NCBI RefSeq assembly: GCF_000021865.1
Contig: NC_014034.1
Span: forward strand, 3,210,001 to 3,242,000
Direction of reading: 5' to 3'
DNA: 32,000 nt
Origin: Rhodobacter capsulatus SB 1003
GTDB lineage: Bacteria > Pseudomonadota > Alphaproteobacteria > Rhodobacterales > Rhodobacteraceae
In this document: one piece after another, positions 1 to 32,000 of the stretch
How the letters are laid out: each line of letters opens with the position of its first letter
Numbering within the stretch: position 1 is the first letter of the stretch
The notes under the pieces: generated by a model
What the model was told of the DNA's origin: nothing
The model's input: only the letters and a program-made list of their open reading frames with translations
Databases searched by the model: none
Position numbers and translations under genes: made by a program

Positions 1-35
1 GCGCTTGACCCCGCGGTGACGGCCGAGATCCGCGC

Positions 36-1379
36 TCAGGTGCCGAAGCTGCTGGCGCTTTCGGGCATCTGAGTGAGCTGCCGGGCCAGATCGGCCTTGC
101 GGGCAAGAAGCGTCTCGGCCAGCGCCGCGCGGCCGCCGAACCGGGCCACGACAATGCGGATTGCGGCCTCGGGCAGGCCGATCACCACCATCAGCGCCGC
201 ACGCAGGGCATCGGGCGGCATCGGCCCGAAGAGCGCGACCGCGAAAGGGTTGTCGGGATCGGTGCGCAGCCGGTCCACCTCGGGCACGGTGGGGCCGAAG
301 GCGCGGCCCTTGGGGTCGCCCTGCGCCCGGAAGTCCAGCGCGCCGCCGACATCGAGCGTCGTCACCACGCCGCCGATCACGCCCTGATTGTCGCCCTGAA
401 ACCCGGCGGCGTCCCAGTTCGCCAGCCAAGCATGCACGCCGAACCAGCGCCAGGCCTGCGCCCGCTCGGCCGGGTCCAGCTGCGACAGGCGGGATTTTTC
501 CAGATCGACGAAGACCGTCGCCACCTGATCGGGCGCGGCGCAGGGCAGGTAGGACAGCACCGGCGCCCCGGCCAGACGGTAAAGCGCCGCCGCCAGATAT
601 TCGTTCCGGGCATGGGCGGGGCTTTCCAGCTCCTTGACGTAAAGCCGCCCGCCCGCCGCATCGGCCCAGATCCCGCCGGGATTCGAGCCGAGCCGCCCGC
701 CGACGCGTGTCAGCTGCGCCGGATCGACCCGCGCGGGCTCGGCCAGCGGCAGCGTCGCGCGGACAAGGGCCAGTTGCGCAGGCGTCTCGATCGCGCCGGG
801 CCGGGCCGTCCGCACGGCGTTCACCGCCGCTTTCGGATCGGCGCCCAGTTCCACCAGCAGCCGCGCCGCGATCATCCCCGCCCGGCCAAGCCCGCCCTTG
901 CAATGCACGACGACATCGGCGCCCGCACGCAGGGCGGCGCGGATCACCCGCCCCTCGGCCTGCCAGCGCGCTTCAAAGGCCGGGGTCGGCACGGAATAAT
1001 CGGCAATCGGCAGGGGATGCCAGTCCATCCCCCGCGCGCGGACCTGCGTGCCAAGGTCCGGCACCTTGAGCATGCCCAGTTCCTGCGGCTCGACCAGCGT
1101 CAGCACATGGGCCGCGCCCCAATCCGCAATCGCATCGAGATCAAGGCCCAGATCGCGCGCCCAGGCGCCCGACATCGCGGCGCGGTCGTGCTTGCCGGGG
1201 CAAAAGGTGATGCCGATGCGACCCAGGCCGGGCCCGGCCGGAACCTCGGCGATCTGCAGCGGATGGTAAGGCTGGTGCGGCGCTGGCCATGATCCCCTCG
1301 TGGTCCGGGGCAGGATAGGGCGGCCAGGGGGGGCCCAAGGCCCGGTAACGTCGCAGGGCCGATGCCTCGCGTTCTTCAA
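36..1379 (-). CDS. Cys-based (CX5R) dual-specificity/CDKN3-like protein phosphatase domain fused to a C-terminal atypical kinase-like domain; true 5' end unresolved
   Basis: The phosphatase P-loop VVHCKGGLGRAGM and the upstream IGITFCPGKHD motif are typical of the Cys-phosphatase fold. The C-terminal half carries kinase-like landmarks (GSNPGG, YVK, NE, WLANWD..GDN, LDVGGAL). The ORF-track start (TTG at 1379) and the first ~30 codons lie in IS186-derived DNA and the flanking repeat, so the N-terminus is chimeric. No in-frame ATG/GTG/TTG lies between the IS junction and the phosphatase domain. An SD-preceded ATG at 1290 is out of frame. Confidence 0.6.
   Translation of the reverse strand: MKNARHRPCDVTGPWAPPGRPILPRTTRGSWPAPHQPYHPLQIAEVPAGPGLGRIGITFCPGKHDRAAMSGAWARDLGLDLDAIADWGAAHVLTLVEPQELGMLKVPDLGTQVRARGMDWHPLPIADYSVPTPAFEARWQAEGRVIRAALRAGADVVVHCKGGLGRAGMIAARLLVELGADPKAAVNAVRTARPGAIETPAQLALVRATLPLAEPARVDPAQLTRVGGRLGSNPGGIWADAAGGRLYVKELESPAHARNEYLAAALYRLAGAPVLSYLPCAAPDQVATVFVDLEKSRLSQLDPAERAQAWRWFGVHAWLANWDAAGFQGDNQGVIGGVVTTLDVGGALDFRAQGDPKGRAFGPTVPEVDRLRTDPDNPFAVALFGPMPPDALRAALMVVIGLPEAAIRIVVARFGGRAALAETLLARKADLARQLTQMPESASSFGT
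1291..1360. repeat. Left copy of a ~70-bp imperfect direct repeat flanking the IS186-like segment
   Basis: gatcccctcgtggtccggggcaggataggg...cccaaggcccggtaacgtcgcagggcc aligns to 2640-2711. There are about six substitutions or indels, mostly in G/C runs. Confidence 0.85.
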
Positions 1380-2637
1380 TTGCGTTTTGTAGGCTGTCAG
1401 GGATACTGTCCCACGAATGGTCCACCTGTAAGCTCCTCATGACCATTTTTGTTGATTCTCCACAACGAGTTAGTTCTTCTTTTCGGATCCGGCACTTCTG
1501 GGGGGGAAATCCAGCGATGGCTGGATTAAGTCGTCAATTAAAAATGCGGCGAGTATATTAGCAAATATCCACGCTTTCGCGAATTCAGGTTCCTTTGCAC
1601 GCAAAGCATCCAAGTGCAGCAAACTTTTGAACCGCTTAAAAGCCAGTTCAATTTACCATCACAAACGGTAACAATCAGCCACTTGCTCTGCTGAATATTC
1701 ATCTTCCGGTAATGATGTTAGCAATAGCACATGGCCCGCTGCTTCCATCGTTTCCGCCTGAACTACTCGTCCTTTTCAACGATTCTCGCTGAGCAGTCGG
1801 GTTTTACTGATTAATGCTTTTTCGGGAGGAAGTGATACGGCAATGAGACGTGCCGGAAAGGGAGCTCCGGCTTTTTTATTACCTGAATTGCCTATCATTA
1901 CAGTGGTTTCACCGTTCTTACCGCAATCCAGCCCGCGCAGAAAACCCATCATGTCAAAGCGCATTCCTTCTGCAGTTAACCAGCGCAATCCTCGCCAGTG
2001 AACCCGGACGATATAATCAGCTTCTCCAAAAGCAAGTGAGCGGATACATTCGGGACGCGAACCGAATCCCCGGTCAGCAATGCGTATCTCGTCTGCCGTT
2101 TGCGCAAATCGGTCCAGCCGTTCAGCGTCTCTGCTGTCGGTTAGCTCAAAATCAGTGAACTGACAGGTATGAGGATCATATCCCATATGTAGTCGCCATT
2201 CAGCGCTGCCGCCCCCGGGCGCACTGATTGCTGTTCCATCGACAAGACGCAATCTCTTTCCGCTTGTACAACCCGTAACTGCGGCGCGTACAGCAAGTGT
2301 TTGTGCGGCAAGTATGCCAAACCAGTCGGCGGCATTCCGCAGCCGCTTCAGGAGAGCCACGTCAGATAATGTTGCAACGTCATGGAGCTGAGCCCATGCA
2401 GTGACTTCACGTAATGACATCCCCCCGGGGCCGTAAGCCAGCCCCAGACGTAGCAGAGTTGCAGCATCACGAATTTCGCGGCGGCGGGTTAGAGCCCCGG
2501 CATTACGTGCCGAAGTATCAAGTTCTTCGGGCCTACCAATATGGGCCAGAATTGCTGACCAGTTATCGTGAGAGTAATCCATCGGCACGTCAAATCATAT
2601 CAGGCGTTATACCACAACCCTTAAGTTAGCGCTCATG
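1361..2637 (-). mobile_element. IS186-like (IS4 family) insertion sequence, truncated at one end and carrying a disrupted transposase
   Basis: The segment is visibly AT-richer than its flanks. Read on the minus strand from 2637 it starts CATGAGCGCTAACTTAAGGGTTGTGG (the IS186 terminal repeat as I remember it), followed by the insL-type transposase. No inverted copy of that terminus exists at the 1361 side. IS-like sequence (..CAATTGAAGAACGCGAGGCATCG) simply runs into the high-GC repeat. Confidence 0.85.
1470..2588 (-). pseudogene. insL: IS186/IS4-family DDE transposase (InsL-like) interrupted by three in-frame stop codons
   Basis: The ORF-track piece 1776-2588 (MPMDYSHDNWSAILAHIGRPEELDTSARNAGALTRRREIRD...) matches my memory of E. 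coli IS186 InsL. The same frame continues past TGA (1776-1778), TGA (1659-1661) and TAA (1653-1655) as KGRVVQAETMEAAGHVLLLTSLPEDEYSAEQVADCYRL*W*IELAFKR...PPRSAGSEKKN, ending at the stop at 1470-1472. Confidence 0.85.
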
Positions 2638-2639
2638 GG

Positions 2640-2711
2640 GATCCCCCTCGTGGTCCGGGGCAGGATAGGGGCGGCGCATGGGGGGCCCAAGGCCCGGAAC
2701 GTCGCATGGCC
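2640..2711. repeat. Right copy of the ~70-bp imperfect direct repeat flanking the IS186-like segment
   Basis: gatccccctcgtggtccggggcaggataggggcggcgcatggggggcccaaggcccggaacgtcgcatggcc is roughly nine-tenths identical to 1291-1360 in the same orientation. Confidence 0.85.
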
Positions 2712-2736
2712 GGGAAACCCCGGCCCTGCGCGAAAG

Positions 2737-4059
2737 TTACATGCCAAGCAGATTGGGCAAGGCCAGACTGATCGCCGGGACATAGGTCACCAGCACGAGG
2801 AAGGCGAGCATGGTCAGAAGCCAGGGCCAGACCGCCACCGTCAGTTCGGTGATGCCCATCTTGGTGATCCCCGAGGCGACGTAAAGGTTCAGCCCCACCG
2901 GCGGGTGGCACATGCCGACTTCCATGTTGACGACGATCATGATGCCGAAATGCACCGGGTCGATGCCCAGCCGCACCGCGACCGGAAACAGGATCGGCGC
3001 CATGATCAAGACGATCGAGGAGGGCTCCATGAAGTTGCCCGCGGCCAGCAGCAGGATGTTGACGATGATCAGGAACATCCACCAGGACAGACCCGCGTTC
3101 ACCATCCATTCGCCCAAGGCCTGCGGGATGCCCTCATGCGCCATCAGGAAGCTGAACAGCACCGCATTGGTGATGATGTAAAGCAGCATCGCCGACATGT
3201 TGGCGGACGACAGCAGCACCCGGGGCACGTCGCGCAGGGTCAGGTCCTTGTAGACGAAGACCGAGATGAAAAAGGCGTAGACGGCGCTCATCGCGGCGGC
3301 TTCGGTCGGCGTGAAGATGCCCGCATAGATCCCGCCGATGACGACGACGATCAGCATCAGCCCCCAGGCGGCCTCGCGGAAGGCGGTCCAGCGCTGGCGC
3401 AGGCTGGCCTTTTCCAGACGCGGATAGCCGAATTTGCGCGCCCGGTTCCAGGTGGTGAAGGCAAGGAAGCCCGCCAGCATCAGACCGGGCACGACCCCCG
3501 CCATGAAGAGTTCGCCCACCGAGGCCGAGGAAACCGGCTGGCCATCCGGCCCCGTCACCACCATCCCCGAGGTGGCGACGGCATACATCACCATCACGAT
3601 GGACGGCGGAATGAGAATGCCCAAGGCGCCCGAGGTGGTGATGACGCCCGCGCCGAATTGCTTCGGAAAGCCCTGATTGACCATCGCGGGCAGGATCACC
3701 GAGCCGATGGCTACGACGGTGGCGGGCGAGGAGCCGGACACCGCGGCGAAAAGCGCGCAGGCGATCACGCCCGCAAGGCCAAGCCCGCCGTGCCAGTGAC
3801 CGACCATCGCCGTGGCGAAGTTGATCATCCGCTTCGCCACCCCGCCATGGGTCAGGAAGTTCCCCGCCAGGATGAAGAACGGGATCGCCATGATCTCGAA
3901 TTTCTCGATGCCGGTGAAGAGCTTGAGCGCCACCGTGTCGATCGGCACCTGGGTCATGGTGAACAGGAAGGTCAGCACCGTCAGGCCAAGCGAGATCGAG
4001 ATCGGCATGCCGGTCAGCATCAGCGCGATGAGCAGACCAAAGATGATGAGGGCGCTCAT
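2737..4059 (-). CDS. dctM: TRAP C4-dicarboxylate transporter, large permease subunit DctM
   Basis: Polytopic membrane protein starting MSALIIFGLLIALMLTGMPISISLG, a typical DctM-family N-terminus. The ATG at 4059 lies 1 nt after the dctQ stop. This gives 440 aa, whereas the longer track start at 4086 overlaps dctQ. Confidence 0.95.
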   Translation of the reverse strand: MSALIIFGLLIALMLTGMPISISLGLTVLTFLFTMTQVPIDTVALKLFTGIEKFEIMAIPFFILAGNFLTHGGVAKRMINFATAMVGHWHGGLGLAGVIACALFAAVSGSSPATVVAIGSVILPAMVNQGFPKQFGAGVITTSGALGILIPPSIVMVMYAVATSGMVVTGPDGQPVSSASVGELFMAGVVPGLMLAGFLAFTTWNRARKFGYPRLEKASLRQRWTAFREAAWGLMLIVVVIGGIYAGIFTPTEAAAMSAVYAFFISVFVYKDLTLRDVPRVLLSSANMSAMLLYIITNAVLFSFLMAHEGIPQALGEWMVNAGLSWWMFLIIVNILLLAAGNFMEPSSIVLIMAPILFPVAVRLGIDPVHFGIMIVVNMEVGMCHPPVGLNLYVASGITKMGITELTVAVWPWLLTMLAFLVLVTYVPAISLALPNLLGM

Positions 4060-4060
4060 G

Positions 4061-4744
4061 TCAGTTGTCCTTCGGTTTTTCGACAAGGTCGCGCGGCGTC
4101 AGCGGCGAATGCAGCAGCACGTCGCCCTCGGCATCGATGCCCTCGTTTTCGGTGTCGACGCCATCGACATGGCCGTGGTCGTGATGCGGCAGCTCGCCGG
4201 TGCGGGCAAAGCCGAAGGCCACCTGCAGGAAGCGGAAGCACATCAGCGACGACCCCATCGGGATCGCCAGATAAACCAGCCACATCGGCAGTTCGAGATC
4301 GGGCGAGGTCGAGGAGGCGTGATACATGTGCAGCACGAAATTCGCGCCCAGCGTCGCGATGATGCCGGTGAAGAGCGCCCCGGCCCCCAGACCCAGCAGG
4401 ATGAAGAAGCGCCGCTTCGGCGCGTCAAGCCGGTTGATCAGCACGTCGATGCCGACATGGATCCCGGTGCGCACGCCGTAAGCCGCGCCGAATTTCGCCA
4501 TCCAGACGAACAGGATGATGCACAGCTCCTGCGCCCAGACGAGGTTGATGCCGCGCAGCGTCGTGTAAAGGCTTTTCGCGGCGGCGGCGGCACCGGTCAT
4601 GCCGTGGCCGCGGAAGAAGCCGACGAAATCGGCGACGAAGCCAAGGGTGAAACGATGGGTGACCGACACGAAGATCAGCACCGTCGCCGTCGCGATGAGC
4701 GCGGCAATCAGCACCTCTTCGGCCCGGTCGAGGATGCGCAGCAT
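4061..4744 (-). CDS. dctQ: TRAP C4-dicarboxylate transporter, small permease subunit DctQ
   Basis: 227-aa four-TM protein located between dctP and dctM, in the classical dctPQM order. Confidence 0.9.
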   Translation of the reverse strand: MLRILDRAEEVLIAALIATATVLIFVSVTHRFTLGFVADFVGFFRGHGMTGAAAAAKSLYTTLRGINLVWAQELCIILFVWMAKFGAAYGVRTGIHVGIDVLINRLDAPKRRFFILLGLGAGALFTGIIATLGANFVLHMYHASSTSPDLELPMWLVYLAIPMGSSLMCFRFLQVAFGFARTGELPHHDHGHVDGVDTENEGIDAEGDVLLHSPLTPRDLVEKPKDN

Positions 4745-4801
4745 GGCGGCCCCCGCTTAGGTCGTGGAAGGAAAGGGAAAGGGCGGCGCCGCCCGCAGGT
4801 C

Positions 4802-5803
4802 TTATTCCGCCGTCGCGGCCTTGACGGCGGCGATGGTTTCGGCGCCGATCCGCTCGGCCATTTCGTCATGCACCGGGGTCAGAACCTCTTCCCAGGCGGC
4901 GCGTTCTTCCGCGGTCAGCTCGTGGAATTCGGTCGTGCCGGCGTCTTTCATCGCCTGCAGGGCCTTTTCGTTCTCTTCCTTGGCGATGCCGTTCGCGTAA
5001 TCGGTCGATTCCGCCATCGCCTTTTCCAGACCGGTGCGGACATCGGCGGGCAGGCCGTCCCAGAACTGCTTGTTCACGATCACCGCATAGCCCAGATAGC
5101 CATGGTTCGAGACGGTGGCGTGTTTCTGCACCTCGTTCATCTTTTGCGTGAACATGTTCGAGGGCGGGTTTTCGGTGCCGTCGACAACGCCCGTCTGCAG
5201 CGCCTGATAGACTTCCGAGAAGGCCATGACCTGCGGCACGGCGCCGAGCGCGTTCATCTCGGCTTCCAGCACTTTCGAGGACTGGATGCGCATCTTCAGG
5301 CCGAGGAAATCATCGGGCATCGTCAGCGGCGTGTTCGCCGACATGATCTTGAAGCCGTTGTCCCAGAAGGCCAGCCCGGTGATGCCCTTGGCTTCCAGTT
5401 TCGACAGCAGCATCTTGCCCGCTTCGCCCTGGGTCACCTTGTGCAGGGCCTCGTAGTCCTTGAAGATGTAGGGCAGGTCGAAGACTTCGAAATCCTGCAC
5501 GCCAAGCGGGCCGAATTTCGCCAAGGACGGCGCCAGCATCTGCACCGCGCCCAGTTGCAGCGCTTCAAGCTCTTCCTTGTCCTTGTAAAGCTGGCTGTTG
5601 GGATAGACTTCCACGTCCACCGCGCCGTTGGTGTATTTCTCGGCCAGTTCCTCGAATTTCGCGGCACCCTTGCCCTTGGGCGTGTCGGGGGCGACGACAT
5701 GGCTGAACTTGATCACGATGGGCTCGGCAAGCGCCGGGACCGAAAGCGCAAGGCTGAGCGCGGTGGCGCCGACAAGGGCGCCAAGGATACGACGGGTCAA
5801 CAT
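4802..5803 (-). CDS. dctP: TRAP C4-dicarboxylate periplasmic solute-binding protein DctP
   Basis: Signal peptide MLTRRILGALVGATALSLALSVPALA followed by a DctP-family SBP body (FSHVV..DTPKGK..). GGAGGAG lies 6 nt upstream of the ATG at 5803. The track start at 5857 adds an Arg-rich extension with no RBS. Confidence 0.95.
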   Translation of the reverse strand: MLTRRILGALVGATALSLALSVPALAEPIVIKFSHVVAPDTPKGKGAAKFEELAEKYTNGAVDVEVYPNSQLYKDKEELEALQLGAVQMLAPSLAKFGPLGVQDFEVFDLPYIFKDYEALHKVTQGEAGKMLLSKLEAKGITGLAFWDNGFKIMSANTPLTMPDDFLGLKMRIQSSKVLEAEMNALGAVPQVMAFSEVYQALQTGVVDGTENPPSNMFTQKMNEVQKHATVSNHGYLGYAVIVNKQFWDGLPADVRTGLEKAMAESTDYANGIAKEENEKALQAMKDAGTTEFHELTAEERAAWEEVLTPVHDEMAERIGAETIAAVKAATAE

Positions 5804-5850
5804 GTGATTCTCCTCCGGTTCCCGCTCTCCACGGCGGGCCGCGGCTTTCA

Positions 5851-5891
5851 TGCGCAAGAATCTTGCGCAACGCTATTGCGGCTTTCCGCAA
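5851..5891 (-). promoter_or_regulatory. Two adjacent palindromes upstream of dctP (candidate DctR operator/activator sites)
   Basis: There is a perfect 19-bp palindrome tgcgcaagaAtcttgcgca (5851-5869) and a 16-bp palindrome ttgcggctttccgcaa (5876-5891). They share TTGCG(C/G) half-sites. They lie 48-88 nt upstream of the dctP ATG in the dctP-dctS divergent region. Confidence 0.4.
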
Positions 5892-6041
5892 TCGGAAGAC
5901 ATGTTATGACCAAACGAACGGGAGGAATGTGCCATTTCAAAGCTGCGCGACACCACGGGCGGCCCTGCGGGGGCCGAGGTCTGGACGGTTCCGGGCCTTC
6001 TTGGGGCGCGCAAGCTTGACCTTCTGGCGCTGATCCCGCTG

Positions 6042-7916
6042 GTGGCGATCGTCGCGCTGATGACGCTGGTCGGCGCGCTGCTCTTCGCCGTCGCGCAATC
6101 CGATGCCAACCGCGCCCGGGCGAAACTGGCCACTGCTGCGCTTTGGGTCGAACAGACGCTGCGCTTTCAGATGGCGGTGGACGAGGATGTGCTGGTGCGT
6201 CTGGCGCTGGATGCCAGCGCCGGGGCCTCGCAACAGGCGCTCTCGGCCCGGGCCCGGCTGCATCTGGCGGCGAACCCGGAAACGCTGGGGCTGCGCTGGT
6301 ATGATGCGACCGGCCGTCTGATTGCCGCCGTGCCCGAGGGCCCCGGCCCGGCCGAGGCGGCGCTGGTCAGGCAGCTGCTCGCCTCGGGGGCGCTGCCGCC
6401 GCGGCCGGTCTATGGGCCGGTGCGGGACGGCCGGGTGGTGCTGGCGGAACGGGTCTCGGCCTCGGGGGGGGTGGTGGTGGCGACGGTGTCGCTGCCGATG
6501 ATGCTCGAACGCCATCTGCCCTGGTGGATCGCGGAACAATACGGGGTGCGGATTTCCGACACCTCGGGGGTGCTGGCCGAACGCGCCCGCCGCCCGATCG
6601 CCGCCGCCGCGCCGCGGCACGGCATCAGCTTCGATCCGCCGCTGGCGGGGACGACGCTGGAGATCATGGCCTATGACGCCCCCGATGCCTTTGGCAATGC
6701 CGCGCTTCTGGCGGCGATCGGGGCTTTGTCGGTCTTTGCGGTGCTGGCGATGGTGGTGCTGCACCGAAACGCCCTGCGCCGCCGCATGGCCGAGGACCGG
6801 CTGCGCGCCGAAATGGCCTTTCGCCGCGCGATGGAGGAAAGCCTGACCGTGGGGATGCGGGCGAAGGATCTGTCGGGGCGCATCCTTTACGTCAACGGCG
6901 CCTTTTGCAAGCTGGTCGGGCTGGCGGCCGAGGATCTGGTCGGCCGTGCCCAGCCGATGCCCTATTGGGCGCCCGACTTCCTGGAAGAGACCCTCGCCCG
7001 GCAGCGGCAATTGATCGAGGGGCAGCCGGTGCCGCAGGCCTTTGAAACCCGGTTCCGCCGCTCGGACGGGTCGGAAATCGAGGTGCAGGTCTTTGAAGCG
7101 CCGCTGATCGACGCGGGTGGCCGGCATCGCGGCTGGATGGGCTCGGTGATCGACATCACCCAGGCGAAACAGGCGGCACGGCTGGCGCGCGCGCAGGACG
7201 AAAGCCTGGCCCGCACCGGGCGGCTGGTGACTTTGGGCGAGATGGCCTCGACCCTTGCGCATGAGCTGAACCAGCCGCTGGCCGCCATCGCCTCCTATGC
7301 GGCCGGGGGGCTGAACCTGTTCGATCAGCCCGAGCCGAACCTGACGATGCTGCGGCAAGCCTTTGAAAAGATGGGGGCGCAGGCGCGGCGTGCCGGGCTG
7401 GTGATCCGCCGGGTGCAGGATTTCGTGAAGAAGCGCACGCCGCAGCTGGCGGCCCTCGATCTGTCCGAGGTGCTGGCCGAGGCGCTCTCGATCACCGCCC
7501 CCGTCGCGCGCGAGCATCGGGTGAAGCTCGCCTCGCTGATCGAGGGGCGCATCCCCGGGGTGCAGGCGGACCGCATCCTGATCGAACAGGTGCTGGTCAA
7601 TCTGATCCGCAACGGTGTCGAGGCGATGGCCGAGGGGCCGCGCACCGGCGACGACCTGACGGTGCGGCTGGCCCGCGCGGGCGCCGCCGTCACCATCGAG
7701 GTGATGGACCGCGGCCCGGGCATTTCCGATGCCGTCGCGGCAAGCCTTTTTGACCCCTTCACCTCGACCAAATCCGAGGGCATGGGGATGGGGCTGAACA
7801 TCTGCCGCTCGATCGTCGAGATGCATCACGGCAGCCTGTCGCACGGCCCCCGCGCGGGCGGCGGCACCGTCTTCACCGTCACCCTGCCCGTCCCGCAGGA
7901 GGGGGCCCCGGCATGA
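6042..7916 (+). CDS. dctS: Sensor histidine kinase DctS (TM - periplasmic - TM - PAS - HisKA - HATPase)
   Basis: H-box MASTLAHELNQPL, a PAS-like segment (GRILYVNGAFCKLVG), and N/G boxes (LIRNGVEAM, DRGPGI, GMGMGL). GTG start. The open frame extends upstream to 5910 without ATG/GTG/TTG, so the exact start is uncertain. It overlaps dctR in ATGA. Confidence 0.9.
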   Translation: MAIVALMTLVGALLFAVAQSDANRARAKLATAALWVEQTLRFQMAVDEDVLVRLALDASAGASQQALSARARLHLAANPETLGLRWYDATGRLIAAVPEGPGPAEAALVRQLLASGALPPRPVYGPVRDGRVVLAERVSASGGVVVATVSLPMMLERHLPWWIAEQYGVRISDTSGVLAERARRPIAAAAPRHGISFDPPLAGTTLEIMAYDAPDAFGNAALLAAIGALSVFAVLAMVVLHRNALRRRMAEDRLRAEMAFRRAMEESLTVGMRAKDLSGRILYVNGAFCKLVGLAAEDLVGRAQPMPYWAPDFLEETLARQRQLIEGQPVPQAFETRFRRSDGSEIEVQVFEAPLIDAGGRHRGWMGSVIDITQAKQAARLARAQDESLARTGRLVTLGEMASTLAHELNQPLAAIASYAAGGLNLFDQPEPNLTMLRQAFEKMGAQARRAGLVIRRVQDFVKKRTPQLAALDLSEVLAEALSITAPVAREHRVKLASLIEGRIPGVQADRILIEQVLVNLIRNGVEAMAEGPRTGDDLTVRLARAGAAVTIEVMDRGPGISDAVAASLFDPFTSTKSEGMGMGLNICRSIVEMHHGSLSHGPRAGGGTVFTVTLPVPQEGAPA

Positions 7917-8506
7917 GTTTCACCGTTCATATCGTCGATGACGAGGAAAGCCTGCGCGACAGCCTGGGGTTTCTGTTCGCCTCGCGCGGGATTGCCACGC
8001 GGACCTGGGCCGCGGGCGCGGATCTGCTGGCGGAATGGCCGCTTGCCGATTGCGGCTGTCTGATTCTCGACGTGCGGATGGAGGGGATGTCGGGGCCGCA
8101 GCTTCTGGATGCGCTGCAGGCACGGCCCGAGGGGCTGGTGCCGCCGGTGATCTTTCTGACCGGCCATGCCGATGTGCCGCTCGCCGTGCAATCGCTGAAG
8201 GCGGGGGCCTTTGATTTCGTCGAAAAACCCTTCAACGACAACCACATCGTCGATATCGCCCTGTCTGCGATCGCGGCGCATGAGGGGCGTCTGGCCGAGG
8301 CGCAGGCGCGCGAGGCGGTGGCGGCGCGGCGGGCAAGCCTGTCGGCGCGCGAGGCCGAGGTGATGGCGCTGATGCTGGAAGGGCTGATGAACAAGCAGAT
8401 CGCCGAGCGGCTGGGCATCGCCATGCGCACGGTCGAGGTGCATCGCTCGCGCGTCTTGGCGAAGATGGGGGCGCGCAACATCGCGGATCTGGCCCGGATG
8501 ACCTGA
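7913..8506 (+). CDS. dctR: Response regulator DctR (REC + LuxR/FixJ-type HTH)
   Basis: The receiver domain (VHIVDDEESLRDSL...LILDVRMEGMSG) is followed by a C-terminal LSAREAEVMALMLEGLMNKQIAERLGIAMRTVEVHR HTH. Confidence 0.9.
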   Translation: MSFTVHIVDDEESLRDSLGFLFASRGIATRTWAAGADLLAEWPLADCGCLILDVRMEGMSGPQLLDALQARPEGLVPPVIFLTGHADVPLAVQSLKAGAFDFVEKPFNDNHIVDIALSAIAAHEGRLAEAQAREAVAARRASLSAREAEVMALMLEGLMNKQIAERLGIAMRTVEVHRSRVLAKMGARNIADLARMT

Positions 8507-8525
8507 CTTGATTTCGGGCAAGCGT

Positions 8526-8540
8526 GAACATAATGTGAAC
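8526..8540 (+). promoter_or_regulatory. Alphaproteobacterial LexA (SOS) box, GAAC-N7-GAAC
   Basis: gaacATAATGTgaac ends 3 nt before the ATG of the radical-SAM gene. It contains a -10-like CATAAT (8529-8534). No Shine-Dalgarno is visible, which is compatible with a leaderless, LexA-repressed transcript. Confidence 0.6.
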
Positions 8541-8542
8541 AC

Positions 8543-9772
8543 ATGGTTCAACGCACCCTGCCCGAGAAATTGTCGATTCTGGCCGACGCCGCGAAATATG
8601 ACGCCTCCTGCGCGTCTTCGGGCGGCGAGCGGCGCGGTTCGCGCGATGGCAAGGGGATCGGCTCCACCACCGGGGCGGGGATCTGCCACGCCTGGGCGCC
8701 CGACGGCCGCTGCATCTCATTGCTGAAAGTGCTGCTGACGAATTTCTGCATCTACGACTGCGCTTACTGCATCAACCGGGTGTCCAGCCGGGTCGAACGG
8801 GCGCGGTTCAGCGTCGAAGAGGTCGTCAGCCTGACGCTGGAATTCTACCGCCGCAATTATATCGAGGGGCTGTTTCTGTCCTCGGGCATCATCCGCTCGC
8901 CCGACGAGACGATGGCCGAGATGGTCCGCGTCGCCCGCACCCTGCGCGAGCGGGAACATTTCCGCGGTTACATCCATCTGAAAACCATCCCCGATGCCGC
9001 GCCCGAACTGATCGCCGAGGCGGGGAAATGGGCGGACCGGCTTTCGATCAACGTGGAACTGCCGACGGAAGCGGCGCTGACGCGGCTGGCGCCGGAGAAA
9101 TCGGTCAAGACGATCCACGGCGCGATGGCCGAGGTGAAGGCGCGCGGCGAGGCCGCCAAGGATCGCACCGCGCGCGGCACGCGGGCGCCGCGCTTTGCGC
9201 CCGCCGGGCAATCGACGCAGATGATCGTCGGCGCCGATGCCGCGACCGATGGCGAGATCCTGCGCAGATCCTCGAGCCTTTACAACAGCTTCGCGCTGCG
9301 GCGGGTCTATTACTCGGCCTTCTCGCCGATCCCCGATGCGTCGCGGATGCTGCCCCTGATCCAGCCGCCCCTGGTGCGCGAACACCGGCTCTATCAGGCC
9401 GACTGGCTGATGCGGAATTACGGCTTTGACGCCAGCGAAATCGCCCCGCCCGCCGGCATGCTCGATCTGCAGATCGACCCGAAACTGGCCTGGGCGCTGG
9501 CGCATCGCGGGCTTTTCCCGGTCGATGTGAACCGCGCCCCGCGCGAGATGCTGTTGCGCATCCCCGGCATCGGTCCGCGCAGCGTGGACCGCATCCTGAA
9601 AGCCCGGCGCCACCGCACCCTGCGCTACGAGGACCTGCTCGCCATCGGCTGCGTTTTGAAACATGCCGAGCCCTTCATCACCCTGCCCGGCTGGTCGCCC
9701 CGCGCGCTGCCCGATGATGCGAACCTGCGCGCGCGGTTTGCCCCCGCGCCGGAACAGCTGAGCCTGTTCTGA
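8543..9772 (+). CDS. Putative DNA modification/repair radical SAM protein (TIGR03916-like)
   Basis: N-terminus LSILADAAKYDASCASSG plus the radical-SAM cluster motif CIYDCAYC. The C-terminal part contains a helix-hairpin-helix-like LLRIPGIGPRSVDRIL. The stop overlaps the start of the partner gene (TGATG). Confidence 0.85.
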   Translation: MVQRTLPEKLSILADAAKYDASCASSGGERRGSRDGKGIGSTTGAGICHAWAPDGRCISLLKVLLTNFCIYDCAYCINRVSSRVERARFSVEEVVSLTLEFYRRNYIEGLFLSSGIIRSPDETMAEMVRVARTLREREHFRGYIHLKTIPDAAPELIAEAGKWADRLSINVELPTEAALTRLAPEKSVKTIHGAMAEVKARGEAAKDRTARGTRAPRFAPAGQSTQMIVGADAATDGEILRRSSSLYNSFALRRVYYSAFSPIPDASRMLPLIQPPLVREHRLYQADWLMRNYGFDASEIAPPAGMLDLQIDPKLAWALAHRGLFPVDVNRAPREMLLRIPGIGPRSVDRILKARRHRTLRYEDLLAIGCVLKHAEPFITLPGWSPRALPDDANLRARFAPAPEQLSLF

Positions 9773-10587
9773 TGCAGATCGCCCTGCCCCGCATCGGCAC
9801 CGTGGCCGCCTGGCGGCAGGAGGTGCGCCGTCTGGCCGCCGCGGGCATCGATCCGGCGGCGGTGATCTGGTCGGTGGGCGAAACCGCGCCCGACCTTTTC
9901 GCCGCCGCGCCCCCGCGGCCCGCTGCGCCGACGCAGCTCATGCTCTCGCGCGAGGCGGTGGAGGGGATCGAGATGGCGCTGCTGCACAACGACCCCGAGC
10001 GGTTCGCCCGGGCGCATGCGCTGGTGCTGCGGCTCTCGCGGCGGGAACTGCGCTGGGGGGATCGATCCGACCCGGCCTTGCGGCGGCTGCTCGATCAGCA
10101 AAAGGCGGTCGGGCGGGACATCCACAAGATGCATGGTTTCGTGCGCTTTCGCGAGGTGACGCCGCCCGGGGCGAACCGGCGCGCCTTTGCCGCCTGGTTC
10201 GAGCCCGACCATCACATTCTGGAAGCCGCCGCGCCGTTCTTTGCCCGCCGCTTTGGCGACATGGACTGGCTGATCGCCACGCCGACCCTGACCGCGCGCT
10301 GCGAGGCGGGCGTGCTGCAGATCGCGGAAACCGCGGCCCGTCAGCCGCCGCCCGCGGACGCGACCGAAGAGCTGTGGCGGGTCTATTTCGCCGCGATCTT
10401 CAACCCGGCGCGGCTGATGGTGACGGCGATGAAATCGCATATGCCGCAGAAATACTGGAAGAACCTGCCCGAGGCCGATCTGATCCCCGGGCTGATCCGG
10501 GCGGCGGAAACCCGGGTGCGGGCGATGCACGACCCAAACACGCCCGCCCCCCGGCTGCGCCGCAGGGCGCCCGCGGGCAGGGGCTAG
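9772..10587 (+). CDS. DUF4130 / TIGR03915-like putative DNA metabolism protein (partner of the radical SAM protein); no fused UDG domain
   Basis: Motifs RDIHKMHGFVRFREV and AWFEPDHHILEAAAPFFARRFGDMDWLIATP match what I remember of the DUF4130 family. The gene is translationally coupled to the upstream radical-SAM gene. Confidence 0.75.
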   Translation: MQIALPRIGTVAAWRQEVRRLAAAGIDPAAVIWSVGETAPDLFAAAPPRPAAPTQLMLSREAVEGIEMALLHNDPERFARAHALVLRLSRRELRWGDRSDPALRRLLDQQKAVGRDIHKMHGFVRFREVTPPGANRRAFAAWFEPDHHILEAAAPFFARRFGDMDWLIATPTLTARCEAGVLQIAETAARQPPPADATEELWRVYFAAIFNPARLMVTAMKSHMPQKYWKNLPEADLIPGLIRAAETRVRAMHDPNTPAPRLRRRAPAGRG

Positions 10588-11564
10588 CGGCCCCGGATCA
10601 GATCCGAGAAGGGTTTCGTGCCGTCGAACCGCTGCCCAAGCGGGGTGATCAGCGCCGCCGCGTCGCGTTCAGCGGCCGGGGCGGCGGCGATCACCCCCAG
10701 ATCGGTCAGGTAATCGGGCAGACGGCCCGACAGCACCAGACGCCGGTCGATCGGCAGATCGGGTTTCAGACTGCGGGCAAGCCGCCAGACCGCCGTGGTG
10801 CAATTCGAGGTCAAGGTGTTGTAAAACCTGGGTTCCTGTTCCAGCTCCTGCGCCAGCGCAAGATAGGAGAGGAACATCCCCCGGATCTGCGCGGGCGTCA
10901 GATCGACCGGATACAGCCGCACCTGTTCCTTGCGGTAATTGGTGCGCAGCTTGACGATGTCCTCTTCGGTGGCGGCGATCAGCACCTGTTCGAACTGCCG
11001 GAAGAAGCCGCCGATCTCGTTGAACTTTTCGCCTTTCTCACGGCGGATCTCGACCGAAAAGACCACCTGCTGGCCATCGGAAAAGCCGAAACTGACCAGC
11101 AGATGCGCGATATCGGGACGCGACCAGACCGAGGTGATCATGTCGAGACGGTCCAGTTTCGACAGGTCGTACTCCCGGGTGATCCAGCGCGGTGTCGCCT
11201 CGGTCTCCGAGGTCCAGTCGAAATCGCGGATGTCCGACAGCGTCACCCGCTCGCCCGCGATCCGCGCGGTCACGCCGCGGGCGACGTCGATCTCCCAGTC
11301 GCGGTCCTGGCGCGGCGTGATCGTCTGATACCAGCCGCCGACCGTGACCGCCGCCAGCCCGACCAGCGCCAGCCCCAGCCCGCGGTGATCGCCAAACCAG
11401 AGGCCCAGCGCGGCCAGCGCCGTCAGCCCCAGAAGCGCCAGCGCGATCAGCCGCACCGGGCCGGAGAGCTGCAGCCAGACCGCCGTGGCAGCCCAGCCGG
11501 TGCCCGCCAAAATCAACGCCACAACAAGGACATGGCCCAGAACATGCAACAGACGGATCATCAC
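10584..11564 (-). CDS. Membrane protein with N-terminal TM helices and a DUF4105 (Lnb-like periplasmic) domain
   Basis: Three to four hydrophobic helices at the N-terminus are followed by a soluble domain ending in the YNTLTSNCTTAVWRL motif, which I associate with DUF4105. Family assignment is from memory only. Confidence 0.5.
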   Translation of the reverse strand: MMIRLLHVLGHVLVVALILAGTGWAATAVWLQLSGPVRLIALALLGLTALAALGLWFGDHRGLGLALVGLAAVTVGGWYQTITPRQDRDWEIDVARGVTARIAGERVTLSDIRDFDWTSETEATPRWITREYDLSKLDRLDMITSVWSRPDIAHLLVSFGFSDGQQVVFSVEIRREKGEKFNEIGGFFRQFEQVLIAATEEDIVKLRTNYRKEQVRLYPVDLTPAQIRGMFLSYLALAQELEQEPRFYNTLTSNCTTAVWRLARSLKPDLPIDRRLVLSGRLPDYLTDLGVIAAAPAAERDAAALITPLGQRFDGTKPFSDLIRGR

Positions 11565-11609
11565 GGTTCTCCCGGGGGGATGGGGCGGGGTCTTCCCCGC
11601 CCGGGTCGG

Positions 11610-11891
11610 TTACAGGGGGGCCTTGCCCGAAGCTTCGGCCAGCAGACGCTCGGTCCGGGCGTCTTCCAGCTTGTTGTAGATCCGCTCGGCCTCTTCCTTG
11701 TCGCGCAGGGCTTTCGACAGCGCGGCGGTGGTGTAGACAAGCATCAGCGCAGCCATCGCATAATATCCCTTGGCGGAAAAGCTGGCTTCAAGCGACCAGA
11801 TCCCCCCGGCCATCATCACCGCGGCGATGGTGAACATGACATAGGTGAAAAGGTTCCAGGCGTTCGAGACTTTCGGGGCATAGGTGGTCAT
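11610..11891 (-). CDS. Small inner-membrane protein, YiaA/YiaB two-helix family
   Basis: Two TM helices (NLFTYVMFTIAAVMMAGGIWSL, GYYAMAALMLVYTTAALS) are followed by a charged amphipathic tail. The start is either ATG 11891 (AAGGA upstream) or ATG 11918. Confidence 0.55.
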   Translation of the reverse strand: MTTYAPKVSNAWNLFTYVMFTIAAVMMAGGIWSLEASFSAKGYYAMAALMLVYTTAALSKALRDKEEAERIYNKLEDARTERLLAEASGKAPL

Positions 11892-11933
11892 GGTGTCGGT
11901 CCTTGATTGAGTTTCCATGGTCGGGGTCAGGTT

Positions 11934-12611
11934 TCAAAGCGCTTTTTCGCGCAGCCGGGCCAGCACCTGCGCCGCTTCGGGGCGCAGCGCCGCGCCGCAG
12001 CCCGCCGCGGCAAGCCGGGTCACCGTCGCCTCGGCCGAGGTGGCAAGGCCAAGATCGGCCAGCGCGGTCTCGACCGCTTCGGCATGGGCCTGCCGCGCCT
12101 GCAACCGCGCCAGCGTCGCCTCGGCCTCGGTCAGCGAGGCGGTCACCCCGTCGGGCAAGGTGCCGCGCAGCTTTTGCGTGCGGCTGGCGGCGTCGGCGAT
12201 CTGCTTGCCCCGTTGCAACGCCCTCAGCCGCTGTTCGGCCAGCGCCACCGTCTCGCGCAGGCGCCGGGTCTCGGTGTCATACTGCGCGAGGGCGCGGGCG
12301 GTGGCTTCGGCCTCGGCCTCCAGCCCGGCAATCGCCGCAGCCGCCTCGGTCGCCAGATCCTCGCGGCCTTGCCCCAGGGCCGCCACCGCGCGGCTTTCCA
12401 GATCCGCGATCTGGCCCGCAATCCGCGCCGCCGCCGCCCTTTCGCGCGCGGCATAGGCCATCACTACGGCCACGGCGCGTTTCGCCCCCTCCAGCCCCTC
12501 GGCCGCATCGCGCAGCTGCTGGCGCAGGAGCGTCAGCGCATGCGCATCGGTGAAAGCCTCTTCCGCATCGGCGGTTCCGGCCCGGATCAGGGTGGTGATC
12601 ATCTTGAACAT
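11934..12611 (-). CDS. PspA/IM30 family protein (phage-shock protein A-like coiled coil)
   Basis: ~225-aa all-helical Ala/Glu/Arg-rich protein. It shows PspA-like landmarks (MFKMITTLIRAGTADAEEAFTD..LLRQQLRDAAEGL...RAVAALGQGREDLA). GAGGAG precedes the ATG at 12611. Confidence 0.75.
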   Translation of the reverse strand: MFKMITTLIRAGTADAEEAFTDAHALTLLRQQLRDAAEGLEGAKRAVAVVMAYAARERAAAARIAGQIADLESRAVAALGQGREDLATEAAAAIAGLEAEAEATARALAQYDTETRRLRETVALAEQRLRALQRGKQIADAASRTQKLRGTLPDGVTASLTEAEATLARLQARQAHAEAVETALADLGLATSAEATVTRLAAAGCGAALRPEAAQVLARLREKAL

Positions 12612-12627
12612 CTTCGCGCTCCTCGCT

Positions 12628-12698
12628 ATGAACATCGTTCATAAGGACTGTATGCCAGAGTCGTGAACGCCGTTCAAGAAAATTCTGAACGCCGTTCA
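12628..12698. promoter_or_regulatory. Three palindromic operators (A)TGAAC-N3-GTTCA(T) in the pspA-like/tetR divergent region
   Basis: atgaacATCgttcat (12628-12642), tgaacGCCgttca (12664-12676) and tgaacGCCgttca (12686-12698). The last two are identical and 22 bp apart centre to centre. Confidence 0.55.
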
Positions 12699-12703
12699 CA
12701 CAA

Positions 12704-13327
12704 ATGATCGGATGCCGGATGGGACATAATCGCGACGAGAAGAAAGCCGATCTGAAAGCCCGGCTGATTGCGGCGGCCGAGGCGGAGATCGCCGATCACG
12801 GCCTGGCGGGGCTGAAGGCGCGGGCGGTGACGGCGCGGGCGGGCTGTGCCCTCGGGGCGCTTTACACCGCGGTCGAGGATCTCGACATGCTGGTGGTGGA
12901 GGTCAATTCGCGCACCCTGGCGCGGCTGGGCGCCACCTTGTCCGAGGCGATGGCGGGGGCTTCGGGGCCTGTGGCGGCGCTGCAGGCACTGGCCGCGCGC
13001 TACATCGATTTCGCCATGGAAAACCGGGCCTTGTGGCTCTGCCTCTTTGAGCATCGCCTGCCCGAGGGGCGCGACTTTCCCGACTGGCACCGGCAGGAAT
13101 ACGCGGTTTTGCTGGCCGTGATCGCGCCGCATCTGGCGGCGCTGCGCCCCGATCTGAGCCGCGAGGCCCTGGTGCTGCGCGGCCGCACCACCTTTGCCGC
13201 GGTGCATGGTGTCGTGCATCTGGCGCTGCAGGGCCGGTTCGTCGGCCTGCCGCCAGAGAGCCTGCGCGCCGAGGTCGCGGCCCTGGTGGAAACGATGACC
13301 GCCGGGGCGGCCGCGCTGGCGCGCTGA
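12704..13327 (+). CDS. TetR/AcrR family transcriptional regulator
   Basis: N-terminal HTH (LKARLIAAAEAEIADHGLAGLKARAVTARAGCALGALYTAV). Alternative start at 12719. Confidence 0.85.
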   Translation: MIGCRMGHNRDEKKADLKARLIAAAEAEIADHGLAGLKARAVTARAGCALGALYTAVEDLDMLVVEVNSRTLARLGATLSEAMAGASGPVAALQALAARYIDFAMENRALWLCLFEHRLPEGRDFPDWHRQEYAVLLAVIAPHLAALRPDLSREALVLRGRTTFAAVHGVVHLALQGRFVGLPPESLRAEVAALVETMTAGAAALAR

Positions 13328-13339
13328 AGGCGCCGGGGC

Positions 13340-13555
13340 CTAGGCGGGCACCGGGCGGATCTGCGGCGCGGCGGCGATGACCAGCGGATCCAGCCCGGGG
13401 CTTTGCGCCGCGACATGCGCCAGCAGCGCCGCCCGCATCGGCGCGGACCAGTTTTCCGAAATATGCGCGGCGACCGGCCCGGCCCTGTCGCCCGGCTGCA
13501 CCGCGAAAAAGGCGGCGATCTGATTCGCCATCCGGATGATCTTGTCGTCGCTCAT
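13340..13555 (-). CDS. fdsD: Formate dehydrogenase delta subunit FdsD
   Basis: 71-aa protein beginning MSDDKIIRMANQIAAFF, last gene of fdsGBACD. Its start overlaps the fdsC stop in ATGA. Confidence 0.9.
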   Translation of the reverse strand: MSDDKIIRMANQIAAFFAVQPGDRAGPVAAHISENWSAPMRAALLAHVAAQSPGLDPLVIAAAPQIRPVPA

Positions 13556-14319
13556 TCTGCCTCCGTTTCCGTGTAGAGGGTCGGCCCGTCGGGGCCGCGG
13601 GCGATCAGCGCAAGGCCCGCGGCCTGCGCCTCGGCCACGGCCAGCGCGGTGGGCGCCGAGGGCGCGATCAGCACCCGCGCCCCGATCATCGCCGCCTTCT
13701 GCACCAGATCGACCGAGAGCCGCGAGGTCAGCACCAAGGCCCCCGCCGCCGCATCGATCCCCTGCCCCGCCAGCGCCCCCGCCAGCTTGTCAAGCGCATT
13801 GTGCCGCCCGACATCCTCGCGCAGCGCCCGCATCTGCGCGCCGTCCCAGAACCCCGCCGCATGCACGGACCGGACCGCATCCTGCAGGCTCTGCCCGGCC
13901 CGCAAGGCCGCAAGCGCACCATCGGCCAGGGGGGGGGGGGCCCCGCCCCGGGGCGCCCGCGGCAGCGGGCGCAACACAGCCGCCAGGCTGTCAAGGCCGC
14001 AAAGCCCGCAGCCGACCGGACCGGCCATCGCCCGCCGCCGCGCGGCAAACCTTTGCCCGGCGGGCGCCGCCAGCCACCCCCGCAGCTCGATCCCCTGCGG
14101 TTGCCGCACGACCTCATGGCGCAACAGCTCGGCGCGATCGGCAATCATCCCCTCGGTCAGGGCAAAGCCCAGCAGGAAATCCTCAAGATCCACCGGCGAG
14201 GCCATCATCACCGCCTGCGTAACCCCGTCAAAAACCAGCGCCACCGGCACTTCCTCGGCCAGCACCGCCCGGGCCCCGCCGGGCAGCGGGACCGTGACCG
14301 CACCGGCGGGCAGGCTCAT
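13552..14319 (-). CDS. fdsC: FdhD-family sulfurtransferase / FDH maturation protein FdsC
   Basis: FdhD-like sequence with a Cys loop GCGLCG and GRHNALDK. ATGA overlap with fdsA. Contains a 12-nt G/C homopolymer. Confidence 0.9.
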   Translation of the reverse strand: MSLPAGAVTVPLPGGARAVLAEEVPVALVFDGVTQAVMMASPVDLEDFLLGFALTEGMIADRAELLRHEVVRQPQGIELRGWLAAPAGQRFAARRRAMAGPVGCGLCGLDSLAAVLRPLPRAPRGGAPPPLADGALAALRAGQSLQDAVRSVHAAGFWDGAQMRALREDVGRHNALDKLAGALAGQGIDAAAGALVLTSRLSVDLVQKAAMIGARVLIAPSAPTALAVAEAQAAGLALIARGPDGPTLYTETEAE

Positions 14320-17192
14320 TCGGCCGCCTCGATCCGCCGCGCGGCCGCCGCCTGCGCCGCATAATCCTGCTGCCAGTCCGAGGGCCCGTTCGACGCCGCC
14401 ACCTGCACCGCCGTCACCTTGTATTCCGGGCAGTTCGTCGCCCAGTCGGAAGTGTCGGTGGTGACCACATTGGCCTGCGTGTCGGGGTGGTGGAAGGTGG
14501 TGTAGACGACGCCGGGGCTGACCCGGTCCGTCACCGTCGCCCGCAAGGTGGTTTCCCCCGCGCGGGACGCCAGCCGCACCCAGTCGCCGTCACGGATGCC
14601 CCGCGTCTCGGCATCGGTCGGGTGGATCTCCAGCCGGTCCTCGCCATGCCAGACGGTGTTTTCGGTCCGCCGCGTCTGCGCGCCGACGTTGTATTGGCTC
14701 AGAATCCGCCCCGTCGTCAGCAGAAGCGGGAACCGCGGCCCGGTCTTTTCGTCGGTCGGCAGGTAGGCCGTGCGGATGAACCGGCCCTTGCCGCGCACGA
14801 AGCCCTCGACATGCATGATCGGCGAGCCTTCGGGGGCTTTTTCGTTGCAGGGCCATTGCACCGAGCCGCGGGCGTCCAGCATTTCGTAGGTGACCGCGGC
14901 GAAACCCGGCGTCGTCGCGGCGATTTCGGCCATGATTTCAGACGGGTGCGTGTAATGCCAGCCCGCCCCCAGCGCATTGGCCAGCATCTGCGTCACCTCC
15001 CAATCGGCAAAGCCCGCCTTTGGCGCCATCACCCGGCGCACCCGGTTGATGCGGCGTTCCGCATTGGTGAAGGTGCCGTCCTTTTCCAGAAAGGTCGAAC
15101 CGGGCAGGAAGACATGGGCGTAATTCGCGGTCTCGTTCAGGAAAAGATCATGGACGATCACCAGATCCATTGCCGCCAGCCCGGCCGAGACATGCCGCGT
15201 ATCGGGGTCCGATTGCAGGATGTCCTCGCCCTGAACGTAAAGCGCCTTGAACCGGCCCTCGACGGCGGCATCGAGCATGTTCGGGATCCGCAGCCCGGGT
15301 TCGGACGACAGGGTGACGCCCCAGGTGCGTTCGAAAAGGCCCCGCGTCGCATCGTCGGAGACATGGCGATAGCCCGGGAATTCATGCGGGAAGCTGCCCA
15401 TGTCGCAGCTGCCCTGCACGTTGTTCTGCCCCCGCAGCGGGTTCACGCCGACACCGGGCCGCCCGATATTGCCGGTCATCATCGCGAGGTTGGCAATCGC
15501 GATGACCGTGGTTGACCCTTGGCTGTGCTCGGTCACGCCAAGGCCATAGTAGATCGCGGCATTCGGCGCCGCCGCATAGGCCCGGGCGGCCTGACGCAGC
15601 AATCCCGCCGGAACCCCGGTCAGGCTTTCCACCGCCTCGGGCGCATACTCCGGGTTCGCGACGAATTCGGCGTAATCCGCCCATTCGTCCCAATCGCAGC
15701 GATCCCCGATGAAGCGCTTGTCAAAGATCTGCTCGGTCACGATCACATGCGCCATCGCCGTCATCACCGCGACATTGGTGCCGGGCTTCAGCTGCAGATG
15801 CCAGGCCTCGCCCCGGTGCGGCGTGTTCAGCAGATCGATCCGGCGCGGATCGACGACAATGAGTTTCGCCCCCGCCCGCAGCCGCTTGCGCAGGCGCGAG
15901 GCGAAAACCGGGTGCCCATCGGTCGGATTCGCGCCGATGACCAGCGCCAGATCGGTCTCCTCGACGCTGTCGAAATCCTGCGTTCCGGCCGAGGTGCCGA
16001 AGGTCTGTTTCAGCCCGTAGCCGGTGGGCGAATGGCAGACCCGCGCGCAAGTGTCGGTGTTGTTGGTGCCGAAAACCGCGCGGGCAAGCTTTTGCACGAG
16101 GTATGTTTCTTCGTTCGTGCAGCGCGAGGAGGTGATGACGCCCAGGGCATCCGCCCCGTGGCTGTCGCGCAGCGCCCGCAGCCTTGTTGCGGTGAAGTCC
16201 AGCGCCTCGGTCCAGTTCACCTCGCGCCAGGGGTCGGTGATCTTGTCGCGGATCATCGGCTTGAGGATGCGGTCCTGGTGCGTCGCATAGCCGTAAGCGA
16301 AGCGGCCCTTGACGCAGCTGTGGCCCCGGTTCGCCGCGCCGCCTTTCCAGGGCACCATGCGCACCAGCTGATCGCCCAGCATATGCGCCTCGAAGCTGCA
16401 ACCGACGCCGCAATAGGCGCAGGTGGTGACCACCTTGCGTTCCGGCGTGCCGATCCTTTCGACCGACTTTTCGACCAAGGTCGCCGTCGGGCAGGCCTGC
16501 ACGCAGGCGCCGCAGGACACGCAATCCGAGGACAGGAAATCGGGCGCCGCGGGCGAGATCCGGGCGTCAAAGCCGCGCCCCATCACCGTCAGCGCGAAAG
16601 TGCCCTGCACTTCCTCGCAGGCGCGCACACAGCGCATGCAGACGATGCATTTCGCCGGATCATAGCTGAAATAGGGGTTGGAATTGTCCTTGGGGATGTA
16701 ACGCGGGTTCGGCCCCGTGGCATCGCGGCGCGCGAAATGGGTGTCCTTCGCCTGATAGCGGACCTCGCGCAGGCCGACGGCGCCCGCCATGTCCTGCAAT
16801 TCGCAATCGCCATTCGCCGCGCAGGTCAGGCAATCGAGCGGATGGTCCGAGATATAAAGCTCCATCACGCCGCGGCGCAGTTTCTGCAGCTGCGGCGTCT
16901 GCGTATGCACCCGCATCCCGGGCGCAACCGGGGTGGTGCAGGAGGTCGGCGTGCCCCGCATCCCCTCGATTTCCACCATGCACAGACGGCACGACCCCAC
17001 CGGCTCCACATTGTCAGTGGCGCAAAGTTTCGGAATGGAAATCCCGGCCTCGGCCGCGGCGCGCAGCACCGAGGTGCCCGCGGGCACGGTGACCTCGACG
17101 CCGTCGATGGTCAGATGCACCGGCGCGCCCTCGCGTTTCGGCGTGCCCATGTCCTGCGTCCAATCCAGCGGGGGAATGATCAGGTCTTTCAT
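14316..17192 (-). CDS. fdsA: NAD-dependent formate dehydrogenase alpha subunit FdsA (Fe-S + bis-MGD molybdoenzyme)
   Basis: N-terminal 2Fe-2S/4Fe-4S Cys clusters (CRLCMVE, CLTCAANGDCELQ, CIVCMRCVRAC, CVSCGACVQACP, CAYCGVGC) are followed by a molybdopterin oxidoreductase body. The ATG at 17192 overlaps the fdsB stop (ATGA) and gives 958 aa. The track start at 17309 is an extension inside fdsB. Confidence 0.95.
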   Translation of the reverse strand: MKDLIIPPLDWTQDMGTPKREGAPVHLTIDGVEVTVPAGTSVLRAAAEAGISIPKLCATDNVEPVGSCRLCMVEIEGMRGTPTSCTTPVAPGMRVHTQTPQLQKLRRGVMELYISDHPLDCLTCAANGDCELQDMAGAVGLREVRYQAKDTHFARRDATGPNPRYIPKDNSNPYFSYDPAKCIVCMRCVRACEEVQGTFALTVMGRGFDARISPAAPDFLSSDCVSCGACVQACPTATLVEKSVERIGTPERKVVTTCAYCGVGCSFEAHMLGDQLVRMVPWKGGAANRGHSCVKGRFAYGYATHQDRILKPMIRDKITDPWREVNWTEALDFTATRLRALRDSHGADALGVITSSRCTNEETYLVQKLARAVFGTNNTDTCARVCHSPTGYGLKQTFGTSAGTQDFDSVEETDLALVIGANPTDGHPVFASRLRKRLRAGAKLIVVDPRRIDLLNTPHRGEAWHLQLKPGTNVAVMTAMAHVIVTEQIFDKRFIGDRCDWDEWADYAEFVANPEYAPEAVESLTGVPAGLLRQAARAYAAAPNAAIYYGLGVTEHSQGSTTVIAIANLAMMTGNIGRPGVGVNPLRGQNNVQGSCDMGSFPHEFPGYRHVSDDATRGLFERTWGVTLSSEPGLRIPNMLDAAVEGRFKALYVQGEDILQSDPDTRHVSAGLAAMDLVIVHDLFLNETANYAHVFLPGSTFLEKDGTFTNAERRINRVRRVMAPKAGFADWEVTQMLANALGAGWHYTHPSEIMAEIAATTPGFAAVTYEMLDARGSVQWPCNEKAPEGSPIMHVEGFVRGKGRFIRTAYLPTDEKTGPRFPLLLTTGRILSQYNVGAQTRRTENTVWHGEDRLEIHPTDAETRGIRDGDWVRLASRAGETTLRATVTDRVSPGVVYTTFHHPDTQANVVTTDTSDWATNCPEYKVTAVQVAASNGPSDWQQDYAAQAAAARRIEAAE

Positions 17193-18691
17193 TCGGCGGC
17201 CTCGCGTGCGCAGGGGAAGTCGGCGGGGAAATGGCGGATCGCGCTTTGCACCGGATAGGGGGTGAAACCGCCCAAGGCGCAGAGCGAGCCGAGTTTCATC
17301 GTCTGGCAAAGGTCATCAAGCAGCGGCATCGCCGAAGCGTCACCCGCGGCGATGCGGTCGATCACCTCGACCCCGCGGACGGCGCCGATGCGACACGGCG
17401 TGCAGGTGCCGCAGCTTTCGATGGCGCAGAACTCCATCGCGAAGCGGGCGAGTTTCAGCATGTCGGCGGTGTCGTCATGCACGACCAGCCCGGCGTGACC
17501 GACCAACCCGCCCTGCCCCGCGAATTGTTCATAGCAGAAGGGAAGGTGATAATCGGAAACCGGGTGATAGGCGCCCAAGGGCCCGCCCACCTGCACCGCC
17601 TTGACCGGGCGGCCACTGGCGGTGCCGCCGCAGATGTCCTCGACCAGTTCGCCCAAGGTGATGCCGAACCCGGTCTCGAACAGCCCGCCGCGTTTGACAT
17701 TGCCGCCGATCTGCAACGGGATCGTGCCGCGGGAGCGGTCCATGCCGAAGCTTTCGTAGGCCTTGGCCCCATGCGCGATGATCCACGGCACGGCGGCGAG
17801 CGACAGCAGGTTGTTCACCACCGTGGGCTTGCCGAAAAGCCCCTTCAGCGCGGGCAGCGGCGGTTTCGCGCGCACCGTGCCGCGCTTGCCTTCAAGCGAG
17901 TTCAGAAGCGAGGTTTCCTCGCCGCAGACATAGGCCCCCGCGCCGACGCGGACCTCCATCTCGAACCCGGCTTCCGCAAGGAACGGTTTCGCCATCGCGA
18001 TCGCTGCGCGCATCACCGCGATCGCGTCGGGGTATTCCGAGCGGATATAGACATAGCCGCGGGTGGCGCCGACCGCGTGACCGGCAATCGCCATGCCCTC
18101 GACCAGGCAAAAGGGGTCGCCCTCGATCAGCATCCGGTCGGCAAAGGACCCGCTGTCGCCCTCGTCCACATTGCAGACGATGTATTTCTGATCGGCCTGC
18201 GCCGCGGCGACGGTGCGCCATTTGATCCCCGTGGGGAACCCCGCCCCGCCACGCCCGCGCAGACCCGAGGCAAGCACTTCTTCGACCACCTCGGCGGGGG
18301 TCATCTTCAACGCCTTGCGCAGACCGGCCCAGCCCTCGGCGGCGGCGAATTGCGCCAGCGACAGCGGCTCGATCCTTCCGCAGCGGGCAAAGGTCAACCT
18401 TGTCTGGCGCTTGAAGAAGGGGATCTCCTCGACCAGCCCGAGGGCTTTCGGGTGGCTTTCAAGCGCGTCAAACAGCGCGGGCACATCGGCGGGCGTCATC
18501 GGGCCAAAGCCGATCCGGCCCGCGGGGGTTTCCACCTCCAGCAGCGGTTCGAGCCAGATCATGCCCCGAGACCCGTTGCGGGCAATGTCAAGCGCACCCC
18601 CGCGCTTTTCGGCCTCAAGCCGCAGCGCGGCCAGAACCGCCTCGGCGCCACAGGCTTTTGCAGCGGCATCACAGGGCAACCAGATCTTCAT
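17189..18691 (-). CDS. fdsB: Formate dehydrogenase beta subunit FdsB (NuoF-like, FMN/NAD binding, 4Fe-4S)
   Basis: NuoF-type motifs GRGGAGFPTG, ESCGTCTPCR. Confidence 0.95.
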   Translation of the reverse strand: MKIWLPCDAAAKACGAEAVLAALRLEAEKRGGALDIARNGSRGMIWLEPLLEVETPAGRIGFGPMTPADVPALFDALESHPKALGLVEEIPFFKRQTRLTFARCGRIEPLSLAQFAAAEGWAGLRKALKMTPAEVVEEVLASGLRGRGGAGFPTGIKWRTVAAAQADQKYIVCNVDEGDSGSFADRMLIEGDPFCLVEGMAIAGHAVGATRGYVYIRSEYPDAIAVMRAAIAMAKPFLAEAGFEMEVRVGAGAYVCGEETSLLNSLEGKRGTVRAKPPLPALKGLFGKPTVVNNLLSLAAVPWIIAHGAKAYESFGMDRSRGTIPLQIGGNVKRGGLFETGFGITLGELVEDICGGTASGRPVKAVQVGGPLGAYHPVSDYHLPFCYEQFAGQGGLVGHAGLVVHDDTADMLKLARFAMEFCAIESCGTCTPCRIGAVRGVEVIDRIAAGDASAMPLLDDLCQTMKLGSLCALGGFTPYPVQSAIRHFPADFPCAREAAE

Positions 18692-19140
18692 GCGCCCAGC
18701 TCCGCCACGATGCCCGCGACCGCGGCCGCATCCAGCCGCCCGACCAGCCGGTCATCCACCATCGCCGCCGGGGCACAGGCGCAAAGGCCCAGACAATAAA
18801 CCGCTTCCAGCGTCACCGCCTCCGAACTGTCGCCCAGCCGCAGCCCCAGCGCCGATTCGAGCCGCGCCTGCACCGCATCCATGCCCATCGCCTGACAGGC
18901 CTCGGCCCGACATAGCTTGATCACATGCCGCCCCGCGGGCGCCTTGCGGAAATCGTGATAAAAGCCCACGACCCCCGCCACCTCGGCCCGGGTCAGCCCC
19001 AGATCGGCGGCAATCGGCGCGTAAGCGTCTTCGGGAATGAAACCAAAGGCCGCCTGCACATCATGCAGGATCGGCAAAAGCGCCCCTTCCCGGCCGCGAT
19101 GGGCCGCAAGGATGGCGCGCAGGCGCGCGGTATCGGTCAT
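18688..19140 (-). CDS. fdsG: Formate dehydrogenase gamma subunit FdsG (NuoE-like 2Fe-2S)
   Basis: NuoE-type Cys pattern (CRAEACQAMG ... CLGLCACAP). GGGAGG RBS. ATGA overlap with fdsB. Confidence 0.9.
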   Translation of the reverse strand: MTDTARLRAILAAHRGREGALLPILHDVQAAFGFIPEDAYAPIAADLGLTRAEVAGVVGFYHDFRKAPAGRHVIKLCRAEACQAMGMDAVQARLESALGLRLGDSSEAVTLEAVYCLGLCACAPAAMVDDRLVGRLDAAAVAGIVAELGA

Positions 19141-19223
19141 GTCGTCCTCCCGCCTTCAGCCTGCGACGAAGGGGCGCACAAGGCAATGCGGTTTCCGACA
19201 GGTGATGGCGGTTTTGCGAAGGA

Positions 19224-19670
19224 TCAGCCCTGCCAGCGGCTCAGCGCATCCTCGTCGATGTCCTTGGCGGCGACCCAGGCGGTGCCGTCGCGGCTGACTT
19301 CCTTCTTCCAGAACGGCGCCCGGGATTTCAGATAATCCATCAGGAATTCCGCCGCTTCAAAAGCCGCCACCCGGTGCCGCGCCGCCGTCGCCACCATCAT
19401 GATCTGCGCGCCGACCGCAAGCCGCCCGTGCCGGTGAATGACCAGCGCATCGGCAAGATCCCAGCGCCTGCGCGCCTCCTCGACCATCGCGGCAATCGCG
19501 CTTTCGCACATGCCGGGGTAATGCTCGATCTCCAGCGCCTCAAGATTGCCGGTATCGTCGCGCACAAGGCCCAGAAAACCCACGACCGCGCCGACGTTTT
19601 CGCGGTTTTCGGAAAAGGCGGAAAGTTCTGCGCCAAAGTCGAAACTGGCGTCCTGAACCCGAACCTGCAT
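19224..19670 (-). CDS. moaE: Molybdopterin synthase catalytic subunit MoaE
   Basis: MoaE-like sequence (GAVVGFLGLVRD..LEIEHYPGM..APFWKKE). Confidence 0.9.
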   Translation of the reverse strand: MQVRVQDASFDFGAELSAFSENRENVGAVVGFLGLVRDDTGNLEALEIEHYPGMCESAIAAMVEEARRRWDLADALVIHRHGRLAVGAQIMMVATAARHRVAAFEAAEFLMDYLKSRAPFWKKEVSRDGTAWVAAKDIDEDALSRWQG

Positions 19671-19671
19671 C

Positions 19672-19920
19672 TCAGCCCCCTGTCATCGGCGGAAAAAAGG
19701 CAACCTCGCGCACGCCCGCCAGCGGCGCATCGAACCCGGCCAGTTGCTGATCCAGCGCCACCCGCAGCGCCGAGGTATCGGCAAAGGCGGCCTCATAGCG
19801 CGGCTCGCGGGCGCGCAGTTCGGCCACAAGGTCAAGGACGGTGGCGGCCGAGGTCTCGACCCGCTCGCGCGGCAGGCCGATGCGCTCGCGCACCCAGGCG
19901 AAATAGACGATGTCGAGCAT
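19672..19920 (-). CDS. moaD: Molybdopterin synthase sulfur-carrier subunit MoaD
   Basis: 82-aa ubiquitin-like protein ending in the diagnostic C-terminal GG. It sits 1 nt upstream of moaE. Confidence 0.9.
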   Translation of the reverse strand: MLDIVYFAWVRERIGLPRERVETSAATVLDLVAELRAREPRYEAAFADTSALRVALDQQLAGFDAPLAGVREVAFFPPMTGG

Positions 19921-19997
19921 GTGTCCCCCGGTGGTGGTTCGGGGTGAGCCTAGCGAGGCCGGGGGGCAGAGGCAACGGGGGGAGACGGTGGGTCAGA

Positions 19998-20062
19998 GGG
20001 CAGCGCCCGACCCGAGGGTGGGCGAGAAGCGCCCGCCCGTGGGGGCGGGTCGGGCGCTGCCC
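19998..20062. repeat. Perfect 17-bp inverted repeat with 31-nt spacer
   Basis: gggcagcgcccgacccg (19998-20014) pairs with cgggtcgggcgctgccc (20046-20062). A second 8-bp-stem hairpin cccgatgc-agg-gcatcggg follows at 20060-20078. Both lie between the DUF3800 islet and moaD. Confidence 0.7.
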
Positions 20063-20110
20063 GATGCAGGGCATCGGGCGGGAGCTACATAATGGAACTG
20101 AAGCGAGAAC

Positions 20111-20917
20111 TTACCTTTTTAGCGGCATAGGCTGTCCGCGAGCACTCTTCAACAAACTGACAACTTCGGGCTGCAATTTCAAATCATCCAAGCTATGAAT
20201 ACACTTCAGGCCAACCCCAAGAATTCTTCCATTAACATCTGCAGCGAAGCGCTTTGACAGCTCGTCAAAATATCTTACTTCGGGAATCCCGAAGTTCTTG
20301 GGCGTGAGATTTGTAAGCTGAAACACTGCATGACTAACAAAATCCGCATATTCGAGCAAGGGATCCTCTCCCTTCGCGGCCGTTCCAATTGAAAAAACGT
20401 TCAGAATTTCAAGGGACTTCGAAGCCTCAAACAATGGCATGTCTTTCACTTTTTGAAGAAAGCGATACATAGCATCATAATCATGATTTCGACGCTCAAG
20501 AATCACCGAAATATCATCCGGCTTTGCTCCTAATCTCCTTAGGTAGCAGCAGACAATCTCCAGAAGATACTGGATACACTTGTTATAGAATTTCTGAGGA
20601 TCCTCTTCGATTTTCTCTTTATAATCTCCAAGCGTTTGCTTCCTAGAGATAACTGCGAAATACCTCGCATTAACCTGGCTAAAAGTTCTTGCAAGATAGA
20701 CCTTCTCCGGATGATCAAGATCTGTGGCGTGTTTCCATTTTTGCTTTCCAATTTGATCTCGAAAGAGCGAAAGCTTTTGTCTCGCGTCGATCGCTGAGGA
20801 CGGCTGAAAAACAGCAGCCCCAACAACAAAATAAGGAGAAGCGCCAGGAGAAACATCGCTCCTGACTTTTGCAATACCGGTTTCGCCGCTTTCATCGATG
20901 TAGATACTAAACGGCAA
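20111..20917 (-). CDS. DUF3800-like protein of unknown function, encoded on an AT-rich islet
   Basis: N-terminal FSIYIDESGETG and C-terminal LLEYADFVSHAVFQ resemble the DUF3800 family signature as I remember it. TTG start with AAGGGGG 5 nt upstream. Composition and codon use (many A/T-ending codons) are unlike all neighbours. Confidence 0.65.
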   Translation of the reverse strand: MPFSIYIDESGETGIAKVRSDVSPGASPYFVVGAAVFQPSSAIDARQKLSLFRDQIGKQKWKHATDLDHPEKVYLARTFSQVNARYFAVISRKQTLGDYKEKIEEDPQKFYNKCIQYLLEIVCCYLRRLGAKPDDISVILERRNHDYDAMYRFLQKVKDMPLFEASKSLEILNVFSIGTAAKGEDPLLEYADFVSHAVFQLTNLTPKNFGIPEVRYFDELSKRFAADVNGRILGVGLKCIHSLDDLKLQPEVVSLLKSARGQPMPLKR

Positions 20918-20937
20918 ACGACCCCCTTACCCTTTAG

Positions 20938-21852
20938 TTAACCCCACTCCTCCACAAACTCCCGCCACTCGCCCTTGCTCATGCCGGAGGTCTCCGCCGT
21001 CACCACCTCCCCCGCAAGACGACGTTTCAACACCTCTTTCGCCTTGGCCGAAACACTCACCGCGCCCAGGCGGTAATCCTCGAAGGCCTCGTAGGCCTGC
21101 GGCACCCAGTCCTTCACGATGTCGCCCATGATCTGCGCATAGACCCGGATTTCATATTGCGCATGCACATCCGCCCGCAGCCGCAGGAAGTGGAAGAGAT
21201 TGTGCAGGTCGATCTTCCAATACCATTGCGTGTAGACATTCGCGGGCAGGTTCATCCGCGCCAGTTCCCGCGCCAGACCCAGCTTGCCCGCGTCGGCATC
21301 CGGCGTCAGCATGTCCTCGTAATGGTCATAGGCGCGCATCGCATCTTCGCGCAGAAGATCGAGCACCCGGGCCGCCTCGGCGCCTTCCAGAACCTGACCG
21401 CGGCCCTGATTGTTCACCGTCGATTGCGCCGCCAGATGCTCGGGCGCGGGGATGTAGAATTCGCGGTCCATCACCGAATAGCGCGCGGAATATTCGTTCA
21501 CATTCGCGGTGCGGTGGCGGATCCATTGCCGGGCGACAAAGATCGGCAGCTTGACGTGGAATTTCACCTCGCACATCTCGAACGGGGTCGAGTGCCAGTG
21601 CCGCATCAGATAGCGGATCAGGCCGCGGTCATCCGAGACCGCCTTGGTGCCGCGGCCATAGCTGACCCGCGCCGCCTGACAGATCGCGGCATCGTCGCCC
21701 ATGTAGTCGATGACCCGGATCAGCCCGTGGTCGAGCACCGGATGGGCCTGGTAAAGCCGCGCCTCCATCCCCGCCGAGGTGGCGCGCAGCGTGGTCTGGC
21801 GGCTGGCCCGCTGGGCGGCGATCTCGGCAAGCTGGTCTGGGGTAAGCGACAT
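20938..21852 (-). CDS. thyX: FAD-dependent thymidylate synthase ThyX
   Basis: ThyX signature region [18 protein letters not shown] (RHR...SxRY). This copy has Asn where I recall Ser in many ThyX, and I cannot check how common that is. The ATG at 21852 has GGAG upstream. The track start at 21966 is an unsupported extension. Confidence 0.9.
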
Positions 21853-21992
21853 GGGGGTCTCCGGGTTAGAATCGCCGCGACTATATCTGGCAAAGACAGC
21901 CGCCGAAACCGCGAGATACGGTGGCGCGTCCGACAGCACTGTCGCAGCCGGGGCACGTTTGGCCAAGGCGCAGGCCGCGAGGCCGTTGGAAA

Positions 21993-22041
21993 TTGACTTT
22001 TTTGCGATTTTTCGTCAACTTTGGGCCAACGAGCAGTCAAC
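21993..22041 (+). promoter_or_regulatory. Periodic GTCAA(C) motifs in the AT-rich thyX/lipoprotein divergent region
   Basis: TTGAC (21993-21997), GTCAAC (22014-22019) and GTCAAC (22036-22041) are spaced 21-22 bp apart. They lie 14-62 nt upstream of the lipoprotein ATG. Confidence 0.3.
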
Positions 22042-22054
22042 GAAAGACGAAATA

Positions 22055-22987
22055 ATGATCAGACGGGTTTGGCCGCTTGCGGCCCTTTTGGCGGTTGCCG
22101 CCTGCAGTGGCGCCGCGATCGTCACCCCCAAGGATGACGATGGGGATGGCGGCGGTGGCGGCGAGACGACGGCGATCCCGGCGGCTTTGAGCAACAACCT
22201 GAAGGCGGTCCGCTATGACGGCACGACGATGAAGGTGACCATCGACCTGCTCGATTCCACCCCGGCCGAGGTGACTTATGACCGCGATGCCCGGCTGGAT
22301 GTGCCCGGCTATACCGCCTACCGCATGCAGGAGGATTCGCTCGACCGGCTCTTTGTCGCGCTGGGGGCGATTTCGGATGACGGATCGGTGCAGGCGGTGA
22401 CGGTGGGCGACGGCGGGCAGTTCAACCGCTATTTCGCCGGCGGCAGCTATGACCGCGCGGGCGGCTTCGACCGGCCCGAGATCGGCACCGGCCCGGGGCG
22501 GGGGCAGGTCTCCTATGCGGGCAGCTATGCCGCGGTGACGAACGTCGATGCCCCGCGCGACGGCGGGCCGGATGATGTGGCGCTGCCGATCAGCGGCACG
22601 GTCGATCCGATCAACGTTCCGGCGCAGCCGGGCCGGATCACCGGGGATATCTTCCTGAACGCGAACTTCAACGACAATACGGTGAACGGCGCGATTTCGA
22701 ACCGGGTGCTGGTCGATACGAATTACGCGCTGGCCGATGTGATCCTGGTTCCGGGCACGATTGCCGAGGACGGCACCTTCACCGGCAGCGCCGAATACAG
22801 CGACCTGACCACGATCGGCAGCTATGGCGGCATCTTCGGCGGCACCGATGCGAATTCGGTGGCGGGGCTCGTGCATCTGACCGAGTTCGAGAGGAACTGG
22901 ACCGGCGAACAGGAACATGGCGTCTTCGTGCTGACGCAATGCGGTCCGAACAACACCCTGCCGATCTGCGACAATGTGGCCCCCTGA
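22055..22987 (+). CDS. Lipoprotein with a TbpB/fHbp-like C-terminal beta-barrel domain (candidate Slam-dependent surface lipoprotein)
   Basis: Lipobox LLAVAAC followed by an Asp/Gly-rich tether (DDDGDGGGGGE). The C-terminal pattern is GQVSYAGSYAAV..GDIFLNANFNDNTVNGAISNR..DGTFTGSAEY..IGSYGGIFGGTDANSVAGLVHL..HGVFVLTQC. It mirrors the Y-G...F...G-I...G-Y-G-FG-A-E-AG...GVF layout of neisserial TbpB/fHbp barrels. Confidence 0.6.
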   Translation: MIRRVWPLAALLAVAACSGAAIVTPKDDDGDGGGGGETTAIPAALSNNLKAVRYDGTTMKVTIDLLDSTPAEVTYDRDARLDVPGYTAYRMQEDSLDRLFVALGAISDDGSVQAVTVGDGGQFNRYFAGGSYDRAGGFDRPEIGTGPGRGQVSYAGSYAAVTNVDAPRDGGPDDVALPISGTVDPINVPAQPGRITGDIFLNANFNDNTVNGAISNRVLVDTNYALADVILVPGTIAEDGTFTGSAEYSDLTTIGSYGGIFGGTDANSVAGLVHLTEFERNWTGEQEHGVFVLTQCGPNNTLPICDNVAP

Positions 22988-24404
22988 AACGGGGCGCCGC
23001 GTCGCCGCGGGGCTGATGCTGGCGCTTGGCCTCGCGCTTCCGGCCGCGGCCGAGCCCCCGCGCCGCGTGCCGCTTTCCGCGGCAAGCGCGGAACAGATCG
23101 GCGCCGCGGCGGTGCAGGCGCTGGCCGGGCGGCAAGGCCCCGAGGCGGCGGCGCTGGCCACCGAGCTTCTGCGCCGGGATCCAAAGGACCCGCTTGGCCA
23201 TTATATCTTCGCGCGGCTCTCGCTGGCCGAAGGCAATACCGCCACCGCCCGCAAGGCGGCGCGGCGCAGCTTTTTCGCCGCGCAATCGCCGCGCCAGCAT
23301 TACGAGGCCGCCCGGGTCGCCGGACAGGCGGCAATGGCCGAGCGCCGCTTCGGCGCCGCCGCCTTCTGGGCCCGGCAGACGGTGCAATATGCCCCCGATG
23401 CCCGGGCCCGCGCCGTCGGCGTGCAGGACTATCGCCGCCTCGTGGCGCTCAATCCGCTGGCCTTCAGCCTGAAACTGGGTCTGCGCCCCTCGAACAACGT
23501 CAACGGTGGCGCCGACGACCGCACCAACGTGATCGACGGTTTCGATGCGGTCGGCGTGCTCAGCGACGAGGCGATGGCGCTTGCCGGGGTGGTCGGCACC
23601 GCCGATGCCTCGGCCAGCCTGCGGATCGCCGAAGGGGCGCGGTCGCAGACCCGGCTGGGCCTGAACGGCTATGTCCGGCTGGTCGATTTCTACGGCCGCC
23701 CGACCACGACCCCGCCTTTCTGGTGGGGCACCACCCCCCCCGCCCCGGTCGAGATCCGCAATGCGGATTATTCGACCGCCTCGCTCTCGACCCATCTGCA
23801 GCACAGCCGCAGCTTCGGCCCGGGGCTTTTCGGCATGGCGCAGATCGAGGCCGGGCGGCTGTGGCAGGGCGGTCAGCCCGCCTATGACTGGCAGGGGCTC
23901 GAGCTTTCGGGCAGCAAGCGGCTGAACGACCGGCTGCAGCTGACTTTCGGCGCCGCGCATGAGCGCCGCGACTGGGTCGCGCGCGCCCGGATCGACCGGC
24001 GCCAGCAGCTGGATTTCGGCCTGCGCGGGGCGGCGGCCAAGGGCACCTGGGGCCTTGGCGTTTCGGCCAGCACCCTGCTCAGCCCGGCGTCGCAGGCGCG
24101 GCTCTGGTCGCTTTCGGGCAGTGCCAGCTTTCAGCCCAAGGCGCAGCTGGGCCCGGTGGCGCTCAGCCTGGCCGCCGGGGTCTCGACCACGGTCTATCCC
24201 GATTACATGGTGGCGACGATGCACCCCGAAGGCGGGCGGCAGGATGACTCGGTCTTTGCCGAGCTGGGCATGACGGTGCCGAAGCTGGGCATCGCCGCCT
24301 TTGCGCCGGAACTGAAGCTGCAGGCGGTGAAGGTGGACAGCAATGTGTCGCGCTTCAGCCGGACCGAGCTGTCGGTGGCGGTGGGCTGGCGCTCGACGTT
24401 CTGA
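22974..24404 (+). CDS. Slam-like outer-membrane protein (N-terminal TPR + DUF560 beta-barrel; type XI secretion translocon)
   Basis: Signal peptide (LMLALGLALPAAA), then a TPR-like helical region (~150 aa). This is followed by alternating-hydrophobic beta-strand sequence starting SLKLGLRPSNNVNGG and ending VAVGWRSTF (terminal aromatic). It overlaps the lipoprotein gene by 14 nt. Confidence 0.6.
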   Translation: MWPPETGRRVAAGLMLALGLALPAAAEPPRRVPLSAASAEQIGAAAVQALAGRQGPEAAALATELLRRDPKDPLGHYIFARLSLAEGNTATARKAARRSFFAAQSPRQHYEAARVAGQAAMAERRFGAAAFWARQTVQYAPDARARAVGVQDYRRLVALNPLAFSLKLGLRPSNNVNGGADDRTNVIDGFDAVGVLSDEAMALAGVVGTADASASLRIAEGARSQTRLGLNGYVRLVDFYGRPTTTPPFWWGTTPPAPVEIRNADYSTASLSTHLQHSRSFGPGLFGMAQIEAGRLWQGGQPAYDWQGLELSGSKRLNDRLQLTFGAAHERRDWVARARIDRRQQLDFGLRGAAAKGTWGLGVSASTLLSPASQARLWSLSGSASFQPKAQLGPVALSLAAGVSTTVYPDYMVATMHPEGGRQDDSVFAELGMTVPKLGIAAFAPELKLQAVKVDSNVSRFSRTELSVAVGWRSTF

Positions 24405-24458
24405 GCTTGTCCCCGCCCGTGGTTGCGCTATCGTTCGCGCCGGAAACGGAGACCTCCC

Positions 24459-24887
24459 ATGCAGATACGCTATCTTCACACCATGCTGCGCGTGCTGGAC
24501 CTGCAGCGCACGATGGATTTCTTTGCGCTTCTGGGCCTGCGCGAAACCCGCCGGATCGAGAATGAGCAGGGCCGCTTCACGCTGGTCTTCATGGCCGCGC
24601 CGGGGCAGGAAGACGCCCCGGTCGAGCTGACCTGGAACTGGGACGGCGACCCGGCCCTGCCGTCCGACAGCCGCCATTTCGGCCATCTCGCCTATGGGGT
24701 GGAAAACATCTACGACATCTGCGCGCATCTGCAGGCCAATGGCGTGACGATCAACCGCCCGCCGCGCGATGGCCGGATGGCTTTCATCCGCAGCCCCGAC
24801 AATGCCTCGGTGGAGCTGTTGCAGATCGGCGAGGCCCTACCGCCCGCCGAGCCCTGGGCTTCGATGCCCAACACCGGGCATTGGTAA
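24459..24887 (+). CDS. gloA: Lactoylglutathione lyase (glyoxalase I) / VOC family
   Basis: MQIRYLHTMLRVLDLQRTMDFF... and GHLAYGVENI...PDNASVELLQ closely follow the GloA pattern. GGAG upstream of the ATG at 24459. Confidence 0.85.
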   Translation: MQIRYLHTMLRVLDLQRTMDFFALLGLRETRRIENEQGRFTLVFMAAPGQEDAPVELTWNWDGDPALPSDSRHFGHLAYGVENIYDICAHLQANGVTINRPPRDGRMAFIRSPDNASVELLQIGEALPPAEPWASMPNTGHW

Positions 24888-24987
24888 GCCTGCGCGATTA
24901 TCACCCAGCCGCGGGGCGTTTCGCTCTGCGGCAACTTCGGCTAGAGCGGGGCGGCGGGATCAATCCCGCCCCAAGACCGAGGATGCC

Positions 24988-26352
24988 ATGCCCGCCGAAG
25001 ACCCTGTCACCGCCGATCTGATCCGCCGTCTGGACGCAACAGAGGCGCCCCTGCCGCTTGTGCAGGCGCTGGCGCAGGATTTCGCCTCCGGGCGCTTTCC
25101 CGACCCGGAACTGGCGCTGAACGGGCTGCGCGCGGCCTTGGCGGCGGCGGCGGAAACCGCGGCGCTGGCGGGTGAAAACGAGACCCTGAAACAGGTGGCG
25201 GCCCTGAACGCCGCGGGCGACCGCGCCGGGGCCGCCGTGCTTCTGGACGGCGCGACCGAGGAGCCCCTGCTCTCGGCCGCCTTCCGCCAGGACCGGATCT
25301 GCAACGCCCCCGAACGGGCGGCGGCGCGGCAGATCGAACGGCTCAAGGCCGCCGCCCCCGCGGGGGGCGTGTTCCGGGCCTCGGTCGATCTGCTTTATGA
25401 AAAGCTGGAGGCCGGGGAAAAGGCGGGCGATCCCTTTGACATGCTTGTGGCGCTGGAACTGGCCAAGGCGCTTTACAAGCGCGCCAAGGGCGGCGAGCTG
25501 GGGCAAGCGCAAACAAGCCTTGGCAATTGCCATCAGATCATCGGCCAGTTCCGCCCCGGTCGCAAGCATCTGGACCTTGCGGCCGAGCTGTTCGCCGCCG
25601 CCGCCAAGGCCGTGGCCCGCACGAAACAGCCGGAAAACTGGGCCTTTTCGCAGCACAATCTGGGCGGCATCCAGGAGCTGATCGGCCTGCGCCACCGCGA
25701 CGGTGCGATGCTGAAAAAGGCGATCAAGGCCTATTCGGCGGTGCTGGAGGTGTTCAATGCGCAAGGCTCGCCGCTGGAATGGGCCAACAGCACGGCGGCG
25801 CGGGCGAATGTTCGCGCGGCTCTGGGCCGGATGACGGCCGAGGCCGCGCTGATCGAAACCGCGCTGGCCGACTTGGACGCCGTGCTCGAGCTGCTGAAAC
25901 AGGACGAGCACCCGGCCGAATGGGCCTCGGCGCGGGCGACGCGGGCACTGGCCCGGCGGCATCTGGCCGAGGTGACGGGCGATGCGACGCCGCTGGCGAC
26001 CGCGATCGCGGAATTCGAACAGGCCGATGCGGTTCTGGCCGGGCTCGACGCGCGCGCCGAGCGGGCACGGCTGCAGCACAATCTGGGCCTGACGGCGCTG
26101 GCTTTGCCCGGGGGCGCGGGGCTTGACCGGGCCGAGCAAGCCTTTGCGGCGGCGCTGGCCCTGGGCCGTCGCGATCACGCCGATTACCGCTGGGCGGAAA
26201 GCCTGACCGGGCTGGGCGAGGTGGCGCTTTTGCGCGGCGACACCGCCGCGGCCAGGGCGCATCTGACCGAGGCCAAAGCGGTTCTGGCGCTTGATCCGGC
26301 CAGCGCCGCGCTGGAACATTGCGCGGCGCTGCTGGAACAGATCGCGACCTGA
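24988..26352 (+). CDS. Tetratricopeptide-like repeat protein, function unknown
   Basis: All-helical Ala/Leu-rich protein with recurring W-A/E...NLG/AL repeat units (ENWAFSQHNLGG, LEWANSTAARANV, AEWASARATRALA, RLQHNLGL, YRWAESLTGLGEV). The start at 24988 was chosen because the upstream extension is Arg/Pro-rich. Confidence 0.5.
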   Translation: MPAEDPVTADLIRRLDATEAPLPLVQALAQDFASGRFPDPELALNGLRAALAAAAETAALAGENETLKQVAALNAAGDRAGAAVLLDGATEEPLLSAAFRQDRICNAPERAAARQIERLKAAAPAGGVFRASVDLLYEKLEAGEKAGDPFDMLVALELAKALYKRAKGGELGQAQTSLGNCHQIIGQFRPGRKHLDLAAELFAAAAKAVARTKQPENWAFSQHNLGGIQELIGLRHRDGAMLKKAIKAYSAVLEVFNAQGSPLEWANSTAARANVRAALGRMTAEAALIETALADLDAVLELLKQDEHPAEWASARATRALARRHLAEVTGDATPLATAIAEFEQADAVLAGLDARAERARLQHNLGLTALALPGGAGLDRAEQAFAAALALGRRDHADYRWAESLTGLGEVALLRGDTAAARAHLTEAKAVLALDPASAALEHCAALLEQIAT

Positions 26353-26354
26353 GA

Positions 26355-27452
26355 TCAGGCGTTGAACAGGAAGTGCAGCACGTCGCCGTCCTGCACTTCG
26401 TAAGTCTTGCCCTCGACGCGGAACTTGCCCGCCTCTTTCGCGCCGCTTTCGCCGCGGTATTGCACGTAGTCGTCATAGGCGACGGTTTCGGCGCGGATGA
26501 AGCCGCGCTCAAAGTCGCCATGGATCACGCCCGCGGCGGCAGGCGCCAAGGTGCCCTTGCGGATCGTCCAGGCGCGCGCCTCTTTAGGGCCGACGGTGAA
26601 ATAGGTCTGCAGGCCCAGAAGGTCGTGACCGGCGCGGATCAGCCGATCCAGGCCCGCTTCGTGCAGGCCGAGTTCTTCCAGAAACATCGAGGCTTCATCG
26701 GCGGCAAGCTGGCTGATCTCTTCCTCGATCTTCGCCGAAATCACCACCGTCGCCGCGCCGCTTGCCCGCGCCATTTCGGCCACGCGCGCGGATTGCGCAT
26801 TGCCCTTGGCGGCATTTTCTTCCTCGACGTTGCAGACGTACAGCACCGGTTTCGCGGTCAGCAGCTGCAGCATCCCCCAGGCCTTGCGGTCATCCTCCGC
26901 GACCTTCACCGTGCGCGCCGGACGGCCCGCCTCCAAAGCCTCTTTCGCGGCGAGCATCAGGCGGGCGTCTTCCTTGGCCTGCTTGTCGCCCGCATTGATC
27001 TTGCGCGCGATGTTGTTCAGCCGCTTTTCCAGACTTTCCAGATCGGCAATCATCAACTCGGTCTCGATCGTCTCGGCATCGGCCAAGGGATCGACGCGGC
27101 CCTCGACATGGGTCACGTCGCCGTCTTCGAAACAGCGCAGCACATGGGCGATGGCGTCGGTCTCGCGGATGTTGGCCAGAAACTGGTTCCCCAGCCCCTC
27201 GCCCTTCGAGGCGCCCTTCACCAGACCCGCGATATCGACAAAGGTCATCCGCGTCGGGATGATCTGCTTCGAGCCCGCAATCTCGGCCAGGGTGTCAAGG
27301 CGCGGATCGGGCACGGCCACCTCGCCGACATTCGGCTCGATCGTGCAAAAGGGGAAGTTCGCCGCCTGCGCCGCGGCGGTTTTCGTCAGCGCGTTGAACA
27401 GCGTCGATTTGCCGACGTTCGGCAAGCCCACGATCCCCATGCGAAAGCCCAT
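26355..27452 (-). CDS. ychF: Redox-regulated ribosome-binding ATPase YchF
   Basis: MGFRMGIVGLPNVGKSTLFNALT (P-loop), 365 aa, C-terminal DGDVLHFLFNA. Confidence 0.95.
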   Translation of the reverse strand: MGFRMGIVGLPNVGKSTLFNALTKTAAAQAANFPFCTIEPNVGEVAVPDPRLDTLAEIAGSKQIIPTRMTFVDIAGLVKGASKGEGLGNQFLANIRETDAIAHVLRCFEDGDVTHVEGRVDPLADAETIETELMIADLESLEKRLNNIARKINAGDKQAKEDARLMLAAKEALEAGRPARTVKVAEDDRKAWGMLQLLTAKPVLYVCNVEEENAAKGNAQSARVAEMARASGAATVVISAKIEEEISQLAADEASMFLEELGLHEAGLDRLIRAGHDLLGLQTYFTVGPKEARAWTIRKGTLAPAAAGVIHGDFERGFIRAETVAYDDYVQYRGESGAKEAGKFRVEGKTYEVQDGDVLHFLFNA

Positions 27453-27601
27453 GTCACTCTCCTTGATGATTGCGCGCCTCTTACGCGGCCCGCGCTTTGC
27501 GCGCAAGCTTGCAGGGGCCGCAAAGCAAGCCGCGGCCCTTTCGCCATTGATTTTCCGCGCCGCTTCCCGCAAACCCGCACGGACATTCGAAGGGGACCGC
27601 C

Positions 27602-28393
27602 ATGACTCGCATCGACGCCAAATTCGCCGCCCTGAAGGCCGGGGGCAAGAAAGCCTTCGTCGCCTATATCATGGCGGGGGACCCGGATCTGGCGACCTCG
27701 GCCGAGATCCTGAAGGGACTGCCCGCGGCGGGGGTGGACATCATCGAGCTCGGCCTGCCCTTCACCGATCCGATGGCCGATGGCACGACGATCCAGCTCG
27801 CGGGGCAGCGCGCGCTGGAAGGCGGGCAGACGCTGCAGCGGACGCTCGACATGGTGGCGGCGTTCCGCAAGACCGATGACACGACGCCGATCGTGCTGAT
27901 GGGCTATTACAACCCGATCTACAATCGCGGCGTTCCGAAGTTTCTGAAAGACGCGAAAGAGGCGGGGATCGACGGGCTGATCGTCGTCGACCTGCCGCCC
28001 GAAGAGGATTCTGAACTGTGCATCCCGGCGGCCGAGGCCGGAATCAACTTCATCCGTCTGGCGACGCCGACGACCGATGACAAGCGCCTGCCGAAGGTGC
28101 TGCAGAACACCAGCGGCTTTGTCTATTACGTCTCGGTGACCGGCATCACCGGCTCGCAGGCGGCGCAGGTGAGCGATGTCGCGCCGGAAGTGGCGCGGAT
28201 CAAGGCGGCGACCGAGCTGCCGCTGATCGTCGGCTTCGGCATCTCGACCCCCGAGGCGGCGCGGACGATCGCCGCCGTGGCCGATGGCTGCGTCGTGGGA
28301 TCGGCGATCGTCAAGGAGATCGGCGCGGGCAAAAGCCCGGCCGAGGTTCTGGCCACCGTCGCGGCGCTGGCCGCGGGCGCGCATTCGGCCTGA
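27602..28393 (+). CDS. trpA: Tryptophan synthase alpha chain
   Basis: TrpA signature region [11 protein letters not shown]...[17 protein letters not shown]. No trpB is adjacent. Confidence 0.95.
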
Positions 28394-28449
28394 GCGCCCC
28401 TTCTGCAAGGGCGCAGGGGGCGCTGCCCCCCGTCCTGCGGACTCCCCCC

Positions 28450-28478
28450 GGGATATTTGCACCAAGGTGAAAGCGGCC
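28450..28478 (+). repeat. Solo half-copy of the GGGATATTT...AAG(A/G)T(A/G)AA intergenic repeat
   Basis: gggatatttgcaccaaggtgaaagcggcc resembles gggatatttatggcaagataaatcggcc at 31828-31855. It is followed by the palindrome aaagcggccgcttt (28468-28481). Confidence 0.4.
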
Positions 28479-28568
28479 GCTTTTCGCTGGGGGCTTTCGT
28501 TTGACCAGTCGCTTGCAATCCTCCCGAATATTGGTAAGTTCACTTGACCACTTGGGAGGGAGGGCTCC

Positions 28569-29732
28569 GTGACCGTCATCACCTGCATCGACGATCTGAA
28601 GACGCTGCACCGCAAACGCACGCCGAAGATGTTCTACGATTATTGCGAAAGCGGCTCTTATACCGAGCAGACCTTCCGCGAGAACACGACGGATTTCGCG
28701 CAGATCCGGCTGCGGCAGAAGGTGGCGGTGGACATGTCCGGCCGTTCGGTCGCGACCACGATGGCGGGGCAGAAGGTCGCGATGCCGGTGGCTTTGGCGC
28801 CGGTCGGGCTGTTGGGGATGCAGCGGGCGGATGGCGAGATCAAGGCGGCGCGGGCGGCGGCGAAATTCGGCGTGCCCTTCACCCTCTCCACCATGTCGAT
28901 CTGTTCGATCGAGGATGTGGCGGCGCAGTCCCCCGATCCGTTCTGGTTCCAGCTTTACGTGATGCGCGACGAGGACTTCGTCGATGCAATCATCGAGCGG
29001 GCGAAGAAGGCGCGCTGTTCGGCGCTGGTTCTGACGCTGGATCTGCAAATTCTGGGCCAGCGCCACAAGGATCTGAAGAACGGCCTGACCGCACCGCCGA
29101 AGCTGACGCCGGCGAACCTGCTCGACATGGCGACGAAGCTGACCTGGGGCCGCGAGATGCTGGCGACGCCGCGCCGCTTCTTTGGCAATATCGTCGGCCA
29201 TGCCAAGGGGGTGGGCGATGCGGCCTCCTTGATGAGCTGGACCTCGGAGCAGTTCGACCCCTGTCTGGATTGGAAAAAGATCGCCCGCATCCGCGACCAA
29301 TGGGGCGGCAAATTCATCCTGAAGGGGATTCTGGATGCCGAGGACGCCCGCGCCGCCGCCGATTTCGGCGCCGATGCGATCATCGTCTCGAACCATGGCG
29401 GGCGGCAGCTGGATGGCGCGCTGAGTTCCATCCGCATGCTGCCCGAGATTGTCGCGGCGGTGGGCGACAAGACCGAGGTCTGGCTCGACAGCGGCATCCG
29501 TTCGGGTCAGGACATCCTGAAGGCGCTGGCGCTGGGGGCCAAGGGCACGATGATCGGCCGCGCCTATGTGCATGGCCTTGGCGCGATGGGCGAAGCGGGG
29601 GTGACCCGGGCGCTCGAAGTGATGCGCAAGGAGCTGGACATCTCGATGGCGCTGTGTGGCGAGAAGCGGGTGCAGGATCTCGGCCGCGACAACCTGCTGG
29701 TGCCCGAGGGCTTCTTCACCACTTACCGCTGA
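28569..29732 (+). CDS. lldD: FMN-dependent alpha-hydroxy-acid dehydrogenase (L-lactate dehydrogenase, cytochrome type)
   Basis: N-terminus [29 protein letters not shown] and [10 protein letters not shown] are typical of the family. GTG start preceded by GGGAGGGAGGG. Confidence 0.85.
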
Positions 29733-29768
29733 GCAGGCGGGCCCGGGACACCCCGGGCCGTCATCCCC

Positions 29769-30920
29769 TCAGGCGCGCCTGATCCGCTTCAGCGCCCAGA
29801 GGCCGGGCAGGATCGAGGCCATCACCAGCGCCACAGCGACAAAGGCCGCGCGCAGACCGAAGGCCTGCGCCAGCGCCCCCATCACCACCGGGCCGACAAA
29901 GAAGCCGGTGAAGCCGATCATCCAGGACCGCGAAATCGCCAGCGCCCGTTCCGAGGCCGCAACCCTCTGCCCCAAAAGCGAATTGGCCGAGGGCACGACG
30001 ACCGCAACGCCCATGCCGATCAGGCCGATGCCGACCACCGCGACCGCCTGCACCGGGGCCACCGCGGTCACCAGCGCGCCCAGGCAGCCCAGAACGGCGG
30101 ACAGGGCCACCAGACGCGCCTCGCCCAGACGGGCGGCCAGCAGCTGCCCGCCGAACCGCCCCGCCGCCATCGTCAGACCGAGCATCGCCGGGCCAAAGGC
30201 GCCCTCGCCCGGGGCCCCGCCCAGATTGCGCTCGATATGCAGCGCCGACCAGGTCTCGGTGGCATTTTCCGCAACGAAAGCGGCGAACAGGATCGCCGCC
30301 GCCGCCAGAGCCGCCGCCCAGGGCGTGCGCGCCGCCGCTTTCGCCTCGGTCTCCTCGGCGCTGGCGCCCGCCCGCCGCGCCTCGATCATCGCCGCGGCCA
30401 TGGCGACAAGGACAAGCGCCAGCACCGGCTGCACCATCTCGGGGGCAAGGCCCGCCCGCCGCGCCATCCCGGCCAGAAGCGCCGAGACGGCAAAGCCCGC
30501 CGAAAACAGCGCATGGTTCCAGTTCATCAAGGGCAGGCCGGTGTCATGCTCCAGCTCGGAGATCCGCACATTCGCCGCCAGATCGAGGCTCGACATCGCC
30601 ACGCCCATGACGACCAGCGCCAGCGCCAGCGTCGGGCCCGAGTGGATGAGCAGCGGCATCAGCGCCGCAACGGCCAGAAACGCCCCGGTCAGGGGCAGCA
30701 CCCGGACCCCAAGCCAGCGCCCGACCTGCGGCGCCAAGGCCATCGCCGCCATCCCCCCCACCGCCGACCCCAGCAGGAGCACGCCGAAAAGCCCATCCTC
30801 GACCCCGGCGCGTGTCTTGAATTCCGGCATCTGCGCCGCGAAGGCGCCCCAGAACACCCCCAGCGCGCAAAGCCCGATCCCCGTCGCCCGGCTGACCCGC
30901 GCCACCCTCAGCAATGCCAT
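29769..30920 (-). CDS. MFS transporter, substrate unknown
   Basis: Twelve-helix hydrophobic profile. The ATG at 30920 has GAGGGGG upstream. The upstream 54 codons in the track ORF are non-membrane and Arg/Pro-rich. Confidence 0.75.
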
Positions 30921-31161
30921 TTCCGCCCCCTCAAACCGCTTTGAAACCGGGTACCACAGCCTGCCGCCCGCGCCCACTCCCCCGGGGGCCAGGATCGGCA
31001 CGGTTTCGCCGGGGCTGTTACCAAAGCGTGATGAAACCCCTGCAAAACAAGGCGCGAATCTGGGCGCGAATCTTCTGGACAAGCGGGGGCTTCCTCTCTA
31101 TCTCCCCCCGTTCATGGGCCCCACCCTTGGAGGGGGCCTCAATTTGCATTGGAGATACCAA

Positions 31162-31761
31162 ATGGCGAAAGAGATCGAAACTCTCGTAGCCGAGGTGCGC
31201 ACGGGGACGGGCAAGGGGGCCGCTCGCGCAGCACGTCGTGAGGGCAAAGTTCCCGGGATCGTTTATGGCGACGGCAAAGAGCCGCTGGCCATCAACCTCG
31301 ACTACAACAAGCTGCTGACCCGCCTGCGCAAGGGCCGGTTCCTGTCGACGCTGTTCAACCTGCACATCGAAGGTCAGGACGACGTCCGCGTGATCTGCCG
31401 CGGCGTGCAGAAAGACGTGGTGAAGGATCTTCCGACCCACATCGACTTCATGCGCACCCACCGCGCCTCGCGCATCAACCTGTTCATCCACGTGAACTTC
31501 GACAACGCCGAAGCCAGCCCTGGCCTGAAGCGTGGCGGCACCCTGACCATCGTGCGTCCGGAAGTCGAACTCGAAGTGCTCGCCGGGGACATTCCGGATC
31601 ACATCACCGTCGACCTGACCGGCCGCAACATCGGTGACGTCATCCACATCAACGACATCCCGCTGCCGGAAGGCTGCAAGCCCACGATCGACCGCAACTT
31701 CGTCGTTGCCAATATCGCGGCGCCCTCGGGTCTCGTCTCGGCCGATCACGCCGAAGAGTGA
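31162..31761 (+). CDS. rplY: 50S ribosomal protein L25 / general stress protein Ctc
   Basis: [36 protein letters not shown]... is the classical L25/Ctc N-terminus. GGAGA RBS. The track ORF 29656-31761 is a shadow-frame extension. Confidence 0.95.
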
Positions 31762-31782
31762 TCCTTTCCGCAAGGAAACGGG

Positions 31783-31809
31783 AAACGCCGGGCCCAGTGC
31801 CCGGCGTTT
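31783..31809 (+). terminator. Hairpin terminator after rplY
   Basis: aaacgccgggc-ccagt-gcccggcgttt forms an 11-bp stem with a 5-nt loop. The trailing T tract is short (TTT). Confidence 0.6.
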
Positions 31810-31827
31810 CACATTCCGCCTCCGGCG

Positions 31828-31881
31828 GGGATATTTATGGCAAGATAAATCGGCCCCCCTTTATCTTGCCATAAATATCCC
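31828..31881. repeat. 22-bp-arm perfect inverted repeat (AT-rich core) in the rplY-pth spacer
   Basis: gggatatttatggcaagataaa (31828-31849) pairs with tttatcttgccataaatatccc (31860-31881) across a 10-nt loop. It is flanked by small GC hairpins ccgcc-tcc-ggcgg (31816-31828) and gcggggg-ctgg-cccccgc (31888-31905). Confidence 0.8.
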
Positions 31882-31942
31882 GGGGGTGCGGGGGCTGGCC
31901 CCCGCCCCTGTCGGGCTTGAGACAGACCACGGGAGAGTCGCG

Positions 31943-32000
31943 ATGCAGCTTTGGGTCGGCCTTGGCAATCCGGGGACGAAATATGCCGCCAACCGGCACA
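31943..32000 (+). CDS. pth: Peptidyl-tRNA hydrolase, 5' fragment (runs off window)
   Basis: MQLWVGLGNPGTKYAANRH is the conserved Pth N-terminus, in the conserved rplY-pth order. Confidence 0.8.
   Translation, partial: MQLWVGLGNPGTKYAANRH

Follow-up and report, generated by a model that had tools for sequence, protein, structure and literature searches.

A solitary AT-rich gene stands immediately behind thyX in Rhodobacter capsulatus SB1003, and it raises the question of what its product does and why it is found at this position. We addressed this question for a stretch of 32,000 nucleotides (hereafter 'the window') and for the corresponding loci of other organisms. The observations described below show that the segment is a single-ORF accessory cassette occupying a slot behind thyX, and we judge it somewhat probable that it codes for a nuclease which is expressed constitutively and which, as a one-gene system, defends against or excludes phages or other invading DNA.

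A foreign single-gene cassette behind thyX

The variable segment (Table 1) comprises 861 bp and has a GC content of 0.441, versus 0.661 for the window as a whole. Its limits are set by the homology breakpoints with R. viridis, where similarity stops at window position 20942 on the thyX side and restarts at position 20080 on the moaD side, and they agree well with the islet that an initial annotation of this DNA had placed at 20083-20940. In 400-nt windows, the GC content is 0.415-0.432 across the cassette versus about 0.62-0.70 in the flanks. The GC3 value of the cassette ORF is 0.43, compared with 0.82 for thyX, 0.82 for moaD and 0.77 for its other neighbour, moaE, which bears out the initial remark that its codon usage is unlike that of the surrounding genes. 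The composition of the cassette is foreign. The sole other part of the window with comparably low GC (positions of about 1200-2400) is non-native given that it contains a DDE transposase fragment, and thus the cassette is indeed AT-richer than everything else that is native in the window.

Table 1. Features of the thyX-moaD region of the R. capsulatus SB1003 window
Feature	Position in window	Strand	Basis or remark
Variable AT-rich cassette, from the thyX stop codon to the GC-rich boundary element	20081..20941	minus	R. viridis (L001) homology breakpoints and GC profile
DUF3800 ORF, 268 aa, TTG start, TAA stop; ADE86764.1 / WP_013068737.1; predicted RNase HII/H2-like nuclease	20111..20917	minus	
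Spacer from the thyX stop to the ORF, 20 nt, with Shine-Dalgarno-like AAGGGGG at 20922-20928	20918..20937	minus	
thyX (flavin-dependent thymidylate synthase, Thy1), anchors the slot on its upstream side; stop codon 20938-20940	20938..21852	minus	
moaD (ThiS family)	19672..19920	minus	Flanks the slot downstream in R. capsulatus and R. viridis alone
GC-rich structured slot-boundary element: small hairpin, long outer stem, inner hairpin	19997..20081	minus	71 bits, E=4.5e-10

The ORF was recovered as originally described, including its length, its TTG start with a good Shine-Dalgarno sequence and the 20-bp gap that follows the thyX stop, and both peptide motifs reported for its product (FSIYIDESGETG and LLEYADFVSH) are present. 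Only 20 nt and 30 nt of non-coding DNA accompany it within the cassette, and no transposase, integrase or repeats were found in the cassette or adjoining it. For thyX, public assemblies call a 304-aa form, and the longest ORF extends to position 21966. Neither a sigma-70-like promoter nor a terminator was found on the coding strand between thyX and the DUF3800 ORF. Because this spacer holds no promoter-like site, we infer that the cassette most likely shares a transcript with thyX and relies on a Shine-Dalgarno sequence of its own for translation.

The initial annotation had also proposed that two similar short sequences near the ends of the islet, CTAAAGGGTAAG and CTAAAAAGGTAAG, could be an insertion scar, and this idea must be abandoned. 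These sequences have only CTAAA and GGTAAG in common, separated by a 1-nt spacer in one case and a 2-nt spacer in the other, and the cassette contains two near-repeat 11-mer pairs versus a mean of four in shuffled sequences, as chance would produce. Moreover, the second copy is contained in the final codons of the ORF, 30 nt inward from the true edge of the cassette, and nothing resembling such a repeat is present at nine other DUF3800 junctions linked to thymidylate synthase genes. A 10-mer that is found at the junctions of both the window and locus L109, CTTCAGTTCC, was likewise rejected as a junction motif, since several exact copies of it occur in unrelated coding DNA.

The DUF3800 protein and its predicted fold

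The membership in DUF3800 that was first suggested from these motifs is well supported, with a match to PF12686 of 45.3 bits (cutoff 21; E=1.9e-11) that covers residues 5-200 of the protein and positions 2-148 of the 149 in the profile. All close homologues carry the PF12686 annotation too. Across 67 homologues with identities of 45-72%, a total of 34 columns are invariant, which argues for purifying selection, and these include D8, E9, E141 and D192. The first two residues correspond to the N-terminal DE motif of DUF3800 (here in the context YIDESGE). At the C-terminal QxxD site, the aspartate (D192) is invariant, but the sequence reads E189-Y-A-D192, with E189 at the place where Q is expected; a retron-associated group of DUF3800 proteins likewise does not have this Q (PMC7736814).

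An AlphaFold2 model of the protein (pLDDT 94.4, pTM 0.92) was compared with known structures by using Foldseek. The top 18 matches in the PDB are all chains of RNase HII, H2 or HIII, with probabilities of 0.66 to 1.0 and TM scores of 0.35-0.55, and 1eke is among the top matches (E=5e-4, probability 1.0, TM 0.46-0.55). A nuclease-like fold, which the initial annotation had proposed to look for, is supported by the model. Among viral proteins, a DUF3800 protein from a phage ranks first and RNase H proteins come next. At the sequence level, no match to solved structures in the PDB was obtained with either a single sequence or a profile, and a search of NCBIfam also gave no match.

The resemblance to RNase H2 is moderate, with a TM score of about 0.5. 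Although RNases HII, H2 and HIII are the best structural matches and four conserved carboxylates are present, the sequence identity is just 10-16%, the third carboxylate is supplied by Glu and not by Asp, and further invariant positions of the DUF3800 protein are His, Asn, Lys and Tyr. In the model, D8 and E9 are positioned at the end of strand 1, E141 is at the end of the strand formed by residues 136-141, and D192 is within the helix spanning residues 188-199. The DE pair that closes strand 1 resembles the 'DEAG' motif of RNase HII. On the basis of the RNase HII/H2-like fold and the invariant D-E...E...D carboxylates, the protein is most likely a divalent-metal-dependent nuclease that acts on some nucleic-acid structure.

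The conservation just described also bears on whether the gene does anything at all for its host. An isolated gene of foreign composition could be a neutral or selfish hitch-hiker, perhaps what is left of a phage or mobile element, that does nothing for the cell at present, and the presence of distant homologues on a temperate phage and on two plasmids is compatible with such a history. However, the ORF is intact, its 34 invariant residues are maintained in homologues from many genera, the ORF length is steady at about 265 aa throughout the subfamily, and the cassette and its surroundings are free of the mobile-element genes and repeats noted above. We consequently give this explanation hardly any credence. 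A phage or plasmid origin for the cassette was considered separately and set aside, given that the matches amount to one distant phage sequence and two distant plasmid sequences.

Accessory distribution and linkage to thymidylate synthase genes

The gene is accessory, because it is found behind thyX in none of 80 related species representatives (0/80), and because the thyX-moaD junction of R. viridis carries an unrelated AT-rich gene of 0.95 kb in the same slot. The suspicion raised at the outset on this point was therefore correct at the level of species. Variability within the species was not borne out, as all 24 of the R. capsulatus contigs examined, which carry either this ThyX or this protein, exhibit the same arrangement.

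Members of the DUF3800 subfamily follow thyX in R. capsulatus, Tabrizicola, Nioella, Roseicyclus and four metagenomic contigs, with gaps of 15-139 nt. Members are also found after thyA-folA, which is non-homologous to thyX, in Mameliella and at one further locus (L086). Given this recurrence across genera and with an analogous pair of genes, the adjacency of DUF3800 and thyX is not incidental. More distant members are located elsewhere, for example beside parE or uvrB. The pairwise identities of ThyX and of the DUF3800 protein are uncorrelated (rho = -0.10; one pair shares 89% identity in ThyX and 57% in DUF3800), and vertical inheritance of the two genes as a unit was accordingly rejected. 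An in-situ swap of thyX for thyA-folA in Mameliella is disfavoured, since the flanking genes are non-syntenic.

A link to two unrelated thymidylate synthases might instead signal a function in metabolism or repair. The protein might then be an accessory nuclease for nucleic-acid repair or quality control that is tied to thymidylate metabolism and co-expressed for this reason, and it could, for example, make RNase H2-like incisions in DNA with misincorporated ribonucleotides or uracil when the dTMP supply fluctuates. The recurrence behind thyX, the thyA-folA cases, the RNase H2-like fold and the apparent lack of a promoter of its own are all consistent with such a role. It is less easily reconciled with a gene that is missing from every one of the related species representatives, that has strongly foreign GC3 (0.43 versus about 0.8), that does not co-diverge with ThyX and whose distant relatives are located beside other genes. 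Given these difficulties, and the diversity of genes that share the same slot (see below), we consider a repair function to be decidedly unlikely.

A hypervariable slot behind thyX

AT-rich cargo that starts at the thyX stop codon is present in 34 of the 74 usable thyX loci from Rhodobacterales. A coupled ORF on the same strand is present in 27 of these 34 loci, and in 19 of the 27 its start overlaps or abuts the stop codon of thyX. The cargo represents about 30 mutually unrelated families, mostly without annotation. Among them are RT_UG13b (E=1.9e-127), which is a UG13 defence reverse transcriptase, PIN_12, PIN_8, AbiJ_NTD4 with Abi_C, and SMODS with SLATT; these recognised defence families are counted by presence. 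The space behind thyX is a hypervariable slot, in that the same position beside a core gene is occupied by differing cargo. Given that about 30 unrelated families, including defence genes, are found there, the linkage to thyX is a property of the slot and not of DUF3800. In the literature searched, we did not come across an earlier account of this hotspot.

A GC-rich structured element at the slot boundary

The strong hairpins first noticed on the moaD side are confirmed (z = -5.7 versus shuffled sequences). However, they are located outside the islet, where they form a conserved GC-rich element that marks the boundary of the slot. This element is native, because it is conserved in R. viridis behind different cargo. 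Its pairing is under selection, as judged by compensatory changes in 10 of 28 pairs, and one inner pair is G:C in nine copies and T:A in six but is never mixed. All 10 copies in thyX-centred loci are situated 15-1498 nt past the thyX stop and none occurs elsewhere in about 1 Mb, which led us to reject the idea that the element is a repeat scattered generically over the genome. Common ancestry of this location is an alternative account of its placement.

Copies lie beside DUF3800 genes in the window and in two other loci (L088 and L094), and in L109 they flank the gene on both sides. The element also borders slots with other cargo (L001, L055, L057, L066, L073 and L076) and directly follows thyX where the slot is empty (L067, L071 and L075). 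No copy was detected in several DUF3800 loci linked to thymidylate synthase genes or in many occupied slots, and none is present between the tandem cargo ORFs of L012, L036 and L049. Searches with Rfam produced no match in the window, in a 1.2-kb region examined with permissive filters, or in L109. We thus rejected assignment of the hairpins to the Moco riboswitch, to a DUF3800 RNA motif or to some other Rfam family; the DUF3800-I to XI, drum and skipping-rope motifs gave no match at either gathering or permissive thresholds.

These observations are relevant to the idea that the DUF3800 protein works with a structured RNA, namely the adjacent hairpin element. Eleven different ncRNA motifs are associated with DUF3800 genes (PMC5737381), and the placement of the element beside several such genes, together with the compensatory changes in its stems, makes a partnership of this kind conceivable. 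However, the six slots with other cargo and the three empty ones carry the element as well, it is conserved in R. viridis behind a gene that is not DUF3800, it matches none of the Rfam DUF3800 motifs, and the loci that have DUF3800 and no copy would have to be explained. We therefore judge this possibility to be very unlikely.

Proposed function and significance

With these alternatives weighed, we return to the proposal that the cassette encodes a one-gene defence or exclusion nuclease. The slot that extends from the thyX stop codon to the conserved hairpin element would provide expression through read-through from thyX, and the product would function as a stand-alone DUF3800 nuclease that has D-E...E...D carboxylates in an RNase HII/H2-like fold. 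It might act on intermediates of the invader's replication, RNA:DNA hybrids among them. A role in defence or exclusion is most likely because the slot holds recognised anti-phage genes and because other DUF3800 proteins are effectors or accessories of retron and CRISPR systems. The initial view of this gene as a candidate for one-gene defence is accordingly reasonable, given the UG13 reverse transcriptase, AbiJ-like, PIN and SMODS-SLATT genes that occupy the slot in relatives, and given that the temperate Rhizobium phage RHph_TM3_3_3 carries a DUF3800 gene 12 nt after its S24 CI-type repressor gene. It should nevertheless be noted that guilt by association is weak here, since most of the cargo families in the slot are uncharacterised. 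A search of PADLOC-DB v2.0.0 for models of known or candidate defence proteins returned 0 families at E values up to 10.

A more elaborate version of this proposal can also be envisaged, although we regard it as unlikely. The region behind thyX or thyA-folA in Rhodobacterales may be a dedicated exchange site for promoterless single-gene immune cassettes, with DUF3800 constituting a new form of one-gene defence linked to thymidine. Cassettes would be swapped into the interval that runs from an essential gene's stop codon to the GC-rich element, which could serve as an anchor for recombination or homology. Gene transfer agents, or a recombinase supplied in trans, might carry out the exchange. 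The expression of a cassette would be firmly tied to the transcription of thymidylate synthase. The pairing of DUF3800 with two unrelated thymidylate synthases would then reflect a mechanistic tie to thymidine metabolism, for example through attack on phage DNA or replication intermediates that contain abnormal uracil or modified thymidine.

Several aspects of this locus make it worth pursuing. DUF3800 is a widespread predicted nuclease that is found in retrons, in CRISPR loci and near many orphan structured RNAs. The R. capsulatus gene is a minimal, stand-alone example in a genetically tractable host with known phages and a gene transfer agent, and hence the question of its activity is directly testable. 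The slot is itself a compact source of new one-gene immune candidates, because it holds dozens of unrelated and mostly unannotated single genes alongside recognised defence genes. It also poses two questions, namely what draws cargo to thymidylate synthase operons and what role is served by the boundary hairpin.

Comparison with known systems

The initial annotation described DUF3800 as a family with no experimentally established function. Indeed, no experimental function for any DUF3800 protein was found in the literature searched, but the family is not a blank, since it is predicted to be RNase H2-like and has links to known systems. One close parallel is with type VII retrons, wherein, according to Mestre et al. 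(2020, PMC7736814), a DUF3800 protein is the effector and is modelled with a DEED site like that of RNase H2. The R. capsulatus protein has in common with it the Pfam family, the N-terminal DE motif, the RNase H2-like model, the D-E-E-D set and the missing Q of QxxD. However, the thyX-linked DUF3800 gene stands alone, with no reverse transcriptase or msr/msd RNA nearby and with thyX, moaD and moaE as its neighbours. TPR-DUF3800 is a predicted RNase H-fold accessory of some Cas12a2/Cas12a3 and type VI-F CRISPR loci (PMC10910872, PMC12669027), and thus it likewise combines this domain, as a predicted nuclease, with a defence context. In contrast, the R. capsulatus protein is a single-domain protein of 268 aa with no TPR, and its locus contains no cas genes or CRISPR array; no CRISPR family reached the gathering score anywhere in the window.

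Integron cassettes provide another point of reference. As in integrons, the slot receives promoterless single ORFs in one orientation that rely on upstream transcription, and an imperfect palindromic element follows the ORFs whose structure, as with attC sites, is conserved more than its sequence. However, this element tracks the relatedness of the hosts and not the cargo, being near-identical in R. capsulatus and R. viridis; it does not follow each tandem ORF, and many occupied slots have no detectable copy. In the annotated loci, drawn from six genomes, none of the called genes is an integrase.

The slot also resembles the core-gene defence hotspots of Pseudomonas aeruginosa (PMC10250203) and Escherichia coli (PMC10121019), in that highly variable, low-GC cargo including known defence genes is found at a fixed position beside a conserved core gene. 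It differs from these in that the cargo is usually one promoterless ORF of 0.4-1.5 kb, which is on the same strand as an essential gene and begins at or overlaps its stop codon. Moreover, a conserved and structured GC-rich element often delimits the thyX slot at its far edge, and the slot is kept across many genera while the gene downstream of it changes.

A low-GC cassette between thyX and moaD

The 268-aa ORF encoded behind thyX differs conspicuously in composition from the genes around it. In 400-nt windows, its GC content is 0.42-0.43 versus approximately 0.62-0.70 in the surroundings, and its GC3 is 0.43 compared with 0.77-0.83 for five neighbouring genes. The initial annotation described an islet of foreign composition here, with coordinates that proved right to within a few bases, and called it AT-richer than everything else native. 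This wording is fair, given that the only other low-GC stretch in the window (approximately 1200-2600, GC 0.47-0.55) carries a DDE transposase fragment and is probably an insertion-sequence remnant. The TTG start is preceded, four nucleotides upstream in the spacer, by AAGGGGG, and is credible because homologues begin at the same residue (MPF...IDESG).

With ThyX, 80 thyX-centred loci were fetched, one genome per species; those of Rhodobacter viridis (95%) and R. aestuarii (92%) rank highest. Of all 80, R. viridis alone also has moaD behind thyX, there with a gap of approximately 1.07 kb. DNA homology to R. viridis extends through thyX to window position 20942 and resumes from position 20080, with unrelated DNA between, and therefore the variable segment, or cassette, spans 20081-20941 (861 bp, GC 0.441). 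Its R. viridis replacement (948 bp, GC 0.479) carries an unrelated ORF of approximately 293 aa, without matches in Pfam or PADLOC, that may start at a GTG overlapping the thyX TGA. Given this different occupant, and because no relative of the window protein turned up in any of the 80 loci, the gene is accessory, as had been suspected. The arrangement is identical in all 24 R. capsulatus contigs carrying the window protein or this ThyX, so variation within the species was not seen. A pair of short repeats previously proposed as an insertion scar was rejected: the match is no better than chance, part of it falls within the final codons of the ORF, and nothing comparable occurs at other junctions.

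A cargo hotspot behind thyX

We define the slot as the interval that begins at the thyX stop codon and whose far edge a structured element often marks, and score it as occupied when the GC content of the 400 nt past the stop falls short of that of the locus by 0.10 or more. Sufficient downstream sequence was available for 74 of the 80 loci, in most of which thyX ends near position 6900-7030. The slot is AT-rich in 34 of these 74 usable Rhodobacterales loci, and in 27 of the 34 an ORF of 120 aa or more begins on the same strand between -25 and +30 nt from the stop. In 19 loci the first codon of this ORF overlaps the thyX stop codon or lies right beside it, often as ATGA. The usual cargo is one promoterless ORF in the thyX orientation, coupled to the thyX stop codon. 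In keeping with this, no sigma-70-like promoter or intrinsic terminator was found on the coding strand between thyX and the window ORF, and we infer that the two genes are co-transcribed.

The cargo is highly diverse. All-against-all BLASTP of 35 post-thyX proteins gave four small clusters and otherwise singletons, representing approximately 30 unrelated families, with no relative of DUF3800 among them. Recognizable cargo includes two UG13-class defence reverse transcriptases (PADLOC RT_UG13b, E=1.9e-127), two PIN_12 proteins, PIN_8, AbiJ_NTD4 with Abi_C, SMODS with a SLATT domain, DUF4062 and a trypsin-like protease. Two thyX-coupled ORFs of approximately 470 aa, in L025 and L066, are 45% identical to each other and form the sole related pair of this size; we take these to be the two RT_UG13b matches, which the scan reports without naming members. 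Seven cargo ORFs of roughly 290-470 aa lack a Pfam match, and the six large ones listed in the table (312-467 aa) are candidates for undescribed one-gene systems. The slot shows the pattern of a defence hotspot beside a core gene, in compact form. The literature searched holds no description of it, and we consider this hotspot previously undescribed.

Features of the window and of related loci (L001-L080, thyX-centred loci of related species; higher numbers, other loci or contigs)
Feature	Locus	Position	Strand	Details
thyX	window	20938-21852	-	as called in public assemblies; longest ORF reaches 21966
Spacer	window	between thyX and DUF3800 ORF	-	20 nt
DUF3800 ORF	window	20111-20917	-	268 aa; TTG start, TAA stop
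GC-rich intergenic region	window	between DUF3800 ORF and moaD	-	190 nt
Boundary element	window	19997-20081	-	
moaD	window	19672-19920	-	moaE next
Transposase ORF	window	1776-2588	-	270 aa; partial DDE_Tnp_1 domain; in second low-GC stretch
Replacement segment	L001	7026-7973		R. viridis
Cargo ORF	L020	6909-7958		no Pfam match
Cargo ORF	L030	6920-7978		no Pfam match
Cargo ORF	L035	6929-8044		no Pfam match
Cargo ORF	L050	6906-8093		no Pfam match
Cargo ORF	L062	6906-7841		no Pfam match
Cargo ORF	L070	6912-8312		no Pfam match
Cargo ORF	L025	6903-8324		
Cargo ORF	L066	7031-8443		
Boundary element	L055	7826-7905		
Boundary element	L067	6966-7046		slot empty
Boundary element	L075	6930-6987		slot empty
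Boundary element	L094	2757-2838		upstream of DUF3800 gene
Boundary element	L109	454-536, 1527-1608		two copies flanking DUF3800 gene
Long element variant	L073	7950-8112		
Long element variant	L071	7013-7158		
Long element variant	L066	8527-8667		
Long element variant	L051	3540-3701		
DUF3800 ORF	L092-L095	around 3001-3830		AT-rich, single; between DUF1194 and convergent parE/gyrB-type gene
thyA-folA-DUF3800	L161/L162	2664-4816		Mameliella
thyA-folA-DUF3800	L090			
folA-DUF3800	L086	2-1164		second lineage
CI-type repressor and DUF3800 gene	L165	4249-5819		Rhizobium phage RHph_TM3_3_3; distant (28% identity)

A structured element at the slot boundary

Strong hairpins had been noted on the moaD side of the islet. 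The GC-rich region there indeed folds far better than shuffled sequences (z = -5.7), but it lies outside the islet and is conserved in R. viridis behind other cargo. It belongs to a family of elements of approximately 80 nt consisting of a small variable hairpin, a long outer stem and an inner hairpin. Compensatory changes occur at 10 of the 28 pairs of the consensus structure, and at one inner pair nine copies have G:C and the other six T:A, with no mixed combinations. No Rfam match was obtained.

A covariance model identified 15 distinct copies in 1.29 Mb. The thyX-centred loci account for ten copies, all located 15-1498 nt past the thyX stop: they border the cargo on its distal side or, in the empty slots of L067, L071 and L075, come immediately behind thyX. 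Over the rest of those 13-kb loci the model found none. The orientation is inverted in four copies. Four copies are long variants (141-163 nt) with an insert of approximately 80 nt inside the outer stem, and three of these have the opposite orientation to thyX. A related variant with two hairpins stands behind the cargo in L066, L083, L091 and the thyA-folA locus, and immediately behind thyX in L038.

The element could act as a terminator or stabilizer common to the operons concerned, could provide homology at which cassettes are exchanged, or could be a site of recombination. Several observations argue against an integron-like system: no integrase was seen among the genes called in annotated loci of six genomes, the element tracks host relatedness rather than cargo, and no copy was detected between successive ORFs of tandem cargo or in many of the occupied slots.

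A predicted RNase H2-like nuclease

The window protein is identical to ADE86764.1/WP_013068737.1 of R. capsulatus SB1003, and its proposed DUF3800 membership is borne out by a Pfam match of 45.3 bits (cutoff 21). PADLOC and NCBIfam gave no match, and PHROGs gave only a weak one, to a family of unknown function. The subfamily is small (after 50% clustering, 90 representatives at E<=1e-30 and 840 at E<=1e-3, out of 1.84 billion), and nearly all members are single-domain proteins of approximately 265 aa. Aligning 67 homologues (45-72% identity) yields 34 invariant columns, among them D8, E9, E141, N144, H145 and D192. With this alignment as input, AlphaFold2 gave a confident model (pLDDT 94.4, pTM 0.92). 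When the model was compared with solved structures, every one of the best matches was an RNase HII, RNase H2 or RNase HIII (1eke: E=5e-4, probability 1.0, TM 0.46-0.55). Sequence searches, including one with the profile, detected no solved structure. Among viral models, a phage DUF3800 protein matches best, followed by RNase H proteins.

This predicted fold agrees with published proposals: Mestre et al. (PMC7736814) modelled retron-associated DUF3800 on RNase H2, with a D-E-E-D site, and Altae-Tran et al. and Makarova et al. regard DUF3800 as an RNase H-fold nuclease. The literature searched reports no experimental activity for any member.

Genomic associations of DUF3800 homologues

Immediately downstream of thyX, homologues with 52-62% identity occur in four named genomes (Tabrizicola, Nioella, Roseicyclus elongatus and R. 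capsulatus itself) and four metagenomic contigs, with gaps of 15-139 nt and varying downstream genes. ThyX and DUF3800 pairwise identities are uncorrelated (Spearman -0.10, six loci), and in one pair of loci ThyX is 89% identical versus 57% for DUF3800, which speaks against simple vertical inheritance of the gene pair. ThyA and ThyX are unrelated enzymes that make the same product. In Mameliella, a homologue follows thyA-folA, 64 nt past folA, and a second folA-DUF3800 junction has a FolA that is only 54% identical. The link to thymidylate synthase genes may be mechanistic or may be a property of the slots.

Members with 43-51% identity recur between DUF1194 and a convergent parE/gyrB-type gene, once (L094) with a boundary element just upstream, and one member (53%) sits between an ORF6N gene and uvrB. 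At all these positions the homologues are AT-rich single ORFs in GC-rich surroundings. On one contig (L109), the element is present on both sides of the DUF3800 gene.

Possible function and relation to known systems

The position downstream of a CI-type repressor is a typical site of exclusion genes expressed in the lysogen. In the temperate Rhizobium phage RHph_TM3_3_3 (MN988468.1), a DUF3800 gene lies 12 nt downstream of an S24 CI-type repressor on the same strand. Because of this arrangement, the defence genes that occupy the slot in other genomes and the known defence associations of the family, defence or exclusion is, judging from context, the most likely function of the window gene. The most fitting description of the gene is as a single-gene cargo, one among many alternatives in the hotspot, and of its product as a predicted stand-alone RNase H2-like nuclease. 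DUF3800 was already known as an uncharacterized family; more novel are the hotspot itself, the way it is coupled to thymidylate synthase genes, and the element at its boundary.

Follow-up and report, generated by a model that had tools for sequence, protein, structure and literature searches.

A predicted two-gene type 11 secretion module in Rhodobacter capsulatus: a lipoprotein cargo and its Slam partner conserved across Rhodobacterales

In a window of 32,000 nucleotides of Rhodobacter capsulatus SB 1003 (the whole stretch of DNA that was analyzed), we found a pair of overlapping genes that is likely a two-gene module for type 11 secretion (T11SS, Slam), of the "cluster 3" type that occurs throughout Rhodobacterales. 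The first gene encodes a predicted lipoprotein cargo and the second a predicted Slam-type outer-membrane protein. We infer the surface exposure of the cargo and its dependence on Slam from characterized Slam systems.

RESULTS

Two overlapping genes

22055..22987, plus strand: gene for the cargo, a surface lipoprotein of 310 aa predicted to depend on Slam (stop codon counted in)
22974..24404, plus strand: gene for the Slam-type (type 11 secretion) protein of the outer membrane, 476 aa (stop codon counted in)
22974..22987, plus strand: 14-nt overlap in which the cargo gene ends and the Slam gene begins, read from sequence

A sequence-only reading of this DNA had reported that the second gene overlaps the first by 14 nt, and this is confirmed by the Slam ATG at 22974 and the cargo end at 22987; the arrangement is consistent with translational coupling. 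Homologue numbers, together with confident AF2 models, indicate that both ORFs are real genes and not chance ORFs of GC-rich DNA: the cargo has 242 database homologues, with relatives in 162 species-level genomes, and the Slam-like protein has 43. Among the database homologues is an R. capsulatus hypothetical protein with exactly the cargo sequence. We placed the cargo start at 22055 because homologues begin at an MxR...LAAC signal peptide; a longer version in the mechanical ORF list, starting at GTG 21779, was dropped, as it would enter the thyX upstream region.

Cargo lipoprotein

22055..22105, plus strand: type II signal peptide with lipobox L-A-V-A-A-C, read from sequence
22106..22174, plus strand: Asp/Gly-rich disordered tether, residues 18-40, pLDDT 50-57
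22175..22504, plus strand: N-terminal beta-rich handle (effector and pedestal), residues 41-150, seven DSSP strands, pLDDT >90
22505..22939, plus strand: predicted 8-stranded C-terminal beta barrel, residues 151-295, from AF2/DSSP, profile matches and Foldseek
22940..22984, plus strand: conserved C-terminal tail CG-x7-8-C-x4-8, from invariant columns, 120 homologue tails compared

The N-terminus of the cargo translation (22055-22987) reads MIRRVWPLAALLAVAAC followed directly by SGAAIVTPKDDDGDGGGGGETT. The lipobox and the Asp/Gly tether described in the sequence-only reading are both present, and the predicted lipidated residue, Cys17 (22103-22105), is followed by Ser at +2 and then Gly and is kept in 98% of 120 cargo homologues; published cargo homologues were scored as SPII by SignalP 6 (PMC12282271). 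The AF2 model of the cargo is confident overall (pLDDT 90.2, pTM 0.87), and the low values in residues 1-40 (pLDDT 50-57) are those expected of a signal peptide and a flexible tether. Conservation across the 120 homologues follows this anatomy, as the tether is the least conserved region (mean majority-residue frequency 0.39), with values of 0.54 in residues 41-85 and 0.70 in residues 86-150. The handle holds the most conserved motifs of the protein, QEDxLDRxFVAL and DGGQFNRYF.

The motifs quoted earlier from the C-terminal part, GSYGGIFGGTDANSVAGLVHL and HGVFVLTQC, are found in the translation. DSSP assigned eight barrel strands to the AF2 model, E151-166 through E287-295, and the top 50 Foldseek matches in the PDB were all TbpB, fHbp or HphA (probability 1.0, E about 1e-7), suggesting that the C-terminal barrel is of the TbpB/fHbp type, the hallmark domain of T11SS cargo. 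The proposed eight-strand TbpB/fHbp fold thus held up in the model, and its length needs revision, from the ~130 aa first estimated to about 145 aa (residues 151-295). Profile searches pointed in the same direction at scores below cut-off: slam_lipo (NF041636) matched residues 183-280 (E 1.2e-6, 28.8 bits, cut-off 80), TbpB_B_D (PF01298) matched residues 147-283 (E 0.0034, 18.3 bits, cut-off 26), and FHBP_C (PF08794) reached 14.5 bits (cut-off 28.1). We regard these matches as weak but specific; slam_lipo matched 48 of the 120 homologues, and TbpB_B_D matched 22 of them at E <= 0.01, with a best E of 1.1e-6. Searching PDB sequences with the cargo profile returned nothing at E <= 1, so the kinship with TbpB and fHbp shows only in the low Pfam/NCBIfam scores and in the fold prediction.

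After the barrel comes a 15-aa tail, on which the sequence-only reading makes no comment, in which C296 and C305 are invariant and probably form a disulfide hairpin. To our knowledge, an invariant Cys-Cys tail in this position has no counterpart in characterized cargo, and recognition of cargo with such a tail could differ from that of characterized cargo. Five of the 120 homologues matched zf-CDGSH; we consider this identity spurious, since the "..CDG.." tail has two conserved cysteines and no histidine, and a rescan of four among the longest cargo homologues gave no match.

Slam partner protein

22974..23051, plus strand: type I signal peptide, residues 1-26, MWPPETGRRVAAGLMLALGLALPAAA followed by EPP, cleavage after A-A-A placed by eye
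23088..23450, plus strand: TPR-like periplasmic domain, residues 39-159, seven AF2 helices from H39-51 through H143-159, pLDDT about 95
23457..24401, plus strand: predicted 14-stranded outer-membrane barrel (DUF560/SlipAM), residues 162-476, from DSSP on the AF2 model, SlipAM and Foldseek

The second gene had been described as a signal peptide, a TPR-like region and a beta barrel ending in GWRSTF, an outline that agrees with our analysis: the model has seven helices and then 14 strands, and the protein ends in GWRSTF, with F476 as its last residue. Slam homologues in PMC12282271 were scored as SPI. The Slam family profile matched consensus TPR proteins in the PDB (E 5.7e-13), and TPR_19 and TPR_16 matched 13 and 10 of the 43 family members, respectively. 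In the AF2 model (pLDDT 90.6), DSSP gave 14 long strands (162-474) and one loop hairpin. This hairpin and a PSxNVNGG loop are conserved between barrel strands 1 and 2, and the invariant residues among the 43 homologues include P172, N175, N177, G179 and F476.

The assignment to the Slam/DUF560 architecture rests on the family as well as on the protein itself. SlipAM (PF04575) matched the 476-aa protein below threshold and over its C-terminal 79 residues only (E 0.0046, 17 bits, cut-off 22), and it matched 25 of 43 full-length family members. One of these relatives, P0042 (E 1e-27 to the 476-aa protein), passed this cut-off with 39.2 bits and covered positions 3-288 of the 288 in the SlipAM model. 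The Slam family profile also recovered published cluster-3 T11SS proteins, namely SPO1271 (7e-84) and JT55_01760 (4e-95). With Foldseek, the matches to the barrel included the 14-strand proteins OmpG, CymA and FadL, with target-normalized TM-scores up to 0.71. Searched with the Slam profile, PDB sequences gave TPR proteins only, and the PDB holds no solved Slam structure for comparison. Taken together, the predicted structure and the family matches support a Slam-type outer-membrane protein with a 14-strand barrel.

Conservation and gene neighborhood

20938..21852, minus strand: thyX, flavin-dependent thymidylate synthase, Pfam Thy1 E 1.5e-57
24459..24887, plus strand: gloA, glyoxalase I, Pfam Glyoxalase E 4.7e-16, 54 nt past the Slam stop

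A Slam homologue lies immediately 3′ of the cargo gene in all 74 loci with enough sequence; in 73 of 75 related loci the two genes meet within a range of -32 to +10 nt, with -14 as the commonest value. Our survey was seeded on the cargo and so gives how often a Slam gene comes after a cargo gene. For the opposite direction, the published figure is 10 of 11 loci (PMC12282271), and the contigs that carry the homologues of the two proteins match in length. The comparison of loci indicates that the cargo-Slam pair is vertically conserved across Rhodobacterales.

The flanks are also stable. Divergent thyX lies upstream of the cargo gene in 64/71 loci and is a conserved neighbor, not demonstrably part of the system; gloA is the next gene after Slam in 67/71 loci. 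As no terminator-like site was found in the Slam-gloA gap, gloA may be co-transcribed with the pair. A DUF1194 gene was present within 5 kb in 33 of the 68 loci surveyed and had no match in the loci of R. capsulatus, Rhodobacter, Gemmobacter, Phaeovulum or Sinirhodobacter; in R. capsulatus, a lineage-specific 454-aa ORF occupies its position. TonB-dependent receptor, Plug and TonB domains were absent among called genes within about 10 kb on either side and among the Pfam-scanned ORFs of window positions 1-12 kb, and a TonB-dependent receptor was also lacking in the Shimia and Yoonia loci.

Upstream region

21993..21998, plus strand: TTGACT, hexamer resembling a -35 element, 62 nt before the cargo ATG, from comparative footprinting

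Of 72 orthologous intergenic regions between thyX and the cargo gene, 71 carry TTGAC, in most cases 56-98 nt upstream, compared with a mean of 10.7 and a maximum of 19 in shuffled controls, suggesting that the hexamer probably belongs to the operon promoter. A sigma-70 consensus scan of 21700-26500 gave no match, and a terminator scan of the same interval gave one terminator-like site, on the minus strand, where shuffles expect 3.6. Upstream of the cargo we found no riboswitch or other RNA regulator and no recognizable metal-regulator box, and the whole window contains no Rfam match and no tRNA.

DISCUSSION

The sequence-only reading held that the ligand and role of such a cargo in a Rhodobacter-like organism would be new, which overstates the case. 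The cluster-3 locus and its predicted cargo have already been described computationally (Grossman, Mucci, Goodrich-Blair, Microb Genom 2025, PMC12282271) as syntenic in Rhodobacteraceae and Roseobacteraceae, for example in Ruegeria pomeroyi (SPO1271/SPO1272) and in the Roseovarius sp. THAF27 pair. The R. capsulatus locus shares with it the Slam family, the divergent thyX, the lactoylglutathione lyase gene downstream, and the cargo family of Roseovarius THAF27, Sulfitobacter NAS-14.1 and Ascidiaceihabitans (34-40% identity; 40% and E 8e-54 to the predicted cargo of THAF27). It differs in having no DUF1194 gene, and Rhodobacter sensu stricto was left out of the published sampling. SPO1272, matched by the A2 profile at E 9e-13, belongs to a second, distant cargo subfamily, whose tail is RETGGF and lacks the Cys-Cys pair. 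We found no literature on the function of SPO1270-1273; these names led to spinach gene identifiers and to two R. pomeroyi genome papers that name only SPO1273.

Slams have been characterized as a TPR domain joined to a 14-strand DUF560 barrel, and E. coli reconstitution shows that their substrates are adjacent lipoproteins with an 8-strand barrel (PMC5449769). By inference from these systems, the cargo would be exported by Sec and receive its lipid at Cys17, and, given the Ser at +2, Lol would deliver it to the inner leaflet of the outer membrane. The Slam partner would be made by coupled translation from the cargo's transcript, as the overlap of start and stop suggests, and BAM would insert it as a 14-strand barrel with the TPR domain in the periplasm. 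It would then recognize the C-terminal 8-strand barrel of the cargo and transfer the lipoprotein to the outer leaflet, where the flexible Asp/Gly tether would hold it with the handle domain outward.

Compared with the Neisseria meningitidis Slam1 (NMB0313) system, the predicted partner has the same TPR domain plus 14-strand DUF560 barrel, the genes are likewise adjacent, and the cargo shares the lipobox, flexible tether, handle and 8-strand barrel of TbpB, LbpB and fHbp as well as a GxFGG...A..VAG motif. However, similarity at the sequence level is sub-threshold only, the R. capsulatus pair has no TonB-dependent receptor partner, and its single-lobed 310-aa cargo contrasts with the two-lobed TbpB of about 600-700 aa. 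Meningococcal cargo is antigenically variable and host-facing, whereas the Rhodobacterales cargo is strongly conserved across the order, and R. capsulatus is free-living, with a cargo that carries the extra Cys-Cys tail. NilB/NilC of Xenorhabdus nematophila is also a T11SS pair, in which NilC is a surface adhesin or colonization factor, not a metal receptor, and it offers a precedent for a TonB-independent cargo role. The NilB/NilC locus differs in being host-associated, horizontally acquired and of cluster 1, and we found no specific sequence or structural match between it and the R. capsulatus pair.

We consider it likelier that the cargo, in the manner of NilC or fHbp, serves binding, adhesion or shielding as a constitutive surface protein than that it is a receptor for nutrient piracy of the TbpB or HphA type. 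A constitutive role is suggested by the vertically inherited core-genome pair, the conserved sigma-70-like promoter and the missing TonB-dependent receptor partner, and the argument for this functional class is one from absences, namely of such a receptor, of a conserved His and of a recognizable metal-regulator box.

The cargo could alternatively be an HphA- or TbpB-like haemophore or metal scavenger that captures a nutrient at the surface and passes it on to a TonB-dependent transporter whose gene lies elsewhere in the genome. HphA (8gmm) had the highest query-normalized TM-score in the Foldseek list of the cargo (0.44), and the haemophilin/HphA and HsmA systems of Acinetobacter, Stenotrophomonas and Haemophilus have the same single handle-plus-barrel cargo of similar size. 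Some Rhodobacterales cargo has been classed as "haemophilin-like 1", and nearly all characterized T11SS cargo types, with few exceptions, serve metal or haem acquisition (PMC12282271). However, HphA acts as a secreted haemophore together with a TonB-dependent receptor, whereas the R. capsulatus cargo is predicted to be lipidated and has no receptor gene nearby. No column of the 120-homologue alignment has His at >=60%, and no Met or Trp is conserved. What is conserved upstream is a plain -35-like TTGAC, and there is no riboswitch; in the published analysis, cluster 3 does not co-occur with pathways for metal or haem (PMC12282271). We therefore consider a haemophore unlikely, chiefly for want of a conserved His and of a TonB-dependent receptor.

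It has also been proposed that DUF1194 proteins are possible cluster-3 substrates, on the basis that DUF1194 is found in 102/145 cluster-3 loci and TbpB_B_D in only 8/145 (PMC12282271). The Slam-like protein would then be genuine, with a DUF1194/vWA-like protein as its real substrate, and the lipoprotein would be an outer-membrane lipoprotein facing the periplasm, or an accessory factor. About half of the loci surveyed here do have DUF1194 nearby, but R. capsulatus and the genera listed above do not, and the lipoprotein-Slam pair is kept in all 74 informative loci, with genes overlapping or abutting. Moreover, the low TbpB_B_D count can be explained by sub-threshold scores, as in our homologues, which nevertheless have the known-cargo fold in prediction. 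We regard this explanation as quite improbable.

An exopolysaccharide exporter of the BcsC, PgaA or PelB kind, with the lipoprotein adjacent by coincidence, is very hard to sustain: such exporters also join a periplasmic TPR domain to an outer-membrane barrel, BcsC and PelB (PelBC) were the best Foldseek matches to the full-length model (E 1e-10 to 1e-8) and PF04575 picked up some PgaA homologues too (PMC8406197), but the TM-scores are low (0.35-0.41) and reflect only the common TPR-plus-barrel layout, the modeled barrel has 14 strands, as in OmpG, CymA and FadL, and not the 16-18 of the exporters (16 in PgaA), which also have long TPR arrays, synthase operons and a polysaccharide substrate, no glycosyltransferase or synthase genes were found nearby, and coupling with the lipoprotein gene is universal.

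Returning to the predicted surface lipoprotein, we tentatively suggest, as a possibility that we would not yet favor, that the Rhodobacterales pair serves housekeeping surface display instead of host interaction or nutrient piracy, and that the lipoprotein, not DUF1194, is the universal cluster-3 cargo. This is suggested by an operon that is single-copy, belongs to the core genome across the order and has a conserved sigma-70-type promoter, by the possible co-transcription with glyoxalase I, and by a strongly conserved cargo with a Cys-Cys tail, no conserved His and no TonB-dependent receptor. If true, the reported "dearth of cargo" in cluster 3 would be a profile-threshold artefact. Our cargo-seeded searches already bring a small correction to the published picture, as they show that cargo-Slam pairing is essentially universal; the barrel of the cargo is too divergent to reach the Pfam threshold.

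Experimental T11SS tests have so far been confined to the animal-associated cluster 1, with none on cluster 3 (PMC12282271). As R. capsulatus is genetically tractable and free-living and has a minimal cluster-3 locus (cargo and Slam, no DUF1194), it offers a clean model in which to ask whether environmental T11SS display lipoproteins and what a conserved surface lipoprotein does in a non-pathogen.

Finally, many database records of the cargo-Slam locus family carry the wrong name "thymidylate synthase", a widespread error that is worth flagging; the same misannotation was described for the published locus (PMC12282271) and is shared by the one studied here.

Two overlapping genes encode a predicted surface lipoprotein and a Slam-like outer-membrane protein

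Two genes lie in tandem on the forward strand of the window, and the ATG of the second falls within the final codons of the first, giving a 14-nt overlap:

22055-22987, +, ORF A, cargo lipoprotein; translation of 310 aa, starting MIRRVWPLAALLAVAAC|SGAAIVTPKDDDGDGGGGGETT
22974-24404, +, ORF B, outer-membrane protein; translation of 476 aa that begins with a signal peptide and ends in GWRSTF

Both are real genes, because homologues are numerous (242 for ORF A, with relatives in 162 species-level genomes, and 43 for ORF B in database searches) and the AlphaFold2 models are confident (pLDDT 90.2 and 90.6, respectively). A database entry from R. capsulatus has the same sequence as the ORF A product, and contig AYQA01000002 has 97% identity to the region. 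Each item that the sequence-only reading had described was found.

The predicted fold of the cargo is that of known Slam substrates

In the AlphaFold2 model of the cargo, residues 1-40 (signal peptide plus Asp/Gly tether) have low confidence and are followed by a handle of seven strands (residues 49 to 134) and a barrel of eight strands (151-166, 191-204, 209-219, 229-236, 241-247, 253-262, 268-275, and 287-295). The best 50 Foldseek matches in the PDB are all known Slam cargo, namely TbpB lobes, fHbp, and the haemophore HphA (probability 1.0, E 1.5e-7 to 1e-5), in support of the eight-stranded TbpB/fHbp-type barrel proposed from the sequence. Profile searches against the cargo families did return matches, but all fell under the curated thresholds: the NCBIfam family "Slam-dependent surface lipoprotein" (NF041636, slam_lipo) at E 1.2e-6, and the Pfam families TbpB_B_D and FHBP_C at E 0.0034 and 0.065. 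Among 120 family members, slam_lipo is matched by 48 and TbpB_B_D by 22. These sub-threshold profile matches point the same way as Foldseek, toward a cargo of the Slam type.

Conservation in the cargo family is strong, with 26 invariant columns in the alignment of 120 sequences, and is highest in the pedestal and where the barrel begins, and lowest in the tether; no position carries a conserved His across the 120 homologues. After the final barrel strand comes an invariant Cys296...Cys305 tail (window 22940-22984), a feature not known from TbpB, fHbp, or HphA. If these residues form a disulfide in the periplasm, Slam would have to pass or recognize a small folded hairpin.

ORF B probably belongs to a Slam family

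The ORF B model consists of seven helices (39-159) followed by 14 long strands (162-474). The loop and hairpin between strands 1 and 2 are conserved, with invariant P172, N175, N177, and G179, and the C-terminal Phe is invariant in the family. On the proposed DUF560 assignment, the protein's own score against the Pfam model SlipAM/DUF560 is sub-threshold (17 bits, cut-off 22). SlipAM is matched by 25 of the 43 full-length homologues, one of which (P0042) aligns to the model over its full length at 39.2 bits. The ORF B family profile also matches published proteins of the type 11 secretion system (T11SS), of which Slam is the outer-membrane protein, in Ruegeria pomeroyi (SPO1271, 7e-84) and Rhodovulum (4e-95), both from cluster 3. 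We regard this family-level evidence as stronger than the SlipAM score of ORF B itself in assigning it as a probable Slam. As the PDB contains no Slam structure, Foldseek returned the TPR-plus-barrel exporters BcsC and PelB at low TM-scores and, for the barrel, the 14-strand barrels OmpG, CymA, and FadL.

The gene pair is conserved across Rhodobacterales

A cargo-seeded synteny survey covered 80 loci from species-representative genomes, all Rhodobacterales except one MAG labelled Sphingomonadales. A Slam homologue lies immediately 3' of the cargo gene at every locus whose downstream sequence reaches 1.5 kb or more (74/74), and the gap from cargo stop to Slam start is -32 to +10 nt in 73 of 75, with -14 the commonest. 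Divergent thyX is upstream in 64/71 loci, glyoxalase I is the next downstream gene in 67/71, and a DUF1194 gene lies within 5 kb in 33/68; such genes are absent from every locus of the group made up of Rhodobacter, Gemmobacter, Phaeovulum, and Sinirhodobacter. The gap that separates the Slam stop from gloA contains no terminator-like site. The slot after gloA, which in marine relatives holds DUF1194 (vWA-like) genes, is occupied here by a lineage-specific ORF:

24988-26352, +, 454-aa ORF; no Pfam match, R. capsulatus loci only

Upstream of the cargo, TTGAC(T) occurs in 71 of 72 thyX-cargo intergenic regions (shuffles: mean 10.7, maximum 19), mostly 56-98 nt 5' of the cargo start, with the window copy at 21993-21998. 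This conserved element is -35-like and promoter-like. In the Rhodobacter/Sinirhodobacter subset, a further conserved block, GTGTCGCAG...GGGGCAC, lies upstream of it.

Relation to published T11SS loci

Cluster 3 of the T11SS proteins was defined by Grossman, Mucci, and Goodrich-Blair (Microb Genom 2025, PMC12282271) and is almost confined to Roseobacteraceae and Rhodobacteraceae. The same study hand-annotated the syntenic locus in 11 strains, with thyX, lactoylglutathione lyase, and DUF1194 genes, and in 10 of them a predicted lipoprotein (SPII, 282-375 aa) that carries an 8-strand barrel at its C-terminus. The novelty claimed for the pair was thus too high; this kind of locus is already known from computational work, and the R. 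capsulatus pair, absent from the tables of PMC12282271, adds a new example. The pair is a reasonable experimental entry to environmental T11SS, if unsurprising to a specialist.

The window cargo shares 40% identity with the published Roseovarius THAF27 cargo and 34% with those of Sulfitobacter and Ascidiaceihabitans, whereas SPO1272 of Ruegeria pomeroyi represents a second, distant subfamily in the same syntenic slot. The window type ends in ...VFVLTQCG-x7-8-C... (L004-L083), while the SPO1272 type (SPO1272, JT55_01755) ends in ...RETGGFIxY without the Cys pair, and these sequences suggest cargo replacement before a conserved Slam gene. The cargo-per-protein ratio reported for cluster 3 is low (0.21, PMC12282271), plausibly a threshold artefact, since only 18% of cargo homologues reach TbpB_B_D at E 0.01, yet a Slam gene follows each examined cargo gene. 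A non-marine clade lacks DUF1194, which favors a role as core cognate cargo for the lipoprotein.

Many NCBI/UniProt records name the cargo family "thymidylate synthase" (P0049, P0062, P0071, P0073, P0090, P0107, P0147, P0157, and others), a misannotation flagged for two entries in the supplement of PMC12282271 and probably an error spread from the conserved thyX adjacency.

Proposed mechanism and role

Anatomy, fold and homology relations, universal gene coupling, and a conserved promoter-like element together support computationally the reading of this locus as a surface-lipoprotein/Slam pair. By analogy with characterized Slam systems (PMC5449769, PMC8406197), the cargo would undergo Sec export, lipidation, and Lol transport, the 14-strand barrel of ORF B would be inserted by BAM, and the C-terminal cargo barrel would be recognized and the lipoprotein moved to the outer leaflet.

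The pair is inherited vertically, purifying selection on the cargo is strong, and the promoter-like element is of constitutive type. With no TonB-dependent receptor within about 10 kb of the pair and no conserved His, these features make a haem or metal receptor less likely than a constitutive surface protein for binding, adhesion, or shielding. This step is the weakest of the argument because its basis is largely absences.

Other features of the window

The whole window has no Rfam matches or tRNAs. Directly downstream of thyX lies a strain-specific cassette with a GC content of 48.5%, against about 66% around it; homology with four further R. capsulatus genomes stops at ~20018-20082 and restarts at 20942. 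In one of these genomes (L001), the DUF3800 slot holds a gene with an AbiJ_NTD4 domain. The site resembles a hypervariable insertion site of the defence type. Further genes are as follows:

20083-20941, strain-specific cassette
20111-20917, -, DUF3800 gene (Pfam E 1.9e-11), in the cassette
1776-2588, -, DDE transposase gene (Pfam DDE_Tnp_1, E 1.5e-9), in a stretch of lower GC (1001-3000, 56-58%)
2635-4362 and 3812-6019, large ORFs adjoining the transposase gene; no Pfam match
6042-7916, PAS histidine kinase, and 7913-8506, LuxR-type response regulator, both 5' of the radical-SAM gene
8543-9772, +, radical-SAM gene, adjoining the DUF4130 gene
9772-10587, +, DUF4130 gene
10584-11564, -, Lnb_N-domain gene, after the DUF4130 gene
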